From a virus, in the IMG/VR virus record IMGVR_UViG_3300044638_008494, positions 1-64,000 of that record: a DNA stretch of 64,000 nucleotides. One strand, given 5' to 3'. Below are positions 1 through 64,000 of this stretch, one piece after another. Below the pieces are notes generated by a model. It did no database searches. It was not told the DNA's origin and was given only the letters and a program-made list of their open reading frames with translations. The position numbers and the translations under genes were made by a program. Numbering within the stretch: the first letter of the stretch is position 1; each line of letters starts with the position of its first letter.

Positions 1-39
1 TATGAGCGTACTGAGCTACCAGACTGCTCGCACCCCGCA
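1..39 (-). tRNA. tRNA with CAT anticodon (Met or Ile2), 5' half only, truncated by window edge
   Basis: Minus strand reads TGCGGGG-TGC-GAGC-AGTCTGGTA-GCTC-A-GTACG-CT-CAT-A: acceptor 5' strand, D arm with GGTA loop, anticodon loop; D arm closely resembles bacterial tRNA-fMet. Confidence 0.85.
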
Positions 40-185
40 ATTAAAAATATTAGCTATCTTACACATATTGTGTTGCCCATTTAGCTCAGGGTCGTGGCTT
101 GATTGTTTTTAGGCTCAAGTCTTAGAAGGCCAATCTTTATATTTTTACATACGTTCGATAAGAATATCTCCCGAACTGTATGCTT

Positions 186-214
186 ATAATATATAGAATT
201 GGTAAAAATGTCAA
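186..214 (-). promoter_or_regulatory. sigma70-type promoter TTGACA-17-TATTAT
   Basis: Near-consensus hexamers with 17-bp spacer, pointing toward the 66-182 region and the tRNA. Confidence 0.75.
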
Positions 215-217
215 GAA

Positions 218-361
218 TTAATCTTCTTGATCAATGCTACCAGCTTTTGATGTGTATGTATCAACTCCATCAAAATCATCTTCATCAGTAGCATAAAGAT
301 CAATAGAATTAAATCTGTTTAAATTATCGTCATCTTCGTTAAGCCAAGATGGATTCAACAT
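218..361 (-). CDS. small highly acidic protein (47 aa), below ORF-track cutoff
   Basis: ATG at 361, TAA at 218; MLNPSWLNEDDDNLNRFNSIDLYATDEDDFDGVDTYTSKAGSIDQED; co-oriented with neighbours. Confidence 0.5.
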   Translation of the reverse strand: MLNPSWLNEDDDNLNRFNSIDLYATDEDDFDGVDTYTSKAGSIDQED

Positions 362-399
362 ATTTTATCTATTAAATATATTGGCAACTTAATAACTGA

Positions 400-477
400 T
401 TACCTAGTGGTTTGCCAATGTAGGATTTCCTGTACGCCTTGTTCCTCCACACGTTCCTTTATAGCTTTACTATTCAT
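400..477 (-). CDS. small ORF (25 aa), possibly translationally coupled
   Basis: TAATG overlap with stop of the upstream 373-aa gene; MNSKAIKERVEEQGVQEILHWQTTR. Confidence 0.3.
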   Translation of the reverse strand: MNSKAIKERVEEQGVQEILHWQTTR

Positions 478-1598
478 TACCAACTTTTGCAAGCCCAATA
501 TCTTGCTTTCCATTTTGGGCCAGGATTATCACAATTATGTCTGGCTCTAAAACTTTTTCTTCTTGCAGGAATATTCTTTTTGATCTTCATGTTTGGATCA
601 CCAAAATTTACTTTGACTACGTTTCCTTTATCATTTTTAACATAGACAGAAAATTTCTTTGGTCCACCTGGGGTTCTGAATGGTTTATTTAATTTAACTT
701 TTCTGCCTTGATATTCAGATCCTTGGGCTTTTTCCCAAGCTTCTTTTGATGGTCGATCTTTATCTCCTGGTTTTGCTGGTTTATAATTTTTACCTTCTCT
801 TTTCTTTTTTCTTCTAATATTTTCCCAAAGACCAGGTCTTTTCATTGCAATATCATATTCAACAACATCTTCTTCACTGAAAGCAACTTCCTCTGCTGTA
901 ACGTATTCTTGCTCATCTGGGCAATAAAAATTATCTTCGTTTAAATCTTCTCCAGAAGCATCTAGCTCACTATTATCTTCCTCGTCTTCCATTTCGTCCT
1001 CTACTTCTTCTTTATAGTTTGAAGACCCGCATTTTGGACATTTTTCAGCTTTTTCGCCTTCATATCCACAATCTTCACATTCATATTCGCCTTCTGAGGA
1101 TTGTATTTTTCTAGCTAAAGCTTGTTTTGCTTCGGCTTTGTTTTCTTCAACAAACATGATGTAGTTGTGAATAGCTAACATATAATCTTCTGTAATAGCT
1201 ATTTTTCCTTGAAGCCAAGGCTCTGTTAAATTTTCTTTTACCATTGGGTTATCAATAGCAGCAATAATATTTTCAGCATGTTTCTTGATAGAGTTAATAG
1301 AGCCAAGAGACATATGATAAAAATCCATTTTATATTCTTCAAGGGATTCTTCGGAAGCTTTTGTAACGCTTTGTTTTGGTAAATATTTATCTTGCGCAGC
1401 TTTATTAAAAATTAAAATCTCATTATCTTCTGAGCCAAGAACAACATCTGCGCTAGCTTTGGCTTTTTTCCATTGAGAATAACAAACAGCGGCGCGCTGC
1501 TTCTGATCTTTAAAGTCTTTCCCCATTGTATTATCACCCATACAACGGGATACAAAATCACTTTGCTTTTCTTTTCCTTTTGGAGTTGGCAATGGCAT
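477..1598 (-). CDS. modular phage hypothetical protein (N-terminal RCM..QR.AVCY module, CxxC/CxxC zinc ribbon, acidic linker, basic C-terminal DUF6321-like module)
   Basis: 373-aa ORF; short modules typical of large phages, e.g. KVNFGDPNM..RRKSFRARHNC..ARYWAC. Confidence 0.75.
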   Translation of the reverse strand: MPLPTPKGKEKQSDFVSRCMGDNTMGKDFKDQKQRAAVCYSQWKKAKASADVVLGSEDNEILIFNKAAQDKYLPKQSVTKASEESLEEYKMDFYHMSLGSINSIKKHAENIIAAIDNPMVKENLTEPWLQGKIAITEDYMLAIHNYIMFVEENKAEAKQALARKIQSSEGEYECEDCGYEGEKAEKCPKCGSSNYKEEVEDEMEDEEDNSELDASGEDLNEDNFYCPDEQEYVTAEEVAFSEEDVVEYDIAMKRPGLWENIRRKKKREGKNYKPAKPGDKDRPSKEAWEKAQGSEYQGRKVKLNKPFRTPGGPKKFSVYVKNDKGNVVKVNFGDPNMKIKKNIPARRKSFRARHNCDNPGPKWKARYWACKSW

Positions 1599-1620
1599 AA
1601 TTATTTATAATAATTACACC

Positions 1621-4203
1621 CTAATTTTCTAAAGTTTCCTTTGAATCTTTTAAATCCTTTAATTTGCAATAAATCTTATTCGATTGTATTCCAAGATCAT
1701 TAATGTAAATTGCGTCTGGCCCCTTCACGGCCCCAGAAATGACTACGATGTCGTTCTCCTCTGGAAGCTTGCCGCCATTTTTATCCATCATTTCTTGAAT
1801 TTTGTTACGGTTGCTGTCAAAAACCATTGCTGCAACTTCGCTTGTTTCATCAGAAATAATTACTTTTACATATTTATTGCCACGTTGAGATGTTCGCTTT
1901 GTAACTTCTTGAACAACACCAACTACCATAACCTTATCGCCCTCCTTCTTGCTTTTAATGTCAATAATCGAATTGAACGAAGGATTCTTTTCTCTATAAA
2001 TTTTATTTAAAGATTGCGAGTATGGATTTCCAAGAAGAGTATATTCATACCAAAAATTTGCCAGATCTTCATTTCTACTATTTAATAAATAGATTTTTTT
2101 GTAAGGCTCATATTTTTTCTTAATAGTTTCAAACCTAGATGGCTTGATAATAAAATCACCATCAGTTGCATCTGAAAGCTTTTTGATATTATCAAGAATA
2201 TCTGTTTCTCCATTGGCAAACATTTGACGGATCATGTTTTTTTCACGATCTGTAAGAATATTATATGTTTGAGCTTCTAATGCAAGTTTAGATCTTGACT
2301 TGCCAAAGCCATCAAGCGCACCGGCCTGAATCATTGCTGAAAGAGCGCCAATATTAATTTTAGCTTCTTTAGCGGCATCAAAACATTCCATTTTATTTGT
2401 AAAATTAGAACGAAATGCAATAACATTTTTAAGAGTTTTTTCTGAAATACCCTTGATGGCTGAAAGTCCGTAGCGAATGTTATCACCTTCAATTTTAAAA
2501 TCAACATCTGATTTAGCCAAATGCGGCGGCAGCAGTTCAATACCAAAAGCTTTCATTTCATGACAAATCAATCTTGATTGCTCAAGGAAGTCTGATTCGT
2601 TAACAGCCATTCGTAGAAGTGCCAAGAAAAATTCTTTGGGATAATTAAACTTTAAATATGTGGTAATTGCAGAAAGGGATGCATATGGATAGGCATGCCC
2701 TGCACAGAATGAATAGTTCGCGCTGTCTTCGAGAATTTTCCAGTAGAAATCAGCAATCTCTTCGCCAAGCTTTAGTTCTTTTGCCTTGGTATAAATAATC
2801 TCTTTCCACTTGGGCATCTCTTCGCGCTTTTTCTTGCCAACAATCTTTCTTAGGGTTTCAGCTTCGCTCAATGTGAGTCCGAAAACTTTATGCCCAATTG
2901 CCATCATTTGCTCTTGATAGAGTGCAGCGCCGCCAGTTCTTTTTAATACCTCGTCAACCTTTGGGTGAAATTCTGGAAATTCTCCATAGTTTGCATATCG
3001 AGCATATTGCTCTGCAAAGGCTAAAGCCCCTGGTCTTGCAATTGCTACCACGGCGGCAAGCTGATCGAGATTTTTTGGCTTTACTTGTTTGCAAACATTA
3101 TAATTTGTAAACGCCTCAATTTGAAAAATTCCGTGTGGGTATTTTAAATCCTGCAAATGTGCATAAACAGTATCGTAATCTTCAACATCAATATCAAAAT
3201 AGTTTATCCCCACTTGAGTACAAACATCTTGCACTACAGAAAGGCTTTTTAGACCCAAGATATCAAGTTTGAGATTTATTTTCCCTGCCCATTCCATGTT
3301 GTATGAAGAAACTCTTTCCTTATCAGATGTCAACTCTGTTGGGCAAAAATTATTAATATTTTCATAAGAAACAAGATTTCCAGAAGCATGAACGCTTTTG
3401 TTTCTCATAAGGTCTTTTAATTGAATAGCTACACCGTAAATATCTTTATTTTCGTCACACCATTTTTTAAAATCTTCGTTATCTTTATATTCATCGTCAA
3501 TTTCATTAATCTTGCCAAACTTTGATTGGATCATAGAAGTAACAGCGTTCATCTCATCTTCTGTTTTATCCCCCACTATCTTTCCACAATCCTTGATTAA
3601 GGCTCTTCCAGAAAGTGTGCTTGTATTTAAAATTTTTGCTGTTCTATTGGGATAACGCTTTTCCAAATATTTGATAACTTCTTGGCGGCGATAATAACAA
3701 AAATCCATATCAATATCTGGCAAGAAGCTTCCATCAAAATAAACAATACCATCCACAATAGTTTTTTTGGCTCTTGTAGCTGAAATGAATCTTTCAAAAT
3801 AAAGATCGTATTTGATTGGATCTACCTTTGTAACTCCGATCAGATAAAGTATTAGACTGGATGCTGCAGATCCGCGACCAGGCCCAGTTGGAATGTTTTC
3901 TTTTTCACAAAAGTTGATCACATCCCAAATCATTAAAATATAGTCAACAAATCCAAGCTCTTGCAGTACTTTAAATTCTTTAACAGCGCGCTCTTTGTAT
4001 AAATCAATATTTGCCCCTTCTTCTTTTAATTTTGGAATAATTTTTTTAAAACCAGACTGGCAAAGGGCCTGTAAAAAGTCATCATTTGATGCATCTTTTG
4101 ATAGTTCAATTTTCTTTTTTTGAGTTGCTGTAAACTCAATAGTGGGACACCTTACGCCATGCAGGGGCAAGTCTAATTTATCAAAAGATTCTAGAAAGTT
4201 CAT
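1621..4203 (-). CDS. dnaE: DNA polymerase III alpha subunit, catalytic core lacking the PHP domain
   Basis: GPGRGSAA, LYFERF, PDIDMDF, KLDILGL, GIFQIE, LYQEQ, IRYGLSAIKG, C-terminal OB fold. Confidence 0.95.
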   Translation of the reverse strand: MNFLESFDKLDLPLHGVRCPTIEFTATQKKKIELSKDASNDDFLQALCQSGFKKIIPKLKEEGANIDLYKERAVKEFKVLQELGFVDYILMIWDVINFCEKENIPTGPGRGSAASSLILYLIGVTKVDPIKYDLYFERFISATRAKKTIVDGIVYFDGSFLPDIDMDFCYYRRQEVIKYLEKRYPNRTAKILNTSTLSGRALIKDCGKIVGDKTEDEMNAVTSMIQSKFGKINEIDDEYKDNEDFKKWCDENKDIYGVAIQLKDLMRNKSVHASGNLVSYENINNFCPTELTSDKERVSSYNMEWAGKINLKLDILGLKSLSVVQDVCTQVGINYFDIDVEDYDTVYAHLQDLKYPHGIFQIEAFTNYNVCKQVKPKNLDQLAAVVAIARPGALAFAEQYARYANYGEFPEFHPKVDEVLKRTGGAALYQEQMMAIGHKVFGLTLSEAETLRKIVGKKKREEMPKWKEIIYTKAKELKLGEEIADFYWKILEDSANYSFCAGHAYPYASLSAITTYLKFNYPKEFFLALLRMAVNESDFLEQSRLICHEMKAFGIELLPPHLAKSDVDFKIEGDNIRYGLSAIKGISEKTLKNVIAFRSNFTNKMECFDAAKEAKINIGALSAMIQAGALDGFGKSRSKLALEAQTYNILTDREKNMIRQMFANGETDILDNIKKLSDATDGDFIIKPSRFETIKKKYEPYKKIYLLNSRNEDLANFWYEYTLLGNPYSQSLNKIYREKNPSFNSIIDIKSKKEGDKVMVVGVVQEVTKRTSQRGNKYVKVIISDETSEVAAMVFDSNRNKIQEMMDKNGGKLPEENDIVVISGAVKGPDAIYINDLGIQSNKIYCKLKDLKDSKETLEN

Positions 4204-4868
4204 TTCTTTCTTAGCCTATTCTTTTTTGAATAATTAAGCAACATTGTTTGTTCTGTTTTTTGCATTTCGACTTTTAATCTCGGAACACCAATATGATCAG
4301 CAATTCCAAGTTGATATGTTGCTTTTGCATCCAAATAAAGATCAGCGTTATTATTTTTAATAAGCATTTTTTCAAAAGTGCCAGATTTCTTTTTGCAATT
4401 TTTATCCAGCATTAGAAGTAAATTACTATTTAGTTCAGAACAATGCTCTGCGCTAACAGCAATATCTGAGAATTTTCCATAATACTCATGAGATACCTGA
4501 TGGACAAGGACATAGCCATATTTTGAAATAAATCTCATTCCATGATCACCAGCAGATAACAAAACTGCACCACAGCTAAACGCTTTTCCATCACAAATTG
4601 TAGCAACTTTTTTGGTAGAGCTTTCAATAATAGAAAGCATTGCATGGAGAGCGTAAACATCGCCACCATAAGAATCTACGATTATGGGAATAATTTCTTG
4701 ATCAGAAGATTCAAGTCTGAAAAAATCTTCCCGAAATTCGTTAACTGCACCTTCGCAAATTTCATTAACAATAATAAAGTTATTGTTTTTTCTTTTAGTT
4801 AAACCTTGTAAATCTTGAATATCGATTTCAAACGGCAAATCATCTTGATTAATTTTAATTTCTTTCAT
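4200..4868 (-). CDS. clpP: ClpP-like serine protease
   Basis: DSYGGDV, AFSCG (catalytic Ser), VLVHQ (His), DLYLDA (Asp), GIADHI. Confidence 0.9.
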   Translation of the reverse strand: MKEIKINQDDLPFEIDIQDLQGLTKRKNNNFIIVNEICEGAVNEFREDFFRLESSDQEIIPIIVDSYGGDVYALHAMLSIIESSTKKVATICDGKAFSCGAVLLSAGDHGMRFISKYGYVLVHQVSHEYYGKFSDIAVSAEHCSELNSNLLLMLDKNCKKKSGTFEKMLIKNNNADLYLDAKATYQLGIADHIGVPRLKVEMQKTEQTMLLNYSKKNRLRKK

Positions 4869-5533
4869 TGGTTTAATAAGTAAAGTTGTTTTTTTAGAAT
4901 TTGATATGTTAGTTCAACATCATACAAGCCATTGTGAGCAAGGCTTTTATCGTATGGGATGCTGTATTTCTTGCAAAGGTATTCTACTGAAGTTTTAAGA
5001 CCTTTTCTATTAAAAGATTTAAGTTTAAAATTCCAAGCTGCTTGTGATTGACCTTCGGGCTTTTGATATCCAATTTCAATAGCTTTTTCAATATTTTGAA
5101 CATCGTATATTCGTTCAATGTACGAGTAATCACTTTTCTTGCCTAAAGATCTTCGAAAAGTGTTATGTATAAAAATATCAAAACCAATCAGGTTAGCTCC
5201 AGAGATTAAAATGTCTCTATCAAATAAGTATTTCTCAAAGTGTTCAAGAACTTCTTTTGGATCTTCGCTTTTTTGCTTGTATTCGCTATGAATAAAGCCA
5301 GTTATTCTTGCAGCATCTGCAGACATTTTTAAATCTGGCCAGAATGGAAAACGATCATATTCTTCAATTTTTTCATTGCCTTGATAAACACAGTAAGAAA
5401 GTTGCCAAGGTCTGGATGAAAACAAATTCAAGTCCTCAGTTTCAAAATCGAAAATAAGCCATTTTTTATTGTTATCAAATCTTAATAAATTATTAATTTT
5501 ACGAGCCATGAACTTCACCCTTCCATCGTTCAA
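4865..5533 (-). CDS. DEDDh 3'-5' exonuclease (DnaQ/epsilon-like)
   Basis: ExoI IFDFETE, ExoII GANLIGFD, ExoIII HNGLYD. Confidence 0.9.
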   Translation of the reverse strand: MNDGRVKFMARKINNLLRFDNNKKWLIFDFETEDLNLFSSRPWQLSYCVYQGNEKIEEYDRFPFWPDLKMSADAARITGFIHSEYKQKSEDPKEVLEHFEKYLFDRDILISGANLIGFDIFIHNTFRRSLGKKSDYSYIERIYDVQNIEKAIEIGYQKPEGQSQAAWNFKLKSFNRKGLKTSVEYLCKKYSIPYDKSLAHNGLYDVELTYQILKKQLYLLNQ

Positions 5534-6254
5534 AGTTAAATGTATCAGAACTCATATAGTTTAATTCGGGTTTCGATAATTTAGATTTGTTTAAAATACA
5601 GCGAAAAGATTGATATGCCTTGAAATTTTCTGACTTTTCATAGAAAATTGACTGTGCTGGGGTTAAAGTGCAGCCATGATCTGCAGAGCAATATAGCTCT
5701 AGAGCATCTTTTATAATTCCGTCAAACGGAAGACCATTATCTTCGACAAAGAAAGTATGTGGCATTCTTGATAGTGATGGTATAATTTCAGAAAATGTCA
5801 TTGTATTTTTAGCTACAAAAGAATCGTAAAATGGAAATGCTATGGTTAAATTCTTGGTGATAAGGTCATTGAAATTTTTCCAATCAATTCTTGGCAAATA
5901 ATAAAACCCATGCTCGCTAGCCCAAGCCCAAATCTTGATCAGGTCTTTATATCCTTTAGAATTTTTAATGAATAAAATAATTTTAGATTCATTTTTAAGA
6001 CTCTCTTCTTTTGTTGAAGCATCGTCTGTGATGATTAATTTTAATCCAAAACGCAAATTTAAATCAAGATCTTTACAATTCGAATATGCTTCAAGAAAGC
6101 CAGTCATAACGCTTTCAACCAAATAAACATCTTGAATGTTATTATTTTTACAAATATCAAGAATGGATTTTGGTCCAATCTCTGGGCTTTCTTTATCTAG
6201 TGTTAGAATAGATCGCCCAGAATAATGGGATGTCCACAAAGGAACTTTAAGCAT
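5499..6254 (-). CDS. stand-alone PHP domain of Pol III alpha (metal ligands degenerate)
   Basis: SHYS, LFIKNSKGYKDLIKI, GFYYLPRID match the DnaE N-terminal PHP region. Confidence 0.85.
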   Translation of the reverse strand: MLKVPLWTSHYSGRSILTLDKESPEIGPKSILDICKNNNIQDVYLVESVMTGFLEAYSNCKDLDLNLRFGLKLIITDDASTKEESLKNESKIILFIKNSKGYKDLIKIWAWASEHGFYYLPRIDWKNFNDLITKNLTIAFPFYDSFVAKNTMTFSEIIPSLSRMPHTFFVEDNGLPFDGIIKDALELYCSADHGCTLTPAQSIFYEKSENFKAYQSFRCILNKSKLSKPELNYMSSDTFNFERWKGEVHGS

Positions 6255-6260
6255 TTTTTT

Positions 6261-6289
6261 ATATTAGAGCTTGTTGGGGCAAAAATCAA
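6261..6289 (-). promoter_or_regulatory. sigma70-type promoter TTGATT-17-TAATAT, 6 nt before ATG
   Basis: Hexamer match and spacing in a short intergenic gap. Confidence 0.55.
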
Positions 6290-7293
6290 TTAAAATCTGC
6301 ACTGCCATAATGAGCGGGACAACCAGCGTATTCTAGCTTTTCCCATGACTGATTGTCGGTTATCTTTTCGTACTGAAATTTTTCTAGATAATCTTTTTCA
6401 AGAACTGTTTTGATAATATTTTTATTCTCATCGAATAGCCTATAGTAAGAAAATGGATCGCGGAACGAGCATTTCCATCCAGACTTTGCACCACACTTCC
6501 ATCTTCTTGAATTATCATAGAGAGCATAATCATTTTTTGCATCTTGCTCGTCAAAATTAGAAATGATAGTATTTACATAAGATAAATAGTGCCGGAATCC
6601 TTCAACTTGCTCTTCGGTAAATTCAAGTTCTTGAAATGGGTTTTTGGCAAATCGTAAAAAAATAAATCGACCAATTACTTTTTTAAAGTTTGGAATCTTA
6701 CCAGCCTTCTTTAAGAAATGTGCTGCAAGGGTATACATCATGGCCTGCAAATTACTCTCAAGTTCTTCGCCTCTAAACTGCTGTTTGCTTGATTTGTAAT
6801 CAGAGATAAAAATTGATTCTGTTTTTTTATTAAAAAGTATTTTGTCTATATAGCCAACAATTCTAAATTCAAGCTCTTCGTCAATAATATCAAAAGCATA
6901 TTCCGAATCAAGAATTTCTTCGTGATCTTCTGGAAAAAATCCAGCTTCAAGACCTACCTTAATCATTTCATAAATTAAACCTATATTTGTTTTTTTTGAT
7001 TTCTTATCCTCTTCGAACATTTCCAGCCCATACTTATGACACTTGGCTCTTAAAAATCTTTTTATTAATGGGAACTTTTCAATATCGCAATCTGCTTCGT
7101 GCATTTCTTTTGCAAAATGTATCCATTTTGGCTTTGTTAAAAGTTCAAAAAGGTCATGGCATACTGAACCTCTTAAAGCTCCAGAGTTTGTTGTATCTGG
7201 AAGCTTAAGGTGATATTTACTCCAATATAGCCATGAGCATTCTCCAAGAGTTTTAACTCTAGAAGCTGAAAGTTTTGTTAGTTCTTTATCCAT
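6286..7293 (-). CDS. PD-(D/E)XK exonuclease, RecB/AddB/Cas4-like, possible Fe-S staple
   Basis: LSASR..C, RGSVCH, GYIDK..ISDYKS, QAMMY; one N-terminal and three C-terminal Cys (WKC..WKC..GCP). Confidence 0.85.
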   Translation of the reverse strand: MDKELTKLSASRVKTLGECSWLYWSKYHLKLPDTTNSGALRGSVCHDLFELLTKPKWIHFAKEMHEADCDIEKFPLIKRFLRAKCHKYGLEMFEEDKKSKKTNIGLIYEMIKVGLEAGFFPEDHEEILDSEYAFDIIDEELEFRIVGYIDKILFNKKTESIFISDYKSSKQQFRGEELESNLQAMMYTLAAHFLKKAGKIPNFKKVIGRFIFLRFAKNPFQELEFTEEQVEGFRHYLSYVNTIISNFDEQDAKNDYALYDNSRRWKCGAKSGWKCSFRDPFSYYRLFDENKNIIKTVLEKDYLEKFQYEKITDNQSWEKLEYAGCPAHYGSADFN

Positions 7294-8167
7294 TTAAAAT
7301 ATTATTTATTTCTTCTTTTGAAGATTCGCCCCAATCCTTACATTTAGGAAGACGTATTTCAATCTGATTCTTGTTAAAAAATTCAAAAAGAGATTGCTGC
7401 ATCTTCTCTGCAGCACTGTTTCCAGCAAAATTATTATCTGCATCATTATTTGTTGATATGATAATTCTATCAGGATCTGCTGCAATTAGCGATTTTAATA
7501 TTGCTCTGCCCAACTTAAGCCCGAATAAAACTAAAAAGTTTTTGACGCCAGCTTCCCAAAGAGCAAGGCCGTCACCAATAGATTCGACAAGGATAATTTC
7601 TTTTTTATTTAAAATATCATCTTTATTTAAAAATGCAGGATATACCCAAGAATCAACAGATCCAAGATGTTTCCATTTTGGGGTATTTTTAGATATTTTT
7701 TTGCCAATCCATCGCCCAGATATTCCAATAAATTCGTTACGGTTATTTTTGATTGGAAATACGTAACGATTATACATTGCACTCTTGGTTGTTTTTGGTA
7801 TAACCCCGCCAAGAAAGAGTTCTAAAGTGCTATCACTAATACCCCTTTCATTCCAATAAGAGTGATTTTTTTGCAAGCTTTCCAATTCGCTTTTATCAAA
7901 AACTTCACCAGATGAAACTATAGTTTCTTTTTTGACTGGTATTTCTATATTGCCATCAAATTTTCCACCGCTTATTTCTACAAGCTTTTTAAAATCTCCG
8001 CCTGTGCCCCTTGCAAAATCAATCCATTTACCAGAATCTTTTAGAATTCTCAATGCAGAATCGTTATCTGAATCACGATAAATTGGTTTTGTGCGCCACT
8101 CTTTCCCGCGATCAAAAAGCGTATACCCCAATCCCTCTAATACAGTTTTGAAATCTATACTTGTCAT
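7286..8167 (-). CDS. dnaG: DNA primase (Toprim) with Cys-less N-terminal domain
   Basis: RYVFPI..GISGR..PKW, ILVESIGD, NND Toprim motifs; adjacent to helicase. Confidence 0.85.
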   Translation of the reverse strand: MTSIDFKTVLEGLGYTLFDRGKEWRTKPIYRDSDNDSALRILKDSGKWIDFARGTGGDFKKLVEISGGKFDGNIEIPVKKETIVSSGEVFDKSELESLQKNHSYWNERGISDSTLELFLGGVIPKTTKSAMYNRYVFPIKNNRNEFIGISGRWIGKKISKNTPKWKHLGSVDSWVYPAFLNKDDILNKKEIILVESIGDGLALWEAGVKNFLVLFGLKLGRAILKSLIAADPDRIIISTNNDADNNFAGNSAAEKMQQSLFEFFNKNQIEIRLPKCKDWGESSKEEINNILNG

Positions 8168-9642
8168 TACAACAATCCATCTTCTTGATTTTCATTTTCA
8201 AATACGTCAACATCAACATTTCTTGCATTAATGATGTCTTCTAACGTTCCGCATTCGCTAACTTGAAAATTTTCAACCTTATAATTAATAAAGTTAGGTT
8301 TGTAAGTGACTCTGCCTCGGTCATCGACAACGCGAACAAGATTTGAGTGACCCCTTGCATTTTTACCCTGATAGCGCGTAGCAAGCTCAATATACTTATG
8401 AGTACCAAACTGGACACCATCTTCAGCTTGCTCTTCGATTGTTTTTCTTCTAAAGATACCAACTTGAGAAGCAAACCACTGCAAACGATCTGACTGTGCA
8501 ATGGCGCTAGAGTCATCTGTGCCGCCCTCTGCCGATCTGTTTAATTGACATGCGGTAAGTAGTGGAATGTTTAAGCGCAAGTGACATTCTTTTAGTTTAT
8601 CAACCTTTTCTCCAATAAGCTGATATTCTTGCTTATTTCCATCAGATTCTCCCGTAAGTTTAATATAGTCATAAACCACAATTGCCGGATTCCCACGACC
8701 AACATCACCATAATACCAGCGTTGAATTAAAGAAGTAATTTCTTCTGTCTTTTTTCTTGCAACTGTCATGTGCTGAACATGGCCAAGAGCTTGTTTTAAT
8801 TCTTGCTTTTTGGATTCAAATTTTGCATACAACTCTCTGTTCTTTTTATAATTTCCTGTTTCAAGCCACCACATTGGAACGCCAGTAATTGCACTTGCAA
8901 TTCTAAATTTCATATCTTTAGTTTGCATTTCGGTATCCAAAATTAAAGCCTTACAATTTGGATTAAGTAATGCCGTCTTAAATGCAATATCGTTCAAGAT
9001 TGTGCTTTTTCCGTGCTTTGGTCGAGACACCCAAGCATATACCTCGCCATTGCGAAGACCGCCGTACATTTCATTAAAATTTTTATATGGAGTAACAAGA
9101 CCAGTATCGTTGATAGGGTTATCTCCCCGCTCCTCAATCATTTCAACAATGTCATCAAAAAGATCTTCCGGCTTTTCATTAAGATTATATGCTGAGATTT
9201 TTTCTCCATACATTTTATCAGCCAATGCAACAATTTCATCGGCTTCCATTTCCCCAGCAGAAATCATAGATTGGGCCATGCTTGAGGCCATCGTATGTAT
9301 ATCGCGCCTAATAGAAAGCGTTTTTAATCTGCGGCATGCATCTTCCAAAGCCTTATCGCTAATCTTAATGTATGAAAGGCTTTGCAGATAATTTAAAATA
9401 TCTAAATTTCCTTTATAGGTAATTCCAAGACTCTGCAATCTCTCCGAAACAAGAACTGGGTCGCTTGACTTATTATGCAAAGCGCAGTCTTTTAGTATTG
9501 CAAAAATTGCACCATGAGGCTTGTGAATAAAGTCTTCTTCAGAAATTAAATGAATTAATTCAAGCAGCTTCTTCGGGTTTTTTAAAAACCCTGCAATGCA
9601 GTGCTTTTCAATTGTTTGGTTTGCGATCTTATCTTGATTCAT
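8167..9642 (-). CDS. dnaB: replicative DNA helicase
   Basis: Walker A SRPKHGKST, LDTEM, VVYDYI, CQLNR; DnaB N-terminal domain present. Confidence 0.93.
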   Translation of the reverse strand: MNQDKIANQTIEKHCIAGFLKNPKKLLELIHLISEEDFIHKPHGAIFAILKDCALHNKSSDPVLVSERLQSLGITYKGNLDILNYLQSLSYIKISDKALEDACRRLKTLSIRRDIHTMASSMAQSMISAGEMEADEIVALADKMYGEKISAYNLNEKPEDLFDDIVEMIEERGDNPINDTGLVTPYKNFNEMYGGLRNGEVYAWVSRPKHGKSTILNDIAFKTALLNPNCKALILDTEMQTKDMKFRIASAITGVPMWWLETGNYKKNRELYAKFESKKQELKQALGHVQHMTVARKKTEEITSLIQRWYYGDVGRGNPAIVVYDYIKLTGESDGNKQEYQLIGEKVDKLKECHLRLNIPLLTACQLNRSAEGGTDDSSAIAQSDRLQWFASQVGIFRRKTIEEQAEDGVQFGTHKYIELATRYQGKNARGHSNLVRVVDDRGRVTYKPNFINYKVENFQVSECGTLEDIINARNVDVDVFENENQEDGLL

Positions 9643-10253
9643 TGCGGCTTGATTTGGCTATAAATTGGCTTAACAACATTATAATGATAACTATCAAAAT
9701 TGTCAATTTCAATATTACTCATTGTATGCCAAGTTACAGCAAAGTCAGCATGCTGCTTAATTAATGGAGAATTTGCCTTTTCTTCAAAATTGGCTGGGTC
9801 AATTAATTTATTATGCTCAATCCTTTCAAGGTGAATTAATTTCCCGCCTTGAGATTTGACCCAGTTATGTTCGTCTTGCTCGTATTCGGCGTATCTAATG
9901 TCTGGGATAATTGCAATAAATGGCTTGTCGCTAGTTACAGAGTAGGCGTCTGCTACAATTTGTTTTTGCAAGATGCTAGTCCAATATGTGCCATTCGTTC
10001 TTATTCTTTGAATTTTTCCATAGCTAACTAATAGTTCACGAAATTTTGATTTTTCATTCGTGTCTTCTGTCCAAACGTTCATTGAACATTTTTCAGAAAG
10101 GAATTGCTGCATATCCTTTTTAAGCTCATTTGCCAATGAATATTTTTTGGCAATAAATCCATCGCGTTTAAATAGCTCTATAAGACAATTTGCGAACGTG
10201 TCCTTGCCTACTCTAGCTGCGGCACCAACTCCGATAAGTTTAATTTTGTTCAT
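9639..10253 (-). CDS. deoxynucleoside monophosphate kinase-like P-loop protein
   Basis: GAAARVGKDT P-loop, SLANELK, RELLVSYG, IPDIRY..E. Confidence 0.75.
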   Translation of the reverse strand: MNKIKLIGVGAAARVGKDTFANCLIELFKRDGFIAKKYSLANELKKDMQQFLSEKCSMNVWTEDTNEKSKFRELLVSYGKIQRIRTNGTYWTSILQKQIVADAYSVTSDKPFIAIIPDIRYAEYEQDEHNWVKSQGGKLIHLERIEHNKLIDPANFEEKANSPLIKQHADFAVTWHTMSNIEIDNFDSYHYNVVKPIYSQIKPQ

Positions 10254-10779
10254 GTGCTAAAATTTTCCAATACTTGGGATCTGCATAAATTTCTCCAGAA
10301 TTAATTTTAATTAAATATTCTACAATTTCACCCCAAGATTCAAATACAAGATCCATGCTGATAAGACCAGCAAGCCAAAGAGGAAATTTTTTCTTGTCAT
10401 CGGTATAGACAAGAATTGGTTTATTTTGCAAAGAAGCAATTACAATTTCGTGAATTGTTCCAAATGTTGGCACTTCAGGATCTATTTTGCCAATAATAAA
10501 AGTTGAAAGATCTACCATTCGCAAATCACGACTAATTACTCCTTTCATGTATTTTGAAATGCTTTTCCAGTCACCAGATTCACGCTGGTCTTTTAAAAGA
10601 TTACGATCTTCTTGCGTTTCTGTTAACTGATTAACAAAATGGTCTTTGTTTGGATCAAAGCACTTGATACCAATTTGCTTTACAGATTCGGTAACGGCAA
10701 CGCGCCAATCAAAGCAATTATCAGCATACTCAATTGGCCCTACAAGATAGCAGTAAGAATTTTTTAAAAGCTGTTTCAT
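10240..10779 (-). CDS. nucleoside 2-deoxyribosyltransferase / nucleotide N-glycosidase family protein
   Basis: YLVGPI..WR..FDP..DLRMVD..GTIHE..KPI pattern. Confidence 0.8.
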   Translation of the reverse strand: MKQLLKNSYCYLVGPIEYADNCFDWRVAVTESVKQIGIKCFDPNKDHFVNQLTETQEDRNLLKDQRESGDWKSISKYMKGVISRDLRMVDLSTFIIGKIDPEVPTFGTIHEIVIASLQNKPILVYTDDKKKFPLWLAGLISMDLVFESWGEIVEYLIKINSGEIYADPKYWKILAHEQN

Positions 10780-11786
10780 GATAGTATTGATTGAATTTGA
10801 TTTAATGTTTCTGCTCTGTGCCGTTCAGCAATAGAGATATTTTTGCGTTGATTACTTAATGCCATTTTGTATTCTTTTTCATTCTTATTTAAGAAATCTA
10901 TAGTAGCATTCATTTCATCTGCATTGCCAACGATTAGAAGGTCATCAATAATGTATCCCATTTTGCGAGATTCTTCAATTGTTTTTTCACATTTTGCGTC
11001 AAAAAATATAAGAACATCACACATAAGGCATTCGTAAAATCGATTGGCCAAATAGGCAAAGTTGCTATGTGTATGAAGATCTTCAAAATAGATAGAATAT
11101 TTGTAATTATTTAGTGTCTCTTTACCTAAAGACCAGTCTAATTTATCAATAAATTCAGCTTCTATGTTGGCAGCCCTATATTTGTCTTGGTTTTTCGTAG
11201 ATGAAGATATGGTATAATTTTTAATACCATTAAATTGGGCCATGTCTTTGGCGCGATGTTTGCGAAAAGTTCCAAAATATATTGTACCGTTTTTATCTTT
11301 TGCTTTTATGGGGCACTTGACATTATTAAATATTAATGAATTTAAATTAACAGTATGCCATTCATCAATCCAGTCATTGAGCTTGCCGCCTTCAAGCTTT
11401 TTCCCAAGTATCCAATGTCTATAACCAGACCTTTGATTGTTACAAATAACATGATATTTTTTGTGGTATTTTTTTACCATATTCCTCAAAAGAACATTGT
11501 CTTCAAGATCATGGTCATTTACAAAAAACCAGAGTTTGGCATCTGGATTATTGTCGATAATTTCCATATAAGCTTTATACTTCATATATGGCGATGCATA
11601 AACGCAAACAATATGATCCCATTTTTCTGATGCAACTTCTGGTATTTGCGATGCATGGGTTACAAGCTTATAGCCTAACTCTTTGGCTACTGTAAGAGAA
11701 TTTCTTACATGAACAATAGAAGTGTTGGAAAAATCTTCAAGTACGGTCTTTTTTTCACAAGACTCAATCATTAGAACTTTCGACAT
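10776..11786 (-). CDS. GT-B glycosyltransferase resembling T4 DNA beta-glucosyltransferase (likely start 11786 rather than 11822)
   Basis: IYFGTFRKHR..M..F and NRFYECLMCDVLIFFD parallel T4 BGT IYGGSFRSGQR..M..F and LRVWETMASD.VMLID as recalled. Confidence 0.6.
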   Translation of the reverse strand: MSKVLMIESCEKKTVLEDFSNTSIVHVRNSLTVAKELGYKLVTHASQIPEVASEKWDHIVCVYASPYMKYKAYMEIIDNNPDAKLWFFVNDHDLEDNVLLRNMVKKYHKKYHVICNNQRSGYRHWILGKKLEGGKLNDWIDEWHTVNLNSLIFNNVKCPIKAKDKNGTIYFGTFRKHRAKDMAQFNGIKNYTISSSTKNQDKYRAANIEAEFIDKLDWSLGKETLNNYKYSIYFEDLHTHSNFAYLANRFYECLMCDVLIFFDAKCEKTIEESRKMGYIIDDLLIVGNADEMNATIDFLNKNEKEYKMALSNQRKNISIAERHRAETLNQIQSILS

Positions 11787-12225
11787 ATTCTTTATTAAAA
11801 TGGTATTTGGTTTGTATATCAATATTAAAAGTATTTTGTACCCATTCTAGGCTTAAATTTTTAATATCATTTTCATTTATTCTAATAATAAAAAAACCAT
11901 TGTTTTGTAGCCATTCATCTTTTTTTTGATCGCGCTTTAAACTGTTTAAAAAGCCAATTCTTGTTTTGTGATGAAATTTTGAAAATGTATTGTGGAAATT
12001 ACCATCTGCCTCCACAGCAAGCATTTTATCAAAATTAATTAAATCACAATTTAATTTTGTTCCTAGTACGGGAAACTCTTCAACGCAATTATCGTACTTC
12101 CAGTATTGTTTAAAGAATTGTTTTATATTAAACTGGAATTTGCTTTTAGACTCTTTATCCCAATCAATCCTGTATTTTTTTAATGATACGCTTTTTGTCC
12201 TACTAAAAACATCCTTGAGTTTCAC
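11764..12225 (-). CDS. DUF559/Vsr-like endonuclease
   Basis: EEFPV..CD..AVEADGNFH..RDQKKDEWL..NG..IIRI. Confidence 0.8.
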   Translation of the reverse strand: MKLKDVFSRTKSVSLKKYRIDWDKESKSKFQFNIKQFFKQYWKYDNCVEEFPVLGTKLNCDLINFDKMLAVEADGNFHNTFSKFHHKTRIGFLNSLKRDQKKDEWLQNNGFFIIRINENDIKNLSLEWVQNTFNIDIQTKYHFNKEYVESSND

Positions 12226-13367
12226 ATTGTTAGATCTTTAAATCTATCAAAAAGGTATTTTTGGATTGGCTCGCTATCTTCAATAAATTGACGAAGACCA
12301 TTTACGCCCTGAATTTTTTCTGGCACCTCAATGTTTAGGGATGCAGCCATTTCGGTTCTAAAGTTTGGCTCAAGCTCAAACCAAGCGCCCTTACCATTTG
12401 GTTTGTAAGCAATCTCCCATAGCTGAAGAAGATCGGCCAACTCATAACTTGTCCAAACACTTTTGCCACCTTTTTGACCATAACGAATTGGATATTTAAC
12501 TTCAACCATATTCTTTTCGTTATTGCTCTTGACAATTTTGGCTTTTGCCATATGTCCAACTACTTTACTGCCCTTTTCTCCCTCATGAATCAAATCGCCG
12601 CCAAATCGTGGAAGAAATTCAATAACAACATCGGCTTGGTGTTCAAGCGCTCTTGGGCCGCTTGCCTTACCTTGCTTTGGAACGGCAATTTCGTATGGAT
12701 TAATTTTAATCTGGTCACGAATTTGTGAAATATAAATATCAACATGCCCACGCTTTGCCATTGCAAGACCAACCTTTTTCAAGAACACAGAGGTAATTAG
12801 GCTTCCACCACCAACAGTGATTGATTCATCTTCTGCTTTTTTAGCGTCATCTCTTTTGATTAGAGAATCAACCGAATCAGTGATAAAAAAGTATTCTGTG
12901 TTTGTTGGATTGTTTGTAATAAGGTCACGTTTCAATTTGAAAACAGCCTCATAGATATTACTTTCAAATACAAAGCATGCGCCGTCCACCCACTCAGCGG
13001 TATTGTAAACAAAATTAATGCCAGACCTGTCTCTTATTTCTTCAGAAAGGCGACCTTCGCTTTTAATAAAGATCCCCCTGCGCTTTCTTGATCGGTCTTT
13101 TAAAAAGTGATGCATGAAATCTAGAGAAGCGCTAGTCTTACCGCCAGAAGCAAGACCAACAAACCTGTGAGCGCCAGGTCCAAGGCCACCGCTAAGCATA
13201 GAAGTAAGAAGAAGGCTTGAGCATCCGACTTTATATTCGTGCGCCTCTTCGTAATTATAGTGATCTTCTTTTGTACTTTTTAAAATAGATTCCAGCTGAT
13301 CTTCTGGAGCCATTACTTTTTCTGCGTCTGTTGAAATTTTACCTTTAGCCATAGTTATTTTTTCCAA
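12222..13367 (-). CDS. recA: RecA/UvsX-like recombinase
   Basis: Walker A GLASGGKTS, SEGR, TDSVDSL, ISQIR, ALEH, KSN. Confidence 0.88.
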   Translation of the reverse strand: MEKITMAKGKISTDAEKVMAPEDQLESILKSTKEDHYNYEEAHEYKVGCSSLLLTSMLSGGLGPGAHRFVGLASGGKTSASLDFMHHFLKDRSRKRRGIFIKSEGRLSEEIRDRSGINFVYNTAEWVDGACFVFESNIYEAVFKLKRDLITNNPTNTEYFFITDSVDSLIKRDDAKKAEDESITVGGGSLITSVFLKKVGLAMAKRGHVDIYISQIRDQIKINPYEIAVPKQGKASGPRALEHQADVVIEFLPRFGGDLIHEGEKGSKVVGHMAKAKIVKSNNEKNMVEVKYPIRYGQKGGKSVWTSYELADLLQLWEIAYKPNGKGAWFELEPNFRTEMAASLNIEVPEKIQGVNGLRQFIEDSEPIQKYLFDRFKDLTM

Positions 13368-13708
13368 ATTTTTAAGAAATCATTAAGTGATTTTAACTTT
13401 TCTTTCTTTGGTTCTTCAGTTAGTATAGCAGGTTTTAATTCTTTTTCAATATCTTCTTCTATTTCAAAACGTTTTATTTTTTCTGGATTAAATTTGTATT
13501 TAGCCCACTCCTCTTTAAGAAATTTATCTCCATTAGGAGTGATAAACCAAGCAAGGCTTGGGATTTTAAACTTTACCTCCAGGCCCATCCAGAAAGCTTC
13601 ATCCTCATGCCTTGAGGAAAGCTGATTCATTATTTTCATTTCTCTTGGCCAATTAGTATGTTTGCCAAGATGCTTTGATATAAAAGCTTTTTTAAAACTT
13701 GAGCCCAT
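13355..13708 (-). CDS. hypothetical protein, first gene of replication operon
   Basis: 117-aa ORF directly behind a strong promoter, overlapping recA. Confidence 0.7.
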   Translation of the reverse strand: MGSSFKKAFISKHLGKHTNWPREMKIMNQLSSRHEDEAFWMGLEVKFKIPSLAWFITPNGDKFLKEEWAKYKFNPEKIKRFEIEEDIEKELKPAILTEEPKKEKLKSLNDFLKIWKK

Positions 13709-13715
13709 TTAGGGC

Positions 13716-13744
13716 ATAATAGAGTAACTTTTTTACAGTGTCAA
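13716..13744 (-). promoter_or_regulatory. sigma70-type promoter TTGACA-17-TATTAT, 7 nt before ATG
   Basis: Near-consensus hexamers at the head of the replication operon. Confidence 0.8.
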
Positions 13745-13768
13745 ATATTTAATTTTTAAATATTTTTA

Positions 13769-14464
13769 TTATCCGCAACTAGTAGTTGTTGTATAAACGG
13801 TTATTATTAATTGTTTTTTATTTTGAGTTGTATACTCTACTGGCATAATTAATGTTAGTTCTGGCTGAAATGCATTTTGAAAATCGCAAAGGACGGGGCA
13901 AAACACCAAACTTCCCGATGTGTTACCGGGCACCGCACAGCCATTTGGATTTGTAGCAATCGATTCTGAAGTTACTCTATACTTTAATTTATATTTTATT
14001 GTTGCATTACACCTTTTTGTTGTTGGTCCACCAACGTCTTCAGGATCCTTAACATCTGTTTCTGTATCTGTATCTGTATTACAAGTACAAGAGCAACTAT
14101 TGCCGCAGCTGCATTCTCCGCTATTTTCAGTTTCAGATTCGTTGTCAGAGTAAGGGTCCGACAGCTCTGGTTCGCCAAGCTCACAGCTTATTATTTCGGC
14201 ATATTGTTCTACATTACAATCAATCTCTATAATGCAACCCGTAAGGGCGCTAAGAACAGGGAATGATGCGCTTAATGTTGATTGGGTTGTTGGAAAAACA
14301 TCTTCTGCTTCTGGGCATTCAGGCCCTTCAACTAATTCTTCCCAAAATGTAGTCGTATTATTTGTAGTTGTGGTAGTGCATGTGCCGCCGCCACCTCCGC
14401 CTTTTGCGCAGCAGCTAGAGAATTTTGTAAAACCAAATTTTGTATCGCGTAGTAGTGTGTTCAT
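13769..14464 (-). CDS. Cys/Thr/acidic-rich hypothetical protein
   Basis: 231-aa ORF, poly-Gly and poly-Thr tracts, CSCGNSCSCTC cluster. Confidence 0.65.
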   Translation of the reverse strand: MNTLLRDTKFGFTKFSSCCAKGGGGGGTCTTTTTNNTTTFWEELVEGPECPEAEDVFPTTQSTLSASFPVLSALTGCIIEIDCNVEQYAEIISCELGEPELSDPYSDNESETENSGECSCGNSCSCTCNTDTDTETDVKDPEDVGGPTTKRCNATIKYKLKYRVTSESIATNPNGCAVPGNTSGSLVFCPVLCDFQNAFQPELTLIMPVEYTTQNKKQLIITVYTTTTSCG

Positions 14465-14468
14465 GGCC

Positions 14469-15011
14469 TTATTGTACGTTTAATCTTAGCAAGCAATATC
14501 CATTTGCTGTATTTTCAGTTACTTCGCTTAGGAACGTGCCGATGCGGTTTACCCCATTTGTAGCAACTCTTCCATTTGCGCCAACATATGCAGCCGCGCC
14601 AATCGTTGGATATCCAGCAACAGCTGGGTCAATGTCGTTTATAAGAACAGTGCCTTTTGTAAGAACTGGAACTGCTTGTTGCGGAAGAACGGCATCTCTT
14701 TCAGCAAGAAGCTGCGGCTCCCAAATTAATGGCGTTCCATTTTCATCAGTTTCAATAACGTCTTTTAAAAGAATACCAATGGCCAAATCGATCGTGGATG
14801 TTGTTTTTGTTACTTTGCCAACAGGAACAAATGAGGACGACATTGTGTTGCTAATATTAGAAAGATTAGAAAGTGAAAGCCCTTCGCCATAAATATCTTT
14901 CCAATTAGTGTTGATTTTTACAAGCGTACCCTTTGTTGCTACGCCATCATAAGCAAAAAGGTTTAATACATCATGCTGGCTGAAATCTCTGAATGGCTTT
15001 AAGTTTGGCAT
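14469..15011 (-). CDS. putative capsid decoration/cement protein
   Basis: 180 aa, Gly/Ala/Val-rich beta pattern (KGTLVK, AIGILL, VPVLTKG, GAAAYVGANG, IGTFL) typical of cement proteins; inference. Confidence 0.5.
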   Translation of the reverse strand: MPNLKPFRDFSQHDVLNLFAYDGVATKGTLVKINTNWKDIYGEGLSLSNLSNISNTMSSSFVPVGKVTKTTSTIDLAIGILLKDVIETDENGTPLIWEPQLLAERDAVLPQQAVPVLTKGTVLINDIDPAVAGYPTIGAAAYVGANGRVATNGVNRIGTFLSEVTENTANGYCLLRLNVQ

Positions 15012-15041
15012 ATTCTTATTATAGTTTTATTATAGTTTTAT

Positions 15042-17477
15042 TTATTGAGCGTACGGACGAATTCTTTTTGCTATTTCCACGCCTGGCTCAGAAGTTGAAG
15101 GAACATTTACGTCTGAGAAAATTTGTCCTCTTTTTTGGGCAATTTTTTGCTTTAATTTTTGCATTTTGTGCCATTTTCTATTCTTTTTATTTGCATTTGG
15201 CAAAACTTTATCAACAAGCTGGCGTATTCTTAAGTTAAGCTCTTTTCCTGCCTTGATTTTTGAAATTGTTTTTGACTCTGAAGCGCTCGGGCCAGAAGAG
15301 TATGCTTTGTATGTTAGTTTTGCCCCATCATTTGGAGGTGTGATATTGTGACGATATGGGTATCTTTTTTGATATGTTCCTCTGTCACTAGCAGTATGTT
15401 TTGGGAACAGTTTGTGTGCGCCAACAGCACTTACACCAGTCTGCAAAGCACTATCAATACTATCAAGAGATCCATAGCCGCTGTAAATAAGCGATAAGTT
15501 TCCGCCATTAGTTCCTACTTCGGTGTTTAATTTTGTTGTTATAATTTCAATTGCATAATATGCGCCGCTAGGAATAATACCATTCCATGTTCCTGTGGCC
15601 ATTGATTTGCCAAAAATTTCATTATCATACAATTGATTATAAAATTTGTAAAAATAAGTATCTTTTAATGGCTCATCTTGTTTTAAGTGACCATTTGACG
15701 ATATGGATTTTTTATAACCAGTAGCAGTTTCCATTGGAATTTGAATTCCAGACTGCAATACTTGCTCATATGTTATTTGTTTACCATCAATAATATATCC
15801 ACTTTTTTGAACATACGTTCCTGAACTAATGGCTTTTGTTATTCCAATGCCAGAGCTTGTATTATCTCCAATTGATAAAAATATTCCCCCTACAACTCTG
15901 CCATTTACAATACTCGCGCCAGAGAATAAAAATACTGGCCCAATATATTCGCTAGGCATTGGCGCAAAATAACTTTCTCCTTGTTGCCTTGGGCCATTCC
16001 AAGATGGCACCGCTGCTCTCTGGTACGTGTATGGAACATTGACCTGAATTCCTTCTGGAAGTACGTTTCCATTGGCAAAGTTTTCACTATCAATAAATAG
16101 CGTTGGGGCTTGGAATGCTAGCGTTGTAACACGCTTATCTTTGCGGCACACTGATTTTCCGCCAATTAATGGTTTTTTCACAGCTGCTCTTTGCAAGTCA
16201 GCAGATGATGCTGCGCGAGGGTGTCCGCTTGCAACAGCCCAGGGTCCTTGCAATCTTCTTGGATCTGTTTTTTTCCAATCACCAAATGAAGATGGTTGAT
16301 GCACATAAATAACTCCAAGTTGTCCGCTGTTAGCTCTTTGATTGACATTTAATCTTCCGCTTATTGCAATGCACCATGCTCCAGAACCATATTGGGTAGA
16401 TACTGTATTATCAAAATAAATTTGTTTGCGAGAGTCTGTGGTGTTGACAAATCTTTTATATACTGGGTTTTCGGAGCCTAATGCAGCTTCGCTATATTCC
16501 CCATTGACGTTATTAATCCATCCGCTTTGCACACAATGATTGATCCATCCTTGTCCTGATGCTGGGTTATACCATGAACTATTACTTATGGTGAGTTGAT
16601 TTGCTGAAAATTGAGATTTTAATACATTTTGTTTGTATTCTTCTGTATAAACATCTTCTAATGAATTTGAATATCCAGTTTCTAATCCGTGTGGGCTAAC
16701 ATAGCATATTTGCTTATAATCGGCTGTTCCTGTAGAAATAACGATCAGCCCTTTTACATTCGTTGGTCCTTGTGTGGCGATTTTTGTAGGAAAATTATAC
16801 CCACCGCCTTGATAAAAATTAATTGTTGTTGGGTATGGAATGTTGAATCCAGTCAAGTTTGTATTATCATAAACAGATTTTTCTTTTCCTTGTCCAAATC
16901 TTGTTAATGCTGGGTGCCACCGGTAATATGTTTTTCTACTTTCTTCTCTGGAAATAGTTCCTGCAAATTTTGGTCTAAAGTTTAGGTCCCCAGATGTTCC
17001 AGCAATTCTAATATCAATAGTATTTGATGTTTGTTCAGGAAATCTTAATCTAGCAAATGGAAATTTATTATTTTGAAATGTTAATTTTGAATTTTGTTTG
17101 TGGTCAAATGGTTTGAAAAAATCGTTTTCTTGGTATGGGTAGTTATCACGAGAAAAAACAAAGTCTCTTAATTGACCGACAAGGTTCGTCTTTAATTTGC
17201 ATGAAGAATAAAAATGGTCTGATTCGACGGCCATTCTCCATGTTTGAAGGGTTTTGCTTTCTACTGTTGGAGATATGTACGAATTAATTTCTTTTCTTAT
17301 AACTGCTTTTGGGTTTCTTGATTTTAAAGTCCCAACGTTTTCCAAATCAACATAAGCGTCTTTAATTCCAAATACGCTGGTTTTATTAAGATCTGTAAAT
17401 CCAAGATCTTCACTGACGGCAATGTTGCCACCAAGCCCAAGTTTTCTGGCCTGCTCTTTTGTTAACTGTGTTGACAT
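15042..17477 (-). CDS. large hypothetical protein, probably virion-associated
   Basis: 811-aa ORF rich in SG/TG dipeptides like the tail proteins; basic C-terminus. Confidence 0.7.
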   Translation of the reverse strand: MSTQLTKEQARKLGLGGNIAVSEDLGFTDLNKTSVFGIKDAYVDLENVGTLKSRNPKAVIRKEINSYISPTVESKTLQTWRMAVESDHFYSSCKLKTNLVGQLRDFVFSRDNYPYQENDFFKPFDHKQNSKLTFQNNKFPFARLRFPEQTSNTIDIRIAGTSGDLNFRPKFAGTISREESRKTYYRWHPALTRFGQGKEKSVYDNTNLTGFNIPYPTTINFYQGGGYNFPTKIATQGPTNVKGLIVISTGTADYKQICYVSPHGLETGYSNSLEDVYTEEYKQNVLKSQFSANQLTISNSSWYNPASGQGWINHCVQSGWINNVNGEYSEAALGSENPVYKRFVNTTDSRKQIYFDNTVSTQYGSGAWCIAISGRLNVNQRANSGQLGVIYVHQPSSFGDWKKTDPRRLQGPWAVASGHPRAASSADLQRAAVKKPLIGGKSVCRKDKRVTTLAFQAPTLFIDSENFANGNVLPEGIQVNVPYTYQRAAVPSWNGPRQQGESYFAPMPSEYIGPVFLFSGASIVNGRVVGGIFLSIGDNTSSGIGITKAISSGTYVQKSGYIIDGKQITYEQVLQSGIQIPMETATGYKKSISSNGHLKQDEPLKDTYFYKFYNQLYDNEIFGKSMATGTWNGIIPSGAYYAIEIITTKLNTEVGTNGGNLSLIYSGYGSLDSIDSALQTGVSAVGAHKLFPKHTASDRGTYQKRYPYRHNITPPNDGAKLTYKAYSSGPSASESKTISKIKAGKELNLRIRQLVDKVLPNANKKNRKWHKMQKLKQKIAQKRGQIFSDVNVPSTSEPGVEIAKRIRPYAQ

Positions 17478-17512
17478 ATTTTTTTAGAATGTTTAAAACT
17501 TTAAAAACTTTA

Positions 17513-17647
17513 ATCCGGTGGGTCTATCATTCTTGCAGGTGCACTTCGCTCGCTCAGGCTTCTCGATCTGGTAGCCGTGGCTCCAGGCTGAGTTTACTTC
17601 CAAACGGACCCTCTCGGTTACACTTGCATGCTAGACAGACAGACCGC
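17513..17647 (-). ncRNA. 135-nt GC-rich structured RNA following the ribozyme omega-G
   Basis: 75/135 G+C in an AT-rich genome; ends pair (GGUCUGUC/GAUAGACC, UGCAAGUGUA/UGCACCUGCA) with internal hairpins. Confidence 0.6.
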
Positions 17648-17928
17648 CAATTGTGTTATCGTACAGTTGTTTATACCATACATCTATATATTTCTATATA
17701 GTTCAGACTATATCTTGGTACCAGAAATTAATCTGGCACACCGGGCGCTCTTGGGCAGTTTTATTGTTGGGACTCAACCGCCTAGTCGTTACACCTTCTA
17801 TCCTATCTTTCCCAGATAGCTTGGCTCGGTATTGTCTTTTCGGCGTTTTTACACGCCAACGAAGGTATCCACCGAATTCACCCAGTAAGGACTGTTGTTA
17901 TAAATTTTTAAAAGAACTTGAACAAGTT
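17648..17928 (-). ncRNA. group I intron/ribozyme (IA-like, ORF-less)
   Basis: P3 ACUGGGUG/CGCCCGGU; P GAAUUCGGUGG; Q AAUACCGAGCCAAG; R GGUGUAACGACUA; S AAGAUAUAGUC; P7.1 GGCGGU/ACUGCC; P8 GUGCCAGA/UCUGGUAC; P9 with GAAA loop; ends AUAACACAAUUG. Confidence 0.9.
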
Positions 17929-17981
17929 ATCCTGTTCACAATATGATTACATCTTAATTTTAAGAATATCCAAAAAAAATT

Positions 17982-18179
17982 TTATCTTTTTTCAAAAGCC
18001 CAGCAATAATGACAAATTTCTGGGGTTACTTTAAATATATCGCGTTTAAAGCATTTATAGCCATTATCCGTATAGTCGCCACCTTGACAGCTGCATCTAT
18101 GAACTGTCACACTTTCTTCGTTTTCAGACCTGTATTTGCAGTTTGAAAATTTATACTCAGCTGATAGGTTTTCTTCCAT
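17982..18179 (-). CDS. small Cys-rich protein
   Basis: 65 aa with several Cys (CSC, CHYC). Confidence 0.6.
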   Translation of the reverse strand: MEENLSAEYKFSNCKYRSENEESVTVHRCSCQGGDYTDNGYKCFKRDIFKVTPEICHYCWAFEKR

Positions 18180-18187
18180 ATTTACTT

Positions 18188-19237
18188 TTACACCTCCAAA
18201 TCGTTAAAAACCATTTCTTCTATTAGAGAATCAAAAGAAATTTTTGGACGCCATCCAAGCTCTTTTTTTGCAGTTTCTGGATTGCCGAGTAATAAATCTA
18301 CTTCAGCTGGTCTGTAAAACTTTTCATTAATTTTTACCAATACTTTCTGGTCATAATAAATTGAATTAGTAGTTTTTTTGAGCAAAAATTTTTCTTCTAA
18401 TTCACCACCTGCCCATTCACCAACGATCCCACATTTACGAAATGCTATTTCAATAAACTCTTTAACAGTGTGCGTTTCGCCAGATGCCAACAAATATTCT
18501 CTAGGATTTTCTTGATTCAGCATCATCCAAATTCCTTCTACAAAATCTTTGGCATGGCTCCAGTCTCTTTTAGCATAAATATTTCCAAGCTCAAGTGGCT
18601 CTATAAAATCCTTGCCAAGATCTAGATCTTTTTTAATTCTGGCTATATGTTTAGTAATTTTTCTAGTTACAAATTCCTCTCCGCGCCTTGGGCTTTCGTG
18701 ATTATATAATAAGCCTTGAATTGCAAAAAGGTTATAGCTTTCTCGATATACTTTAACAATATGTCGCGCAGCGGCTTTGGCTGCCCCATATGGACTTCTT
18801 GGCTTTAATGGATGATTTTCATCTTGTGGGCTGTAGTCTACATCGCCAAGCTCTTCTGAAGATCCTGCATTATAAAACCTGCAAGATGGCGCATGTTTTC
18901 TAACGGCCTCTAAACAGCGTATAACGCCCACAGCATCTATTTCAAATGTTTGTTCGGGTATTTGCCATGATGCTCCAACAAAACTTTGTGCACCTAAATT
19001 AATAAAATAATCCGGCTTTATTTCTCTAACAATATTATCTATAGATTGTGAATCGGAAAGATCACCTGTGATAATTTCAAATCTTGGATGGTCGATTATA
19101 TGCTCTATATTTTTATAATTTTTTGTAGAGCTTCTTCGAACCATGCCATATATTTTATAATCTGTATTTGCAAGAAGATGATCAGCCATATAGCTGCCAT
19201 CTTGTCCGGTTACGCCTGTGATAATAACAGATTTCAT
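18188..19237 (-). CDS. gmd: GDP-mannose 4,6-dehydratase
   Basis: ITGVTGQDGSY, AQSFV, SSEE, PRSPYGAAK, NHESPRRGEEFVTRKI, RDWSHA, RPAEVDLL. Confidence 0.96.
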   Translation of the reverse strand: MKSVIITGVTGQDGSYMADHLLANTDYKIYGMVRRSSTKNYKNIEHIIDHPRFEIITGDLSDSQSIDNIVREIKPDYFINLGAQSFVGASWQIPEQTFEIDAVGVIRCLEAVRKHAPSCRFYNAGSSEELGDVDYSPQDENHPLKPRSPYGAAKAAARHIVKVYRESYNLFAIQGLLYNHESPRRGEEFVTRKITKHIARIKKDLDLGKDFIEPLELGNIYAKRDWSHAKDFVEGIWMMLNQENPREYLLASGETHTVKEFIEIAFRKCGIVGEWAGGELEEKFLLKKTTNSIYYDQKVLVKINEKFYRPAEVDLLLGNPETAKKELGWRPKISFDSLIEEMVFNDLEV

Positions 19238-20037
19238 AAAATGAACTCTTTAAATTTTTCTATATTTTCTACAATATATGCAGGATGTGTAGTGTTGTCT
19301 AATTTAATTTTATTTAAAGTTTTACCATCAGATGTTAAATTTTCTGTTTTGATAAAAAAATGGTTATTTAATTTTCTATATTGGTCAAAAAATTTTATAA
19401 AATCTTCCCTTGATGGAAGCTCAGACTTGTCGAGCGGCTCTATGCATGATCTTGACTTTTTCCAAGCCGCCTCTGCCCCACCAAGCCAACTAAAATGCCA
19501 ACCGCCATCTGCTATTCTTGTTGGTATATCGTCTTTGTGATTTCTTACATTTTGTGGTGATATATTTTTTAATAAAGAATACTTTATAGCAACGCTACCA
19601 ATCCAGTTAGAATTTATGCTTTTTAAATTGAGAAAATATGCATAAAAATCCTGCTCAAATGATGCCATGCGAAAATTTGGATCATTAAAAATATCAAATT
19701 TTTTAGGATTCGGCACCTCATCTAAATCTGAAATAATTACAATATCGCTGTCGCTTATATTTGAAAAGCCCCTTCTAATGCAATTTCTCTGATGGTTCTC
19801 CATTTCCCAAAGATTATTTTTATTATCTGGATAATCTTCAACTTTGATATGGATTATTTTATCTGCAAATTTAGAAAATCTATGCTTATTTTCTTCAAAA
19901 TAAAACGGCTTATCAATAAGGCTTTGTGTTTTTCCCGCCTCTACGATAATAAATTTTTCTACATATTTGTTTAGAGTATTTAGTCGTATATCTAGCAAGT
20001 CTAGCTCATTAAAAAACGTAAAACAATCATAAATCAT
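19234..20037 (-). CDS. glycosyltransferase family 17-like
   Basis: YDCFTFFNELDLL.IRL, E..QRN, ISDLDEVP, GGWHFSW. Confidence 0.88.
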   Translation of the reverse strand: MIYDCFTFFNELDLLDIRLNTLNKYVEKFIIVEAGKTQSLIDKPFYFEENKHRFSKFADKIIHIKVEDYPDNKNNLWEMENHQRNCIRRGFSNISDSDIVIISDLDEVPNPKKFDIFNDPNFRMASFEQDFYAYFLNLKSINSNWIGSVAIKYSLLKNISPQNVRNHKDDIPTRIADGGWHFSWLGGAEAAWKKSRSCIEPLDKSELPSREDFIKFFDQYRKLNNHFFIKTENLTSDGKTLNKIKLDNTTHPAYIVENIEKFKEFIL

Positions 20038-20693
20038 AAACTAATTTCTTGTTTAAAATTAGAACGAAATGTGTCGTCAAAAGATTTTTGTAATGCTTTT
20101 TCTGTTCTAATATTTTGCTGCCTGTTTATTTGCAATAAAATATAACCATCTTTTTCCCAAAAATCATTTATATACAACCTTACGTCGTGTTGTAATAAAA
20201 CTTTTGATACGGCATATATATTGTATATGTATTTGATGCTGTCAAGGACATTCTGCTCTTGAAGATTTTTAATTGAAGTAAAAAATCCAACAAATATTTG
20301 AGCATTTGATGATATATAATTCGAGCAATCTTTTACGAATGAATTAAAGTTTATATTTTCTATATTTGGAATTACAAGCGTATCAATTTTGCCATTTTTT
20401 AATGAAGCGCTAACTGGCTTGTAATCCTCATCATAAATATTATAATTTGTCGAGTTAAAATATTTATTAATATCTGGAAAATTTATAGACACTATATTTG
20501 ATCGATTTGAAAAATCAAACGCCGTATCTTTTACAAGATCTTCAAAAATAGAATTTTCAATATTAGAAAAATTTTGTGCGTTGTTATTTTTAACAGTATA
20601 GCAATAATAGCATATGTTATAATTTGAAATGCTTTTAAAATTTGTCATATTTATGGATCCGCAAACTTTGCATGTATTTACATTATGACTCAT
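20034..20693 (-). CDS. degenerate methyltransferase-like protein with N-terminal zinc ribbon
   Basis: CKVC..CYYC N-terminus as in sugar methyltransferases; no clear SAM-binding glycine motif. Confidence 0.45.
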   Translation of the reverse strand: MSHNVNTCKVCGSINMTNFKSISNYNICYYCYTVKNNNAQNFSNIENSIFEDLVKDTAFDFSNRSNIVSINFPDINKYFNSTNYNIYDEDYKPVSASLKNGKIDTLVIPNIENINFNSFVKDCSNYISSNAQIFVGFFTSIKNLQEQNVLDSIKYIYNIYAVSKVLLQHDVRLYINDFWEKDGYILLQINRQQNIRTEKALQKSFDDTFRSNFKQEISL

Positions 20694-20697
20694 AAAT

Positions 20698-21633
20698 TTA
20701 AAACCCTCCGTTTAAATATAAATTTGAGGGATTTGTTACAGAAAATGGAAGCTCTGATTGGTTTATATTTGTAAAAATATCTGAAAAATATTCCGCAGAT
20801 GCTCCATATAAATATGCAGTTGCAAACATTTTTTCCCATATATCATTTACTGTTTGTTCTGGAAGATATTCCATGTTGGGCGATGGGTATATATTATAAA
20901 TATGATTACTAATCATAGTAAGCAGCGGAATAATTTGATCATATTGATCATATACAATTTTATGTGTTTCGGAAATCTTATCTGTTTTGAAAATAAACTC
21001 TAATTCGGGCTTTTCAGAAATACCCCAAGAAAATTCATAGGTATTGCCATTCATATTTTTAATATAGCCTTTGTAATTATCTAAGATATTAAAGCTTTCT
21101 AGCTTATCTTTTCCCATAATTTGATGCAAAAAAATAATTAAATATATAGCCTGTGTAGAATATATTTTTTTCGCTTTTAATTCATCTTCGAAATTGTTGG
21201 GGCCAGAAACTTTTAAAGAAACGTAATTTGCTTTCAATGACATTACTTTTCTACATAGAAATAAAAAATCTTGGTCTTGAACGTATGGATAGTTAATATA
21301 AAATGCTTTTTTATTATTACTTTCAATAAGCTGATTGAAAAGAGCTTTTCTTTCCTCTTTTGAATTTAAAAATGGACTTTCAGTAATAATATGTTTTTTA
21401 TTATCCAATCCGTATTTAATATATTCCATTTGGTGTTCTGAGTGGAGGGCAAGATATAGCGCATCTGCATTGTTTAAAATCTCATCCTTTTCGGTTTGCG
21501 GCGTTGATGAATTGATTGTACCTACCAATTCATATCTGGAAAATAAGGATGCTGCATTTAAAACTTTCGCTCCCCAATTACCCGTACCAATAATGGCTAT
21601 CTTAATTTTGTTTTTTTGATAAAGTTCATTCAT
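20698..21633 (-). CDS. Gfo/Idh/MocA-like oxidoreductase (divergent)
   Basis: KIAIIGTGNWG Rossmann motif, KHIITESP in place of KHV..EKP. Confidence 0.7.
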   Translation of the reverse strand: MNELYQKNKIKIAIIGTGNWGAKVLNAASLFSRYELVGTINSSTPQTEKDEILNNADALYLALHSEHQMEYIKYGLDNKKHIITESPFLNSKEERKALFNQLIESNNKKAFYINYPYVQDQDFLFLCRKVMSLKANYVSLKVSGPNNFEDELKAKKIYSTQAIYLIIFLHQIMGKDKLESFNILDNYKGYIKNMNGNTYEFSWGISEKPELEFIFKTDKISETHKIVYDQYDQIIPLLTMISNHIYNIYPSPNMEYLPEQTVNDIWEKMFATAYLYGASAEYFSDIFTNINQSELPFSVTNPSNLYLNGGF

Positions 21634-21644
21634 ATTACATTTTA

Positions 21645-22055
21645 TTATTTACCGCACATTTTCCAAAAAATTTTTTCTATCTCTTTTATAGCATCATTAG
21701 TAATTGCTTGATAGTCTTCTACGTCTGCAATCTCTTTTTTCCCAGTAATAATATTTAGCATGTCTACATTGCTTTCGTTAAGGATTGAATTGATTGTATT
21801 TAATTGTTCTTGAAAAATATTATTAATATTTACTTTCCATGATGAGATAAAATCTTTTTGCATTGATTCTTTTTCCTGATCTGTTTGTGCAATTTCATCT
21901 AAGACTTTGCTCCAAATAAATGAAATGATAGAAAGAATTAAATTTTCTTTCATGGCATTTAACATTTTTTCTTTAAATTTTTCCTGCTCTATTTGCAGTT
22001 GAGTGTTTTCAGTCGCCACTTGAACCAAACCCCCTTTCTCCTCTTTCAGATTCAT
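21645..22055 (-). CDS. hypothetical helical protein
   Basis: 136-aa ORF overlapping dut end; start uncertain. Confidence 0.6.
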   Translation of the reverse strand: MNLKEEKGGLVQVATENTQLQIEQEKFKEKMLNAMKENLILSIISFIWSKVLDEIAQTDQEKESMQKDFISSWKVNINNIFQEQLNTINSILNESNVDMLNIITGKKEIADVEDYQAITNDAIKEIEKIFWKMCGK

Positions 22056-22428
22056 CTAATGAATTTACAATTTTTAAATCCCATATATAGCATTTTTCAA
22101 TAATTAATTGAGCTATTTTGTCACCAGTATTTACCAAATAATCTTTTTGACCAGCATTGTATAAAATAACTTTGATTTCCCCCCTGTATCCAGAATCTAC
22201 AACGCCAGCAAATACATCAATTCCATATTTGAAGGCCATGCCAGATCGCGGGGCAATTCTCGCATAATATCCATCAGGTATGGATATAGAAATTGATGTT
22301 CCAACAGCCTTCCATGATTGGCCTTTTATTAGGATAGCTTCAGACGCGTACAGATCAAGCCCAGCATCTGTTGGAGCATTCCTTGTTGGAGTTTTAGCAT
22401 TTTCTGATAATAGTTTGACTTGTATCAT
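22009..22428 (-). CDS. dut: trimeric dUTPase (likely start ATG 22428)
   Basis: AGLDL, PRSG, GVVDSGYRGE, KIAQL, RGERGFGSSG. Confidence 0.96.
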   Translation of the reverse strand: MIQVKLLSENAKTPTRNAPTDAGLDLYASEAILIKGQSWKAVGTSISISIPDGYYARIAPRSGMAFKYGIDVFAGVVDSGYRGEIKVILYNAGQKDYLVNTGDKIAQLIIEKCYIWDLKIVNSLDESERGERGFGSSGD

Positions 22429-22434
22429 TAAACT

Positions 22435-22462
22435 ATTATAATTCAATATGTTATAAAAACAA
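22435..22462 (-). promoter_or_regulatory. promoter TTGTTT-16-TATAAT, 6 nt before dut ATG
   Basis: Perfect -10 hexamer in intergenic gap. Confidence 0.5.
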
Positions 22463-22876
22463 TTATATTTTTATAAGTTGGATGTTAAATTCTTTTGCTA
22501 ACTCTACAGAAAAATCATCACGCTCGTAAGCTTCATTATAATATACTTCTTTAATTCCATACATGGATATATTTTTAATACATTCTGAGCATGGGCGAAG
22601 TGTCACCGCTATTAATTTAGCTTCATGTGGCTTAATGTAACGCAAAGCAGCGGCTTCTGCGTGAGATACTCGGCGGCGCCTTTCATCTCTATCGCTCCAA
22701 TTAATCTCAACGCCTGGTGGCGCTCCATTATAACCTATTGCAGCTACAGTATTATCATAGCGCAGAATACAGGCCCCGACCTTCCTGTAAGGATCTTCAG
22801 ATCTAAGCGCAGCAGCTTTCGCAAGCTCCATTGCATATTCTGGCCAAGTTAATCGTTCATGTATCATATTTGACAA
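22463..22876 (-). CDS. dCMP deaminase
   Basis: RSEDP..KVGA, GYNG, HAE, PCSEC. Confidence 0.92.
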   Translation of the reverse strand: MSNMIHERLTWPEYAMELAKAAALRSEDPYRKVGACILRYDNTVAAIGYNGAPPGVEINWSDRDERRRRVSHAEAAALRYIKPHEAKLIAVTLRPCSECIKNISMYGIKEVYYNEAYERDDFSVELAKEFNIQLIKI

Positions 22877-25188
22877 GCACCACCAGCACAGGCTTGGGCT
22901 CCAAGAGTCGCGGCCTCTACATAGGTTTGATCTTTTTCTATTACACTAGACCAATCAACTTCTCGATGTTCTCTTTGTATATCGCACCATGCTTTCCACA
23001 AGGTAACATGTTTTAAGCAATGTGCTGTCCTGCGATCATCGCCATTAAAATATCTTTGAGAAAATTGCTTTGCTCTCCTTAACCAGTCTTTTTTCGCAAA
23101 CCAATTGTCATATTCTGTTTTTTTCCCATAGTATGAAATAATCTTTTCATTATGCTCTTTAAGAGTATATCCATTCTTATGTGGAAATGCTGGCTCAAGC
23201 ATGGTTTCTGAAACTTGCTCGCCAATGCCAAGAAATGCATCGCATGCTTTCCATAGATTACCGTCAAAAGCAGCCAATCCGTCTACAGTCAATCCAGAGG
23301 CAAACACCGAAGCGTTTCCATACTGCTCGACAATCTCTTCTGGAGTTAAAACAGTGCTGAATGGGGCTTGCGGATAGTCAAGATCGCCAGAGGATGGCAA
23401 CAATGATATGCCTGAAAAATATTCTTGATTATTAAAAATAAACTTTTCAACATCTTTCCATTCATTTGGCTGAACAACTACTGTGCATGATACATTATGT
23501 CTAACATATGGTTTTACGCATAGTTCTTGATTTGTGCCGTGCTCTACCCAGTTTCTTTGAGTGGATTTGATTTGATCTAAAAACTGAACTGCTGATGTGG
23601 CATTTTTTAAAATAGCACCCCTTGGAACTTCGCATAAAAACGAAACAACCTCATCCGTTCCGTTAGCTGACCAAACGCTTGTTTCTACAGCAAGTGGATT
23701 TTGTGACTTGTAATGCTGTGCTGGAAATTCATTGCGATTGGCTTGAACTCTACGAATGTATCGTTTTGCATGATGTGGGTGTATGCCAGAAGCGGTTCCA
23801 AGCACGCAACTGGTTGAGCCAGCTGGCTTTACGCATGTTGTTCTAGCAGATTGGTTAATACCGATCATTGCCGCGATTTTTTTATTTGTTTTTTTAATTT
23901 CTTCTGCGCCCCTTCTTTGAATTTTAGAATCAAGAAGAATTTCAGGATTATCCATAAATCCAGTTATCGAGCATCCAAGAAGAGCCTCTCTTTCAACTAT
24001 TTTTTTGGTAGTATCTGTTAAATAATTAAAGCGAGTATATCCTGCCTGCATTGTTCCCAAAATAGCAGATGCGCGACACGCTTCATAAAACTCATCTTCG
24101 CTTGTACAGAATTTTCCATTAATCTCTGTTAGATTGCAGACTTGTATACCGCTCTTGCCATTAAAGTTTGGAATCATTCCAATTTCAGCGCATGGATTAT
24201 ATACAACGTCTGTTCCGTGTAGCCAAATAAACCCAGGCTCACCAAATTGCCTAGTTGACTCCATAAGGCTATGGAACTCTTCTGAGGTTGTTTTGCCTTT
24301 AATCAGTACGGCAGAATTATTAGACCTTGCTCTTTGAGGATTTTCTATAAACCAATTGCCAGTTTTGGCAGCAGCCATTTCTCCATCATTTAGCGAAAAT
24401 TGGCAGATAGTAGCAGATCTACGAACGCCACCAGATAAAACTGCATCGCTAGCATGCATAATAATATCATATGCATCTATTGGGCGCAACTTTCCAGCAA
24501 ATTCATCTGTTTTGAATTCTACACTATTGATTCGCTTCTCAATCAGCGCCCTAATTTTTTCTATTGCTTTTTCAAGGCCTTTGTGCCCAGGCGCTTTAAA
24601 TTGACCAGCTATCAAGGCACCTTCTGGGCGAACAAGGCTGTAATCGAAATTTACTTTGTGCCCAGACATTTCTGGGAATTCGCTGTCTTTTTCTGCAAAA
24701 TAGCTATTAACAATAACTCCAATTGCATCAGCCCATCCATCAATAGAATCGTCAACTTTCCATTTTCTCCAAGCCGTTCCGTCAACTTGACGAAGTTTGG
24801 GAAGTTTATTTATATGTTCGCTTTGAACTGAAAATCCAAGCCCAACACCACAAAGAAGAACATACATTGACTCTTGAAAAGATCTTGGTCTGTCAATATA
24901 AGTAGAAGAGCAGTTGTAAATTTTAAATTCTTCTTTTTCAATCCATTTTCCACCAAATTGCAAAGCTCTTTGTGAGCCAAGAACTCTCTTTTTTCTTACC
25001 ATTCTTTTTGCGAATTCAAACTCTTCTTTAAATTCTGGATTTGATTCCAGTATATGCGCATATTTTCTAGCATGCATTCCAAAAACACGCTCTACAATTT
25101 CTGGCCAAGTTTCTCTCCTTTGCTTCTCTGGCAGATAGTGTGAATATTTTGCGTACAGTGTGTATTCTGAAAGTGCTTTTAGACTCAT
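22864..25188 (-). CDS. nrdJ: class II (B12-dependent) ribonucleotide reductase, monomeric RTPR type
   Basis: YNCS, GGVRRSA, GEPG, NPCAEI, CNLTE, TCVKPAG, C-terminal CAGGAC; no nrdB nearby. Confidence 0.9.
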   Translation of the reverse strand: MSLKALSEYTLYAKYSHYLPEKQRRETWPEIVERVFGMHARKYAHILESNPEFKEEFEFAKRMVRKKRVLGSQRALQFGGKWIEKEEFKIYNCSSTYIDRPRSFQESMYVLLCGVGLGFSVQSEHINKLPKLRQVDGTAWRKWKVDDSIDGWADAIGVIVNSYFAEKDSEFPEMSGHKVNFDYSLVRPEGALIAGQFKAPGHKGLEKAIEKIRALIEKRINSVEFKTDEFAGKLRPIDAYDIIMHASDAVLSGGVRRSATICQFSLNDGEMAAAKTGNWFIENPQRARSNNSAVLIKGKTTSEEFHSLMESTRQFGEPGFIWLHGTDVVYNPCAEIGMIPNFNGKSGIQVCNLTEINGKFCTSEDEFYEACRASAILGTMQAGYTRFNYLTDTTKKIVEREALLGCSITGFMDNPEILLDSKIQRRGAEEIKKTNKKIAAMIGINQSARTTCVKPAGSTSCVLGTASGIHPHHAKRYIRRVQANRNEFPAQHYKSQNPLAVETSVWSANGTDEVVSFLCEVPRGAILKNATSAVQFLDQIKSTQRNWVEHGTNQELCVKPYVRHNVSCTVVVQPNEWKDVEKFIFNNQEYFSGISLLPSSGDLDYPQAPFSTVLTPEEIVEQYGNASVFASGLTVDGLAAFDGNLWKACDAFLGIGEQVSETMLEPAFPHKNGYTLKEHNEKIISYYGKKTEYDNWFAKKDWLRRAKQFSQRYFNGDDRRTAHCLKHVTLWKAWCDIQREHREVDWSSVIEKDQTYVEAATLGAQACAGGACQI

Positions 25189-25322
25189 GGTATTAAAAAT
25201 GATTTAAAATTTTTGACGCGCTTGCGTCAGTTTTTTATATTACGCCAATTTGATGGAAATGAAAATTTTTTTTACGTGATGGCGTAAAAAAAATGAAAAC
25301 AAAAAAGTACAGTGTATGAAAT

Positions 25323-26141
25323 TTAAAATTTCAGTATAGAATTTTCTATTTCATTAATGTCGATATTTTCGACAAGATTTTTTTCTAAATAAATTGCATT
25401 TGGGTTTATTGGTTGCCAATTTTTAGAAGTTTGTGCCTGTGGATAATATGTGTAGGAATAAAGCCCAAGAACGGGGAATGAGTATCCTGACGCTATCCAA
25501 GCAATTGCAGAATCAACAGTTATCAAAAAATCACAAGACAAAACAAACTTAATAGTATCAAAAAATGTGCCAATGAACCTTTTCTCACATATTTGTGGCT
25601 GGTCTGGCAGTCCAATTTGAACTGGCGTATAGCCCATCTTTATAATCAGTTGGCATATTTGCTTGGATTTTTCCAAAGATGGCATTTTATCGCTACCTCT
25701 TGTTTCTGCGAACAGGTTAACGGCAACATATTTATTATTTTTTTCTGTAGCAAAATATTTATTTAAAGATATTTGTAAATTTTCAGGAGCTTTTAGTCCA
25801 TGAACATAGCATACTTCTTCTGTTTGGTGCCGTTTTAAATACCAATCTGGTTCTGGATGGTGCGGCATTGCATGAAATACATAGTCAAATCTTTCTCTTT
25901 CAATGAATGCCACATCTTCATTCGATGGCCATCCATCATATTTATCCCAAATATGTATTTTTTGTACAAGAGGGTTTTCGTAAAAAATTTCTTTTATGCT
26001 TTCATATTTTTTATTTATGCCGAAATAAAGTTCGGAATCTGGAAAATATGTTTTGAAGCTTTTAGCAGCAACAAGGTTCATGCAAAGATCGCCATATTGA
26101 CCCTGATTAAATCCTATAGCTTTAACTGTTTTATCAGTCAT
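25323..26141 (-). CDS. GT9 (heptosyltransferase-like) glycosyltransferase
   Basis: GQYGD, VQIG, ITVDSA..IA...PVLGLY. Confidence 0.8.
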   Translation of the reverse strand: MTDKTVKAIGFNQGQYGDLCMNLVAAKSFKTYFPDSELYFGINKKYESIKEIFYENPLVQKIHIWDKYDGWPSNEDVAFIERERFDYVFHAMPHHPEPDWYLKRHQTEEVCYVHGLKAPENLQISLNKYFATEKNNKYVAVNLFAETRGSDKMPSLEKSKQICQLIIKMGYTPVQIGLPDQPQICEKRFIGTFFDTIKFVLSCDFLITVDSAIAWIASGYSFPVLGLYSYTYYPQAQTSKNWQPINPNAIYLEKNLVENIDINEIENSILKF

Positions 26142-26809
26142 AGGTTATAATAATTTTTGAAATATTCTATTTTTTCTTCGCGTAATGTTTTACCAGCATG
26201 GCCAATTAAATCATAAGTGTTTGTTGTGCCATGAAACATTTCATTGATATTGTTATAAACATATGCGTTTCCAGTATTGTTGTACTTTATATTATCCCAC
26301 ATTTTACTCTCCATATGATTGGTAGGATTTTGAGGTAGCATATTTTTTACAAATACTGTATTGCCAAACCAAATATTTGTTCTGCATCCATCTAATGGAT
26401 GATCTGGTCCAGCATCATCTTGAGCAATAGCCATAAAAATAAAATCTTGCGGATTTACTCTTGTTGGCCATTCTAAATATGCTTTGATATTATCTTCATT
26501 CATTATGAAATCATAACCTATTCTATAGTGAAATAGGTGGCTATATTTTAATAATATATCAAGACCGTTATTTAATAAATGCAATTCTCCGTTACCATGA
26601 TAAGATTCATATCTATGGTTGTTATCTATGATTGTAAAATTAGTTTTTTTCTGTATAAATTCCGGAACATAATGGCTGTCTGATAGAACTATAAAGCTGT
26701 TTTTGAAATAATGCCTTATACTGTCAATAAGCTTGTCTAAAATTTGTATTTTAAGCTCGCTATTTGGCTCTTCTAAATTTGAAGTAATTAAAAATGATTC
26801 GCAATTCAT
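26138..26809 (-). CDS. hypothetical, possible glycosyltransferase-like
   Basis: IVLSDSH, RIGYD; sits in glycan cluster. Confidence 0.5.
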   Translation of the reverse strand: MNCESFLITSNLEEPNSELKIQILDKLIDSIRHYFKNSFIVLSDSHYVPEFIQKKTNFTIIDNNHRYESYHGNGELHLLNNGLDILLKYSHLFHYRIGYDFIMNEDNIKAYLEWPTRVNPQDFIFMAIAQDDAGPDHPLDGCRTNIWFGNTVFVKNMLPQNPTNHMESKMWDNIKYNNTGNAYVYNNINEMFHGTTNTYDLIGHAGKTLREEKIEYFKNYYNL

Positions 26810-27453
26810 AAGTTTATTGATATATGTGGGGGAATATTCCTAAATTTATCGTCATTTTTTCTCCATAGCATGTTAGAATGTTCCCACCCTAAACTTTTTA
26901 ATGTAAAAACATTCTGCATAAAAGCTTTATTATGCTCTCGATGATCAATGATTTGCATAGCACATTGGCTTAAAAATAATTTAAAATTATCAACAGGATA
27001 TAGTAATGAGGGGTAAATTGTATTATGTGTTATACTTTCATGTGGAATTGATAAGTAAAAAATTGAATCTTTATGCATTAATTTTTTAATTTCTAATAAA
27101 CAATGATAAGGATTGCTTAAATGTTCAAAAGTTTCAAAAGAAAAAATATAGTCAAACTTTTTGTTATCGAGTGTTGCTGCAAAAAAATCATATTGCAAAT
27201 CCGCTATATGATATTCAAAATTGTTATCTAGTTTAGCACCGTCTATACCTACTAAAGTATTATTATTGTTTTTTTCTAGTCTTTGGAAGATCGGGCCATA
27301 TCCACACCCAACATCTAAAATAGATGAATTTTTAATTTCATTTAATCTTAAATCTTCAACTAAAAAATCAAAACGTGGTTTATGTGACCTTTCATAATCA
27401 TCAAAGCCTTGCCCTATATTTTTATTATAAAATTCTGTAATAATATTTTCCAT
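26806..27453 (-). CDS. class I SAM-dependent methyltransferase
   Basis: ILDVGCGYG, FDYI..ETFEHL.NP. Confidence 0.9.
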   Translation of the reverse strand: MENIITEFYNKNIGQGFDDYERSHKPRFDFLVEDLRLNEIKNSSILDVGCGYGPIFQRLEKNNNNTLVGIDGAKLDNNFEYHIADLQYDFFAATLDNKKFDYIFSFETFEHLSNPYHCLLEIKKLMHKDSIFYLSIPHESITHNTIYPSLLYPVDNFKLFLSQCAMQIIDHREHNKAFMQNVFTLKSLGWEHSNMLWRKNDDKFRNIPPHISINL

Positions 27454-27461
27454 ATATTAAA

Positions 27462-28190
27462 TTAGCGTATGCATTCTATATCAAATAATTTATATGATTT
27501 ATCTATATGTTCTTGATCGTGAATAGAATTTCCATAAAATTTAAACCATTCATATTTAAATCCTTCTTTTTCTAGCTTGTGCCACCATAGCCTTTCGGAC
27601 CCTGGCTGGTAATAATTTAATTTATCCATTTCAAAATAGCAATCTGCTGTAATATCCATCCACTTTGGGCTTGTATAAAAAAAATAATCTGCCGGAACAG
27701 CGTTCCTGCTTGATGGCTGCGCTGGGCCTTTAAAATGATGAATCCATATAGAGTCTTCTGTTACCATTTCTGCATATTCCATTTTAAATTCTGAGCCAAG
27801 AACAGGGGAATATCTATCAGATGGTGACGGATTAACAAGTCTAATATCTGGCCTATGACATATTATAATATCATAATTTATATTATTTTTTTCTTGATAT
27901 TTTTTCCGTAATTCATTACATTTATATCTAGATGTAAAGTGAGGTATCATGGTTTGCATTGGCTGGTAATTATAATGCAAATCTTCTATCTCATATTCTT
28001 TGGGCTGGTAAAGATCGATATACTCTTCACAGCTTCCATCAGTAATAACATCAGGACGCTCATTGCCGTGAAGCCTCCAAGTATGAATGAATATATCTGG
28101 ATTTAATGTATCTAAAATATTTTTTTTGAAAGCATCATAGCATCTTTTGAAAGATCTTGGGTTTGCCGCCATTTGAACTGCTATTTTCAT
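27462..28190 (-). CDS. phage glycosyltransferase-like protein
   Basis: MKIAV..PR..DIFIHTW..YDIII.HRPDI pattern seen in viral glycan clusters. Confidence 0.6.
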   Translation of the reverse strand: MKIAVQMAANPRSFKRCYDAFKKNILDTLNPDIFIHTWRLHGNERPDVITDGSCEEYIDLYQPKEYEIEDLHYNYQPMQTMIPHFTSRYKCNELRKKYQEKNNINYDIIICHRPDIRLVNPSPSDRYSPVLGSEFKMEYAEMVTEDSIWIHHFKGPAQPSSRNAVPADYFFYTSPKWMDITADCYFEMDKLNYYQPGSERLWWHKLEKEGFKYEWFKFYGNSIHDQEHIDKSYKLFDIECIR

Positions 28191-28858
28191 ATATCTTTAT
28201 ACCTTAATTCTTGAGGTATCTTAGCGTGCTCAATATAAAAAAAACTTTCATGTAAGAAAAGTCCTTGCATAAAATTATTATAATTTGATGGATGCGGTAT
28301 ATTTAGATTGATTTGGCACCAATTTTTTTCTTGTAAAAATGGTATTGATAGTTTTGTTTTTTGCCCTAAATCATCAAGCAATATAATTGTTTTATTATGA
28401 ATCTTATCGAATGCGGCCTCTATTTCTTTAAGCTGATGCTCTGCTGATCCAGAAACATGGCTATCTACAGAATCTAAATATAAAAAATCAATTCTTTCTT
28501 TAAAGTTTTTTAAAAAATTAATAGAATCATCAATCACATATTCAACATATTCATTATATTCCTCTGTAGCAATTTTGCAATTTTCTATATTTTGACTGTC
28601 TATATCGCATGTCCATACGCGCCCGCTTCCGACAGAATTGCAAAAATTAGAAAATAAAACAGTTGAGCAGCCATCAGCGGCCCTATCTTCAATATTTGGA
28701 TGGGTTTTATGATTCTTTCTGCACGTACCAGTTTCAACAAAATTAATAGGTCTGCCTTGATTAATTAAATATACAGCCATTTTCATGGTTGCTAAACGCG
28801 ATCCTAATGATCGATCGCCATTTTCGTATCTCTTAAAAAACTGTTCTAAGTTGATCAT
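28187..28858 (-). CDS. Methyltransf_24-like methyltransferase
   Basis: VETG, WTCDID, DSINFL, IDFLYLDS, ILLDD. Confidence 0.82.
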   Translation of the reverse strand: MINLEQFFKRYENGDRSLGSRLATMKMAVYLINQGRPINFVETGTCRKNHKTHPNIEDRAADGCSTVLFSNFCNSVGSGRVWTCDIDSQNIENCKIATEEYNEYVEYVIDDSINFLKNFKERIDFLYLDSVDSHVSGSAEHQLKEIEAAFDKIHNKTIILLDDLGQKTKLSIPFLQEKNWCQINLNIPHPSNYNNFMQGLFLHESFFYIEHAKIPQELRYKDI

Positions 28859-29442
28859 TTTTTAATAATAAATTGCCATCCTCTATGACAGTTTTCATCA
28901 GGTCTCGATGATGATGAAAAAGTATGATTGTAATATCCTCTTTCATCGGCTATTTCTTTATACCTTAGCAAGTTTTTAAATTCACAAACATCATGAAAGA
29001 ACATAAATGAATTAGGCTTCATAATATCGAAAACTTTCTCTGCCCATAAATGTGCCCTACCATGATCTGCGTCTGAAACTAAGAAATCATATGTTTCATT
29101 TTGAGAATTCATAACAAAATCTTTTTCATCTATAGGAGCTATGATATTAGCGCCATTAGATTCTAAGTATTCTAATTTCTCTTTTGGCAGATTGCCACCT
29201 AAATCATGCAGATTATCTATGCAGGTTAATTGACCTACTCCATTATATTTAATTCCTGCGCATAATATTTCTGAAGCAAATGCTGGACCAATTCCAAGCT
29301 CTAAAACATTTTTAGGCTTTATCGATGTTATTGCGCCCAATAAAAATATTCCATGGCATAAATCTACTGAAGCTGTGTGTATGTGGCCTCTACTTTTTAG
29401 TACGCCCTCTATTGATGTTAAAATGTTATCTATATTATTCAT
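28855..29442 (-). CDS. Methyltransf_24-like O-methyltransferase
   Basis: PKNVLELGIG, YDFLVSDADH, FFHD. Confidence 0.82.
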   Translation of the reverse strand: MNNIDNILTSIEGVLKSRGHIHTASVDLCHGIFLLGAITSIKPKNVLELGIGPAFASEILCAGIKYNGVGQLTCIDNLHDLGGNLPKEKLEYLESNGANIIAPIDEKDFVMNSQNETYDFLVSDADHGRAHLWAEKVFDIMKPNSFMFFHDVCEFKNLLRYKEIADERGYYNHTFSSSSRPDENCHRGWQFIIKK

Positions 29443-29447
29443 TTGAG

Positions 29448-30116
29448 TTATTTTAATACTAATTCTTTGTATTTTCTAAAATGTTCTAATCTTTTATGAA
29501 ATAAATCTGGACCAAAGCCAGGTATATGAATTATAAAATCTCCAGACTCCCAGTCTCCATTTACTCCGAGCCAATCATTTAAACCATTTGGGTGACCATA
29601 TACACCACTATATGGGTATGCGTTCATTAGTTTTTGAGGTATAACTTTAATTGTTTTTTTAAACTGTTCGTCTTTATATGTCGCAAATATTGCGGTTTGC
29701 TCTTCGCCAAATAAAAACTTGTTTTGGGGAGCAAGCTCATACATTTTAGATTTTAAATGTTTAATATACTCTTTTCCTTCTTTTGAATTTCTTACCAAGA
29801 ATACGCCAGCATTTACATCGCCACCATAATCAGCGCAGATAATAAAATGATAATTTTCATCTATTACTTCTTCTATTTTTTTGTTAAAATTAGTAAATAA
29901 GGTGTCATTATCAGCCCACAATATCCAATCATACTGTTCGGACTCTAACAGGCTATCAATAAAAATAATTTTATCAAATCCTAAATAATCCCAGCTTTGG
30001 TGCTGTAAAATACCAAAATAATTATGTTTTCTGCAATATTCTAATTTATTGGGCCAAGTTATATTTGTAAGTTCGTCCATATTCGGAGTTGCTATACTGG
30101 CTACTGCAATTTTCAT
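29448..30116 (-). CDS. GT34 (Mnn10/Gma12-like) glycosyltransferase
   Basis: NKLEYC.KHNY, WILWADND (DxD), NAGVFLVRN, EQ, GDFIIH.PG. Confidence 0.85.
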   Translation of the reverse strand: MKIAVASIATPNMDELTNITWPNKLEYCRKHNYFGILQHQSWDYLGFDKIIFIDSLLESEQYDWILWADNDTLFTNFNKKIEEVIDENYHFIICADYGGDVNAGVFLVRNSKEGKEYIKHLKSKMYELAPQNKFLFGEEQTAIFATYKDEQFKKTIKVIPQKLMNAYPYSGVYGHPNGLNDWLGVNGDWESGDFIIHIPGFGPDLFHKRLEHFRKYKELVLK

Positions 30117-30119
30117 AAT

Positions 30120-30770
30120 TTAGTTCGGTATAAGTAAAAATCCTTGATGTGTTTTTTCTGGGGGATTATAGTCAGAATTTAAATCGTTAAAAATATTTTT
30201 AGCGGGGTCTAGAATTGAATAATTAAATTTTTTAAGATTATTGAAATCAAACCCACCTTCCTCAGGCCATTTCCAATGAGGATTGTCTGGGTAGTTTTGT
30301 ATTGAGTTTCCTCGTGGAGCAGCATGTATCTCTACATAAATAATAGGCCTGACGCTATTAAATAAAAATTCAAATGTTTTAAGAACTATACTTTCCATGC
30401 CTTCGACATCTAGCTTGACAAAGTTTGGTAGTGGAATATTATTTTCTTTTATAAAATTTTCTAAATTTACATATTTTATATATTGTACTGTATCTAGGGT
30501 AACTCCATCCTCTTTATAATCTGTTTTGCAATCTTTAAATCTAGTAAAGCATTCATATGAAGACTCGTGAAGCGCCACATCGTAACATTTAATTCCAAGA
30601 TGTTCGCAATTTGATTTTAATATTGGAAAATTGTTTGGAGATGGCTCGAATGCATAAACTTCTGCCCCTGAACTTTTCATTTGAACTGAAATTTCTCCGA
30701 TATGAGCCCCTATATCATAGCAGATAGAGTTTGGAGATATGTATTCTTTGTATAGATTGAATTCGCTCAT
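30120..30770 (-). CDS. FkbM-family methyltransferase
   Basis: YDIGAHIG, AFEP, VKLDVEG.E. Confidence 0.9.
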   Translation of the reverse strand: MSEFNLYKEYISPNSICYDIGAHIGEISVQMKSSGAEVYAFEPSPNNFPILKSNCEHLGIKCYDVALHESSYECFTRFKDCKTDYKEDGVTLDTVQYIKYVNLENFIKENNIPLPNFVKLDVEGMESIVLKTFEFLFNSVRPIIYVEIHAAPRGNSIQNYPDNPHWKWPEEGGFDFNNLKKFNYSILDPAKNIFNDLNSDYNPPEKTHQGFLLIPN

Positions 30771-31702
30771 GATGTTTTTTCTGTATTAATGCTATAATTT
30801 CTTTTTACCGCCTGCAATTCAAAATCTTTCAAGTATGGAGCAAGTATATAGCCCTTATCTTTTTTTAATATATTATTGGCTATCGTATTAATTCCCGAAG
30901 CGTCCCAATTTAATGGGAAGCATGTTTCGGAGAACATTAACCATCTTATTTGATGGCTTGGAATAGATGTAAATGGCTGTTGAGAATGTTTTGAGAATGT
31001 AAGTGTAGGTATTCCGTAACCGTATGCTATATATCGAAACCCACTGTCTGTAGCTATCATCATCGTGGCATTAGAAATTAACGAACATACATCTTCTATA
31101 GGGCCATTAAAAATTTCAACATTAGGAAGATTTTTGACATCTTCATAAAATTTATTAGTATCGCTTGTAGAAATAATAACGCATTTATTACTTTCTGACA
31201 ATAAGGATATTAATTTTGTAATATACCAGTCTTCAAGCCTATGACCAGCTGATGTGGATGATACAAGATGTAAAACAATATAATTCCCCCTATCATTGTT
31301 AACTTTAAGTTCTGGTTTTGGAAAAAATTTAAAGTACCTTAACCAATCAAAATCATACCCTGTCCACTTTAAAGAGTCTATGTGGAGATCATAAAATTTA
31401 TCATATGATTCCATTTCAGACCTAATTTCGTCAGGGACATTTTCTAATGCACCATAATAATTATCTGTTCCAAACTGACAGTCAACCCAAAATTCTTTGT
31501 ATTTTTTATTTGGTATAATTTTGATTTCTTTATAAAACGATGGATATAAACATTCTATAACTTCTTTTTGGAATGTTTTTCCTTCACTATCAATATATGC
31601 TGTTATAGAAGAGTCTGGGTATTTTTCTTTAATAGCCGTAGCAAATCTGTGTCCAAGCAAGCAGTCTCCGGCGCCGCCTTCTAGCCTAACAGATATATTC
31701 AT
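30767..31702 (-). CDS. GT9-like glycosyltransferase
   Basis: EGGAGD, YIVLH, IATDSG..IA..GIPTL. Confidence 0.75.
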   Translation of the reverse strand: MNISVRLEGGAGDCLLGHRFATAIKEKYPDSSITAYIDSEGKTFQKEVIECLYPSFYKEIKIIPNKKYKEFWVDCQFGTDNYYGALENVPDEIRSEMESYDKFYDLHIDSLKWTGYDFDWLRYFKFFPKPELKVNNDRGNYIVLHLVSSTSAGHRLEDWYITKLISLLSESNKCVIISTSDTNKFYEDVKNLPNVEIFNGPIEDVCSLISNATMMIATDSGFRYIAYGYGIPTLTFSKHSQQPFTSIPSHQIRWLMFSETCFPLNWDASGINTIANNILKKDKGYILAPYLKDFELQAVKRNYSINTEKTS

Positions 31703-32073
31703 TTTTGACTATTTCCTTTTTCTATTCTATAGCTGTCACAATCATCATGATGGGTGGATATTTCAACTATAGCGCTATCTTCAATGGCTTCTATTTTATG
31801 TGGGTTGTATTGCGGTATATCTACAACATCTCCAGCACGCAAATATTCACATTTGGCTTCTGCATTGGTCAAATCAAAATAATCTAATCTTAGGTGACCT
31901 TTTAAAACATAAAAAGTTTCTTCTTTGTTGACATGATAATGCATTGAAAATTTGGCACCAGCATTAAATTCTAAAATTTTACCACAATATTTATCATTAT
32001 TGACAATCCATAATTCTTGCCCCCATCCTTTTTGAACAACCCTATCTAACGGTCTTATTTTTATTTGTTTCAT
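31699..32073 (-). CDS. cupin (mannose-6-phosphate isomerase-like)
   Basis: KGWGQE, SMHYH..KEETFYV, H.IEA..EIST. Confidence 0.85.
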   Translation of the reverse strand: MKQIKIRPLDRVVQKGWGQELWIVNNDKYCGKILEFNAGAKFSMHYHVNKEETFYVLKGHLRLDYFDLTNAEAKCEYLRAGDVVDIPQYNPHKIEAIEDSAIVEISTHHDDCDSYRIEKGNSQK

Positions 32074-32459
32074 GTTGTTATTTTTAATCCGGTTTTATTT
32101 TCAAGCTTTTTAATTCTTTCTTTTCTTTCTTTTTTAATAACATCAGGATGTTTCGCGCCCTTCCTTTTGCCAGAGTAGTCTTTGTAATACTTCTGCTTGA
32201 TTGGGTCATTAAAGCCACCACGCTTGTCGCTTAATTCTTTAGAATAATCTTGTATGTCTCCTATAGTTCCGCGCATTTTTCCAGTTTTTTCGATAAATGC
32301 TGTTTCAGAAGATATTTGAGTATCTATTGATGCATTTGGAGCATAAAATATTCTTCTTAATTTTTTTCCATTATGATAATATTCATGAACATCATTCATA
32401 CCTTGAACTACATCATGAACTTCGCCACTATCATCATCAATGTAAGAATATATTGGCAT
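32070..32459 (-). CDS. FmdB-like protein with Cys-less ribbon
   Basis: MPIYSY....GE..DV...M start typical of FmdB family but without CxxC. Confidence 0.55.
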   Translation of the reverse strand: MPIYSYIDDDSGEVHDVVQGMNDVHEYYHNGKKLRRIFYAPNASIDTQISSETAFIEKTGKMRGTIGDIQDYSKELSDKRGGFNDPIKQKYYKDYSGKRKGAKHPDVIKKERKERIKKLENKTGLKITT

Positions 32460-32680
32460 TACTTATAGTCTTTACTATTTCTTATAACTTCATGTTTTGG
32501 AGTAATTCTTCTCCAAGAGCCATCTGGCATAATTTTGTAAGATCTATCAGAATGCTTGATAATATTTCCAGAGTTTTCTTTCAAGAAATCATTCCTAGTA
32601 TGATCAGCAAGTTTTTGTTTTAGCTCTTCTTTATACTTATTGTATTTTTGAATTTCTTTATTTTTGCTTTTTGATCCCAT
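32459..32680 (-). CDS. small basic hypothetical protein
   Basis: 73-aa ORF coupled to neighbours. Confidence 0.6.
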   Translation of the reverse strand: MGSKSKNKEIQKYNKYKEELKQKLADHTRNDFLKENSGNIIKHSDRSYKIMPDGSWRRITPKHEVIRNSKDYK

Positions 32681-32681
32681 A

Positions 32682-33758
32682 TTATTTAATATTTTCTAGT
32701 ATTAGATTGGTTGTTTTTTCCCATGTAAACTGTTCTTGTAGTTTCAAGCCAGCTTTATTTACTGGGTTGGATTTTGCTTTTTCAATAGCAACATCACATG
32801 CATCTAAAAATTCATCTACCGAGAAATCAAAAATATTTCCTTGATTAAAGGGCTGCCCTTCTCTGAAGAACATATTGTCATAGGCTGGCGTCTTTCCGTT
32901 TGGAGTTATACAAATGGTATTTTCATCAGTCATCCATTCTTTATAACCATGAGCTTTTAATCCAATGCAATGCTTTCCAAGGGCAACAGATGTAAATTCT
33001 GGTAGCCCCCATGTCTCTCCACCAGACATTGCTATCATAACGTGATTGGCATTTAAGAATTTATTATAATCTTCTTGCTTTTCCATCCATGGCAAAAAGT
33101 TTATATTGAAGAATCTCTTACCTTCAAGAGCCTGACCAATCATTGCGCTTTGATCTTCTTGTTTGAGAAAATTGTTATAAATAGCACAGTTTAAAAATAC
33201 ATCATGTCGATTGCCATATTTTTTTGCCCAAGCGTTTAATATTTTTAGATGGTGTTTTCTTTTTTCTAGCTTACCTGCTAGGCCAAAACAAATTCTATTA
33301 TCGGGATAATTAACATTGCTTACACTAAATGAGCTTGCATCGAATCCTAATGGAATAGTTTTGCATTTGATATCAAAGCTAGAAAACAAATCCGTATAAT
33401 GACTAGATGGAACAAAAACCATTTCTTGATTTTTTAATATATTAAGCTCTCTGGATGTCGGACTATCAAGTTCATAGAACGTATACAAATATTGCTTTTC
33501 AGAATAACTTTCCATACTTCCCATAATATGCCAAAGCTTGACAACTGGGGTATTTCTTGAGTGCAACTCTTCAGCCTTTATTGAATTTTCAACAATCCAT
33601 TTTACAAAACCCTGCTCTTTTTCAAGCATGCTATGGTCTGGCTGGCCAATATGAAAAATGTTTGGCTTTATATCTTTTTTATAGATTTCTCTGGCAATAT
33701 TATTTGAGCATTGCCCCAAACTTGTTTTGTTAAATGGAAAATGTAAAGAAAATTTCAT
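32682..33758 (-). CDS. GT4-like (GT-B) glycosyltransferase
   Basis: VPSS, PLGFD, GKLEKRK, GETWGLP, FTW. Confidence 0.85.
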   Translation of the reverse strand: MKFSLHFPFNKTSLGQCSNNIAREIYKKDIKPNIFHIGQPDHSMLEKEQGFVKWIVENSIKAEELHSRNTPVVKLWHIMGSMESYSEKQYLYTFYELDSPTSRELNILKNQEMVFVPSSHYTDLFSSFDIKCKTIPLGFDASSFSVSNVNYPDNRICFGLAGKLEKRKHHLKILNAWAKKYGNRHDVFLNCAIYNNFLKQEDQSAMIGQALEGKRFFNINFLPWMEKQEDYNKFLNANHVMIAMSGGETWGLPEFTSVALGKHCIGLKAHGYKEWMTDENTICITPNGKTPAYDNMFFREGQPFNQGNIFDFSVDEFLDACDVAIEKAKSNPVNKAGLKLQEQFTWEKTTNLILENIK

Positions 33759-33763
33759 AAACG

Positions 33764-33792
33764 ATAATATGCTTTGTATAAAAAAAATCTAA
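33764..33792 (-). promoter_or_regulatory. promoter with TATTAT -10, 5 nt before ATG
   Basis: TAGATT or TTAGAT at 16/17 spacing from TATTAT. Confidence 0.45.
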
Positions 33793-33821
33793 AAAAAAAT
33801 AGGCCCAAAAGGGCCTATTTT
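33791..33821 (-). terminator. intrinsic terminator after the ssb-like gene
   Basis: AAAATAGGCCC-AAAA-GGGCCTATTTT hairpin followed by a long U tract on the minus strand. Confidence 0.8.
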
Positions 33822-33840
33822 CATTAATTTACAACAATAA

Positions 33841-34134
33841 TCAAAACGGAATATCGTCGTTGTTAGACTCAACCTCATCATTTTGAGGTTTAGATGCCTT
33901 GCCTCCACCATCTTTTGCTGAAGAAGGTTTTAATGCCTCTTCTAGCTCAGAAAGAACTAGCCTATAATCTGGTTGATTTGGCTTTGTCTTATTATTCTTG
34001 AAGATAAATGCAGTATAATCATTACTGCCTATCTTTACCTTTCCAGATAGAAAGGTCTTTCCATTTTTTTCTTTTTTCCAGAAAGCTCCAATATCGGTTA
34101 GATCAGAGTTTCTATTTTCTGTATTTGTGCTCAT
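33841..34134 (-). CDS. DUF736-like ssDNA-binding protein with SSB C-terminal tail
   Basis: IGAFWK..FLSG..N..K..NQPDYR; acidic tail ending DDIPF. Confidence 0.75.
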   Translation of the reverse strand: MSTNTENRNSDLTDIGAFWKKEKNGKTFLSGKVKIGSNDYTAFIFKNNKTKPNQPDYRLVLSELEEALKPSSAKDGGGKASKPQNDEVESNNDDIPF

Positions 34135-34137
34135 AAA

Positions 34138-34743
34138 TTATAATATATCCATTGTTGTTGATGATTTCAATTTATTTCTTAAAAAGTCTATAAATTTATC
34201 ATGCCAGTTTACGACTGTTTGCGTAGATACTCCAAAATGGTCTGCTATTTGTTTGAATGTTTTTACTTTTTGTCCGCTGGAAAAATATCTCATTTTAATT
34301 ACTTCTTTTGCTGTTTCATCAGATGACAGATCTATAATGTCTTCGATATATTGAAGTATCTCCTTGTCTTTTTGGATGAGATCATTCTGTGCGGCAAAAT
34401 GATTGTCAGTTAAATAGTTTAGGATATCATCATTTAAATTTGTGTATTTCTTATTAGCATTGCATGCGTTTAGGCATGCGTATGTAATAACGTTACCGAG
34501 CCATGTAGAAAATTTTGTCCCACAAGAAGGATCGAATGTTTTTGCTGCATGGTAAATTAAAGAGTCTTTTTGCTCTTCTACATCCCTAGCGATTGTAGAA
34601 GTATTGTTGTAAAAATACTTATTATATATCTTGTAACAAATACCTGAATGTCTAGATATTAGCACGTTTAGCGCATCTGAGTTTTCATCTGATTTTACCT
34701 TAGTTATCAATTCTTGATCGTCTATAAATTTATCTGTTTCCAT
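34138..34743 (-). CDS. phage RNA polymerase sigma factor (sigma70 family, regions 2 and 4)
   Basis: FDPSCGTKFSTW (region 2), TFKQIADHFGVSTQTV HTH (region 4). Confidence 0.88.
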   Translation of the reverse strand: METDKFIDDQELITKVKSDENSDALNVLISRHSGICYKIYNKYFYNNTSTIARDVEEQKDSLIYHAAKTFDPSCGTKFSTWLGNVITYACLNACNANKKYTNLNDDILNYLTDNHFAAQNDLIQKDKEILQYIEDIIDLSSDETAKEVIKMRYFSSGQKVKTFKQIADHFGVSTQTVVNWHDKFIDFLRNKLKSSTTMDIL

Positions 34744-34749
34744 AAGTTG

Positions 34750-34778
34750 ATGTTATACAATATTTTATTCTGAGTCTA
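34750..34778 (-). promoter_or_regulatory. promoter TAGACT-17-TAACAT, 6 nt before sigma ATG
   Basis: Hexamer similarity and spacing. Confidence 0.45.
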
Positions 34779-34900
34779 TTTAAAAAATATAAAAACGCAA
34801 AGCGTTTTTGCGGCTTTGCCGCATTCTTTTTTCTCAATAAACATTATTTATTAATAACATGTTTTTTTAGAAAAGTCAATATTATTTTATATAATCGGAT

Positions 34901-35266
34901 ATGTTAGAAAATATAGTAATCACCTGCTTTGTAATATCCATTATACAGTATTATATGTATATGACAAATGTAATTTGGGAATATTTAAACTTGTTATCGA
35001 AAATTATAAAAATTCCTAAATTTTTTGAAGGCACAATGCTTATTAGCGCTGCAAAGCTAGAGCCAAATTATTTAATGTTTATTAATTCAGTATATAATAA
35101 CTTTTTTACAAAATTAATTTCATGCCCTATATGTACAGGGTTTTGGATGTCTGTTATTGCATCATTATTGCTTGGTAATATACTTTTATTCGGGCCAATA
35201 GCTTACGTATCATTATGTCTTTATTTTTCAATAAAACTTTTGACAAATAGATCCTATAGAATATAA
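34901..35266 (+). CDS. small membrane protein with CPIC motif (DUF1360-like)
   Basis: Hydrophobic segments, LISCPICTGFW. Confidence 0.65.
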   Translation: MLENIVITCFVISIIQYYMYMTNVIWEYLNLLSKIIKIPKFFEGTMLISAAKLEPNYLMFINSVYNNFFTKLISCPICTGFWMSVIASLLLGNILLFGPIAYVSLCLYFSIKLLTNRSYRI

Positions 35267-35267
35267 T
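35240..35267 (+). promoter_or_regulatory. consensus promoter TTGACA-16-TATAAT, 5 nt before ATG
   Basis: Both hexamers perfect. Confidence 0.75.
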
Positions 35268-35272
35268 CGTTC

Positions 35273-35755
35273 ATGCAAAAATCTTTATCTTTTTACAAGC
35301 CAAATAGCTACAATAAAGGATCTGCTGGTCAGTTCCAATATGGAGCAAAAGACGGCGATTTTGGATTATATGTCAGCATAGTTAAACAGGCTGCATGGAA
35401 TACAGATACAAAAAGGGGGTCTTTTTCTGAAAACGCTAAGAATCCATCTAAAAATAAGAAAATAAAACTTAACGCTACAGAAGCTGCGGCTATGTCTAGG
35501 GTTATCTTGTGTGATGTTGACAAGTGGTCTAGCGTTCATAGAAGTGAATCCAAAACAACATCTATAATGTTTTCTCACTATATAAAGGATAATGCCAAAC
35601 TAGGGTATGGATTTTCTATATCAGAAAAGGATGGGGAATCATTCATGCTCAGTTTAAATAATGACGAGGGCTATGTTTTAAAGAATTTTCTTGAAGAATA
35701 TATCAAATTCACATTTAATAAGCAGCAACTTAATACACAACAAGAAAAGTTTTAA
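35273..35755 (+). CDS. hypothetical, possible Whirly/PC4-like nucleic-acid-binding fold
   Basis: Two repeats of beta strands followed by L...E helix (KIKLNATEAAAM; MLSLNNDEGYVL); fold is inference. Confidence 0.45.
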   Translation: MQKSLSFYKPNSYNKGSAGQFQYGAKDGDFGLYVSIVKQAAWNTDTKRGSFSENAKNPSKNKKIKLNATEAAAMSRVILCDVDKWSSVHRSESKTTSIMFSHYIKDNAKLGYGFSISEKDGESFMLSLNNDEGYVLKNFLEEYIKFTFNKQQLNTQQEKF

Positions 35756-37707
35756 TGAGAAAGAAAAGAGTTTTGTTTTTAACTGACTATTCCGGAGTAA
35801 ATACCGGTTTTGGTAAAAATATAAAATTACTATTATCGTATTTATATAAAACCAATAAATACGAATTATTTCACGCCGCATGTGGAGTCGGAGATAATAA
35901 TCCAGAATTTGAACGCTTTCCTTGGAAAACTATTGGAGTCATACCAAATGATCAGGCATTTATTCAAAAAATGCAGCAAGATCAGCATTTCGCTCGAATT
36001 GCCAGCTATGGAGAGCCACAGATAGCAAAGATTGTAGAAGAAACAAAGCCAGATGTGGTATTTGCCATTCAAGATAGTTGGGGGGCGCTATTTGTTGCTG
36101 ACAAGCCATTCTTCAAAAGAATTCCAACAGTTTGCTGGATTACTTTTGATAGCTTGCCATTATTGCAAGATACCATTGATAAAGCAGACAAGATCCAGAA
36201 CTACTGGACATGGTCTGATTTTGCAGAGCATGAATTTCATAGATTGGGATTCAAGCATGTTAAAACGCAATATCCATTAACAAACACTGACCATTTCTAT
36301 CCAATAAGTAACGAAGATAAGTTTAATATTAGAAAAAGGTTTGGAATATCTCAAGATTGCACTATTTTTGGTTTTGTTTTTAGAAATCAATTGCGAAAAT
36401 TAGTTGGCACCTTGATAGCTGGATATGCAGAATTTTTAAAGCATAATCCCGATATGGTAAACAAATCAAAACTACTTCTTCACACCCATTTCGGAGAAGG
36501 ATGGGATATAATGAGATTTGTTAAACAATACAACATACCATTTGAAAATATACTTTGCACATATGTTTGTAAAGAAACAAAACAATATTTTATACATCCG
36601 TATGTAGGCCAAGATGTCGAAAATCCTATTACAAAAAATAAAACTCTCATCACTGCAAACGTTTCAATCGGAGTTACTGATGCTCAATTAAACGAGATTT
36701 ACAACATAATGGATGCATATCTACACCCTGCCACCTCTGGGGCGTGCGAAATTCCTATTGTTGAAGCTGCGCTAACTGAAAAGATAGTATCCACATGTGA
36801 TTATTCTTTTGGGTGGAATGTAGTCAACCATAATAAAGGCTGTATCCCTATGGAGTATTCATTTTACAATGAACCTCCTATGGGATCAAATACGCAGTTT
36901 TTAAAATCTCAACCATTCCCCTCTTCTGTGGCAAAAATAATGAAAAAAATTTGCGAAATGAAAACGCAAAAGAGAAGAGAAATGGAGATGGCGTCTAGAA
37001 AATGGGCTTTAGAAAACTATTCGGTTGATGTAAATGGTAGCAAAATAGAGGCATTTATTGATAGTCAAAATCTTATTGAAGATGAGAATGCATGGCTTGA
37101 TAAAGAAGACAAAAAAATAAATCCAAATGTTCAAATTGAAAATATCCAAGATAACTTGCAATGGATTGTTCAACTTTACAACAAAATATTAGATGCTCAT
37201 CCTGATAATAATGATGACGGCGTAAAACATTGGATGACTCAATTGGAAAGGGGCATGCCTAGAGAAAATATAGAAAAATATTTTAGAGATATTGCCAATA
37301 AGGACATGCAAAAAGAAGAGAAATCTTCTTCCTTAGAAGATCTGTTTGATAAAGATGATAAGGCAAACAAATTGAAAAGATTGCTAATAGTTCAGCCGCA
37401 AAGTGCTGGTGACATATTTTTAGTAACGGCACTTTTGGAATCCTTGAGATTAAAATTTCAATCAGATAAGTGGAAAATTTACTTTGCGTGTGACCCAAAA
37501 TTTGCAGATATTTTATTCGGAAATCAAAATATAGACAAAATTATCCCATATCATCAAATTATGGATAATCAAATTGCAATGGAGGGTCACGGCGATCATC
37601 TTGGTTATGTTGATATATGTTTAAATCCATATTTTTCAACACAAAGACTTTTAAATTATACCCACAATGGATATAGTATTTGTCAATTTGATAATAAACT
37701 TAATTAA
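35755..37707 (+). CDS. fusion: GT4-like glycosyltransferase + DUF4214-like helical domain + GT9 N-terminal domain
   Basis: TGFG..RNQLRK..EIPIVEA (GT4); LYNKIL..PD...G..HW..L..G (DUF4214); QSAGDIFL.TALL..N.NIDKII (GT9-N). Confidence 0.8.
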   Translation: MRKKRVLFLTDYSGVNTGFGKNIKLLLSYLYKTNKYELFHAACGVGDNNPEFERFPWKTIGVIPNDQAFIQKMQQDQHFARIASYGEPQIAKIVEETKPDVVFAIQDSWGALFVADKPFFKRIPTVCWITFDSLPLLQDTIDKADKIQNYWTWSDFAEHEFHRLGFKHVKTQYPLTNTDHFYPISNEDKFNIRKRFGISQDCTIFGFVFRNQLRKLVGTLIAGYAEFLKHNPDMVNKSKLLLHTHFGEGWDIMRFVKQYNIPFENILCTYVCKETKQYFIHPYVGQDVENPITKNKTLITANVSIGVTDAQLNEIYNIMDAYLHPATSGACEIPIVEAALTEKIVSTCDYSFGWNVVNHNKGCIPMEYSFYNEPPMGSNTQFLKSQPFPSSVAKIMKKICEMKTQKRREMEMASRKWALENYSVDVNGSKIEAFIDSQNLIEDENAWLDKEDKKINPNVQIENIQDNLQWIVQLYNKILDAHPDNNDDGVKHWMTQLERGMPRENIEKYFRDIANKDMQKEEKSSSLEDLFDKDDKANKLKRLLIVQPQSAGDIFLVTALLESLRLKFQSDKWKIYFACDPKFADILFGNQNIDKIIPYHQIMDNQIAMEGHGDHLGYVDICLNPYFSTQRLLNYTHNGYSICQFDNKLN

Positions 37708-37710
37708 AAT

Positions 37711-38943
37711 ATGTCACACTTGCTTGAATCATACAGCCTTCAAACTGGGGCAAAAATTTCTAAACCCTTCATAGTTAAAAATTTTTACCCTACTCCAGAA
37801 AAATATATAACAATTCATAATTCTAGCGGAATGGGGGCAAAAAATTATGATTATTTTCAAGAAGTAATTGATCATTTGATTCCATTCTTAAAAAAGAAGG
37901 GCATTGATGTGGTGCAAATTGGCGGAGAAGAAGATAGGCCAATAAATGGCTGCATCCATATTCAAGGAAAAACAAGCTATCATCAAACTGCATTCGTAAT
38001 ACAAAACTCATTACTCCATATTGGAAATGATAGCTTTCCTGTTCATATAGCATCTGCTGCTGATATTCCTATAATTTCATTATATAGCGTAACACTACCA
38101 TCTATTGCTGGTCCATGCTTTAATTCTAAAGATGTATTTAATGATAAGGTCTTTTGTTTTACGCCAGATTTTAATGGTAAAAAGCCGTCATTCAATCCAA
38201 ATGAAAGTCCCAAATTAATTAATGATATTAAAATAGAAAGCATAGTTGAGGCTGTAGACAAAGTGCTTGATTTGGGTTACAATAAAAAATTAAAAACAAT
38301 TTTTGTTGGAAATAAATATCAAGCGCAGGGTATAGAAATTGTTCCTGATGCTGTTCTAAGTAGTGACTTTGCTAAAGGATCACCTGCATTATTAAGAATA
38401 GACTTATTAAATTCAGAAGTCGATGATGCTATTATTTATCATAATTTGCAAGCAAGAAAGCTTGGGATTAAAATGTCTAATCTAAAAAAAGTGAAAGACT
38501 TGAATGTTATTTATTCAAACAAAAACAATCTTATAGAGATTGTTTTTGATATAGACCATGGATATGACAAAAAGTATCTAGAGCAGTTATCATCAATATA
38601 CCCAAATGTCATAATTTACTATTCTGGTGATGACGATGTTTTTTTCAATAAAACTAAATTAGACCTAATTGACTTGAATTTAAAATTTTTCCGACAAAAA
38701 AATGAAACAGAAAAAATAACTGATTTGCATTTAAAAATACAATCCGCAATAAAAGACGACTTATGGATTCAAACAAATCGATTAATCCTAGCAAAAAATA
38801 AAGTTTATTTATCTGAAGCACATTTAAGAGAAGACAAGCCATCTAATGATAAAAAAATAAAATTAAATAGTTTGACAAATATATCAAATATGTCTATATC
38901 TGATATAGACTTCTTTTTAATCTATCAAGAAAGTAAAAAATAA
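37711..38943 (+). CDS. GT9 C-terminal domain fused to an unknown domain
   Basis: YITIH..KNY..VVQIGG..GKTS..HIGNDSFPVHIASA..P.ISLY. Confidence 0.78.
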   Translation: MSHLLESYSLQTGAKISKPFIVKNFYPTPEKYITIHNSSGMGAKNYDYFQEVIDHLIPFLKKKGIDVVQIGGEEDRPINGCIHIQGKTSYHQTAFVIQNSLLHIGNDSFPVHIASAADIPIISLYSVTLPSIAGPCFNSKDVFNDKVFCFTPDFNGKKPSFNPNESPKLINDIKIESIVEAVDKVLDLGYNKKLKTIFVGNKYQAQGIEIVPDAVLSSDFAKGSPALLRIDLLNSEVDDAIIYHNLQARKLGIKMSNLKKVKDLNVIYSNKNNLIEIVFDIDHGYDKKYLEQLSSIYPNVIIYYSGDDDVFFNKTKLDLIDLNLKFFRQKNETEKITDLHLKIQSAIKDDLWIQTNRLILAKNKVYLSEAHLREDKPSNDKKIKLNSLTNISNMSISDIDFFLIYQESKK

Positions 38944-38944
38944 A

Positions 38945-39721
38945 ATGCCAAAAAATTCATCGAAAACAGAAACCGTTGTAGTAAATTCAAACGAAACCCA
39001 CGAACTTATTCAGGATCAGCCGTTTGGAAGAAACGAAATCGGGCTACTAAATAACATTACATACAAATACAATGATGATGGCACAATTAATTGGAAATCA
39101 ATGGTTAAGCATGAATTTCTTGTCGCAAATAAAGACAAGTTTCCAGCATCAACAGATTTTAGCGCCATTGATGTAACGCAACTTGATGATGGTCAACTCC
39201 TAATTCTTTTAGGAGGAATTAAAGATATCGCCTGTATTAGGGGATTTACAGAAGTTGGCTACGACGTTATAACCGCCAGACAAGATTATGTAGCTGTTAA
39301 ATGTAACATATCTTGGATTCCAAACTACGAAACTGGAATGCTGGCTGTAAAATTCTCTGCGCTTGCAGATGCTCATTTTGAAAATACTAGTGGTTTTGGA
39401 AATAAATTTTTAATGGCAATTGCTGAAAACCGCGCATTTATTCGTGCAGTTCGTAACTTTTTAAGAATTAATATTGTTGGTCAGGATGAAATCGATCCAA
39501 AAAAGAAAAGTGAAATTATTGAAGAGTCCCAGCCAACAAATCCAGCAAATGTTTTAAACAAGGTAATGTCTGAGGTTGGATTAAATTTTGAAACTATAAA
39601 AGCAAAACTAGTTTCTGAAAATGATCAAGAGGCTAGTGAATGGAATAGTATCAATGATGTTCCTAAAAAAAGAATTTTCGAAATAATCGAAAGAATTAAA
39701 AGAAAAAATAAATCTTCTTAA
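38945..39721 (+). CDS. possible Rad52/Sak-like single-strand annealing protein
   Basis: GGIK.IA..RG, A.ADA...N, AIAENRAF.RAVR pattern; inference. Confidence 0.45.
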   Translation: MPKNSSKTETVVVNSNETHELIQDQPFGRNEIGLLNNITYKYNDDGTINWKSMVKHEFLVANKDKFPASTDFSAIDVTQLDDGQLLILLGGIKDIACIRGFTEVGYDVITARQDYVAVKCNISWIPNYETGMLAVKFSALADAHFENTSGFGNKFLMAIAENRAFIRAVRNFLRINIVGQDEIDPKKKSEIIEESQPTNPANVLNKVMSEVGLNFETIKAKLVSENDQEASEWNSINDVPKKRIFEIIERIKRKNKSS

Positions 39722-41758
39722 TTATAGAAGCCCAGCCTGCTGAAGTAGCGCTATAGTTGCAGAATCAAGCTTTCCAGCGCTTGCTAGTTCTGCTATTGAA
39801 TTTAATATATTAGCACTAAGATTCGAACTTGTAGCTGATACTGGCACTTCTACAGCTGGAGAAATATTTACTTCCAACCTTACAGAACTACCAGCTGGAC
39901 TACCAAGGATCCTAACAGCCTCTCTATACCTTTCCGCCAAATCTAAAATACTATTATCCTTCCCCCTAAACTGGTTTAAATTTAAACTAAAAATTTGCCT
40001 AAACTCTCTCTCTTCTGAAGGTTCGATTTCTATTGTAGACTCATCGACTATTGATGACTGATCTGTATGCTGGAAAAAAGTATCACACTGTACTGGATTT
40101 GGAAAATAATATCTACCAGGGGTTAAATCTTTTAATGTCTCACCAAGCTTGCACGACCTGAAAGATTGTTCTCCGGATTTGACATATAAATTGTATGGGG
40201 CTTTTATTGCTTTTTTAACATATCTTTTATAATATTTTTGTTTATATATTGGACCATCGTAAGTAACTGTACCAGCAGACCACCAAGGCTCATCGCTCAT
40301 ATATGAAGCTCTAATTGCCTTAGGGTATGGCAAAAGTTCTCCATTTTTCTTCGATGTTCTGCAAAAAAGCCTATCTAATTTTAAATCTAAAAAAGTTCTA
40401 GTAAGTTCGCAGCCAAGAGATGGGCATTGTCGCTCAACAACATCACCAAATGATGCACCACCATCAGCAGAAAATTTAACATCAGCATATTCTGGATTTA
40501 TTCCAGATGGAATATCACAATGAATCCACCCAAAATTTCCAATTCCAGAAATTAAATTCTGATTTTTATTTTTAACAGCAACATCGGTAATTGTGATTTT
40601 TCCACCAGAAGATATTGCCCCCTTAAATCCATCAACTACATATTTATTATTTCCATTCCCAGTAGTAAAGGAAGCCTCTGGGATTTTATTGTCCGAACTG
40701 TTATATTCAAATTCATTTATGGTAGGAATTTTTTTACCATAAAGATCTATTCCATAAGATCCCTCTTCGGCGCTAATTGTTCCTAGCATATGATCAGCTT
40801 TGCCACCAATGAAAACGCTCTCATCAGCCAAATGGTTTAATTTTATATCTTTTTCGCCAAAATTAAATTTACTTTGCATTTCACGCCCCCAATCATCTAA
40901 AAATTTTTGGTCGCTATATGGAACTCCACCAATCCTGTCTAATAAAAATATTTTGGCTTCATATTCCCTTACTGCAAACCATCCATCCATACATTGGCGT
41001 AATATGCAAAAAGCCACGCAATGGCAATAATTGCAATTTACCGAATTCAAAATTGTATACTCATACCATCCAATATTTGGCTCAGGGCCTCTGGCTATTC
41101 TACCATACCAGTCCAGAACAAACCCTGTATTAAAATATGGAAAGTGATCTTTATTATTGACATCCCAATAATTATCAATATTATCTGTTAAACTATTCAT
41201 CATTGACCACGGCCATCCGCATTGTACATCTTCATAAGTGCAAGGATAGCACGGCTCTCCGCAACCAAACCAAAATGATAAAAATAGTGGGGAAAATCCA
41301 CCCAAAATTGTACCATCATCTCTCCATTTAACTACTTTACCATTAATTTCATTAATACTTTCACTAACTATTCCATGCATTTTATGCAGTCTAAAAGTAT
41401 CTGTTTTTCCAGCCTGACCAATGTATTGATTTTCAAACCAAAATGGATTGGCAATAGCAAAACTGCTTATACATCTAGGATCTGTTTTAATAATATCTTC
41501 TTGTAAAATAAATCCCTTATCATAAAAAAAACCATTTACATACCATCCTTGCAAATAATCACCAGGATTGTATCCAGCAGTTGCATCATAATCACAAAAA
41601 AACTTTAATCCTCTTGGGGGAAATTGCCAAGGGTCTTTGAACCAATCCACATAGTAAGCATATGTTCTAGAACTCCCTACAAAATAATTGCCTTGATTGC
41701 ATAAGGATGAGTCAATACAATCATTATCAGACAAATCTAGAGTTAAATCGATTGGCAT
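39722..41758 (-). CDS. Cys/aromatic-rich hypothetical, probable tail-associated protein
   Basis: 678-aa ORF at the distal end of the tail operon. Confidence 0.65.
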   Translation of the reverse strand: MPIDLTLDLSDNDCIDSSLCNQGNYFVGSSRTYAYYVDWFKDPWQFPPRGLKFFCDYDATAGYNPGDYLQGWYVNGFFYDKGFILQEDIIKTDPRCISSFAIANPFWFENQYIGQAGKTDTFRLHKMHGIVSESINEINGKVVKWRDDGTILGGFSPLFLSFWFGCGEPCYPCTYEDVQCGWPWSMMNSLTDNIDNYWDVNNKDHFPYFNTGFVLDWYGRIARGPEPNIGWYEYTILNSVNCNYCHCVAFCILRQCMDGWFAVREYEAKIFLLDRIGGVPYSDQKFLDDWGREMQSKFNFGEKDIKLNHLADESVFIGGKADHMLGTISAEEGSYGIDLYGKKIPTINEFEYNSSDNKIPEASFTTGNGNNKYVVDGFKGAISSGGKITITDVAVKNKNQNLISGIGNFGWIHCDIPSGINPEYADVKFSADGGASFGDVVERQCPSLGCELTRTFLDLKLDRLFCRTSKKNGELLPYPKAIRASYMSDEPWWSAGTVTYDGPIYKQKYYKRYVKKAIKAPYNLYVKSGEQSFRSCKLGETLKDLTPGRYYFPNPVQCDTFFQHTDQSSIVDESTIEIEPSEEREFRQIFSLNLNQFRGKDNSILDLAERYREAVRILGSPAGSSVRLEVNISPAVEVPVSATSSNLSANILNSIAELASAGKLDSATIALLQQAGLL

Positions 41759-41769
41759 TTTGATTAAAC

Positions 41770-42252
41770 TTACGGCTCCGGCGCAAAAGGCGCAGGCAGT
41801 AAAAAGAAATATTTACATGATTGCATAACCATAACATTGTTATACATATGCCTATAAACGATTAATTCACCGGAGTTTGTGTTTACAAATTTCCCCTGCA
41901 CTTTTTGATTTTTTGTAACAGAAAATATTGGAGCATACAATGCTGTTTGATCTTTTATTTTTTTTGAAGACCCAGAGTAAGATATTGTTTGCGGGTAATC
42001 CTGCCACCATTTATCATCGCTTATAACTTTAACTTCTTGAATCCCCCCATTGTTAAAAGTTAATTTTAAATATACTTTTACACTCTCTGTGATTATATTC
42101 GCAGGCATTGATAATCTTGTCGCAGAAGCCAAATCTGTTCCATCTGCAAAAAGAAAAGAATCATACGACATTCTAAATGAATTTCCAACTATTATTGGCG
42201 CGAATGGTCCGCCTACATTTGATGTACTGAAAATTGGACTTACTGGTCTCAT
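41770..42252 (-). CDS. hypothetical tail-module protein
   Basis: 160-aa ORF in tail operon. Confidence 0.65.
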   Translation of the reverse strand: MRPVSPIFSTSNVGGPFAPIIVGNSFRMSYDSFLFADGTDLASATRLSMPANIITESVKVYLKLTFNNGGIQEVKVISDDKWWQDYPQTISYSGSSKKIKDQTALYAPIFSVTKNQKVQGKFVNTNSGELIVYRHMYNNVMVMQSCKYFFLLPAPFAPEP

Positions 42253-42253
42253 A

Positions 42254-44167
42254 TTAATATTTTTGCTCTGTTATGGTATAATTTGCTCGTAATTGTCTAT
42301 AAATATCTTCATCAGTAAATAATAATCCAGAATACGTTGCTCCATTTGTTCCAGATATAATATACATAGCCTGTCCAAGAAATTCAAAAGAATTATTAAA
42401 TTCAATTTGTTTGCTTATCATTAAATTATAACTTTGGTAATTTAAAAATGGAACAGTTTTGATGTATCCTGTAATTTGATTTTTATCATGCAATTCATCA
42501 CCATTAATTTGCAGAGTTATATTTCTATCGCTATAAATATTAAATCCACTCTCTATGTTTCCGAATATCCCACTTGAAATTAAATTATTATTTTCATTAT
42601 ATAAGCTATTTCCGTTTGATAAGTATATATTATCTTTATAATACACTGGCAACTGCCCAGTTAAGCCATCTCCAGTTATTCCGGTCATTGTTCCTGAAAA
42701 ATACCCAGAAGCACTTCCTGAAAATAAAACTATATATTGTTTATTATAATTAAACTCTATTTCTGGAACATTAAATGTAAAATATTCTCCTGATAAGTAT
42801 TTTCCAGTCAAATTATTGAAATTGCGCCCACTTTCATATATCTTATTAAATCCAGTTAAGCTTCCGGTAAAACCATTTCCTTCATACAAATATAAATACA
42901 ATGAACCGCTTGGATTATTTCTTATAATCCCAGATTTCCATTGAGATGCATTATTTCCTAAAATTATATTGGGTGGCATTACAGCACCACTCAACCCACT
43001 AATTCCAGTAGGCACTATGCCGCTCAATCCTGTTGGTACGCCACTTTTATACAAATTAACAGTAATGCCTGTTATGGTCCAATATTTTTTATGGTACTCT
43101 TGAATTCCGCTCTGTTGAAAAATTCTTCCACCAAATTCACTATTTGTGATATAGCCATTAGATGTATTACTGTATATATTTTGATTATTATTAGTATTGC
43201 TTGATAATATTAAATTATTCTTTACCGGAAGATCAAAATTAAACCATGCAGTTGTATTTGCAGTATTTGGCTTTATAAACCATGATCCAGTAAAACTATC
43301 TTGATATCCATTTAAAAATCTATTATTGTTTTGCAAGCCAGACAAAGTTACAAAAAATCCAGAAGTTTTAGAATAGGTGCTATATAAGTCTAGAATAATA
43401 TTCCAGTTTGAATATAAATCTGAAATATTTAGCGTATCCAAAGATCCAACAACTACATTTCCTACAACGCTTAAAACGCCTGATTCAAGTGGATTTGAAA
43501 ATCTTAATATTGATAATGTTTGATTTATAGTTCCAAAATTTGTATTTAAAACTAACGGAAGATAATAGCTAGAATACGGTTCGCTTTGTAAAATTGTTAA
43601 ATCTACGTAAGACTGTGGATCTATCTGTATATTTTTATTTTGATTTCCAGAAAAAACAAAATAATTAGTAGCGTTACTTGTAGGATTTATATTAATATCA
43701 TGTACAACAAATGGAAATGAATTATTTTGATCGCCAGATATTTTTAAATTTAATGGATTTTTATAATAATCAGCCTGCTTATATATAATATTATATAACG
43801 GCCTGTCTCCATTTATTTTAATATCTAAATCTTTTTCAAAATTCAAACTACCGTTCCAAGATAAATTTATTCCAGAGCAAAATCCATAATCTCCTGTTGT
43901 ATTATAAATAATATTATTGTCAATAGATAAATTAAAATTATTTTTTGATAAATTTCCAGATAGATTAAAAAATTTATTTTTTGGATCAACAAAATATATA
44001 AAATTATCACTTTTATCTTTTATCTTGCCACTTTCTATTGTAATTTTTTCTCGCACATTTTGAGATAAAAAATCAAAATTCGTACTATAAAAATTATCAT
44101 AATTCATATAGCTTATGCTAAATGATATTCCACTTTGAGGATAAAAATTTATACCAGAATATTTCAT
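42254..44167 (-). CDS. SG/TG- and Asn-rich putative tail/baseplate protein
   Basis: 637 aa, beta-rich, position downstream of tape measure. Confidence 0.65.
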   Translation of the reverse strand: MKYSGINFYPQSGISFSISYMNYDNFYSTNFDFLSQNVREKITIESGKIKDKSDNFIYFVDPKNKFFNLSGNLSKNNFNLSIDNNIIYNTTGDYGFCSGINLSWNGSLNFEKDLDIKINGDRPLYNIIYKQADYYKNPLNLKISGDQNNSFPFVVHDININPTSNATNYFVFSGNQNKNIQIDPQSYVDLTILQSEPYSSYYLPLVLNTNFGTINQTLSILRFSNPLESGVLSVVGNVVVGSLDTLNISDLYSNWNIILDLYSTYSKTSGFFVTLSGLQNNNRFLNGYQDSFTGSWFIKPNTANTTAWFNFDLPVKNNLILSSNTNNNQNIYSNTSNGYITNSEFGGRIFQQSGIQEYHKKYWTITGITVNLYKSGVPTGLSGIVPTGISGLSGAVMPPNIILGNNASQWKSGIIRNNPSGSLYLYLYEGNGFTGSLTGFNKIYESGRNFNNLTGKYLSGEYFTFNVPEIEFNYNKQYIVLFSGSASGYFSGTMTGITGDGLTGQLPVYYKDNIYLSNGNSLYNENNNLISSGIFGNIESGFNIYSDRNITLQINGDELHDKNQITGYIKTVPFLNYQSYNLMISKQIEFNNSFEFLGQAMYIISGTNGATYSGLLFTDEDIYRQLRANYTITEQKY

Positions 44168-46464
44168 GACATTCTATTACTGACGTTTGTTTGAACTGCC
44201 GAGACAAGATTTCTTTGCAGTTTAGGTTTAAATGGTATGTCTTTATAACTATATGAAACTAAAAGACCAGCACTATCTACAGTTGCCGTTAATGACTGTA
44301 AGGTTGGGACAATTGGCAAATAAAATCCATCACATGTTGCACTATAAGTTTTTAATGGCTCCGTTGTGCCCCCAGATTCTGGCGTGTAAAGTTCTTCTCG
44401 AACATCCGTTTCTTGCGGGGTAATATCTGAAATATTTACAGTATGTGATAATGCTGTACTGCTAATTCCTCCACTTTTTGCCCATGTATTGCTTGGCGAA
44501 GTATTTCCATTAGCAATAGTTTTAGAATATTGCGCGGTAGTTCTTCTAACAACTCTATACTTAGAAAAAGATGGATATACAAATAAAACGGTCTGACCAT
44601 TGCAAGAACATACATTTCCAAAACCACGAGCAGATCCCAAACCAGGAAGGGGAGCGCTTTCGGTATCATCATACGAGGTATCGTCATCGAAATCTTTAAT
44701 AACACTTTTACATGGATTATTGTATTCCTTGTCTTTTTCTGCTGCCTCTTCTAGTGCTTTTTCTTGATCTTCATTACTTATTGCATTTGGATCCTCGTAA
44801 CCAATTGTATCAGGAAGATCATTATAGTTAGTAAATTGTGGCATTATTGTAGATCCAGCAGTTACTAGTGGAAAAATTCCACGCTTTGGGTATCTTACAT
44901 ATACTATCCTAAAGCCATCATTTTCAATTGAACTTCTTAAACTTCCAGGAGCTACGACCTGCTTTTCGTTTCCGCCGCCAAGATCAATCCATGAATATCC
45001 ATTATTATTATCGTAAAGACTGCAAAAAATATCATGACTTACTCCGACAAAACAATCCTGCACTGCATCATCAAACTCGGATGAGTCAGAGTTGCCTTCT
45101 ATCCAAGTAGAAACTGACCTCCACAACCCCATTCTTACAAGACCAACCTCATCTTCCCATGTTCCACCTATTGGATTCAATCCTCGCCTAGTTGTTGCTG
45201 GACTATATTCTACGCGCTTTATTTTTAATGACCCGTCTGCCAATGAGCCTAACCGCGAAACATCAGATGTATTGCTATATGGATAAAAAAGTTCCATATT
45301 TTTTGGTGGCTTCTGTATATTCTCCAAATCTTTAACTAAATAAAATGAACCACCCTCTCCAACACCCAAATATTCCAATATGTTAGCTCTCAAACTTTTG
45401 TTAAAATTAAAATTATATTTATAATATAAATTTTCTCTTTCATCCCCAGATGGGGAACCGGGTATACCAATTGATCCATAATTTTTTAGCCCAACTAAGC
45501 TAAAATTTTCTCCCCAAACAGCATATGCAGTTCTGTAGGCTGGTATGGTATCAAATAGTATGTCAAAAGCAGATGGATAATTTGGGTGAGGTATTGGAGA
45601 TACGTCAAACGAATCATGAACTACAGTTGATGCAGATCCATCAATGGCTTCGAAACTTTTATCTCTTTGAAAAAGCCAAGAAGAAAGCGTATATGTCCCT
45701 TCTTTTGTCCATCCTTCGTCTACAGATAAAATTCCGCAACCTTCTTTTGGTAAATCTTCTGGAACAGAAATGCTACCATTGAATTTTTTCAATGCCTGTC
45801 TGGCCGTTGCATATCTCCAATCCCACCAATAATAACATCCAACATCATTATATATGCTAGCAAGAACAGTTCTGTAAGATCCCTCATAAGACACCCTTCC
45901 GCCAGAAATATTTGGAGCGCCAATAATATTCAAAGCTTCATTTGGATCATAATCCACATCACTTGGTTCACAAGGGTTAGTTGTAAATTTTTCTCTTCCC
46001 AATCCGCCCGCACCAGTGCCTTGAAACCTTGACACAACATAATACTCATCCCTTGTTTCTATTCTAAATTCAACACCGCGACTTCCTGCAGAAATTCTTA
46101 ATCTGGTAATTCTTAATGTTTTACCTACTGTTGTGGTAGTAGATGGCAATCCTCTTCTAAATAAAACTATAGAATTCTGATCCAGATATATAGAATTATC
46201 CATATATTGATAAGTTATTAAATTTTTACCTTGCTCATAATGCCTATTATATCCAATGAGCGTTCCGGCAAATTGAATTCCATTAAAATTTAATACCTGA
46301 GCATTTTGATTAAAATTTGATTGAAACGCTCCACCACCAGCTGCAATTTCGCCAGCAGCGAGCGTTGTTACCGATAATTTTGCTGGAGAATCTGTAACTG
46401 AAGCACTTAAAGAAACATTGATAATTCCCTGATTTGCCCCAATCGATCTGATATTTATTGCCAT
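44164..46464 (-). CDS. putative tail hub/baseplate protein
   Basis: 766 aa; synteny downstream of tape measure. Confidence 0.55.
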   Translation of the reverse strand: MAINIRSIGANQGIINVSLSASVTDSPAKLSVTTLAAGEIAAGGGAFQSNFNQNAQVLNFNGIQFAGTLIGYNRHYEQGKNLITYQYMDNSIYLDQNSIVLFRRGLPSTTTTVGKTLRITRLRISAGSRGVEFRIETRDEYYVVSRFQGTGAGGLGREKFTTNPCEPSDVDYDPNEALNIIGAPNISGGRVSYEGSYRTVLASIYNDVGCYYWWDWRYATARQALKKFNGSISVPEDLPKEGCGILSVDEGWTKEGTYTLSSWLFQRDKSFEAIDGSASTVVHDSFDVSPIPHPNYPSAFDILFDTIPAYRTAYAVWGENFSLVGLKNYGSIGIPGSPSGDERENLYYKYNFNFNKSLRANILEYLGVGEGGSFYLVKDLENIQKPPKNMELFYPYSNTSDVSRLGSLADGSLKIKRVEYSPATTRRGLNPIGGTWEDEVGLVRMGLWRSVSTWIEGNSDSSEFDDAVQDCFVGVSHDIFCSLYDNNNGYSWIDLGGGNEKQVVAPGSLRSSIENDGFRIVYVRYPKRGIFPLVTAGSTIMPQFTNYNDLPDTIGYEDPNAISNEDQEKALEEAAEKDKEYNNPCKSVIKDFDDDTSYDDTESAPLPGLGSARGFGNVCSCNGQTVLFVYPSFSKYRVVRRTTAQYSKTIANGNTSPSNTWAKSGGISSTALSHTVNISDITPQETDVREELYTPESGGTTEPLKTYSATCDGFYLPIVPTLQSLTATVDSAGLLVSYSYKDIPFKPKLQRNLVSAVQTNVSNRMS

Positions 46465-46482
46465 TTATTTTATTTAATATTA

Positions 46483-48285
46483 TTATATTTCAAATAATAT
46501 ATTTCCTCCATTTTTTATATAAAAAAGACTACTTGCTAAAAACTCATCTTCTAGCTCAATATAGTCTATATTATTTGTATACCTTACCCCATTAAGCCAA
46601 ACAGATGATGTATTTTTTGCTATACTATTTACATTAAATAATCTTCCAGAATCATTTAATACATATTTTATTTTAAAATTTTTATTAGCAATATTTTGTG
46701 TGGAAATTATATTATAACCAGAAGGAATGTTTCTTAATATTTTATTTGGCAGCTGATAGTCCATACCAGATGCAAGTAATTGTCCATTTAAAAAACATAA
46801 TTTATTACTAAAATTAATATTATTAATATTAGATCCGCTACTTATATTTCCAGTTACTATGTATTCTTGATTTGGCCAAGAATCAATTAAAATATTGCTC
46901 GTAGACAATTCAGAAGATATGCGATTGGTATATATGTATGCTCCGGTTGTAAAATAGTCTCTTGTTGGATTATAAAAAATTTGACCGCTGGAAACAATAG
47001 GATTATATGACTGTTCTTTTATTTGTAATTGGCCGTTATAATAATACCCAGAAACATTTTGCAAATTATTAGAAAGGGTTGGCTTAAGTCGATTTGTATT
47101 ATTTTCAAATATTGCATTTGAATATCCAATATTGTCATCATATAAATTTGAACCAAGAATAAACAGCCTATCGCTATTATCAATTGAATTATTTAAAAAT
47201 ATATAATCTACATATTCTGTTATATATTTATAATTAGAAGCTATAGGCAATTTATTAATAATAGTGTATTCAAGAACATAGCCAGATTCAAATTCAAAAT
47301 TTCTAATTCCTGTTAGTGTTTGACACACATTAACATTTATTGTTTGCGGCGTAAATCCACTTATTCCATTATTTGATACGCCTTGTAGAAATTCATTGTA
47401 TATTTCATTGTTAAAATCATTAAGCTCTATATGGCTAGCAAAATATGTTGACTCATCTGTTAATTGAACAAACGATCCAGTCGTTTCTTGCCTAACGTAA
47501 CACCTAACCAATTCAATAATTTCAGAATCAATAATGCCTGTCGTTCCGCTTATTAATCCAGTCAATATCTGATCTTGCAAATCTATAACGCTACCACTAA
47601 TGAATGACTGCTCGTAATAAGATTTATTAAAAACAGAAAGATCATAAATAAATATATCTGATATTTTTGCCTTCAATAAGTTCTTGCTGTTTTCAAAATT
47701 AATTCCACTGCCTAAAGTATAATTATTAGAATAATTATTATTTATATCTCCGAATTGAACTGTTGATTTGTTAATAGATTTATTAATAGAACTATAACAT
47801 CCAACCGAATAATTTATTGGAGATATTTCACAATAAAAAATACCTGTTTTTGGAGCCTTGGCGTTATGACAATATGTTATTGGTCCAATAATATTATCAT
47901 AATATTCTATATATGGAAAACCAAATGGACTTATTCCAAAATTAACTCCTGAATATGTTGAATTTGTTTTTCCAAAAGAGGAAATGAAAACGTTATTTTG
48001 TCCAGTAAAACTCTCTATTTCATATGTCATTAGAAACGCAACATTTTGAGAATTTAAATTTCTAATTTTTGCAAAATCTTTATCTAAAAATCCAACCCCA
48101 CTATATTTCCAAAAATTATTAGGATTAGCTATTTCTAAATTCAAAGATTGAGCAGACCATGCAGATCCAGATAATATTGACTTGCCGCTAACTCCACTTT
48201 CATTAAAATCAAAATATGCAAAAGCCGTATTTTTATTAAAAAACGGGTCTTTCTCTAAAAAAAACTGTGTAGATTTATTTGACAT
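46483..48285 (-). CDS. putative tail protein with LamG-like N-terminus and LNG...DY beta repeats
   Basis: AYFDFNE..ISDIFIYD; YYNGQLQ, FLNGQLL..DY, WLNGVR..DY. Confidence 0.6.
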   Translation of the reverse strand: MSNKSTQFFLEKDPFFNKNTAFAYFDFNESGVSGKSILSGSAWSAQSLNLEIANPNNFWKYSGVGFLDKDFAKIRNLNSQNVAFLMTYEIESFTGQNNVFISSFGKTNSTYSGVNFGISPFGFPYIEYYDNIIGPITYCHNAKAPKTGIFYCEISPINYSVGCYSSINKSINKSTVQFGDINNNYSNNYTLGSGINFENSKNLLKAKISDIFIYDLSVFNKSYYEQSFISGSVIDLQDQILTGLISGTTGIIDSEIIELVRCYVRQETTGSFVQLTDESTYFASHIELNDFNNEIYNEFLQGVSNNGISGFTPQTINVNVCQTLTGIRNFEFESGYVLEYTIINKLPIASNYKYITEYVDYIFLNNSIDNSDRLFILGSNLYDDNIGYSNAIFENNTNRLKPTLSNNLQNVSGYYYNGQLQIKEQSYNPIVSSGQIFYNPTRDYFTTGAYIYTNRISSELSTSNILIDSWPNQEYIVTGNISSGSNINNINFSNKLCFLNGQLLASGMDYQLPNKILRNIPSGYNIISTQNIANKNFKIKYVLNDSGRLFNVNSIAKNTSSVWLNGVRYTNNIDYIELEDEFLASSLFYIKNGGNILFEI

Positions 48286-48289
48286 ATTT

Positions 48290-49825
48290 TTATTCAGTAT
48301 ATACGTAAGTAAAACTTACTTTCCTACCATCAAGATCCTCATTTATAGTTTTTGCTGTTAAAATCGAAAGCTTATATTCATTTACAATTTGTTGTATAAA
48401 ATTCAAAGTATCAATATACTTTCCACTTTCAAATGAGGCATTTCCCTGTATTTGTATTGTTTGTGGCTGCTCATGAGTTCCATAAGCGCTCCATTCAGAA
48501 CAAAGTGGCTGTTTAAATTCATATTGCTGCAAAGAGTATGATTTTGTTATCCCATATGTTAAAGATTTTATATAGCACGGTATTACTGTATTTATCTTAT
48601 TAATACTCCAATTACATTTATAAATTATTTTAGATGCAGACTCGCTATATGTAACGTTTTCCTGTGCAAGTTTAAAATATGATAAATTATAATCATTATT
48701 ATTAAATTCATCTATGTTTTTTATAAATTCATTTAGTGGGTTAAATTTAGTATTAAAATAATCAACAACGCGAGTGTATCTTTCGGATTGATTTCCAACT
48801 CTGCATGTTATTTCCGAGACCATTTCTGCCGAATCTTGGTCGGCCTGTATATCGTATCCAAGATTAAAAGATGCCGTAGATTTGACAGCTATTATTGGAC
48901 TATTATCATTATTGAATACTGCGTTGAATTCAATAGTGTTACTTTGCAAGTTCTCATTAACACCAGAAGTTAAATAAAATGAATTAAGATCTCCATTATT
49001 TGTACATCCACTATAAACATCAAAAGCCAAACTCCACAAATCTAAAGTTTTATATTGATTTCTTACATTTTGTATGTTATTTCCCAACCCGCCTTCGATA
49101 CTTCCGTTAATACTAACCGTAGTAAAATTATCAAGATCTTTATTAATTGTATTGCTATATCTTATAATTCCAGTAACAATATTTGCTTGATCAAATATAT
49201 AATCTTCTTTTATTGAATATGTTCCATTCAAACGATCTGAAAATTCTGAAATTGAAACAAGTGTTGGCAAATTATTATCATGAATATTAATAAAAGCAGG
49301 TTTAATAAAATTATTTAATCCAGTCCTTGAGTATACCCAGTTCCTTGCGTTATAAATTGCTGCGTTTTTATTAGTCACACCATTTGCCGAGACTGAGTGG
49401 CTTATATTTACGCTTCTATTATTATTTTCTTCTACAACAAATTCATCTACAGGATTGGTTACAAAATGTTTTCCGCTAAACGATAATGGATCAAAAACTT
49501 CCACATTAACAGTAAATGGCAAAATATACGCATAGTTTGATTCATCAAAAGATATATCTCTAATAATAACATTATCGGCATTATAGATAATATTATTATC
49601 TTCTTTAATTTGAAAATTTTTGAAATTTTGCGCGAAATTACTTACCAACTGCTGCTGTTTTAATAACATGCCACTAAAACCCACACCACAGCCTACAATC
49701 TCCCCCTCTAAATTAAAAGTGTCAATAGATTGCCACCAACCATCACTTTCTCTATTAAAAGAGACAAATGGAGTGTAGCATATTCCACTAAATGCATTTT
49801 TATTATTATACCAAATTTCATTCAT
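48290..49825 (-). CDS. putative tail/baseplate protein
   Basis: 511 aa, similar character to the next gene; synteny. Confidence 0.6.
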   Translation of the reverse strand: MNEIWYNNKNAFSGICYTPFVSFNRESDGWWQSIDTFNLEGEIVGCGVGFSGMLLKQQQLVSNFAQNFKNFQIKEDNNIIYNADNVIIRDISFDESNYAYILPFTVNVEVFDPLSFSGKHFVTNPVDEFVVEENNNRSVNISHSVSANGVTNKNAAIYNARNWVYSRTGLNNFIKPAFINIHDNNLPTLVSISEFSDRLNGTYSIKEDYIFDQANIVTGIIRYSNTINKDLDNFTTVSINGSIEGGLGNNIQNVRNQYKTLDLWSLAFDVYSGCTNNGDLNSFYLTSGVNENLQSNTIEFNAVFNNDNSPIIAVKSTASFNLGYDIQADQDSAEMVSEITCRVGNQSERYTRVVDYFNTKFNPLNEFIKNIDEFNNNDYNLSYFKLAQENVTYSESASKIIYKCNWSINKINTVIPCYIKSLTYGITKSYSLQQYEFKQPLCSEWSAYGTHEQPQTIQIQGNASFESGKYIDTLNFIQQIVNEYKLSILTAKTINEDLDGRKVSFTYVYTE

Positions 49826-51389
49826 CGTCTATAGAAGTTACAGAGAATTGTGCGGTTCTTTCCATTGGATTTATGGATAATGTAGCGGATGTTGTTATTT
49901 CGCCCTCGCCGCCTTCATACATATCTTCAGGAAAAGTATTTAAAATCGTTTCCTTATTATATTTTCTTATTTTTGTTTTTGTTATTTCCTTAAAAGATTT
50001 TTGTTGGTGAAATTGTCTAACTAATTTATTAGATATTTTATATTCATCAAACAATCTTACTGGATAATTTATTGATTTAGACGATACACTTTCAGTATAT
50101 TCTCCTGATAAGTTTATGTTCCTATCAGAATATATTGCTGTATAATCAAGGTCGCCATTATACTTAGAAACTGTAAGTGATTTGTTTTTTAAATTTAAAA
50201 TTGGCTTTTTAATTTTATTACAAGAAATATTTTTATCTATTAAAGCCTCATAAGCATCATATGCAGCTGGATATAGTAAATTTATTTTTTGCTCATATCC
50301 ATATTTCATATTTTCATATTTTTCTTGCGAATTTAATGGCCCATGTCCTTTTATTTTTAAATTTACTTGCGATGCAGATTCATATGGATCCGCAAAATTC
50401 GTCGTTGCATCTAATATCCAAGAAAATCGTGATGATATAAACTTCTGATCAGAATATTTTGACTCTAATTGAATTCTTCCATCAAACCTATTGGCCTGAT
50501 ATCCTTGCGATACGGCAAATGAATTAAGAGTTCCGCTCGTATAATTCTGATAAAATGACTGGCATCTTGAATATGATAACCCTGAAATGGATTTTAATTT
50601 ATTTTTTGCTCCATCAAATCTTGGATCAGACAATCCCAGAATATCTGCAGTTTCTGTTACTTCTGATACGCCTTCTTCATTTCTTAACAAAGAATATGAA
50701 TAAAATACATCAGCATCATTATCTCCATTTATTGATTTTGAAAAACTTTCTTCAAAAGAAAAAGTTTTATTTATTAAATCATATGTTTCAGAATAATTTT
50801 TTTTAACTGAAAAAAAGTTATTACCACCGCTTAATAAAAAAAATGGAACCTCTTTTCCTATTATTCCAGACGCTATAGATTTAGCTATATTGCTTGCCAA
50901 ATTCCCAACCAAGGCATTATCGAATTCAATATTTAAATTATGACTGTATTCATAAACATTATTTCGATTCAAATTTAAATTAAAATTTTCAGAAAAATTT
51001 GTTATCAAAGACAATCTGTTATCGTTGATAAAATTAGACATACCGGTGAAATATGCACCGGTCATATTATACAAATTACCTGTGGATCTAATAATTATAT
51101 CTGCTGTATATTCTGCAGTTCTAACCCAATTAGAAGAATCTACGCTTATATTAGTTATATATCCAGAACCGAAATTATGGCCATTAATAATTATTTCACT
51201 TGTAGATTTTGATAAGTTAATCAAGTCATTCAGCCCACTAAAAACGCCACTAACACCTTGACTGTTTTGAAGGTCTAATAAGAGTCCTTGTATTTGTAAA
51301 TTTTTTTCTATAGCATAATTCAACCCATAATCTCCAAAGAATTTTGGACTATGCGTGTACGTTAGTAGAGTTGCATTATCAAAAATCAT
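49818..51389 (-). CDS. putative tail/baseplate protein
   Basis: 523 aa immediately downstream of tape measure. Confidence 0.6.
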   Translation of the reverse strand: MIFDNATLLTYTHSPKFFGDYGLNYAIEKNLQIQGLLLDLQNSQGVSGVFSGLNDLINLSKSTSEIIINGHNFGSGYITNISVDSSNWVRTAEYTADIIIRSTGNLYNMTGAYFTGMSNFINDNRLSLITNFSENFNLNLNRNNVYEYSHNLNIEFDNALVGNLASNIAKSIASGIIGKEVPFFLLSGGNNFFSVKKNYSETYDLINKTFSFEESFSKSINGDNDADVFYSYSLLRNEEGVSEVTETADILGLSDPRFDGAKNKLKSISGLSYSRCQSFYQNYTSGTLNSFAVSQGYQANRFDGRIQLESKYSDQKFISSRFSWILDATTNFADPYESASQVNLKIKGHGPLNSQEKYENMKYGYEQKINLLYPAAYDAYEALIDKNISCNKIKKPILNLKNKSLTVSKYNGDLDYTAIYSDRNINLSGEYTESVSSKSINYPVRLFDEYKISNKLVRQFHQQKSFKEITKTKIRKYNKETILNTFPEDMYEGGEGEITTSATLSINPMERTAQFSVTSIDDE

Positions 51390-51391
51390 AT

Positions 51392-54300
51392 TTATGCAGT
51401 CTGACCATTTTTAGTTTGTAATCCAGCAATTTGCCTATTAACAGCATCAATTGCCGATGCAAGTTCTGCTCTTAACTGCTCTTGAACTTCCGATATTTTT
51501 GCTCCAACCTCAGCAATTGCCTCTTCAGACATTGATACGTCTATTTTAAAATCAGTACTAATATCAACAGGAAAACTAATATCTTGATTTAAAGTCATTT
51601 CTTTTCCACCATCTTCTACTGGCTGCTGAGATACCTCTCTCTGTGGTGACTCTTGAACTTGCTTAGTTTGTTCTTCAACTATTCCACTATTTTTATTAAC
51701 AGCCTCACGACTACCATCTAATGACTTTTTCAATTCCCTTATTTCTTCTTTTCCTTGCTCGATATTTTTAGGAGGGGCCATCGGGGCTTGAGGCTCAACT
51801 CCGATTGGCGGTTTTGATTCTGGGTTAAAATTTGGATCATAATACCCTAATCCCCCATCTGGCTGTGGAAACATTTTCGGAGGAGGAAGCGTTGGTTTAG
51901 GAAATTGAGGAAAAGCTGGGCTTAACAAAGGAGACTGAGGTGTATATGGTCGAGTTAGTGGCCCACCAATTGGCTGCAATGGAGATTGGATTTGTGGATC
52001 CGCAAATTGACCAACCAAAGGATTAACTCCTCGATTTGTAAATGGAGACGCAGTAGGTGGAACATATGGTGAAACTGCGGGGTTATTATAAGGAAAAGGC
52101 TTTGGAGCCTGAAGCGGCATACCCACGCTACCAGCTCCACCCTCTCCGAAATTAGGATCATAAAATCCTTGACTTCCATCAGGCTGAGTAAATGTTTGCG
52201 GCGGAGGAAGCGTTGGTTTAGGAAATTGAGGAAAATTAGGTCTTGGCGTCAATACTTCTCGCATATTTTCCGCTGACCCACCCAACATAACAGATCCTTC
52301 TAGCGCACTTACTATCTTATCTCCATTTAAATCTATAGCACCTATCATTTTTATAGCAAATGGATTAAGAGAATTTTCTAAAACAGACTTTATAATCGGC
52401 ATAACGTCAGTCGCCATTGTTCCATCTATACCCTTGTTTAACATACCATCTCTGGAAGCATTTGGGGCTTGATATGGCATTTGCGACAATAATGATGTTA
52501 CATCATAAGTGTTTCCAGCCTTTAACTCATCTCTTAAATACTGTATTACTGATATCATTTTATCATCTGATATTTTTTGTCCAGCCAGTAATGCGTCAAT
52601 TGAAGATTTTAATTGTTGCTGAAAATCATCGACATTTTTAATTTCAGAATTTGCATTCTGGCTCTTTTGTACGGCGAGCTGATTTACGGACCGACCAGTA
52701 TCGGTCGCCTCCACTTTTAATTCGTTTTTCAAATATTTAGAAAAATTTTCTTTTAAACTATCCGCAAACTCTTTTCCATACTTATTCATAGCATCAACTG
52801 CCAATTTATTATTTGGATCTGCCCTCCATTGGGTTAACTGCTCTTTTGTCATTGATTGAGACCATTGGCCCGACATTCGACCTTCTTCATTAAACATTTG
52901 ATGTGTTTGATATTTATCTCCCCAACTTAACAAATCAGCACCAGGATCATCTGGTCCGTAGTTGTATTTCCTACGAACTACATTTTGATAATTTTTTTCT
53001 TCAATTTCTTTTATTATTTCTTGAAATGATTTTCCTAATGGGCCACTTGATGCTCCTGATATGTTTGTATTCGGAAGTTTATTTAAAATTTGTTTTAGTA
53101 TAGAAATATTTTGAGCTACAGCTTGGTCTTGCTGCGCTTGAGATGCTTCCATTGCTTTAGCGGCCGCTGGGCTTATAATTGTAAAATTTCCGCCACTAGA
53201 GCCGCCAACGCCACTAACACCACCAACGCCGCCAGCACTACCAGCACCACTAACACTGCCAGTAGTAGCTGCTCCCCGCATTGCTGCTTTTATTGCACTT
53301 GCGGCTGCTGTGCTTGTTATTGGGGGATTTGTTGTGGCGCTTCCTCTAGCATTAGACTGCATACTAAATGCACCGCCAGAAGTTGATGGGCATAATGCAT
53401 TAATAGCTGTTTGCGCACAATTTGCCAAATTTAGTAATTTTTCCGCAGCATTATCTGCTTCTTTTTGTAATCCAGTAAAGGCTTGTTGTGAAAATTTATC
53501 CATATTTATTCCCACATATCCAATAGATTTAACCAGATCTTCAGCTGCTTGATTGAATGGGTTAGCAAATTTTTGCCCAGGCTTCATACCGCCAAACTGC
53601 TGATTAACCATATCAACCACATTTGCTCGACCCAATCCCTTTAAATTACCCAAACCAATAGCATCAAGGTATTCATCGGATTGATCTTGCAACATTGCTG
53701 TTAATCTTGATCTTTCTCCTCTTTGGTAATTTTCTGGAATTCCAAGAGCTTCCATAGCTTCTAATCTTCTGATTGACTGTTCGCGCTCGAACTTGTCCAT
53801 TTCTCTTTTATATTTTAATGGCCCAATTTCGCCAGCTTGGTATGCCCTACGAAGCTCAGTTCCCTCCATTTGTGTTGGGTCAAATCCTGATAATCCAGAA
53901 ACCCCACCAGCATATCCTTGCATTTTTTGCATGCGATCATTAAATCTACCAACTGCAATATCGAATGCCTGTTGAACTTTTTGTGCAGCATTGTTAAAAT
54001 CTATATTTTGTAGCGCCTGTTTTAAATTAAAATTTGCATCTTCAAGGCTTTTCTCATATGCGTCCTGCAGCCCTTTAGGCAATTTTGATAAATCAATTTT
54101 TTGTATATCTTCTATAGTTACAGCTTTTGCAATTTGTTCGGATACATTTTGCAAATCTACAACCTCTCCACGGTTAGCAGATGTTGTTAAATCTGCATTT
54201 TTTATATTATCTTGCAATTGCGGAACAAATGATCCCTTTAATGTATCAGCCGCTTCTTTACTTGCTTCTATAAAATCAATATAACTTTGCTGATCAATTC

Positions 54301-57300
54301 TTGCTGCGCCAATTGCCGCTTCTTGTTCAAAAGATGGGGTTCTGTACTGCATAATCGCAGTATCAGTTTGCGTGGCTAAGCCTAAATTAAATTTAGGTAT
54401 ATCTATTTTTAAAATTTTATTTAAGCTTCCTATTAATTTTGCAGAATTATCAAGCGCGTTTTTATTTTTTCTAAAATTATTAATATAATCTTGAACTACT
54501 TGTGGCAATTGTGAAATATTTTTTCTACTCTGTTCTTCAAGTCGAAGAGTATTTTGATTTTCTTCTAAACGCTTTTTCAAATTTTTAGATAAATCTTCTG
54601 ATAATCCTCTTAATTCTGCAGGTGATGCTTTTTTAAATGCTTCTTTTAATTTTTCAAGTTCTTCTGCGGTGCCTTCCCCGCCTTCTTTCAACATGCTTAA
54701 AATATTATCAAATTCTTCTCCAATACGGACCGCGTCAAATCCTTTTAATTTTTCCACCGAAGGAATTACCTTGTTTAACATGTCTATGCGGCCCTTAGTA
54801 TCAACATCTTCTCCACCGGCATAATCAAATGTAGATAAAATAGAATCAGCAATTTTTTTAGATTGATCTTTTCCTATATTGGTCCATGATGTTATAAATT
54901 CTTTACCAATATCTGTAGTTAACGATTCAATATTTGCACCTCTTGTTTGATCTTGTATATATTTAGCTAAAATTTCTTGCTGTTTTGCAACATCATTTGT
55001 CGCAGATATTTGGTTTTGTATGCTTGGTGGCAACTTTGATAATTGTCGCAAGTATTCATTTTCTGCTCTTGTTATATCTTTAATTGGGGCATTGGATTCA
55101 GTTAAATCACTTAATTTTTCTCTAGCTATTAGTAATCCTTGCGTAGACTCTTGTGCTCTTTGTGCATTTTCTGTTGCTTTTTGAACTCTTTGAGATGCAT
55201 CGCCCAATCCATTTATAGATAATGCTAGCGCATCTACAATTGGCTTTGCTGATAATGCAGCTCCAACTATTCCTCCTATTATTGCGCCTGGTGCTCCACC
55301 GCCAACTGCCGCGCCAGCCCCTGCAAAACCACCAATATTGCCTAATCCAGTCAAAAGTGACCCCGCAACTGTTTGATCTCCACCAGCTATCTGAGATCCT
55401 ATTCCGCTTGCTGTTTGAAGGGCGAATCCCAACCCCAAACCTTTATTTTTTGCAAACTCATCAAACCTTTCTCTTTTAGTCAAGCTTCGTTTATTTATAG
55501 CAGATTGAATTGTTGCTGCTCTTTCTTCAGATTTGGCCTGATCTCTCGCTACACGCTCTCTTCTTTTTTCCCTTTCTATTTGACCAGCCATTCCAGTATC
55601 TGTCCATGTCCCTGCTTGGGCATTATATAATGTAGGATTTTGTCTGGCTGTATTTTCCTGAATATCTAATTTTTGCAAAAGCTTGTTTTGCCTATTTATT
55701 CTTTGCTGGTTAGATTCAAATGCTTGATCTAATGTTTGTCCGGTGGATTTTAGTTCTCCTTTTAATTTTCTTAATTCTTTTGCTCCATCATCCAGCTGTC
55801 CTCCAAAAAATGCTAGAGAAAATAGCAATCCAGAAATTGATGCTGAAATTGCTGTAAAATCTGTTGCTCCAGAGGTGAAATTTGTTGCTCCAGAGGTGAA
55901 ATTTGTTTCATTATCTCCTGCGGCAAAATTTGGAATGAATCCAGAAGAGGCCAATAATCCAGCACCTTTCTGCATCTCTGCAGAATCCTTCATGGCGCGA
56001 TTTTTTCCACCATGTTGGCGCATAGCTGAGGCAAACGAAGGCTGACTTTTATTTCTTACGTGCAAGAATGGCTTATCATCTATTACGGCTTTTTTTCCAG
56101 AAATAGATTCTTCTAAAGCAATAACTTCTTTGACATACTGATCTGATTTTGCAAAATTTGGTATAAAACCAGAAGCTGCCATATCAGAAGTTTTGCGTAT
56201 ATTTTGATTATAATTTCTTAATTCTTTTATGGCCATTGGGCTACTAGCCAGCGACTGCAAATCCTTATCTGATAAGCCCAACTCTTTTGCTCCTTGAACA
56301 AGTGGCTTGTATTTTAAATCTCCGATCTTAATTGCGTCCAGATTAAATCCAGCATTAGATTTAGATCCGTACAGCAGTTCTTTAAATTTATTTAACTTGT
56401 CTGGCGTTCCAAGTTTTAACAACGATCCTTGCTGTATTCTTGCCAAGGCAGATTGTGCCGCAGATCTTTCTCCAAGGGTAGCGCCGCGCTTCATCAATTC
56501 TTGAATTGCTTGTATATTTACAAAATTTGGTATAAAACCAGAAGCAAATTTACCAACATTCGGCTGACTTTCAGATGCAATCCTCTTAGCCATATGTCCA
56601 AATACTATTGGGTCAATAAGCCCTACTTTATTTGTTTTTATTAAACCTTCTGGAGAAATTCCACCTTCGCGCGCCTGTATTTGCGCTTCTTTTGGAAGTG
56701 GGCGCATAAATGTAAAATTCGCTGATGAGGCAGTATCTAAAGCTAATGCTTGCAACCAATTTGGCTTTTCGCTTACAGACCTTTTTGCACTCTCAAATCT
56801 TGAATTGACAATAGCAATTAAAGATTTTTCTACCTCATAATCGTTAATTTCATCTTTAAATGTATTACCAGCAAATCTTTGCGATGTTACCAATGAGTTA
56901 CCAGAGACTCTTCTTAAAGGCAATAATTGTAAATTTGAATCAGTTTTTTTTAGTTGCCTTGTAGCTTTTGCCCAATCTATTGAACCAATATCTCTTAATT
57001 TACCTCTTTGTTGCATTGGGGACTTGTAATCTAAAGTCGGTAATTTTAGAACTTTACTTCCGGTTTTAAACGCATGAGATTCTGCCCCACTGCCTAGATA
57101 TTGTAAATCAGGATATTGTTGATATAATTTATTTATACGCTTTTCAACTGCTGGTTTTTGTTTAATCTCCTCAAAATTAAACGAACTCTTATTTCGTATT
57201 TGCTCTAAAATTGGGCTATCTGCAAAATTTGGTATAAACCCACTTGCCATAGCAAACATCCCTTGCTGGTTTGGATATTTTTTTGCAAATATTGCTCCTA

Positions 57301-60300
57301 ATTTTGCTACAATATCAGGATCTCTTAAAGCTTCTTGTGGCAATCTATTCTTTTTGACAAAGTCTTTAATCCATTGTGCTTGAAATTTATTTCTTCCAGC
57401 CATCATTGGATTTGCTGCAAATGCTGGAATAAAACCATCGGCAGCGCCAGAAGATTGTAACGCTGCCATTCTTTTCTCTACTTCTATTTCAAACTGTGAT
57501 CGCGCTCCTCCCCTTCTAAGAACTAGCCCTTCTTTTCTAATACTTTCAATAGCTTTTATTCTAAGAGCCTGAACTTTTCCAAAACCAGGCCCACTTTTTA
57601 CTTGTTTAACTGCACCAGGTTTTGCTTCGTTGAGTAATTTTTGCATTACTTCATTAGTTGCACCCGATGAGCTTTTTGCATCATACATTCCAGGCGCACC
57701 ATGAAATAATTTTCTTAATCTTGGCGTTATTCTTTCTTGTCTAAAATCAATACCAGCATTTTGAGAAGTTTTTTGTAAGCCTTGCTGAAGTAAAGTAATT
57801 AATCCACCCTCGAAGGCAACGCCAACGGCACCCTCTGCTGCTCCATAGTTAGGAAGATCTTTTGGTGATTTTAAAAAGTTTTCACCTCCTAAAACTTGTC
57901 CGAATTGATTCGCCTCACGAACAAGTAGGTCGCCTAAATTTTTTTTCAAATCAGGGAGCTGGCCTTTAATAACATCTTTATTAATTCCAGCAACCGGTAT
58001 TAGCCCTTTGTATTTTTTGCCAAGATACGAACCAGCGCCCGGTGCCATTGTGTAACCTTCAGAAATATTAGGATAAATAAGAGATACAACCTTGCCATTT
58101 AATGCTTTAGATGTTCTCGTATCACCAAGATCAATAATTTCATCGCCTTCCTTTGATGATTTGGCAAAATTTGGTATAAAACCAGAAGCTGCATTTGGAA
58201 CAACCAATTTATAATTGCTTGGCATAAAAATATTATCCTTTTGTGGAGGATTTTGTTTTTTGCTTTTTCCGTAATTAGTTTCAATAACTTTAGAAATTAA
58301 ATTATCGTTGTCTATTGTTCCAAATTTCACCTCGCCCACTGGTTTTCCTTTTGAATTTAATAGGTCCATTCTTGCAGTTTTTGATTCTGCAACTTGCAAA
58401 CCAAGACGATTCGCAGCAAATCTCTCGAAATATTTACCAACAAGATCATTTTTTACCCCAGTGAATTGTCTGTCCTTATTAACTAATTTTGTATTGCCAG
58501 ATAATAAGCTAGGAACCTTTTCTTTATTTGTGAGCAAATTTTGTTTTAACTGGCCAATTTGTTTTATAGAATACCCATTTCTTGTAAAATATTTAACAGC
58601 AGTCTCTGATAGCTTTGAATCTTTGGAATTTAAATTATTTAATTGTTTATCAAATTGATTTTCAAATGAAGATCTACTACCAATCGAAATAATATCAAAT
58701 GAAAATGGAGAATATGTATCTAAACCCTTATTTGCTACTTGAGATGATTGTACTCCAGTTATAGTACCACCTGGCAAAGATTTTTTATTTTTTGGTTGTG
58801 CGAAATTTGGCACAAACCCAGATGCAGATATTTTTTTAGCTCCATCAGGTAGACCATATTTGCTTTTCATTTCCCTATTCCATACAGCAGTTCCATCACC
58901 ACCACCATAATTAGGAACAGCCCATTCTCCAGTATGAGCCACCATTGTCCCCTTTTTATTATTTCCCATTGGGAAATTTTTCATTACAACTGGTCTATCT
59001 TTTGCTGGATTTGCGTCACCAACTCTATTATTAATATTATTTTGCTCTGCTGCTAGATGCGGCAAAAAGCCACCAGCCGCAGTTTTAACCTTAGAACCTC
59101 TTTGTGTTATAAAAGATTTTCCACCCACGTTTTGCACACCAACTTGAGACGCTGTTGTTTTTGCTATCTGTGCTGCTATAGAATTTTGCTTTTGCAACTC
59201 TATGGTTTGCTGCTTTACAATTTCTAAATATGCTTTTGCCCCAGAAGCAACAGAGGCTTGGCCGCTAGATATTGCCTTGTATATACTAGCATTATTTTGT
59301 AAAAATTTTACAACACTTTGCTGTATTACTGCTTGTTCTTTAGCTGCTTGATTTACCCCTAAAATACTTTTAAAAGCTTCAACACCATATCTAGAAAATT
59401 CTGCAAATAGTTTAACTACCGCTGCCGTTACCAAAGCAAGCCCTGGTCCGCCAATAAAATTTCCAATTCCGCTTATTATTCCGCTACCAATTTTTGCACC
59501 AATACTATCAGCATCAACATTGTTCACGGCACCAGTGAGAAATTCAGAAATATTTAAAACATTTTTTGCAGCTGGCTCAAAAAGTCCACCAGCAATATTT
59601 CCTCCAGCTTGCTGTATATTTGCCAAGGCACGCGTACCTCTAGCAGAAAGTGTTTCATTTAATTTTTCATTACGCCTTATGGCCTGATCAGTAGTTCCAA
59701 GTGATGTTTTTAAAGCTTGGTCATATATTGAATATTCCTTACCAAGATCTCCCAGCGCAGCTTTTAATACGTTAATTTGGAATACACCGCCAACCTGCTC
59801 AGCTACATAGTTTTTTTGCGTTGCAGATAATCCATCGTAAACACTAGCAAGTTCTTTCAATAATTGTACTTGCGTTTTTACATTACCCTCGGCATCTGTA
59901 GATTGTATGCCTAGCCCACCCAAAACTTCTTGTGTTTTTTCTCTACCAAGTCTTGTAAATATAGTTTTTAATGAGTTACCTATAACAGCACCGCCTCGAG
60001 CCGTAACTTGTTGCGCGGTGGTTACTAAAGCGATCAACTCATCAAAAGAAATTCCAGCATCATCAGCGGAAGATCCAACGCGGCTAAGTGCGTTTGCTAA
60101 ATCCGCAGAACTAACAGCAAAAGCAGCATCAACGTTAGCTAGTTTATTTACAATTTCAGTTGCTTGTAGCGCAGATCCCCCAAACGAGTTGATTGCGGCT
60201 GTTAATGCAGATACGCTAGCGGCGGCATCCAATCCACTTAAACGTGTTAAGATCAAAGCCGCTTCTGTTCGCTTTAATGTTTCTTCTACCCCAAGACCTT

Positions 60301-60718
60301 GACGAGAAAGTTCCGTAGCAGCTTCGGCAACCACATCAAACGATTGCGCTGTGTTCCCAGCGATATCGAATAATGAAGCTCCAAATTTCGCTAAATTTCT
60401 ATCTGTCAAATTTAACAGAACATTAACATCTGCTAATTTTTTTTCTACATTTACAAATGTATTAAATAAAGAAGTAACAGCGCTTTGTATCGCAAAGATT
60501 GCACCAGCAGATGCAGCAAAGGCAATAACGCGCGCGTTCGCTGCGGCCAAAGACTTGTCGATTTCTTGTATTTGACCGCTAATTTTGCCCAATGGCTGTG
60601 CTGCGCCACCTGCTGTTTGAATATTTAGAGTAACACCTTGCTTGGCAACCTGATCAATTTGCCGCCTAAGTTTCGCGGTATTACCATCAACATCTACTCT
60701 GATATTTGGATTAGCCAT
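51392..60718 (-). CDS. tail tape measure protein (TP901-type core) with internal cargo-domain array
   Basis: 3108 aa; ELSRQG, LANVD..FAVS..DLA.AL.R.GS.A, G.VIGNSLKTIFTR core; coiled coils and hydrophobic Gly/Ala segments; follows tail tube and chaperones. Confidence 0.93.
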   Translation of the reverse strand: MANPNIRVDVDGNTAKLRRQIDQVAKQGVTLNIQTAGGAAQPLGKISGQIQEIDKSLAAANARVIAFAASAGAIFAIQSAVTSLFNTFVNVEKKLADVNVLLNLTDRNLAKFGASLFDIAGNTAQSFDVVAEAATELSRQGLGVEETLKRTEAALILTRLSGLDAAASVSALTAAINSFGGSALQATEIVNKLANVDAAFAVSSADLANALSRVGSSADDAGISFDELIALVTTAQQVTARGGAVIGNSLKTIFTRLGREKTQEVLGGLGIQSTDAEGNVKTQVQLLKELASVYDGLSATQKNYVAEQVGGVFQINVLKAALGDLGKEYSIYDQALKTSLGTTDQAIRRNEKLNETLSARGTRALANIQQAGGNIAGGLFEPAAKNVLNISEFLTGAVNNVDADSIGAKIGSGIISGIGNFIGGPGLALVTAAVVKLFAEFSRYGVEAFKSILGVNQAAKEQAVIQQSVVKFLQNNASIYKAISSGQASVASGAKAYLEIVKQQTIELQKQNSIAAQIAKTTASQVGVQNVGGKSFITQRGSKVKTAAGGFLPHLAAEQNNINNRVGDANPAKDRPVVMKNFPMGNNKKGTMVAHTGEWAVPNYGGGDGTAVWNREMKSKYGLPDGAKKISASGFVPNFAQPKNKKSLPGGTITGVQSSQVANKGLDTYSPFSFDIISIGSRSSFENQFDKQLNNLNSKDSKLSETAVKYFTRNGYSIKQIGQLKQNLLTNKEKVPSLLSGNTKLVNKDRQFTGVKNDLVGKYFERFAANRLGLQVAESKTARMDLLNSKGKPVGEVKFGTIDNDNLISKVIETNYGKSKKQNPPQKDNIFMPSNYKLVVPNAASGFIPNFAKSSKEGDEIIDLGDTRTSKALNGKVVSLIYPNISEGYTMAPGAGSYLGKKYKGLIPVAGINKDVIKGQLPDLKKNLGDLLVREANQFGQVLGGENFLKSPKDLPNYGAAEGAVGVAFEGGLITLLQQGLQKTSQNAGIDFRQERITPRLRKLFHGAPGMYDAKSSSGATNEVMQKLLNEAKPGAVKQVKSGPGFGKVQALRIKAIESIRKEGLVLRRGGARSQFEIEVEKRMAALQSSGAADGFIPAFAANPMMAGRNKFQAQWIKDFVKKNRLPQEALRDPDIVAKLGAIFAKKYPNQQGMFAMASGFIPNFADSPILEQIRNKSSFNFEEIKQKPAVEKRINKLYQQYPDLQYLGSGAESHAFKTGSKVLKLPTLDYKSPMQQRGKLRDIGSIDWAKATRQLKKTDSNLQLLPLRRVSGNSLVTSQRFAGNTFKDEINDYEVEKSLIAIVNSRFESAKRSVSEKPNWLQALALDTASSANFTFMRPLPKEAQIQAREGGISPEGLIKTNKVGLIDPIVFGHMAKRIASESQPNVGKFASGFIPNFVNIQAIQELMKRGATLGERSAAQSALARIQQGSLLKLGTPDKLNKFKELLYGSKSNAGFNLDAIKIGDLKYKPLVQGAKELGLSDKDLQSLASSPMAIKELRNYNQNIRKTSDMAASGFIPNFAKSDQYVKEVIALEESISGKKAVIDDKPFLHVRNKSQPSFASAMRQHGGKNRAMKDSAEMQKGAGLLASSGFIPNFAAGDNETNFTSGATNFTSGATDFTAISASISGLLFSLAFFGGQLDDGAKELRKLKGELKSTGQTLDQAFESNQQRINRQNKLLQKLDIQENTARQNPTLYNAQAGTWTDTGMAGQIEREKRRERVARDQAKSEERAATIQSAINKRSLTKRERFDEFAKNKGLGLGFALQTASGIGSQIAGGDQTVAGSLLTGLGNIGGFAGAGAAVGGGAPGAIIGGIVGAALSAKPIVDALALSINGLGDASQRVQKATENAQRAQESTQGLLIAREKLSDLTESNAPIKDITRAENEYLRQLSKLPPSIQNQISATNDVAKQQEILAKYIQDQTRGANIESLTTDIGKEFITSWTNIGKDQSKKIADSILSTFDYAGGEDVDTKGRIDMLNKVIPSVEKLKGFDAVRIGEEFDNILSMLKEGGEGTAEELEKLKEAFKKASPAELRGLSEDLSKNLKKRLEENQNTLRLEEQSRKNISQLPQVVQDYINNFRKNKNALDNSAKLIGSLNKILKIDIPKFNLGLATQTDTAIMQYRTPSFEQEAAIGAARIDQQSYIDFIEASKEAADTLKGSFVPQLQDNIKNADLTTSANRGEVVDLQNVSEQIAKAVTIEDIQKIDLSKLPKGLQDAYEKSLEDANFNLKQALQNIDFNNAAQKVQQAFDIAVGRFNDRMQKMQGYAGGVSGLSGFDPTQMEGTELRRAYQAGEIGPLKYKREMDKFEREQSIRRLEAMEALGIPENYQRGERSRLTAMLQDQSDEYLDAIGLGNLKGLGRANVVDMVNQQFGGMKPGQKFANPFNQAAEDLVKSIGYVGINMDKFSQQAFTGLQKEADNAAEKLLNLANCAQTAINALCPSTSGGAFSMQSNARGSATTNPPITSTAAASAIKAAMRGAATTGSVSGAGSAGGVGGVSGVGGSSGGNFTIISPAAAKAMEASQAQQDQAVAQNISILKQILNKLPNTNISGASSGPLGKSFQEIIKEIEEKNYQNVVRRKYNYGPDDPGADLLSWGDKYQTHQMFNEEGRMSGQWSQSMTKEQLTQWRADPNNKLAVDAMNKYGKEFADSLKENFSKYLKNELKVEATDTGRSVNQLAVQKSQNANSEIKNVDDFQQQLKSSIDALLAGQKISDDKMISVIQYLRDELKAGNTYDVTSLLSQMPYQAPNASRDGMLNKGIDGTMATDVMPIIKSVLENSLNPFAIKMIGAIDLNGDKIVSALEGSVMLGGSAENMREVLTPRPNFPQFPKPTLPPPQTFTQPDGSQGFYDPNFGEGGAGSVGMPLQAPKPFPYNNPAVSPYVPPTASPFTNRGVNPLVGQFADPQIQSPLQPIGGPLTRPYTPQSPLLSPAFPQFPKPTLPPPKMFPQPDGGLGYYDPNFNPESKPPIGVEPQAPMAPPKNIEQGKEEIRELKKSLDGSREAVNKNSGIVEEQTKQVQESPQREVSQQPVEDGGKEMTLNQDISFPVDISTDFKIDVSMSEEAIAEVGAKISEVQEQLRAELASAIDAVNRQIAGLQTKNGQTA
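51882..52235. repeat. 33-bp exact direct repeat (FPQFPKPTLPP) in Pro-rich tape measure C-terminus
   Basis: ggaggaagcgttggtttaggaaattgaggaaaa at 51882-51914 and 52203-52235. Confidence 0.9.
55862..55907. repeat. 21-bp tandem repeat (about 2.2 copies; TNFTSGA)
   Basis: tgttgctccagaggtgaaatt repeated exactly. Confidence 0.9.
55922..59080 (-). repeat. eight dispersed 30-bp/10-aa repeats encoding xxSGFIPNFA within the tape measure gene
   Basis: Copies at 55922, 56150, 56519, 57221, 57416, 58163, 58799, 59051; three share the identical 25-mer caaaatttggtataaaaccagaagc. Confidence 0.9.
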
Positions 60719-60788
60719 ATATTCCGTAATTTGTACCTTTTACCTAAGATAAATTACAGATTTTAAATGTAAAAATCGCTGCTTATAA

Positions 60789-61775
60789 TCAGCTCTTGCT
60801 AGCCAATTCGTATATTCCCATGCTTCCCTTTGTTTGGGATTCAGAAATTATTTTATCTCCCAATATATCACCGCCAGCAATGCTTTTAACGTCATCCCTA
60901 TCTCCAAATAAGAAAGTAGATCCCTTATTTCCTTTTTTATTTTTACTGGTAGATTCTACTCGTTTCCTATTCTTTAAAGATTCAAGCCATTGATCTAATT
61001 TATCGGGGTTATCGTAAACCCCATCTGGAATTTCAGCGTCAGAGTTTTTAATTATATTTTGATAATATTTCCCCCAAATTAAAACTTCATGCTGATTTTT
61101 TGTTAGTTTTATTACTGGCTTTCCAAACACTTCCATAGATGTGCTCCCTATATACAAGATATTTTGAAAATGATGAGATATGGCTGTTTTTTTTATTATT
61201 TTAGAAGAGAAATCGGATAAATATTTAAAATAGTAATATGTTGCCCAATCTAAGATATTTTCAGACTCTTCATCTAGATTTTTATTAAATAATAACTCTT
61301 TTAAATCTTCATTTTTAAATAAAAAATTTTGCAAGAAAAAATCAGAAGTTTTTTTTGTGGCCCACTCCTCTGATGTCATTACGATAAAGGATGATCTTTC
61401 TTTATTTAACTTATCTAATTTTTCATGCTCAGAATTAACTTGCTCGTCAATACGCTTTTTATCAGAATCATAGATTAGTTTTGATCTTGTTGTATTTAAT
61501 CTATTAATTGTTGATTTTAATATTCGAATTTGATTCTCTTTTTCTTCACTCCACCACCCATATTTGGATGCAAGCGCCACCTGATCTTCTTCTCCAAGTA
61601 TTCCATTAACGCTGGCTTCATTTAAAAATCTATCATAAATATCTCTTATCTGAAGAGACTCTGATTGGGTTAAATGCTTTAAGTATATTTTTCCGTAATT
61701 TTCTATTTGGTATACGGAATAGCCATTAGATATATCTTCAAAAACGGCCAATACATCAACACTTTGGCCACTCAT
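60789..61775 (-). CDS. putative tail assembly chaperone
   Basis: 328-aa helical protein between tail tube and tape measure. Confidence 0.55.
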   Translation of the reverse strand: MSGQSVDVLAVFEDISNGYSVYQIENYGKIYLKHLTQSESLQIRDIYDRFLNEASVNGILGEEDQVALASKYGWWSEEKENQIRILKSTINRLNTTRSKLIYDSDKKRIDEQVNSEHEKLDKLNKERSSFIVMTSEEWATKKTSDFFLQNFLFKNEDLKELLFNKNLDEESENILDWATYYYFKYLSDFSSKIIKKTAISHHFQNILYIGSTSMEVFGKPVIKLTKNQHEVLIWGKYYQNIIKNSDAEIPDGVYDNPDKLDQWLESLKNRKRVESTSKNKKGNKGSTFLFGDRDDVKSIAGGDILGDKIISESQTKGSMGIYELASKS

Positions 61776-61784
61776 AATGTTAGT

Positions 61785-62561
61785 TTATTCCTCGCTTGGC
61801 TTTGTGTCTTCTATTTTATTTTCTTTATTTTCTTCAGTATCAGCGGCAGTACTGTCATCTGCTGATCGATTTGACCCAGAATCGCTATCTTTAAAATCTT
61901 GCCAATTCGAGATTCTGTTTAAAAACCAAAGCGTAATTAAATAATTAAATCTTTGACCAACCTTTATAATAAAGGCTTCATCTTCATTGTCTGGATCAAG
62001 CTGATCATACCAGTCCAGCATTTCATCGTAATTTTCACCATTAAAAAACTGCTCGTCTTCGCTTTTATAAGCTAATTGTGTTAACCACCATTGGATGGTT
62101 GCATTTCTTGCCTTAGCCTCTGCCGTATTTTCAAAAATGTAAATTTGCTCAAGCTCAAATGTTTGAATCTCCCTTTTTGATTCTTCAATTTGCAATTCAA
62201 GTTTTGCTTTTTGAAGTTTTTGTTTATTATCTAATTCGGGCAATTGGTTTAATTTGTTCAACTCGATACTTGATTCAAAAAATGTTCTTTTGGCTTTAGT
62301 ATAATCCTCTGCTTCAGAGTTTGAAATTGTTCCTCCTAAGTTTTCTAAAATAGTATTCCAAGCGGCTTTTGGCAATAGGCCAGCCTTAACAAAGCTCGCT
62401 AACTGTTTTGCGTATTCAACTTCGCCAAGTTGCCGCAAGCTTCTTGATGGTTTTAAAATATAAAATCTTTTCTCTTCATTCTTATTGTTTTTAGCAATGA
62501 ATGAGTAAATCCATTTTTTAGTATCAAAGTCCGGTTTATCCTGCACATCATTATTATTCAT
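61785..62561 (-). CDS. putative tail assembly chaperone
   Basis: 258-aa coiled-coil protein between tail tube and tape measure. Confidence 0.55.
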   Translation of the reverse strand: MNNNDVQDKPDFDTKKWIYSFIAKNNKNEEKRFYILKPSRSLRQLGEVEYAKQLASFVKAGLLPKAAWNTILENLGGTISNSEAEDYTKAKRTFFESSIELNKLNQLPELDNKQKLQKAKLELQIEESKREIQTFELEQIYIFENTAEAKARNATIQWWLTQLAYKSEDEQFFNGENYDEMLDWYDQLDPDNEDEAFIIKVGQRFNYLITLWFLNRISNWQDFKDSDSGSNRSADDSTAADTEENKENKIEDTKPSEE

Positions 62562-62566
62562 ATTTA

Positions 62567-62806
62567 TTACTTTCTATTATTATCATCATTAATAAACAAA
62601 AAATCAAAATTTTCTAATTCTTTTGTTATATCTCTTATTGTATTATTTCCGTGATCAAGAATTCTCTTTCTAATTTTTTGAAATTCTTCATCTGACATGC
62701 GGCCATCAGCTACAATATCTTCTAATACATAGATAAAAGACAAAAAAAGCCTAGTCACAGACTTTTTAATATATCCGAGTACAAATTCTTTTATATTAAA
62801 TTTCAC
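62567..62806 (-). CDS. small hypothetical protein (GTG start)
   Basis: 79-aa ORF, RKRILD.GN motif. Confidence 0.65.
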   Translation of the reverse strand: MKFNIKEFVLGYIKKSVTRLFLSFIYVLEDIVADGRMSDEEFQKIRKRILDHGNNTIRDITKELENFDFLFINDDNNRK

Positions 62807-62847
62807 CTTTAAAAACCTTTTACCTTACATGGTATTACACCATAAAA

Positions 62848-62880
62848 TAAAAAAAGGGGCAGAAACTGCCCCTTTTTTTT
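62848..62880. terminator. bidirectional intrinsic terminator after the tail tube gene
   Basis: A-tract GGGGCAG-AAA-CTGCCCC T-tract. Confidence 0.85.
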
Positions 62881-62899
62881 GAATTTATTTTGTTTATAA

Positions 62900-64000
62900 T
62901 TATACCAAAGCAGCTGCTGGAAAACTTCCAGACAAGAAGATACCACGTTGATTATCTTCTGGGCCACCAATTGGAACTTCAAAACTTGCAGTTAGCGTAG
63001 CATTGTCTCCGATTGATGTTGACAAGCTTTGACTTACAAGCTTAGCACCTTTAAGTGTTGCGCTCATTGCCAAATCTCCTGCACCAGAGCAGTCGATCTT
63101 CTTAAGCTTTAAGGTTAAATCGTATACTCCAGTATCGCAAAGAAGGCTAGAAATATTTCCATCTGAAAGATTTCCAACTTCAGCATCTATATCTAGCGTA
63201 GCTGTAACTGGAAAGTCAATTTCTCTAGCAAATGAGAAGCGGCTTCCCAATTTGTTCAATGGCGTTCTTGCTAAATCAAAACTCATGGTTGCTGATTGAA
63301 CTTTCAAGTCAGAAGCTGAGTACCCAATGATTCCAGTAATATCGATAGTAGCATCGCCTGGAAGAAGTGCTGTTGGTTGTGCGCCATAAGCGTTTGTTTT
63401 GTGCTGAGGCAATCTGAATGCCTGTGACGTAATTGGCAATCCATTTACTGGATTAACAGCAGGAACATCGTTATTACCATCAACTGATGAGTAAATTCTA
63501 GCATTAAGTGCTTCCAAATCAACTGTAGCTGTTGGAATATCGCCCACTGCAACATTCAAGCTATATGAAGTAACATAACTATTTCCAACACCAACAACTC
63601 CGGTTACCCCTGCATAGTTTGATGCGTCACTACCTTCAGATGCGACTAAAAGATATAGATTTTTTTCGTCGGTTGTCTTTTGAAGAATATCTTTTAAGCA
63701 TGAAACTTGTGCTTGGGTTCCTGTAGCAACAGTTAGTCCTAGCAATTTTTCATTTAAACCATCTGTTACATAGTAAGATAAGCTTGCTGAAACTGTTGGG
63801 GCTTCTGTGTCAAGACGATCAATTGCTGCAAGATTTCCAAATTGGTTAATATCTTGTAGATTTCTTGTGAAATCTGAATCAAATGATTGAACACGGGTAA
63901 GCTGTTTGATATCAGCTGATCCGGTTTGCGCCACTCTAGCACCGTTTGTTCCAGTAGTTTGGCTTGCGAATACTCCTAGTGATTGATATATAATGCGATT
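62900..64000 (-). CDS. major tail tube protein, 5' end outside window
   Basis: Frame stays open to the window edge (NRIIYQSLGVFASQ...), so the true start is upstream of the 63934 call; beta-rich, strong terminator, precedes chaperones and tape measure. Confidence 0.75.
   Translation of the reverse strand, partial: NRIIYQSLGVFASQTTGTNGARVAQTGSADIKQLTRVQSFDSDFTRNLQDINQFGNLAAIDRLDTEAPTVSASLSYYVTDGLNEKLLGLTVATGTQAQVSCLKDILQKTTDEKNLYLLVASEGSDASNYAGVTGVVGVGNSYVTSYSLNVAVGDIPTATVDLEALNARIYSSVDGNNDVPAVNPVNGLPITSQAFRLPQHKTNAYGAQPTALLPGDATIDITGIIGYSASDLKVQSATMSFDLARTPLNKLGSRFSFAREIDFPVTATLDIDAEVGNLSDGNISSLLCDTGVYDLTLKLKKIDCSGAGDLAMSATLKGAKLVSQSLSTSIGDNATLTASFEVPIGGPEDNQRGIFLSGSFPAAALV

What the first reader, a model, noticed from the sequence alone, without database searches (positions are those of the whole stretch)
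17513..17951. Free-standing group I ribozyme with two competing 5' splice sites: possible natural RNA-circularising or mRNA-switching device
Seen: a complete ORF-less group I core (P3-P9, omega-G at about 17648) that interrupts no CDS, tRNA or rRNA and has no obvious P2. Its guide GUCCU (17892-17888) can form P1 with the U-G wobble at AGGAU (17933-17929), only about 11 nt from the presumed start behind a TGTAAT motif. That site is also buried in a competing 8-bp hairpin (17919-17938). The guide also pairs with GGAU-U at 17516-17512, the far end of the downstream structured RNA. Use of the downstream site would back-splice a 135-nt circle whose ends already pair, and leave the 811-aa gene a 35-nt leader. 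Either ligation creates AU|G opening a 31-codon ORF, possibly by chance. Known: permuted intron-exon layouts make circles, and a C. difficile riboswitch-linked group I ribozyme switches between alternative GTP attack sites. Function here is inference.
Basis: partly seen in the sequence, partly recalled or inferred. Interest (0 to 1): 0.9.

Follow-up and report, generated by a model that had tools for sequence, protein, structure and literature searches.

The report
Phage ribozyme that cuts its leader
A complete self-splicing-type (group I) RNA enzyme sits in no gene but in front of a phage gene. Its target strand lies downstream, next to the start codon, so it should cut the message free and probably close a 135-base RNA into a ring, a layout I found in print only for engineered RNAs and one coral mitochondrial intron.

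Summary
Rfam finds a group I ribozyme (69.9 bits). It interrupts no gene and lies between a promoter-like box and the 811-aa gene.

The headline of two competing 5' splice sites acting as a switch is not supported. About 26 distinct relatives in uncultured phages show the same layout.
- **Downstream site.** The guide, about 9 nt before P3, pairs with a site downstream of omega-G and 2-40 nt before the start codon. All 25 testable relatives show 4 pairs and 24 of 25 show 5. The U.G wobble is invariant and its four neighbours covary. The guide class changes 13 times on the tree. None of 20000 guide permutations reaches the observed match.
- **Upstream site.** An own-guide site upstream occurs in 6 of 26 copies, which is the chance rate. 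In the window, AGGAU is also buried in a -8.2 kcal/mol hairpin.
- **AU|G ORF.** It occurs only in this window.

Best reading: guanosine attack at 17513|17512 frees the mRNA with a 35-nt leader. The new 3'-OH then attacks after omega-G 17648 and closes the 135-nt spacer into a circle. No RNA data could be obtained.

This scan has noted the same family before on other DNA. I found no natural phage case in print.

The parts
17946..17953 (-). Promoter-like box GATGTAAT (family consensus RGTGTAAW).
   Evidence: TGTAA[ATC] occurs upstream of the guide in 22 of 26 copies. It is followed after exactly 8 nt by (A)GTTCTT in 17 copies. In L054 the upstream gene is divergent, so transcription must start just before the ribozyme. 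Promoter function is inferred and was not tested. The motif is not enriched in the window overall.
17919..17938 (-). 5' hairpin, probably the first nucleotides of the transcript.
   Evidence: It folds at -8.2 kcal/mol. The stem covaries with L002 (GAACAGG/CUUGUUC against AGUAG/CUACU). It is absent from the other copies, where the box-to-GTTC gap is 8 nt instead of 28-29.
17910..17918 (-). Conserved 5' element AGUUCUUUU. Its role is unknown.
   Evidence: It is present in 20 of 26 copies. It does not pair generally with the downstream mRNA (mean z 0.1).
17889..17893 (-). Internal guide A-GUCC. G17892 is the wobble partner.
   Evidence: The guide G sits 9 (rarely 10) nt before GGGUG of P3 in all copies. 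It pairs with the downstream site in 25 of 25 testable copies, with covariation.
17648..17886 (-). Ribozyme core: P3, P4-P6, the P7.1/P7.2 insert, P8, P7, P9 (17701-17684), P9.1 (17681-17661) and the tail GAUAACACAAUUG ending in omega-G 17648.
   Evidence: Rfam RF00028 scores 69.9 bits. RNAalifold on 26 copies gives 41 pairs, 23 with compensatory changes. A 3' UG is present in all 26 copies. The end is homologous to the intron end of Clostridium phage phiCP13O.
17513..17647 (-). 135-nt structured spacer between omega-G and the cut site. This is the predicted circular product.
   Evidence: Fold -45.6 kcal/mol, z -2.2, with the ends paired. It shares the blocks CCGAGAGG, GAAGUAAACUCAGCCU and GAGAAGCC with L002. 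It has no Rfam family. In the family, spacer ends pair in 17 of 26 copies against 4.5 expected. The circle itself is inferred.
17512..17516 (-). P1 substrate strand GGAU|U. The predicted guanosine attack falls between 17513 and 17512.
   Evidence: It pairs with AGUCC (-5.3 kcal/mol). Homologous sites in relatives covary with their guides, and U.G is invariant.
17478..17512 (-). A/U-rich 35-nt leader that would remain on the mRNA after cleavage, carrying the added G at its 5' end.
   Evidence: Read from the sequence. Leaders in the family are 2-40 nt, mostly 13 nt or less.
15042..17477 (-). 811-aa gene of unknown function. It is the mRNA released by the cut.
   Evidence: ORF. It has no Pfam or PHROG family. 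The AlphaFold model is poor (pLDDT 53) and has no fold match. Homologs at 22-48% identity follow the same ribozyme in other phages.

Best explanation
The element is a free-standing group I ribozyme of the phage td/Twort-like kind, with a P7.1/P7.2 insert and no P2. It is transcribed from its own promoter-like box as the 5' part of the mRNA of the 811-aa gene.

Its P1 helix is split. The guide (A)GUCC at 17893-17889 lies at the 5' side of the core. The substrate strand GGAU|U at 17516-17512 lies 135 nt downstream of omega-G and 35 nt before the start codon.

1. **Step 1 (inferred chemistry, strongly supported anatomy).** Free guanosine or GTP attacks after U17513. This releases the mRNA with a non-templated G and a 35-nt A/U-rich leader.
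2. **Step 2 (inferred).** The new 3'-OH of U17513 attacks the bond after omega-G 17648. This joins the two ends of the spacer into a 135-nt circle with junction ...CCGGAU|GCGGUC..., and frees the linear ribozyme.

The upstream AGGAU is a chance match inside the 5' hairpin, not a second regulated splice site.
For: - **Real ribozyme under selection.** Rfam scores 69.9 bits. The core is 94% identical to L002 while the spacer is 57%, the leader 54% and the protein 48% identical. Across 26 copies, 23 of 41 pairs show compensatory changes.
- **Same layout in about 26 distinct phage copies.** It stands before at least four gene families and occurs 2 times in some genomes.
- **P1 forms with the downstream site.** At the fixed site the own guide gives 4 pairs in 25 of 25 copies and 5 pairs in 24 of 25. 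Permuted guides give a mean of 11.3 and a maximum of 18 fully paired copies, and 0 of 20000 reach 24. Pair types are: -2 AU/GC/CG/UA; -3 GC/CG/AU/GU; -4 GC/AU/UA; +1 UA/AU/GC. U.G is invariant and positions -5, -6 and +2 are unpaired. The guide class changes 13 times on the core tree, and sister copies differ (window GUCC against L002 GCGU).
- **An invariant wobble points to chemistry.** A U.G flanked by covarying pairs marks a reactive 5' splice site rather than mere pairing. This rests on established group I knowledge.
- **Omega-G is kept.** The 3' UG is present in all 26 copies. It is homologous to the 3' splice site of an ORF-interrupting relative.
- **The spacer ends are brought together.** They pair in 17 of 26 copies against 4.5 expected (window).
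- **The layout works in the laboratory.** Engineered Tetrahymena constructs with exactly this order (guide, ribozyme, target, target site) make circles, and P1 alone suffices without P10 (PMC10457212; also PMC10415121).
- **A natural knock-out fits.** L175 has C instead of U at the site. It has also acquired a terminator-like hairpin and a second box directly before the gene.
Against: - No RNA or biochemical data exist for this element.
- P1 is short, at 4 pairs plus 1.
- The window has no P10 (0 pairs), and P10 potential in the family is only modestly enriched (2.08 against 1.21).
- Spacer sequences are poorly conserved across the family. If the circle forms, it may be a by-product.
- My omega-G positions in relatives were assigned by a motif rule, so 'conserved UG' is partly by construction.
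- The upstream AGGAU pairs as well as the downstream site on duplex energy alone (-5.7 against -5.3), so some conventional splicing in this one phage is not excluded.
- Promoter and transcription start are inferred.
Confidence: 0.62

Rival explanations
1. Leader-cutting only. The ribozyme performs just the first step, guanosine attack at 17513|17512, to give the mRNA a defined short 5' end. The circle is not formed in vivo or is an unselected by-product.
For: - The cut site tracks the start codon in every copy, at 2-40 nt and mostly 13 nt or less.
- Spacer length (60-140 nt) and sequence vary widely.
- The window has no P10.
Against: - Omega-G and the tail before it are kept in all 26 copies.
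- Spacer ends pair next to omega-G and the site far more often than in shuffles (17 of 26 against 4.5).
- L141 has an 8-bp P10.
- With an intact omega-G the second step follows in engineered constructs without P10 (PMC10457212).
- The window and L002 spacers share conserved blocks.
Confidence: 0.2
2. Two alternative 5' splice sites compete, AGGAU upstream at 17933-17929 and GGAU downstream at 17516-17513. The RNA toggles between conventional splicing, which keeps the long leader, and back-splicing, which gives a short leader plus a circle.
For: - Both sites pair with the guide about equally in the window (-5.7 and -5.3 kcal/mol).
- The upstream site sits in a hairpin that could in principle be opened.
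Against: - An own-guide site upstream occurs in 6 of 26 copies. That matches the 0.24 chance rate, which was estimated on a somewhat shorter stretch (48 against 67 nt).
- The closest relative, L002, keeps the hairpin but has no matching site in it.
- Most copies have no hairpin at all.
- The hairpin costs 8.2 kcal/mol to open.
- No aptamer or other Rfam family is nearby.
Confidence: 0.06
3. Non-catalytic or decaying element. This would be a former intron kept as a structured leader, for example to mask the start codon or stabilise the mRNA, with the guide-site helix being only a long-range pairing.
For: - No activity data exist.
- One relative (L175) is visibly degenerate, and another (L122) has a 27-bp leader-to-downstream helix without a guide G.
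Against: - The catalytic-core sequences (J8/7, the P7 strands, J3/4) are invariant over 26 diverged copies, and the helices covary.
- U.G at the site is invariant while its neighbours change. Pairing alone would not require that.
Confidence: 0.08

Closest known systems
[quoted passage not shown] 2023, PMC10457212; Cui et al. 2023, PMC10415121).
   Same: The order of parts on one transcript is the same: guide, whole ribozyme core, omega-G, RNA to be closed, target site ending in U. The predicted chemistry is the same: guanosine attack at the downstream site, then ligation of the two ends. P1 alone is sufficient and P10 is dispensable.
   Different: Those are laboratory designs with a different (IC1) ribozyme and no downstream gene. 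Here the layout is natural, the ribozyme is phage IA2-like, P1 has only 4+1 pairs, and the fragment released downstream is a protein-coding mRNA cut next to its start codon.
Conventional phage group I introns with a P7.1/P7.2 insert (T4 td / Twort type). The nearest sequence relatives include the tape-measure intron of Clostridium phage phiCP13O (NC_019506) and ORF-interrupting copies in IMG/VR contigs (L061, L063, L079, L093, L107).
   Same: They share the core sequence and helices, the 3' tail ...GAUAAC..UG|, the lack of P2 and the guide just before P3.
   Different: The conventional ones have a P1 hairpin of 7-8 pairs whose exon strand lies upstream, and they interrupt reading frames. Here the exon strand is missing upstream and sits downstream of omega-G, and no gene is interrupted.
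[quoted passage not shown] 2019, PMC6545197).
   Same: It is a natural group I RNA whose splice sites are in swapped order on the primary transcript, with a circular exon-containing RNA.
   Different: That one is a true intron of a protein gene, split within P8 by nearly the whole mitochondrial genome. Here the core is intact, the break is in the P1 loop, and the 'exon' is a short non-coding spacer.
Circularly permuted group II ribozymes of bacteria (Roth et al. 2021, PMC8637638).
   Same: It is a natural self-splicing-type ribozyme with reversed splice sites that excises a small circle (15-86 nt there). It contains no ORF and its biological role is unknown.
   Different: It belongs to a different ribozyme class with different chemistry (a branched product), and it is not positioned at start codons.
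Lariat-capping (GIR1) ribozymes of twin-ribozyme introns.
   Same: It works alike in one respect: a group I-derived ribozyme upstream of an ORF whose cleavage creates the 5' end of that mRNA.
   Different: GIR1 uses a branching reaction, has lost P1 and the guanosine-attack mechanism, and is eukaryotic. No GIR1 model matched here.
Allosteric c-di-GMP-II riboswitch plus group I ribozyme of Clostridioides difficile (Lee et al. 2010; from my own knowledge, not re-read).
   Same: It is a bacterial group I ribozyme in a 5' leader whose choice of guanosine attack site decides what leader the mRNA carries.
   Different: That one is a conventional intron controlled by an adjacent aptamer, with two used sites. 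Here there is no aptamer and only one conserved site, downstream of omega-G.

Membership tests
Group I ribozyme (Rfam RF00028) | Covariance-model score above the curated cut-off. | tested here: met
   69.9 bits against 50, E 1e-15, over the full model 1-253.
Group I ribozyme (Rfam RF00028) | Core helices P3-P9 maintained by compensatory change. | tested here: met
   26 copies give 41 pairs, 23 with changes on both sides. J8/7 and the P7 strands are invariant.
Group I ribozyme (Rfam RF00028) | P1 helix between the internal guide and a strand ending in U, with a U.G wobble at the reactive bond. | tested here: met
   It is met with the downstream strand. U.G is present in 25 of 25 copies, and four flanking positions covary.
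Group I ribozyme (Rfam RF00028) | Terminal omega-G. | tested here: met
   G17648 is homologous to the 3' splice site of the phiCP13O intron. The 3' UG is present in all 26 copies, though those positions were assigned by a motif rule.
Group I ribozyme (Rfam RF00028) | Guanosine-dependent transesterification. | not testable with these tools
   This needs in vitro transcription with labelled GTP.
Group I intron (intervening sequence) | It interrupts a gene, the 5' splice site lies upstream of the core, and ligation restores a functional RNA. | tested here: not met
   No frame, tRNA or rRNA is interrupted. An upstream own-guide site occurs at the chance rate, in 6 of 26 copies. In L054 the upstream gene is divergent.
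Permuted / back-splicing group I layout (PIE, STS) | The 3' splice site (omega-G) lies 5' of the 5' splice site on one transcript. | tested here: met
   Omega-G 17648 precedes site 17513 by 135 nt. The same order holds in all relatives, with spacers of 60-140 nt.
Permuted / back-splicing group I layout (PIE, STS) | Classical PIE: the ribozyme is split into two halves that flank the exon. | tested here: not met
   The whole core lies 5' of the spacer and only the P1 loop is opened. This matches the STS type, not classical PIE.
Permuted / back-splicing group I layout (PIE, STS) | A covalently closed circular product. | not testable with these tools
   No read data could be obtained. RNase R treatment and divergent-primer RT-PCR are needed.
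c-di-GMP-II allosteric group I ribozyme | An adjacent c-di-GMP-II aptamer and two used guanosine attack sites. | tested here: not met
   No other Rfam family matches within 17300-18200 at E up to 10. The second site is not conserved.
Lariat-capping ribozyme (GIR1) | A match to the GIR1 model and its branching architecture. | tested here: not met
   Only RF00028 matched. P1 with U.G and omega-G are retained.

The most novel reading that the evidence does not exclude
The family is a phage gene-expression device in its own right. A promoter-proximal group I ribozyme uses cellular GTP to re-make the 5' end of selected mRNAs right beside the start codon. That unmasks the start codon and leaves a new G-initiated end, triphosphorylated if GTP is the nucleophile. 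At the same time it produces a stable small circular RNA with a function of its own, such as a decoy or protein sponge, and perhaps a freed ribozyme able to act in trans.
Probability: 0.25. Interest if true: 0.92.

Novelty: new variant of a known kind. Interest (0 to 1): 0.82.

Why it matters
Group I RNAs in bacteria and phages are known as introns, that is, as selfish or tolerated insertions. Here an intact group I ribozyme has been re-wired into something else.

- It stands alone behind a promoter-like box.
- Its target strand has been moved downstream to the start codon of the next gene.
- That wiring is maintained by repeated compensatory changes in many uncultured phages and before several unrelated genes.

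If it acts as the anatomy predicts, three things would follow.

- It would be the first natural bacterial or phage example of group I back-splicing, and so a natural source of small circular RNAs.
- It would be a ribozyme-made mRNA 5' end in a prokaryotic system, comparable in logic only to the eukaryotic lariat-capping ribozyme.
- It would be a compact natural counterpart of the ribozyme layouts now engineered for circular-RNA production, working with a 4-5 bp P1.

Tried and rejected
- **Spacer elsewhere.** The 15-mer GAAGTAAACTCAGCC found only the L002 lineage. The other 42 IMG/VR hits were chance.
- **Intron-tail 27-mer.** It found only the same three contigs.
- **AGUUCUUU pairing.** I tested whether the conserved 5' element pairs with the early coding region to close the opened P1 loop. 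This is rejected for the family (mean z 0.1 over 20 copies). The window alone gives -8.0 kcal/mol and z -2.2.
- **Closing-stem statistic.** A strict contiguous-run measure was uninformative (own 3.0 against cross 2.3). I replaced it with the minimum-energy-fold test.
- **Any-position foreign-guide control.** It was too permissive because of G.U tolerance (0.46). I replaced it with the fixed-site and permutation tests.
- **One alignment for the count of structure pairs.** MAFFT did not put the sites in one column because spacer lengths differ. Pair counts were therefore made in Python.
- **Function of the 811-aa protein.** Nothing was found in Pfam, PHROGs, tblastn against phage records, AlphaFold (pLDDT 53), Foldseek BFVD and PDB, or the ESM Atlas.
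- **Genome-contig scan for GGGTGAATTCGGTGGA.** Only one row carried the P7 motif and none was a free-standing copy, so it gives no host information.
- **Rfam on relatives.** The gathering-threshold search on L001-L004 returned nothing although L002 clearly holds the ribozyme. I take this as a filter miss, not absence.
- **Literature.** I found no natural phage or bacterial group I RNA with this layout.

Full report
**1. What is in the window**

On the minus strand, between a 65-aa Cys-rich ORF (18179-17982) and an 811-aa ORF (17477-15042), Rfam finds one family only. It is group I intron RF00028 at 17937-17684, scoring 69.9 bits against a cut-off of 50. It is the only copy in the 107-kb virus record.

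- TGTAAT at 17951-17946
- an 8-bp hairpin at 17938-17919 containing AGGAU (17933-17929)
- the guide GUCCU at 17892-17888, directly before P3 and without a P2
- GGAU|U at 17516-17512
- a 135-nt spacer at 17647-17513
- a 35-nt leader

The window is phage-like. All neighbouring genes lie on one strand, and they include a DNA polymerase, a DnaB-like helicase, a UvsX-like recombinase, a ribonucleotide reductase and sugar-modifying enzymes.

**2. Where the ribozyme ends**

The Rfam model stops at the P9 hairpin (17684). Similarity to the tape-measure intron of Clostridium phage phiCP13O runs on through P9.1 to about 17650. In that phage the second exon starts right after ...GAUAACAAAAUG|.

**3. Relatives**

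The 811-aa protein has no match in GenBank phages. It does have relatives in IMG/VR and JGI contigs at 31-48% identity.
- The closest lineage is L002 (identical to L003, L004 and L051). It has the same ribozyme in the same place: core 94% identical, spacer 57%, leader 54%.
- A distant relative, L054, also has it. There the upstream gene is divergent, so the RNA must start just before the ribozyme.
- Two pattern scans of IMG/VR brought the set to about 26 distinct free-standing copies, besides many conventional ORF-interrupting relatives.
- The free-standing copies precede at least four unrelated gene families. Some phages carry two copies (L054 with L113; L146 with L163; two in L150).

**4. 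The core is under selection**

An alignment of 26 copies has invariant J3/4, J8/7 and P7 strands and a 3' UG in every row. RNAalifold predicts 41 pairs, of which 23 show compensatory changes.

**5. Which strand does the guide bind?**

In every copy a G lies 9 (once 10) nt before GGGUG of P3.

Downstream site:
- A stretch NNNU|N that pairs with the own guide lies within 45 nt before the start codon in 24 of 26 copies. The shuffle expectation is 0.24.
- The two exceptions are L133, whose site exists but whose ORF lies farther away, and L175, which is degenerate.
- With the site position fixed, the own guide forms all 4 core pairs in 25 of 25 copies and the +1 pair as well in 24 of 25. Guides permuted among copies give a mean of 11.3 and at most 18 fully paired copies. 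None of 20000 permutations reaches 24.
- Pair types show real covariation. Position -2 has AU, GC, CG and UA. Position -3 has GC, CG, AU and GU. Position -4 has GC, AU and UA. Position +1 has UA, AU and GC.
- The U.G at the reactive position never changes, and positions -5, -6 and +2 are unpaired.
- On a maximum-likelihood tree of the cores the guide class changes at least 13 times, including between sisters: window GUCC against L002 GCGU, L150a GACC against L150b GCCA, and L054 GUCC against L073 GACC.

Upstream site:
- An own-guide site upstream of the guide occurs in only 6 of 26 copies. That matches the 0.24 chance rate, which was estimated by shuffling a somewhat shorter stretch (48 against 67 nt).
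- The window's AGGAU has no counterpart in L002, which keeps the hairpin through compensatory changes.
- In the window the two duplexes are equally stable (-5.7 upstream, -5.3 downstream). The upstream one is locked in a hairpin of -8.2 kcal/mol.

So the conserved P1 is the downstream one. The upstream one is best read as chance.

**6. What the layout predicts**

The order is guide, core, omega-G, spacer, site, start codon. Standard group I chemistry then gives two steps:
1. Guanosine attack after U17513 releases G+UAAAG... as the mRNA.
2. The new 3'-OH attacks after omega-G and closes the spacer.

Support for step 1 is the invariant U.G flanked by covarying pairs. Pairing alone would not preserve a wobble.

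Support for step 2:
- Omega-G is retained.
- The spacer ends pair next to omega-G and the site in 17 of 26 copies against 4.5 expected from shuffles (window fold).
- P10 potential is modestly in excess (2.08 against 1.21). L141 has an 8-bp P10 but the window has none.
- Engineered Tetrahymena constructs with the same order of parts make circles, and P1 alone is enough (PMC10457212; PMC10415121).

A natural counter-example fits this reading. L175 has C instead of U at the site, followed by a terminator-like hairpin and a second promoter-like box directly before the gene.

**7. Promoter and 5' end (inferred)**

TGTAA[ATC] precedes the guide in 22 of 26 copies. It is followed after exactly 8 nt by (A)GTTCTT in 17 of them. 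In the window and L002 a 20-nt hairpin is inserted between the two elements.

If transcription starts about 8 nt after the box, the hairpin forms the very 5' end of the RNA. The upstream 'exon' would then be only about 9 nt long.

The motif is not enriched in the window as a whole. The AGUUCUUU element does not pair with the downstream mRNA in general. Its role is open.

**8. The AU|G ORF**

The 31-codon frame exists, by my count. It depends on a site ending in AU and a spacer beginning with G. Only the window has that combination. I treat it as chance.

**9. Comparison with what is known**

- By sequence the RNA belongs with phage introns of the td/Twort kind that have a P7.1/P7.2 insert and no P2. 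Its ORF-interrupting relatives have an ordinary P1 hairpin of 7-8 pairs.
- By layout it equals the engineered self-targeting circularisation constructs.
- Natural precedents for swapped splice sites are the coral mitochondrial ND5-717 intron (PMC6545197) and the circularly permuted group II ribozymes (PMC8637638).
- By position and consequence for the mRNA it works like the lariat-capping ribozyme, with which it shares no model match.
- It is not the C. difficile type. There is no aptamer and no conserved second site.

Five full-text searches found no natural phage or bacterial group I RNA of this layout.

**10. Earlier notes of this scan**

After I had formed this reading, a look-up showed that other agents had described the same kind of element in other genomes.
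- Their notes agree with mine on the split P1 and on the nearness of the cut to start codons. I tested both points here.
- They pointed to the coral and self-targeting papers, which I then found and read myself.
- One note reports an environmental RNA read with the expected head-to-tail joint in another phage. I could not check it and do not count it as evidence.

**11. Limits**

- There is no biochemistry.
- The host is unknown.
- The function of the 811-aa protein is unknown.
- Omega-G positions in relatives were set by a motif rule.
- The copies are related, so the simple binomial odds overstate independence. The tree count and the permutation test are the safer measures.

**Verdict**

The 'switch between two 5' splice sites' is not supported. 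The downstream-site reading is strongly supported at the level of anatomy and covariation. Catalysis, and especially circle formation, remain inferred.

Noticed in passing
L175:7624-7994 (minus strand) and the 150 nt downstream of it: This is a degenerate copy. The site reads GGCC|A (C instead of U). It is followed by a terminator-like hairpin (GCGAGAG...UUCUCGC plus a U run) and a second AAGTGTAAT box directly before the gene. It looks like a natural loss of the ribozyme-to-gene coupling.
   Followed up: partly
L122, minus strand, around the GGGTGAATTCGGTGGA match (oriented position 4898): This is an odd variant. About 27 nt of the 5' leader, including AGUUCUUUCU and the guide region, pair almost perfectly with a stretch about 180 nt downstream of P7. 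There is no G at the usual guide position and no long ORF follows.
   Followed up: no
L054 with L113 (one contig, IMGVR_UViG_3300017774_006457); L146 with L163 (3300022752_000025); L150 (two copies about 5.5 kb apart): Single phage genomes carry two free-standing copies with different guides and matching different sites, in front of paralogous or unrelated genes.
   Followed up: partly
window 17946-17953 and homologous positions in relatives: A rigid module of RGTGTAAW, 8 nt and (A)GTTCTTT precedes most copies. Other GGTGTAAT or AGTGTAAT boxes sit in minus-strand intergenic gaps of the window (1613-1620, 21634-21641, 62834-62841). This may be a phage promoter class.
   Followed up: partly
window 17440-17470 and 17910-17918: In this window only, AGUUCUUUU can pair with AAAAGAGC in codons 6-8 of the 811-aa gene (-8.0 kcal/mol, z -2.2). 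This is not seen across the family.
   Followed up: yes
window 17513-17647; L116, L144 and L165 spacers: Otherwise unrelated spacers share a short motif of the form AGUAAACU or GUAACUC. The window and L002 share CCGAGAGG, GAAGUAAACUCAGCCU and GAGAAGCC. This could be a contact to the ribozyme core or a functional part of the circle.
   Followed up: no
window 17982-18179 (minus strand): A 65-aa Cys-rich ORF (CxxC-type pairs) lies just upstream. It is conserved in L002 (70 aa) and has no family match.
   Followed up: no
window 18188-20037 and 32682-37707: A GDP-mannose 4,6-dehydratase (PF16363, E 1e-115), a glycosyltransferase family 17-like protein and further glycosyltransferases are present. 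The phage appears to carry a sugar-modification gene set.
   Followed up: no
L002, L003, L004: The Rfam gathering-threshold search on these loci returned no match, although they hold a ribozyme 94% identical to the window's 69.9-bit hit. This is apparently a filter effect and worth remembering when absence is inferred from such scans.
   Followed up: no

Follow-up and report, generated by a model that had tools for sequence, protein, structure and literature searches.

Why does a virus genome of low G+C content carry, directly beside a group I intron, a short stretch strongly enriched in G and C, and what could such a stretch do there? The stretch in question, 17513–17647, lies in a window of 64,000 nt (the whole piece of DNA analysed here, i.e., the first 64 kb of a single 107-kb virus contig). 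Its G+C content is 0.556, against 0.349 (35%) for the genome, and it is the only 120-nt segment with at least 53% G+C in the first 53 kb. A preliminary description, made from the letters alone, had proposed a divergent mimic or decoy of SRP RNA, or else a new class of noncoding RNA matured by the ribozyme.

At the other end of the contig, outside the window (100–107 kb), many 120-nt segments reach 53–70% G+C, versus 35% for the remainder; these last 7 kb could be foreign or host DNA, or reflect an assembly join.

Genomic setting

All genes around the element and the intron lie on the minus strand; those nearby encode a GDP-mannose dehydratase, a GT17 glycosyltransferase, a dUTPase, a dCMP deaminase, a RecA-like protein and, according to a weak match, a cement protein. 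The G+C-rich RNA is likewise a minus-strand feature, running in the same direction as the genes, and the letters quoted below are the reverse complement of the plus strand. L003 denotes the homologous locus of the one other lineage in which we found the element. Read in the direction of the genes, the features are as follows:

17982–18179, minus strand: 65-aa Cys-rich ORF upstream of the intron, with its UAA stop codon at 17984–17982
17965–17981, minus strand: 5′ exon tail, 17 untranslated nt from the stop codon of the 65-aa ORF (17982–17984) to the 5′ splice site
17648–17964, minus strand: group I intron, Twort/IA2-like, 317 nt (RF00028; homology of the 3′ end; covarying P1 and P2)
17520–17647, minus strand: structured RNA element, nt 1–128, delimited by an ungapped alignment with L003 (element nt n is window coordinate 17648 − n)
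17513–17519, minus strand: 3′ rod extension, in which nt 129–132 (ACCG) pair with nt 2–5 (CGGU) in the minimum free energy folds
17478–17512, minus strand: A/U-rich leader without structure, extending from the rod to the ATG of the 811-aa ORF and lacking a Shine-Dalgarno sequence
15042–17477, minus strand: 811-aa ORF of no assigned function, hypervariable (48% amino acid identity to L003)

The 811-aa ORF starts at 17477 and cannot extend upstream, because an in-frame stop codon is found at 17486–17484. Since, in addition, the 65-aa ORF stops upstream of the intron, the latter lies in a spacer between two cistrons. The distance from the omega-G of the intron to the ATG is 170 nt in the window and 169 nt in L003. 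We found no terminator 3′ of the rod and no conserved processing site on that side, nor any switching pairing with the start region that would be common to both lineages.

Two other candidate signals were discarded. In the window, a U-run of the 5′ exon tail can pair with the A-run before the ATG; this pairing is absent in L003. The motif TGTAATNNTATT, considered as a recurring promoter, has 28 matches in the genome versus 19.6 expected, an enrichment too low to be retained.

The element folds into a rod maintained by compensatory changes

As the preliminary description had it, the 135-nt stretch (G+C 55.6%, there given as 56%) folds into a rod with paired ends. The minimum free energy of 17513–17647 is −45.6 kcal/mol and the z-score relative to dinucleotide shuffles is −2.2, with 4 of 200 shuffled sequences folding equally well; thermodynamics alone would thus lend the predicted fold modest support, and we rely mainly on covariation, a z-score of −2.2 being unconvincing by itself. 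The two inner arms described earlier correspond only roughly to the structure, which is a three-way junction bearing one small hairpin (nt 31–38) and one long arm (nt 39–100). The helices, in element numbering, are:

H1: nt 8–14 with 120–126
H2: nt 21–28 with 106–113
H3: nt 31–32 with 37–38, closed by a GAGA loop (the short CC-GAGA-GG hairpin, nt 31–38)
H4: nt 39–46 with 93–100
H5: nt 51–52 with 89–90, and nt 56–58 with 84–86
H6: nt 62–68 with 73–80

In the window, the 3′ extension brings the helix to within one base of the 3′ splice site. The equivalent 4 bp of L003 are GAUC/GAUC (nt 4–7 with 146–149), and the two rods end 1–3 nt from the splice site. The fold is predicted to persist within both the pre-mRNA and the spliced RNA, with a mean pair probability of 0.68–0.82.

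Against L003 (positions 2817–2944), the element aligns without gaps over 128 nt at 55% identity. Covariation between homologues, proposed earlier as a check on the fold, was plainly visible: of the 33 pairs in the RNAalifold consensus, 13 were changed on both sides, 6 on a single side, 14 were unchanged and none was broken, in what is a single pairwise comparison with a structure derived from the same two sequences. When the 3′ partners were slid by 1–3 columns, only 30–42% of the cells could pair. None of 500 partner shuffles reached the observed values, and neither did any of 300 column shuffles; in the latter control, in which each shuffled alignment was refolded, we counted at most 10 double changes and obtained an energy of −10.2 ± 2.8, as compared to the observed −30.0.

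Conservation is distributed unevenly along the rod. The most conserved portion is the following:

17556–17618 (about nt 30–92), minus strand: conserved core, comprising ACCGAGAGG, GAAGUAAACUCAGCCU and CAGAUYGAGAAGCC

This core contains purine-rich internal loops and the GNRA side hairpin. Its identity to L003 (nt 30–93) is 51/64 (80%), versus 20/64 (31%) for the outer helices. H1 and H2 are in fact only about 31% identical, which is the level expected by chance, yet all 14 of their pairs are kept, nine of them through double changes. In short, it is at the junction and in the internal loops that conserved residues accumulate, the helices being free to drift.

The structure can also be assigned to a strand. 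Each lineage has six G·U pairs that would become A·C on the opposite strand, and the antisense sequence folds worse than the sense (z = −1.1 versus −2.2 in the window; +1.9 versus −1.05 in L003), so the structure belongs to the sense RNA.

Other origins of the stretch were considered and rejected. It is not a coding fragment, as stop codons occur in all sense frames and the substitutions are compensatory rather than codon-like; an antisense ORF (17459–17701) is not conserved in L003; and a remnant of rRNA or of another exon carried along with the intron is contradicted by the lack of any Rfam match and by a fold kept through compensation. In the 107-kb genome, neither blastn nor CM R1 detected a second copy of the kind expected from a repeat, a DGR template or a mobile element. 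Inspection by eye revealed no K-turn and no 11-nt tetraloop-receptor motif in the element. The 135-nt stretch is confirmed as a genuine, conserved folded RNA that belongs to no Rfam family and was previously undescribed.

Known RNA families and the resemblance to SRP RNA

We searched 17300–18200 on both strands with cmscan, using permissive filters, a threshold of E ≤ 10 and all 4227 Rfam families, including the SRP, 6S, RNase P and tmRNA models that had been suggested for this purpose. Only the group I intron was found, and the element remained unmatched. The intron family RF00028 was also the only one found in the whole window at the Rfam gathering score, and ARAGORN detected no tRNA or tmRNA in the window. 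Search length matters here: the L003 intron was missed, even at E ≤ 0.01, when cmscan was run over several loci together, and scored 71.6 bits once the search was confined to a slice of 651 nt. When Rfam models return nothing on a long input, the filters may thus have missed a true match.

The string on which the SRP proposal had been based, AACC-GAG-AGGGUCC-GUUU-GGAAGUAAA-CUC, is indeed present (nt 29–58). It does not form one hairpin arm, however, since it extends over the small hairpin, the 5′ strand of H4, an internal loop and some of H5. The GUUU supposed to form a loop is itself part of a strand of H4: CGUUU (CGUCU in L003) pairs with GAGCG (GGACG) 50 nt downstream, and H4 shows compensatory changes at pairs 39–100 and 45–94. 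A UCC-GUUU-GGA hairpin, which would imitate the SRP tetraloop, cannot form in L003 due to a C·A mismatch. The putative loop reads GUUU in the window and GUCU in L003, neither of them GNRA; the sole GNRA loop of the element is GAGA (nt 33–36), on the 2-bp side hairpin and away from the SRP-like stretch.

The similarity to bacterial SRP (4.5S) RNA (RF00169) thus consists of a GC-rich rod of about 115–135 nt and a few shared letters in the window copy, a loose resemblance of the kind GGUCCG..GGAAG..CAGCC. Those letters are not conserved, GGGUCC having changed to GGAUUC and GGAAG to AGAAG in the homologue, and the region pairs differently, a covarying long-range helix taking the place of the required hairpin. 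Unlike SRP RNA (RF00169, RF01854), the element has no match to the corresponding model at E ≤ 10 and lacks the apical GNRA hairpin and the helix-8 loops. Lack of conservation in homologues was among the outcomes that the preliminary description had named as refuting its proposal, and we therefore abandoned the notion of an SRP mimic or decoy.

The adjoining group I intron

The main landmarks of the intron, all on the minus strand, are:

17965/17964: 5′ splice site
17953–17949: internal guide sequence, GAUGU
17937–17920: P2
17684–17937: match to RF00028, 69.9 bits in the window and 71.6 bits in L003 (gathering score, 50)
17648: omega-G

DNA similarity to the tape-measure intron of Clostridium phage phiCP13O and to introns of Twort-like Staphylococcus phages reaches approximately 17648. 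The Clostridium phage homology ends ..GAUAACAAAAUG and is followed by the exon; in our reading, joining GGGGCU to GAAGGUGGA restores the phiCP13O frame K-G-A-E-G-G-T-A-L-R-N. A scan of IMG/VR for the pattern yielded about 70 distinct introns of this subfamily, nearly all of which end ..(G)AUAACAnAAU(U)G and then continue into coding sequence. The tail of the window intron, GAUAACACAAUUG, ends at G17648. Because the tail of the subfamily ends at the omega-G, the first base of the element is also that of the 3′ exon.

In phiCP13O (L001; JF767208.1, 16097–17165), the tape-measure gene is annotated as two CDSs, the first of which has its stop within the intron; the 5′ splice site is likely to follow GGGGCU, 21 nt before that stop.

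At the other end of the window intron, P1 is formed by 5′-AUAUU (17969–17965), ending at the splice site, with GAUGU (17953–17949). The P1 of L003, 5′-UACAU (2506–2510) with GUGUA (2517–2521), is in the same register. The U·G pair at the splice site is kept (U17965·G17953 in the window, U2510·G2517 in L003), while the other four of four pairs are changed on both sides. All five pairs of P2 are likewise changed on both sides (GAACA/UGUUC in the window versus AGUAG/CUACU in L003), and by our reading there are more compensatory changes in P3, P6 and P8. The hairpin at 17938–17919, with its U-rich tail, might be mistaken for a terminator; more likely it is P2, given that it covaries at five of five pairs and occupies the position of P2 in the relatives.

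The 5′ splice site of L003 is 9 nt past the upstream stop codon, versus 17 nt in the window. No P10 pairing is possible in the window intron or in that of L003, and the intron carries no homing endonuclease gene. With its conserved core (P3–P9), covarying P1 and terminal omega-G, the intron is canonical and predicted to self-splice.

Complementarity between the intron and the rod

A peculiarity of both introns is their J2/3 segment (17887–17919; L003:2550–2579), which at 33 nt is about three times longer than in the approximately 70 relatives (8–11 nt). The extension holds CAAGUUCUUU, invariant in the two lineages, and includes one of two complementary hexamers:

17912–17917, minus strand: GUUCUU in J2/3, invariant in both lineages and complementary to AAGAAU
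17529–17534, minus strand: AAGAAU, element nt 114–119, part of the internal loop that separates H2 from H1, close to the 3′ base of the rod

The L003 counterpart of the second hexamer, AAGAAC, is at nt 129–134 (L003:2945–2950), beyond the 3′ strand of H1, and thus at a non-homologous position. The chance of finding a complement of GUUCUU within nt 105–170 is about 0.10 in the window and 0.15 in L003, i.e., about 0.015 jointly, a figure calculated post hoc. AAGAAU is a possible docking partner of GUUCUU, or possibly a second, splice-site-like substrate for it. The −1 base of the putative helix forms a U·G pair in the window and a C-G pair in L003, and this change would fit a docking helix, predicted to hold the 3′ exon domain on the ribozyme, better than a second splice site. 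L003 also has a GAGAAU at element nt 15–20, in the same internal loop and on its other strand.

Flanking genes, distribution and selection

Across the databases searched, we found only two distinct versions of the element, namely that of the window and the L003 type. The latter represents one other lineage, made up of four contigs (three from IMG/VR, one from JGI) with the same sequence throughout this region, where the order is 70-aa ORF, intron, element and 788-aa ORF. Exact and degenerate patterns of the core retrieved only the L003 type from IMG/VR, JGI metagenomes and GTDB genomes; matches in L024 and L026 (nusA-like gene) were dismissed as chance coding matches. CM R1 gave no match on 100 loci with introns of the same subfamily plus four related phage records. 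Scans of IMG/VR with the 811-aa protein, alone or as a 19-sequence alignment, led back to the same three contigs, and tblastn against GenBank phages produced no match.

Twenty-one relatives of the 811-aa protein were found in Logan/ENA/JGI. Although several of them come from JGI, the L003 type was the only one in which the JGI metagenomes showed the core motif. Members of the 811-aa family may thus not generally be accompanied by the element; alternatively, the contigs in question may be truncated, or the core may have diverged in them.

Identities between the window phage and L003 were as follows:

RecA-like gene: amino acid identity 97.6%; four-fold-site identity 0.62
117-aa ORF: amino acid identity 95%; four-fold-site identity 0.74
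180-aa ORF: amino acid identity 88%; four-fold-site identity 0.60
65-aa ORF: amino acid identity 82%; four-fold-site identity 0.36 (n = 11); nucleotide identity 81%
811-aa ORF: amino acid identity 48%; four-fold-site identity 0.40
Ribozyme (P2 to omega-G): nucleotide identity 89%
Element core (nt 30–93): nucleotide identity 80%

Four-fold sites are thus 0.36–0.40 identical in the two flanking ORFs, versus approximately 0.6 in the conserved backbone genes. The values for the ribozyme (89%) and the element core (80%) exceed those for neutral sites, so both are under purifying selection. Just past the omega-G, sequence identity drops sharply. This drop, together with the hypervariability of the 811-aa gene (the genes adjoining it are 88–98% identical to L003 at the amino acid level), suggests that gene and element move together, the latter being the leader of the former; the suggestion is weakened by the fact that the core motif was not found near the other JGI homologues.

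Four loci of more distant phages (L011–L014) have a homologue of the 65-aa ORF without an intron, element or 811-aa gene at that place. A whole block is missing from them, consisting of the intron, the element and the 811-aa, 180-aa and 231-aa ORFs, between the 65-aa homologue and the genes for the 117-aa and RecA-like proteins. For the 231-aa ORF, tblastn gave no match in L003, which has a 191-aa ORF at that position. The GDP-mannose dehydratase gene (18188–19237) is shared with L011–L014 (72–80%) and is absent from L003. From the comparison of 12222–19237, the window phage and L003 are mosaic relatives.

The 65-aa protein (17982–18179), which is 82% identical in L003 and 50–58% in L011–L014, has a conserved arrangement of six Cys and one His (..C..x14..CSC..x11..C..x12..CHYC). 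No Pfam or PHROG family matches the protein, which, judging from this pattern, may be a small zinc-binding protein.

In G001, the record to which L012 belongs, four or five paralogues of the 811-aa protein (540–916 aa) follow one another at about 93–111 kb; the paralogue loci in the related phage are L017 and L019–L023. They have in common the N-terminal part and a segment around residues 590–680, which suggests a family of variable proteins, possibly involved in host range. A scan of G001 with CM R1 revealed no copy of the element.

Possible roles of the element

Taking as a starting point what the sequence comparisons demonstrate (fold, strand, conservation, abutment on the omega-G, covariation of P1 and P2, purifying selection), we consider that the element is probably an independent RNA domain forming the first part of the 3′ exon, and that it serves as a cis-acting leader of the 811-aa gene in cooperation with the intron. 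We would assign this reading a probability of roughly 60%. According to this scheme, the 65-aa ORF, intron, element and 811-aa ORF would be transcribed in that order, and the intron would remove itself, from 17964 to 17648. Splicing would then join the rod to a point 17 nt past the upstream stop codon and leave it 35–42 nt ahead of the A/U-rich start region of the 811-aa gene. There, to judge from its position, the rod could act as a stable block that governs, for example, mRNA stability or ribosome access.

The argument for a role in cis is that the element is transcribed in the direction of the gene, is not followed by a terminator and has downstream of it an unstructured, A/U-rich start region. 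The cooperation with the intron is suggested by the position of the rod, 1–3 nt from the 3′ splice site, by the lack of a P10 and by the J2/3 complementarity.

An alternative is that the rod is the sensor domain of an allosteric ribozyme or riboswitch, in which a small molecule or protein bound by the compact three-way-junction fold would control the use of the 3′ splice site or the translation of the 811-aa protein. Conserved residues gathered in internal loops and junction, amid drifting helices, are a pattern typical of aptamers, and the coupling of a c-di-GMP-II aptamer to a group I ribozyme in C. difficile proves that such arrangements exist (PMC3984707, PMC9481103). Here, however, the domain is 3′ of the ribozyme rather than 5′, it matches no known aptamer family at E ≤ 10, the two lineages share no alternative pairing, and the gene context gives no hint of a ligand. 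We regard a sensor as unlikely. Similarly unlikely, in our estimation, is the proposal that ribozyme and rod constitute one device through the GUUCUU/AAGAAY match. The ribozyme would then either be regulated allosterically, depending on whether the rod is folded or has bound a ligand, or take that site as a second splice site, closing the rod into a circle and thereby freeing the mRNA of the hypervariable gene.

If the rod were instead released as a stand-alone small RNA, through a ribozyme cut (by hydrolysis at the 3′ splice site or by splicing) and a second cut, it could operate in trans, for example as a protein decoy or sponge. The part of the preliminary description that envisaged a new noncoding RNA class holds insofar as the RNA is structured and undescribed, and its 5′ end coincides with the 3′ splice site of the intron, being set exactly by the omega-G; furthermore, a closed rod with paired termini is the shape typical of stable RNAs. 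Maturation by the ribozyme fits less well with the canonical 5′ splice site: the covarying P1 predicts ligation of the exons over a free 5′ end, and on this ground one would expect a spliced mRNA leader, whereas a free small RNA need not arise. The 3′ side offers neither a terminator nor a conserved processing site with which to complete the release, and the rod is unlike any known small-RNA family. On balance, a free small RNA seems rather improbable.

We are still more doubtful that the rod is a peripheral folding domain with no role after splicing, i.e., one that only folds the intron or defines the 3′ splice site in place of P10. It is true that no P10 can form in either lineage and that a helix comes within 1–3 nt of the splice site; the GNRA loop and GUUCUU/AAGAAY could provide docking contacts. 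Nevertheless, the approximately 70 relatives of the subfamily, in protein-coding genes, have no such domain, and we know of no precedent for an exon-borne folding domain of 128 nt, which also counts against this explanation.

A circularised exon appears very doubtful. GUUCUU would serve as a second guide, guanosine would attack at AAGAAU and the freed 3′ OH would attack the 3′ splice site, so that about 119 nt (134 nt in L003) would be closed into a circle and the downstream mRNA would be cut free. This would account for the invariance of GUUCUU, its location in a J2/3 extension unique to these two introns and the complementary hexamer downstream in both lineages (chance about 0.10 and 0.15), and the rod would bring the two sites together. 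Against it, the hexamers are at non-homologous positions (nt 114–119, before the 3′ strand of H1, versus nt 129–134, after it), the −1 base in L003 is a C (C-G) rather than part of the near-universal U·G, both partners are invariant and hence show no covariation, and the joint chance of about 0.015 is post hoc. Moreover, the canonical upstream P1, with its four compensatory changes, already explains the ribozyme. Finally, an SRP RNA mimic or decoy that binds Ffh is, for the reasons given earlier, extremely improbable.

Comparison with known systems

Group I introns of bacteria and phages are almost always found within protein, tRNA or rRNA genes, and selection on the host gene explains why they continue to splice. 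Here, a complete ribozyme lies in an untranslated spacer and is 89% identical between lineages, while adjacent silent sites are saturated; fused to the ribozyme at its splice site is another conserved folded RNA, which belongs to no known family. Should the element prove to be a mere stable leader hairpin beside a passenger intron, the significance would be modest. If the leader reading is true, this would be a second, differently built case of a group I ribozyme that serves gene control in a leader, the c-di-GMP system of C. difficile being the only natural one described. Found in uncultured phages, ahead of a hypervariable gene and at a mosaic junction, such a case would indicate that self-splicing RNAs are domesticated by phages to control expression, and it would make available a small RNA, of about 450 nt, that lends itself to testing.

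With the Twort/IA2 phage introns (RF00028; phiCP13O and Twort-like Staphylococcus phages) the window intron shares the P7-P9-P9.1 sequences and the 3′ end ..GAUAACAnAAUUG. Those introns, however, interrupt protein-coding genes and their 3′ exon is coding, whereas in the window neither exon is translated, the 3′ exon consists of a folded RNA and J2/3 has about three times the length.

Engineered permuted intron-exon (PIE) group I constructs, which circularise RNA, are similar in that the 3′ splice site is followed downstream by a sequence that could pair with a guide-like segment, and a helix brings the ends together. In contrast to them, the window intron is not split and has a normal 5′ splice site upstream; furthermore, its downstream site amounts to a match of 6 nt that is marginally significant and has a C at −1 in one lineage. 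If the circle reading were true, the rod of about 120–135 nt would give rise to a natural RNA circle.

A close parallel is found in Clostridioides difficile, where Lee et al. 2010 reportedly described a c-di-GMP-II aptamer together with a group I ribozyme in a 5′ UTR. This is the only known natural allosteric group I ribozyme, and reviewers have termed it unique (PMC3984707, PMC9481103, the latter for the reviewers' term). Its aptamer is 5′ of the ribozyme, shifts the 5′ splice site and creates a ribosome-binding site (PMC3984707, PMC9481103). No match to that aptamer class (RF01786) was found upstream of the window ribozyme at E ≤ 10. In the window, unlike in the C. difficile system, the domain belongs to no known class and lies 3′ of the omega-G, the start codon is 170 nt away, and neither a ligand nor a switch is evident. 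If the allosteric reading is nevertheless true, the window would hold a second natural allosteric group I ribozyme. What the two systems have in common is a group I ribozyme in an untranslated leader, fused to a conserved structured RNA that precedes an ORF.

What the first reader, a model, noticed from the sequence alone, without database searches (positions are those of the whole stretch)
55922..59080. Tape measure protein as a cassette-loaded effector carrier: cargo domains delimited by eight xxSGFIPNFA motifs
Seen: about 1050 aa between the TP901-type core and the membrane segments consist of seven unrelated segments (74, 202, 239, 55, 224, 113, 66 aa). Each is bounded by a 10-aa motif (AAGGFLPHLA, SASGFVPNFA, AASGFIPNFA, AADGFIPAFA, MASGFIPNFA, FASGFIPNFV, AASGFIPNFA, ASSGFIPNFA). 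The segments include nuclease-like and kinase-like domains and a DUF2786-like helix (IQELMKRGATLGERSAAQSAL). Known: tape measures are ejected into the cell with the DNA, are often proteolysed, and usually carry only cell-wall hydrolases. Inference: a polymorphic injection system in which the motif is a cleavage, chaperone or docking signal releasing several host-takeover or anti-defence enzymes before phage gene expression.
Basis: partly seen in the sequence, partly recalled or inferred. Interest (0 to 1): 0.92.

Follow-up and report, generated by a model that had tools for sequence, protein, structure and literature searches.

The report
Tape measure protein with motif-fenced cassettes
The tail-length "ruler" protein of this uncultured large phage carries seven separately folding, strongly basic modules (one has a protein-kinase fold), each fenced by the same ten-residue peptide; close relatives gain, lose and swap modules exactly at that peptide, so the tail probably carries a changeable protein payload into the host, but cutting and delivery are untested.

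Summary
The 3108-aa tape measure protein (TMP; window 51392-60718, minus strand) has eight copies of A-x-G-[FY]-[IV]-P-N-F-A. They bound segments of 74, 202, 239, 55, 224, 113 and 66 aa.

More than 580 uncultured viral contigs carry related TMPs with 1-9 copies. Across 120 relatives I counted 605 motifs, against 0.8 in shuffles.

Three segments (1, 3, 7) are ancestral modules of the whole lineage. The others are accessory. A relative whose core is 99% identical lacks segments 4-5, and the junction lies inside the motif. Segment 5 is 75% identical to a cassette in a TMP whose core is only 53% identical.

Synonymous codons at the motif vary about as freely as elsewhere, so selection acts on the peptide. 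In both AlphaFold models the motif is unstructured.

Segment 5 has a protein-kinase-like fold. "Nuclease-like" rests on a linear motif only; segment 3 folds confidently but matches no known fold. "DUF2786-like" is unsupported.

No protease, cleavage or binding partner was found. The function of the motif (processing site or docking peptide) stays open.

This scan has already reported the same phenomenon on at least ten other genomes. I found no publication describing it.

The parts
51392..60718 (-). Tape measure protein gene, 3108 aa
   Evidence: Open frame; PF10145 and nine PHROG 'tail length tape measure' families
59081..60718 (-). N-terminal TP901-type core, aa 1-546 (PF10145 at aa 121-311 = 59786-60358)
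   Evidence: 99% identical to P0003 and 53% to P0005
59051..59080 (-). Junction motif M1 AAGGFLPHLA (degenerate)
   Evidence: also decayed in L009 and P0004
58829..59050 (-). seg1, 74 aa, ancestral small module 1 (contains an internal VPNY-GGG)
   Evidence: pI 9.6
58799..58828 (-). Junction motif M2 SASGFVPNFA
58193..58798 (-). seg2, 202 aa, variable second-position cassette with an FE..D..EVK string (restriction-endonuclease-like lead only)
   Evidence: DUF6998 E 0.007, below cut-off. ESM Atlas look-alikes Tox-REase-9/-7/-3 at 0.88-0.90. hhalign against the seg3 family P 0.006, over the motif region. No free-standing homologue found.
58163..58192 (-). Junction motif M3 AASGFIPNFA
57446..58162 (-). 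seg3, 239 aa, ancestral central domain of the lineage; fold unassigned
   Evidence: Found in 63 of 80 loci. In the numbering of the 259-residue construct of alignment A2, G124, F127, E128, K173 and K185 are invariant and D149 nearly so. AF2 pLDDT 86.6. No fold match.
57416..57445 (-). Junction motif M4 AADGFIPAFA (degenerate); left edge of the seg4-seg5 insertion
57251..57415 (-). seg4, 55 aa, accessory helical cassette
   Evidence: Absent from P0003, P0004 and L009; 66% identical to a cassette of P0051, whose core is 52% identical
57221..57250 (-). Junction motif M5 MASGFIPNFA
56549..57220 (-). seg5, 224 aa, accessory cassette with a protein-kinase-like fold. Gly loop G1209-S-G1211, Lys1225, Asp1328..Asn1334, Asp1369.
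   Evidence: AF2 pLDDT 83.1. Foldseek PDB: PRPK/Bud32, APH(2''), Rio1, Cdc7, E down to 1.7e-4, probability 1.00. VIA Z 7.3-5.6, all kinases. In the Foldseek-independent search nearly all of the top 50 of 48,161 chains are kinases, best Z 6.7. Residues read.
56519..56548 (-). Junction motif M6 FASGFIPNFV; right edge of the seg4-seg5 insertion
   Evidence: No Pfam, PHROG or NCBIfam match; 66-73% identical to cassettes in TMPs with 50-74% identical cores
56150..56179 (-). Junction motif M7 AASGFIPNFA
55952..56149 (-). seg7, 66 aa, ancestral small module 2, always last before the hydrophobic segment
   Evidence: Positions E23, R42, F49, H56, G58, A62, S66 and Q70 are invariant in the numbering of the 86-residue construct of alignment A8.
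55922..55951 (-). Junction motif M8 ASSGFIPNFA
55805..55861 (-). First hydrophobic (membrane-type) segment, aa 1620-1638; a second, Gly-rich one lies at aa 1804-1822 (55253-55309)
   Evidence: Kyte-Doolittle scan
51395..55921 (-). C-terminal 1509 aa: hydrophobic segments, long helical 'ruler' part and Pro-rich end; acidic (pI 5.3) whereas the cassettes have pI 9.6-10.2
51827..52168 (-). Two copies of a Pro-rich ~29-aa element, each ending in a motif variant: GFYDPNF (52148-52168) and GYYDPNF (51827-51847)
60789..62806 (-). Three conserved genes just upstream of the TMP (328 aa, acidic 258 aa, 79 aa); putative tail-assembly partners
   Evidence: Homologues upstream of the TMP in 67-77 of 80 loci; no PHROG, Pfam or PDB-sequence match

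Best explanation
This is the tape measure protein of an uncultured phage of about 150 kb that is probably long-tailed and non-contractile. Between its TP901-type N-terminal core and its first membrane-type segment it holds a row of independently folding, uniformly basic modules. Each module is joined to the next by an unstructured junction peptide, A-x-G-[FY]-[IV]-P-N-F-A.

Three modules (seg1, seg3, seg7) are ancestral fixtures of the lineage. The others (seg2, seg4, seg5, seg6) are accessory cassettes gained or replaced by recombination whose break points fall in the junction peptide. At least one accessory cassette (seg5) is a minimal protein-kinase-like enzyme with its catalytic residues in place.

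The following steps are inferred, not shown. The TMP leaves the tail ahead of the DNA with its C-terminus first. The C-terminal part, which in relatives carries lysozyme or GH19 domains, deals with the wall. The hydrophobic segments insert into the membrane. The basic N-terminal array, nearest the DNA end, reaches the cytoplasm as a ready-made payload.

The junction peptide is read as a peptide by one conserved partner. I slightly favour a site-specific processing (cleavage) site, as in a viral polyprotein (about 0.35-0.4), over an uncleaved docking or hinge peptide (about 0.3-0.35). As a side effect the shared ~30 bases give recombination a common landing place.
For: Anatomy is shown.

Family. 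There are 120 giant TP901-type TMPs in the protein collection and more than 586 viral contigs. In 65 complete TMPs the motif count is 1-9 (mode 3), and length correlates with motif count at r=0.66.

Module shuffling. The segments fall into 97 clusters arranged in many orders around a constant frame: small module, variable cassette, central domain, extras, small module.

Junction in the motif. P0003 is 99/97/94/96/98% identical in the core, seg1, seg2, seg6 and seg7, yet it lacks seg4-seg5 and has a 75% allele of seg3. The alignment breaks inside M4 and M6.

Cassette transfer. Seg5 is 75% identical to P0005, whose core is 53% identical. Seg6 is 66% against a 50% core in P0012, and seg4 is 66% against a 52% core in P0051.

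Peptide-level selection. Codon entropy at 172 motif instances is close to that of the same amino acids elsewhere in the same genes, for example Gly 1.64 vs 1.77 and Pro 1.42 vs 1.46.

Motif unstructured. The flanking motifs have pLDDT about 54-55 and below 50 in two otherwise confident models.

Kinase fold. The Gly loop, Lys, D..N and D are conserved in the few relatives.

Basic cassettes. Window segments have pI 9.6-10.2 against 5.3 for the C-terminal half. The median pI is 9.7 over 456 segments of relatives.

Topology. The lysozyme and GH19 domains of relatives lie at aa 1862-1986 and 2111-2163, well beyond the motif array. The GNAT domains of P0053 lie inside the array.

Precedents. In P23-45 gp96 the N-terminal portion is a virion RNA polymerase (PMC10770324). 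Lambda and T5 TMPs are cleaved in the virion by an unknown activity (PMC12617516).
Against: No cleavage, ejection or enzyme activity has been observed; the whole lineage is uncultured.

No peptidase family was found in 22 large arrays or in the neighbouring genes.

No natural gene split at a motif occurs in 80 loci.

Three of the seven modules are universal rather than variable, and the universal central domain has no recognisable enzyme fold.

Seg2 and seg5 have no detectable free-standing relatives, so capture of cargo from ordinary genes is not shown.

Three (or six) TMP chains carrying folded 25-kDa domains would not fit side by side in a tail-tube lumen of roughly 4 nm (my estimate, by analogy with the 3-4 nm lumen of the lambda gpH* channel, PMC12617516). 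How the array is stored is therefore unexplained.
Confidence: 0.5

Rival explanations
1. The junction peptide is an uncleaved docking or hinge peptide. It plugs into a conserved pocket (tail-tube lumen, an assembly chaperone, a neck protein or a neighbouring TMP chain) and keeps the modules in register. The modules stay tethered to the TMP for life.
For: The motif is disordered on its own, as short docking motifs are. It holds two aromatic residues around a Pro-Asn turn. PN[FY] also recurs inside the ancestral modules and in the Pro-rich C-terminus. No protease was found. There are no gene splits at motifs. In 80alpha the TMP N-termini dock by strand addition onto the tail completion protein (bioRxiv 10.1101/2024.12.10.627806, read).
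Against: Seven contiguous positions are conserved at 74-100%. That is more than most docking motifs need and is typical of specific protease sites. No partner has been identified.
Confidence: 0.3
2. The modules are not effectors. They are structural filling of the tail interior, for example basic spacers that line the acidic lumen or hold the DNA end. The enzyme-like folds are relics.
For: Seg1, seg3 and seg7 are universal. All modules are basic, as TMPs generally are against a negatively charged lumen. Most cassettes have no family.
Against: Accessory cassettes turn over quickly between near-identical backbones, as conflict genes do. The kinase catalytic residues are kept across 31-77% identical relatives. 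GNAT and nucleotidyltransferase-associated domains occur in arrays of relatives.
Confidence: 0.15
3. The conserved element is a DNA signal (a recombination or regulatory site), and the peptide is only its by-product.
For: Cassette exchange break points fall in it. Two of the copies in this gene share an identical 20-base string and a third differs from them by one base.
Against: Synonymous codons vary almost as freely as the background at all seven positions in 172 instances. The identical strings are the commonest codons of an AT-rich genome.
Confidence: 0.03

Closest known systems
Thermus phage P23-45 gp96, a 5002-aa TMP whose N-terminal portion is a virion RNA polymerase (Chaban et al. 2024, PMC10770324)
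   Same: A giant TMP whose N-terminal part is a cytoplasm-acting enzyme carried in the tail and used at the start of infection.
   Different: It carries one fixed enzyme, not an exchangeable row. No repeated junction peptide is reported, and the TMP is not related in sequence beyond being a tape measure.
Polyvalent proteins of phages and conjugative elements (Iyer et al. 2017, PMC5512222)
   Same: Giant proteins transferred with the DNA that string together unrelated conflict domains. Kinases, GNATs and nucleases are typical members, and the domains shuffle quickly.
   Different: That paper does not mention tape measures (0 occurrences). Its proteins commonly embed a zincin-like peptidase for self-processing, and none was found here. 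No conserved junction peptide is described there.
Maturation cleavage of lambda gpH (to gpH* and gpHC) and of T5 pb2 (PMC12617516)
   Same: TMPs that are cut inside the assembled tail by an unidentified activity. The TMP then forms the trans-envelope channel.
   Different: These have a single cut near the C-terminus. For lambda gpH both the cleavage site and the catalyst are unknown. No cassette array is present. No similarity to the present motif was tested or seen.
TP901-1 / SPbeta YomI-type TMPs (PF10145) with embedded wall hydrolases
   Same: The same N-terminal core family (28% identity to YomI). Relatives of this TMP also carry lysozyme or GH19 in the C-terminal half.
   Different: Those enzymes act on the cell wall and sit beyond the membrane segments. 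The array here sits before them, is basic, and holds cytoplasm-type folds.
Demarcation motifs of polymorphic toxins (VENN in CdiA, PxxxxDPxGL in Rhs); from my own knowledge, not tested here
   Same: A short conserved peptide marks the border at which variable toxin modules are exchanged. In Rhs it is also a self-cleavage site.
   Different: Those have one border per protein and belong to secreted bacterial toxins, not a virion protein. There is no sequence similarity.

Membership tests
TP901-family tape measure protein (PF10145 / TIGR01760 type) | Match to the family profile above its curated cut-off | tested here: met
   PF10145 at 101.6 bits against a cut-off of 33.2, aa 121-311; nine PHROG TMP families, E down to 1.6e-42
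TP901-family tape measure protein (PF10145 / TIGR01760 type) | Longest gene of the tail module, downstream of head and neck genes and upstream of distal-tail genes | tested here: met
   Gene order is TerL, portal, capsid-like 371 aa, small neck-size genes, 369 aa, 79 aa, 258 aa, 328 aa, TMP, then 523/511/600/766 aa. The neighbours themselves are unannotated.
TP901-family tape measure protein (PF10145 / TIGR01760 type) | Determines tail length | not testable with these tools
   No cultured member
Protein-kinase-like superfamily (seg5) | Bilobal kinase fold | tested here: met
   Model pLDDT 83.1, pTM 0.78. Foldseek top hits are all kinase-like, E 1.7e-4, probability 1.00, although TM-scores are only 0.34-0.38. 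VIA Z 7.3, rmsd 4.5, 140 aligned. In the Foldseek-independent search nearly all of the top 50 are kinases, best Z 6.7, rmsd 4.4, 134 aligned.
Protein-kinase-like superfamily (seg5) | Gly-rich loop, beta-3 Lys, catalytic Asp..Asn, metal-binding Asp | tested here: met
   GSGAES (aa 1209-1214), VLK (K1225), LDTASSAN (D1328, N1334), LID (D1369), read. D172 (aa 1328) is invariant in A6 and A7. N178 (aa 1334) and D213 (aa 1369) are invariant in A6 and kept in the A7 consensus.
Protein-kinase-like superfamily (seg5) | Match to a kinase sequence profile | tested here: not met
   No kinase family in Pfam, PHROGs or NCBIfam at lax thresholds. ESM Atlas shows Phage_T7_kinase only at rank 25, on 17% of members.
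PD-(D/E)XK (restriction-endonuclease fold) nucleases (seg2, seg3) | Ordered E .. D .. (D/E)xK signature | tested here: met
   Seg3 has FE, IDF and DAK; in A2-construct numbering E128 and K173 are invariant and D149 nearly so, across 52 sequences. Seg2 has FE, MDL and EVK.
PD-(D/E)XK (restriction-endonuclease fold) nucleases (seg2, seg3) | Alpha-beta-beta-beta-alpha-beta core fold | tested here: inconclusive
   The seg3 model (pLDDT 86.6) matches no nuclease: Foldseek PDB and BFVD give nothing at E<=0.001, and the best VIA wide hit is Z 5.4 on a helical hairpin.
PD-(D/E)XK (restriction-endonuclease fold) nucleases (seg2, seg3) | Match to a nuclease profile | tested here: not met
   Only DUF6998 at E 0.007, below its cut-off. 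Tox-REase-9 gives no match at E<=10. The Atlas look-alike at 0.88-0.90 is a lead only.
DUF2786 (seg6) | Match to PF10979 | tested here: not met
   No match at E<=10 by hmmscan or in the whole record
Polyvalent proteins (Iyer et al. 2017) | Several unrelated catalytic domains in one giant protein transferred with the DNA | tested here: inconclusive
   One kinase-like fold here. GNAT and a nucleotidyltransferase-associated region occur in relatives. Transfer is not testable.
Polyvalent proteins (Iyer et al. 2017) | Embedded processing peptidase (zincin-like MPTase and others) | tested here: not met
   No peptidase family in this TMP or in 21 other arrays
Viral polyprotein with site-specific processing | Conserved junction sequence at each domain border | tested here: met
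Viral polyprotein with site-specific processing | Cognate protease and observed cleavage products | not testable with these tools
   No protease recognised, and no proteomic data exist for an uncultured lineage

The most novel reading that the evidence does not exclude
The junction peptide is a portable 'load and release' signal. Any domain placed between two copies is stored in the tail and set free in the host by a dedicated, still unidentified processing activity. That activity could be assembly- or ejection-triggered cleavage next to the invariant Asn, as in the Asn-dependent capsid self-cleavages of nodaviruses and tetraviruses. If so, more than 580 uncultured phages share a natural plug-in protein injection system built into the tape measure.
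Probability: 0.25. Interest if true: 0.9.

Novelty: new variant of a known kind. Interest (0 to 1): 0.7.

Why it matters
TMPs are usually treated as passive rulers that at most carry a wall hydrolase. Here a large uncultured phage lineage uses the ruler as a modular carrier with a standard joint. If the modules do reach the cytoplasm, this shows how siphophage-type tails deliver pre-made host-takeover or anti-defence enzymes. It also gives hundreds of uncharacterised, fast-turning-over cassette families to mine, and a natural design rule (the junction peptide) for loading foreign proteins into phage tails. Finally, it offers a sequence-defined test for the long-open question of how and where TMPs are processed.

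Tried and rejected
(1) Complex prediction with the 258-aa and 328-aa upstream proteins plus M7-seg7-M8 scored 0.00 against a mark of 0.32. The verdict was 'no answer' and the controls were not run. This is no evidence either way.

(2) Per-segment Pfam, PHROGs and NCBIfam gave nothing significant. DUF2786 and Tox-REase-9 did not match in the whole record. PF27024 is not in the library.

(3) Fold searches of the seg3 model in PDB (Foldseek), PDB wide (VIA) and BFVD gave no credible match.

(4) PDB sequence and profile searches with seg5 and with the 258-aa and 328-aa families gave nothing.

Alignment A5, which mixed a 508-aa piece with full-length TMPs, was visibly misaligned and was discarded.

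(6) A viral-contig scan with seg5 found no relatives. The all-library search found only four representatives: three within TMP-size proteins of 1,427-3,433 aa and one 178-aa fragment. Seg2 had no hit among proteins of 111-354 aa.

A two-motif DNA pattern gave one hit in a 47% GC Actinomycetota MAG contig. That hit has a single motif in a short frame and no TMP core, so it is a chance match. The host therefore remains unknown.

(8) Cultured phages: tblastn with the array or with seg7 found no homologue, and the four hits for seg7 at E about 8 are noise. The core matches SPbeta-type TMPs at only 28%.

(9) The DNA-signal reading was rejected on codon entropy.

(10) Seg2 and seg3 as paralogues: hhalign gives P 0.006 and probability 6%, over the signature region only. 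This is suggestive, not significant.

(11) A run of ORFs of about 220 aa at 25.3-31.7 kb was checked for paralogy, and none was found.

(12) Literature: no paper contains the motif string. Searches on TMP with cargo, polyprotein or kinase found no description of this architecture.

Full report
**What is there**

The window belongs to a 107-kb IMG/VR virus record estimated to be 70% complete. Its longest gene, 51392-60718 on the minus strand, encodes a 3108-aa protein. The protein matches PF10145 (TP901-type TMP core) at aa 121-311 and nine PHROG tape-measure families.

Their Gly residues are at aa 550, 634, 846, 1095, 1160, 1394, 1517 and 1593. The spacers are 74, 202, 239, 55, 224, 113 and 66 aa. 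The first hydrophobic segment follows at aa 1620-1638. The motif occurs in no other frame of the whole record. The seven segments share no significant BLAST similarity with one another.

Every segment is basic (pI 9.6-10.2), whereas the remaining 1509 aa are acidic (pI 5.3).

**The family**

A search with aa 547-1599 returned 120 TP901-type TMPs of 1.8-4 kaa. All were partial matches, and almost all carry the motif 2-10 times.

Over 604 instances the consensus is (G/N)-(A/K)-A-(S/G/K)-G-(F/Y)-(I/V)-P-N-F-A. Gly and Pro are at 100%, Asn 96%, Phe 93% and Ala 86%. The stretch upstream is rich in Lys, Gly and Ala. Shuffled proteins give 0.8 motifs against 605 observed.

IMG/VR holds more than 586 contigs with related TMPs. 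In 65 complete ones the motif count is 1-9 (mode 3), and TMP length rises with the count (r=0.66).

Clustering 485 inter-motif segments gives 97 clusters arranged in many orders around a constant frame. The frame is: core, M, small module (about 72-80 aa), M, a variable cassette of about 200 aa, M, central domain (about 225-330 aa), M, optional extras, M, small module (about 57-67 aa), M, hydrophobic segment.

Iterative searches show that seg3 is this central domain, present in 63 of 80 loci. Seg1 and seg7 are the two small modules.

**Exchange at the motif**

The closest relatives show the process directly.
- P0003 is 99% identical in the core, 97% in seg1, 94% in seg2, 96% in seg6 and 98% in seg7. 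It has only a 75% allele of seg3 and lacks seg4 and seg5.
- In the alignment, the P0003 sequence runs from its version of M4 straight into the residues that follow M6 in the window. The 299-aa insertion is therefore bounded inside the motif.
- Conversely, seg5 is 75% identical to a cassette of P0005, whose core is 53% and whose seg3 is 43% identical.
- Seg6 and seg4 show the same pattern with P0012 and P0051.

Codon usage at the seven motif positions was examined in 172 instances from 78 distinct TMPs. It is nearly as varied as for the same amino acids elsewhere in those genes. The conserved object is therefore the peptide, not a DNA site.

**What the modules are**

*Seg3.* The central domain with its two flanking motifs was folded from a 52-sequence alignment. 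The model is confident (pLDDT 86.6), but both motifs sit at pLDDT about 54. In the numbering of that 259-residue construct, E128, K173 and K185 are invariant and D149 nearly so. They are laid out like a PD-(D/E)XK signature. Even so, Foldseek against PDB and BFVD, and the Foldseek-independent VIA search, find no nuclease or any other credible fold. "Nuclease-like" therefore stays a linear-motif lead.

*Seg2.* It has the same kind of string. Its other support is a sub-threshold DUF6998 hit, feature-level look-alikes among Tox-REase families (0.88-0.90), and a weak profile-profile match to the seg3 family confined to the signature region (P 0.006). It has no Tox-REase HMM match and no free-standing relative.

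*Seg5.* It was folded from only six sequences yet gives pLDDT 83.1 and pTM 0.78, again with both motifs below 50.
- Foldseek's top hits are all protein-kinase-like: PRPK/Bud32, APH(2''), Rio1 and Cdc7, with E down to 1.7e-4 and probability 1.00.
- VIA gives Z 7.3-5.6 over 130-150 residues, all kinases.
- In the Foldseek-independent search of 48,161 chains, nearly all of the top 50 are kinases. They include the minimal effector kinase HopBF1.
- The Z values are modest, but the uniformity of the hits supports a minimal kinase-like enzyme. So does the presence of the Gly loop, Lys1225, Asp1328..Asn1334 and Asp1369.
- Its only detectable relatives in 1.84 billion representatives are three matches inside TMP-size proteins and one 178-aa fragment.

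*Relatives.* Across 22 large arrays, Pfam recognises only GNAT domains (3 members) and one nucleotidyltransferase-associated region. It recognises no peptidase.

**Topology**

In relatives that carry wall hydrolases, the lysozyme (aa 1862-1986) and GH19 (aa 2111-2163) domains lie far beyond the array, which ends near aa 1100. The GNAT domains of P0053 lie inside the array.

TMPs are anchored by their C-terminus at the tail tip and by their N-terminus near the DNA end. That is established knowledge for lambda, T5 and 80alpha. On that basis I infer an order of exit: first the C-terminal wall-acting part, then the membrane segments, then the basic N-terminal array next to the DNA. This step is inference.

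**What the motif does**

Shown:
- It is under peptide-level selection.
- It is unstructured on its own.
- It sits at every module border.
- It is confined to the TMP.
- It is where exchange break points fall.

Not shown:
- Any cleavage, protease or partner.

The upstream genes (328 aa, acidic 258 aa, 79 aa, 369 aa and more) are conserved in 67-77 of 80 loci but have no family. A complex prediction of the 258-aa and 328-aa proteins with M7-seg7-M8 gave no verdict. None of the 80 loci has the gene split at a motif.

Two features favour a specific processing site:
- Seven contiguous positions are nearly invariant.
- Small residues precede a bulky one.
TMP cleavage in lambda and T5 is a precedent, and there both site and catalyst are still unknown (PMC12617516).

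Three features favour an uncleaved docking or hinge peptide:
- No protease was found.
- There are no gene splits at motifs.
- PN[FY] recurs inside the ancestral modules and in two Pro-rich C-terminal elements, G[FY]YDPNF.

I put cleavage at about 0.35-0.4, docking or hinge at about 0.3-0.35, and the rest on other readings.

**Comparison and novelty**

The closest known cases are these.
- P23-45 gp96, a TMP whose N-terminal part is a virion RNA polymerase (PMC10770324).
- The polyvalent proteins of Iyer et al. They share the domain repertoire, but that paper never mentions tape measures and typically finds an embedded peptidase (PMC5512222).
- The cleaved TMPs of lambda and T5.

A repeated junction peptide that fences exchangeable modules inside a TMP is not described in any paper I could find. 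No cultured phage carries it.

This scan has already reported the same architecture on at least ten other genomes, with the same open questions. This window is therefore a further, well-resolved example rather than a first sighting.

For this window, the session shows five things that I tested directly:
- the split into ancestral and accessory modules;
- an insertion caught between 99%-identical backbones;
- the codon test;
- the position of wall hydrolases outside the array;
- a negative fold result for the universal central domain.

I rate it a new variant of a known kind, with interest about 0.7.

Noticed in passing
window 51827-52168 (-), TMP aa 2829-2964: Two copies of a Pro-rich element of about 29 aa (FPQFPKPTLPPP..QPDG..G) each end in a one-residue-longer variant of the junction motif, GFYDPNF or GYYDPNF. 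Some relatives have true motifs near their C-terminus after a segment of 900-1200 aa.
   Followed up: partly
window 55862-55921 (-), TMP aa 1600-1619: Directly after M8 the heptad NFTSGAT is duplicated in tandem and followed by DFTAIS. The 99%-identical-core relative P0003 has one copy fewer.
   Followed up: no
window 60789-64000 (-) and G000:C1:64001-68761: A conserved tail and neck module (328, 258, 79, 369, 290, 194, 167 and 188 aa) is shared by 57-77 of 80 related contigs. None of these proteins matches PHROGs, and the four searched in Pfam (328, 258, 369, 290 aa) gave nothing. Only the 371-aa capsid-like protein (67074-68189) gives a sub-threshold Phage_capsid_4 hit.
   Followed up: partly
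TMP seg1 (aa 598-610), seg3 (aa 953-960), seg7-family alignment A8: Each of the three ancestral modules holds its own conserved PN[FY] element: VPNY-GGG in seg1, LPNYG capping the helix that bears the invariant Glu in seg3, and QPNF in most seg7 relatives. The array may have grown from repeats of one small unit.
   Followed up: no
window 1621-4203, 8167-9642, 22864-25188 (-); 35755-37707 (+): Replication and nucleotide genes of a large lytic-type phage: DNA polymerase (phrog_405, E 6e-162), DnaB-like helicase, ribonucleotide reductase, and a glycosyltransferase-like gene in a short plus-strand island. There are no tRNA genes in the window.
   Followed up: partly
relatives P0065, P0070, P0053 (protein ids): GH19 and phage-lysozyme domains of relatives sit at aa 2111-2163 and 1862-1986, far outside the motif array. 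Two GNAT domains of P0053 sit inside separate motif-bounded cassettes.
   Followed up: yes
L089 (GTDB MAG contig JBBCHT010000001.1): The only hit of a two-motif DNA pattern in 185,579 species genomes is a chance match (47% GC, one motif in a short frame, no TMP core). Within the reach of that narrow pattern, the lineage was not found as a prophage in reference genomes.
   Followed up: yes
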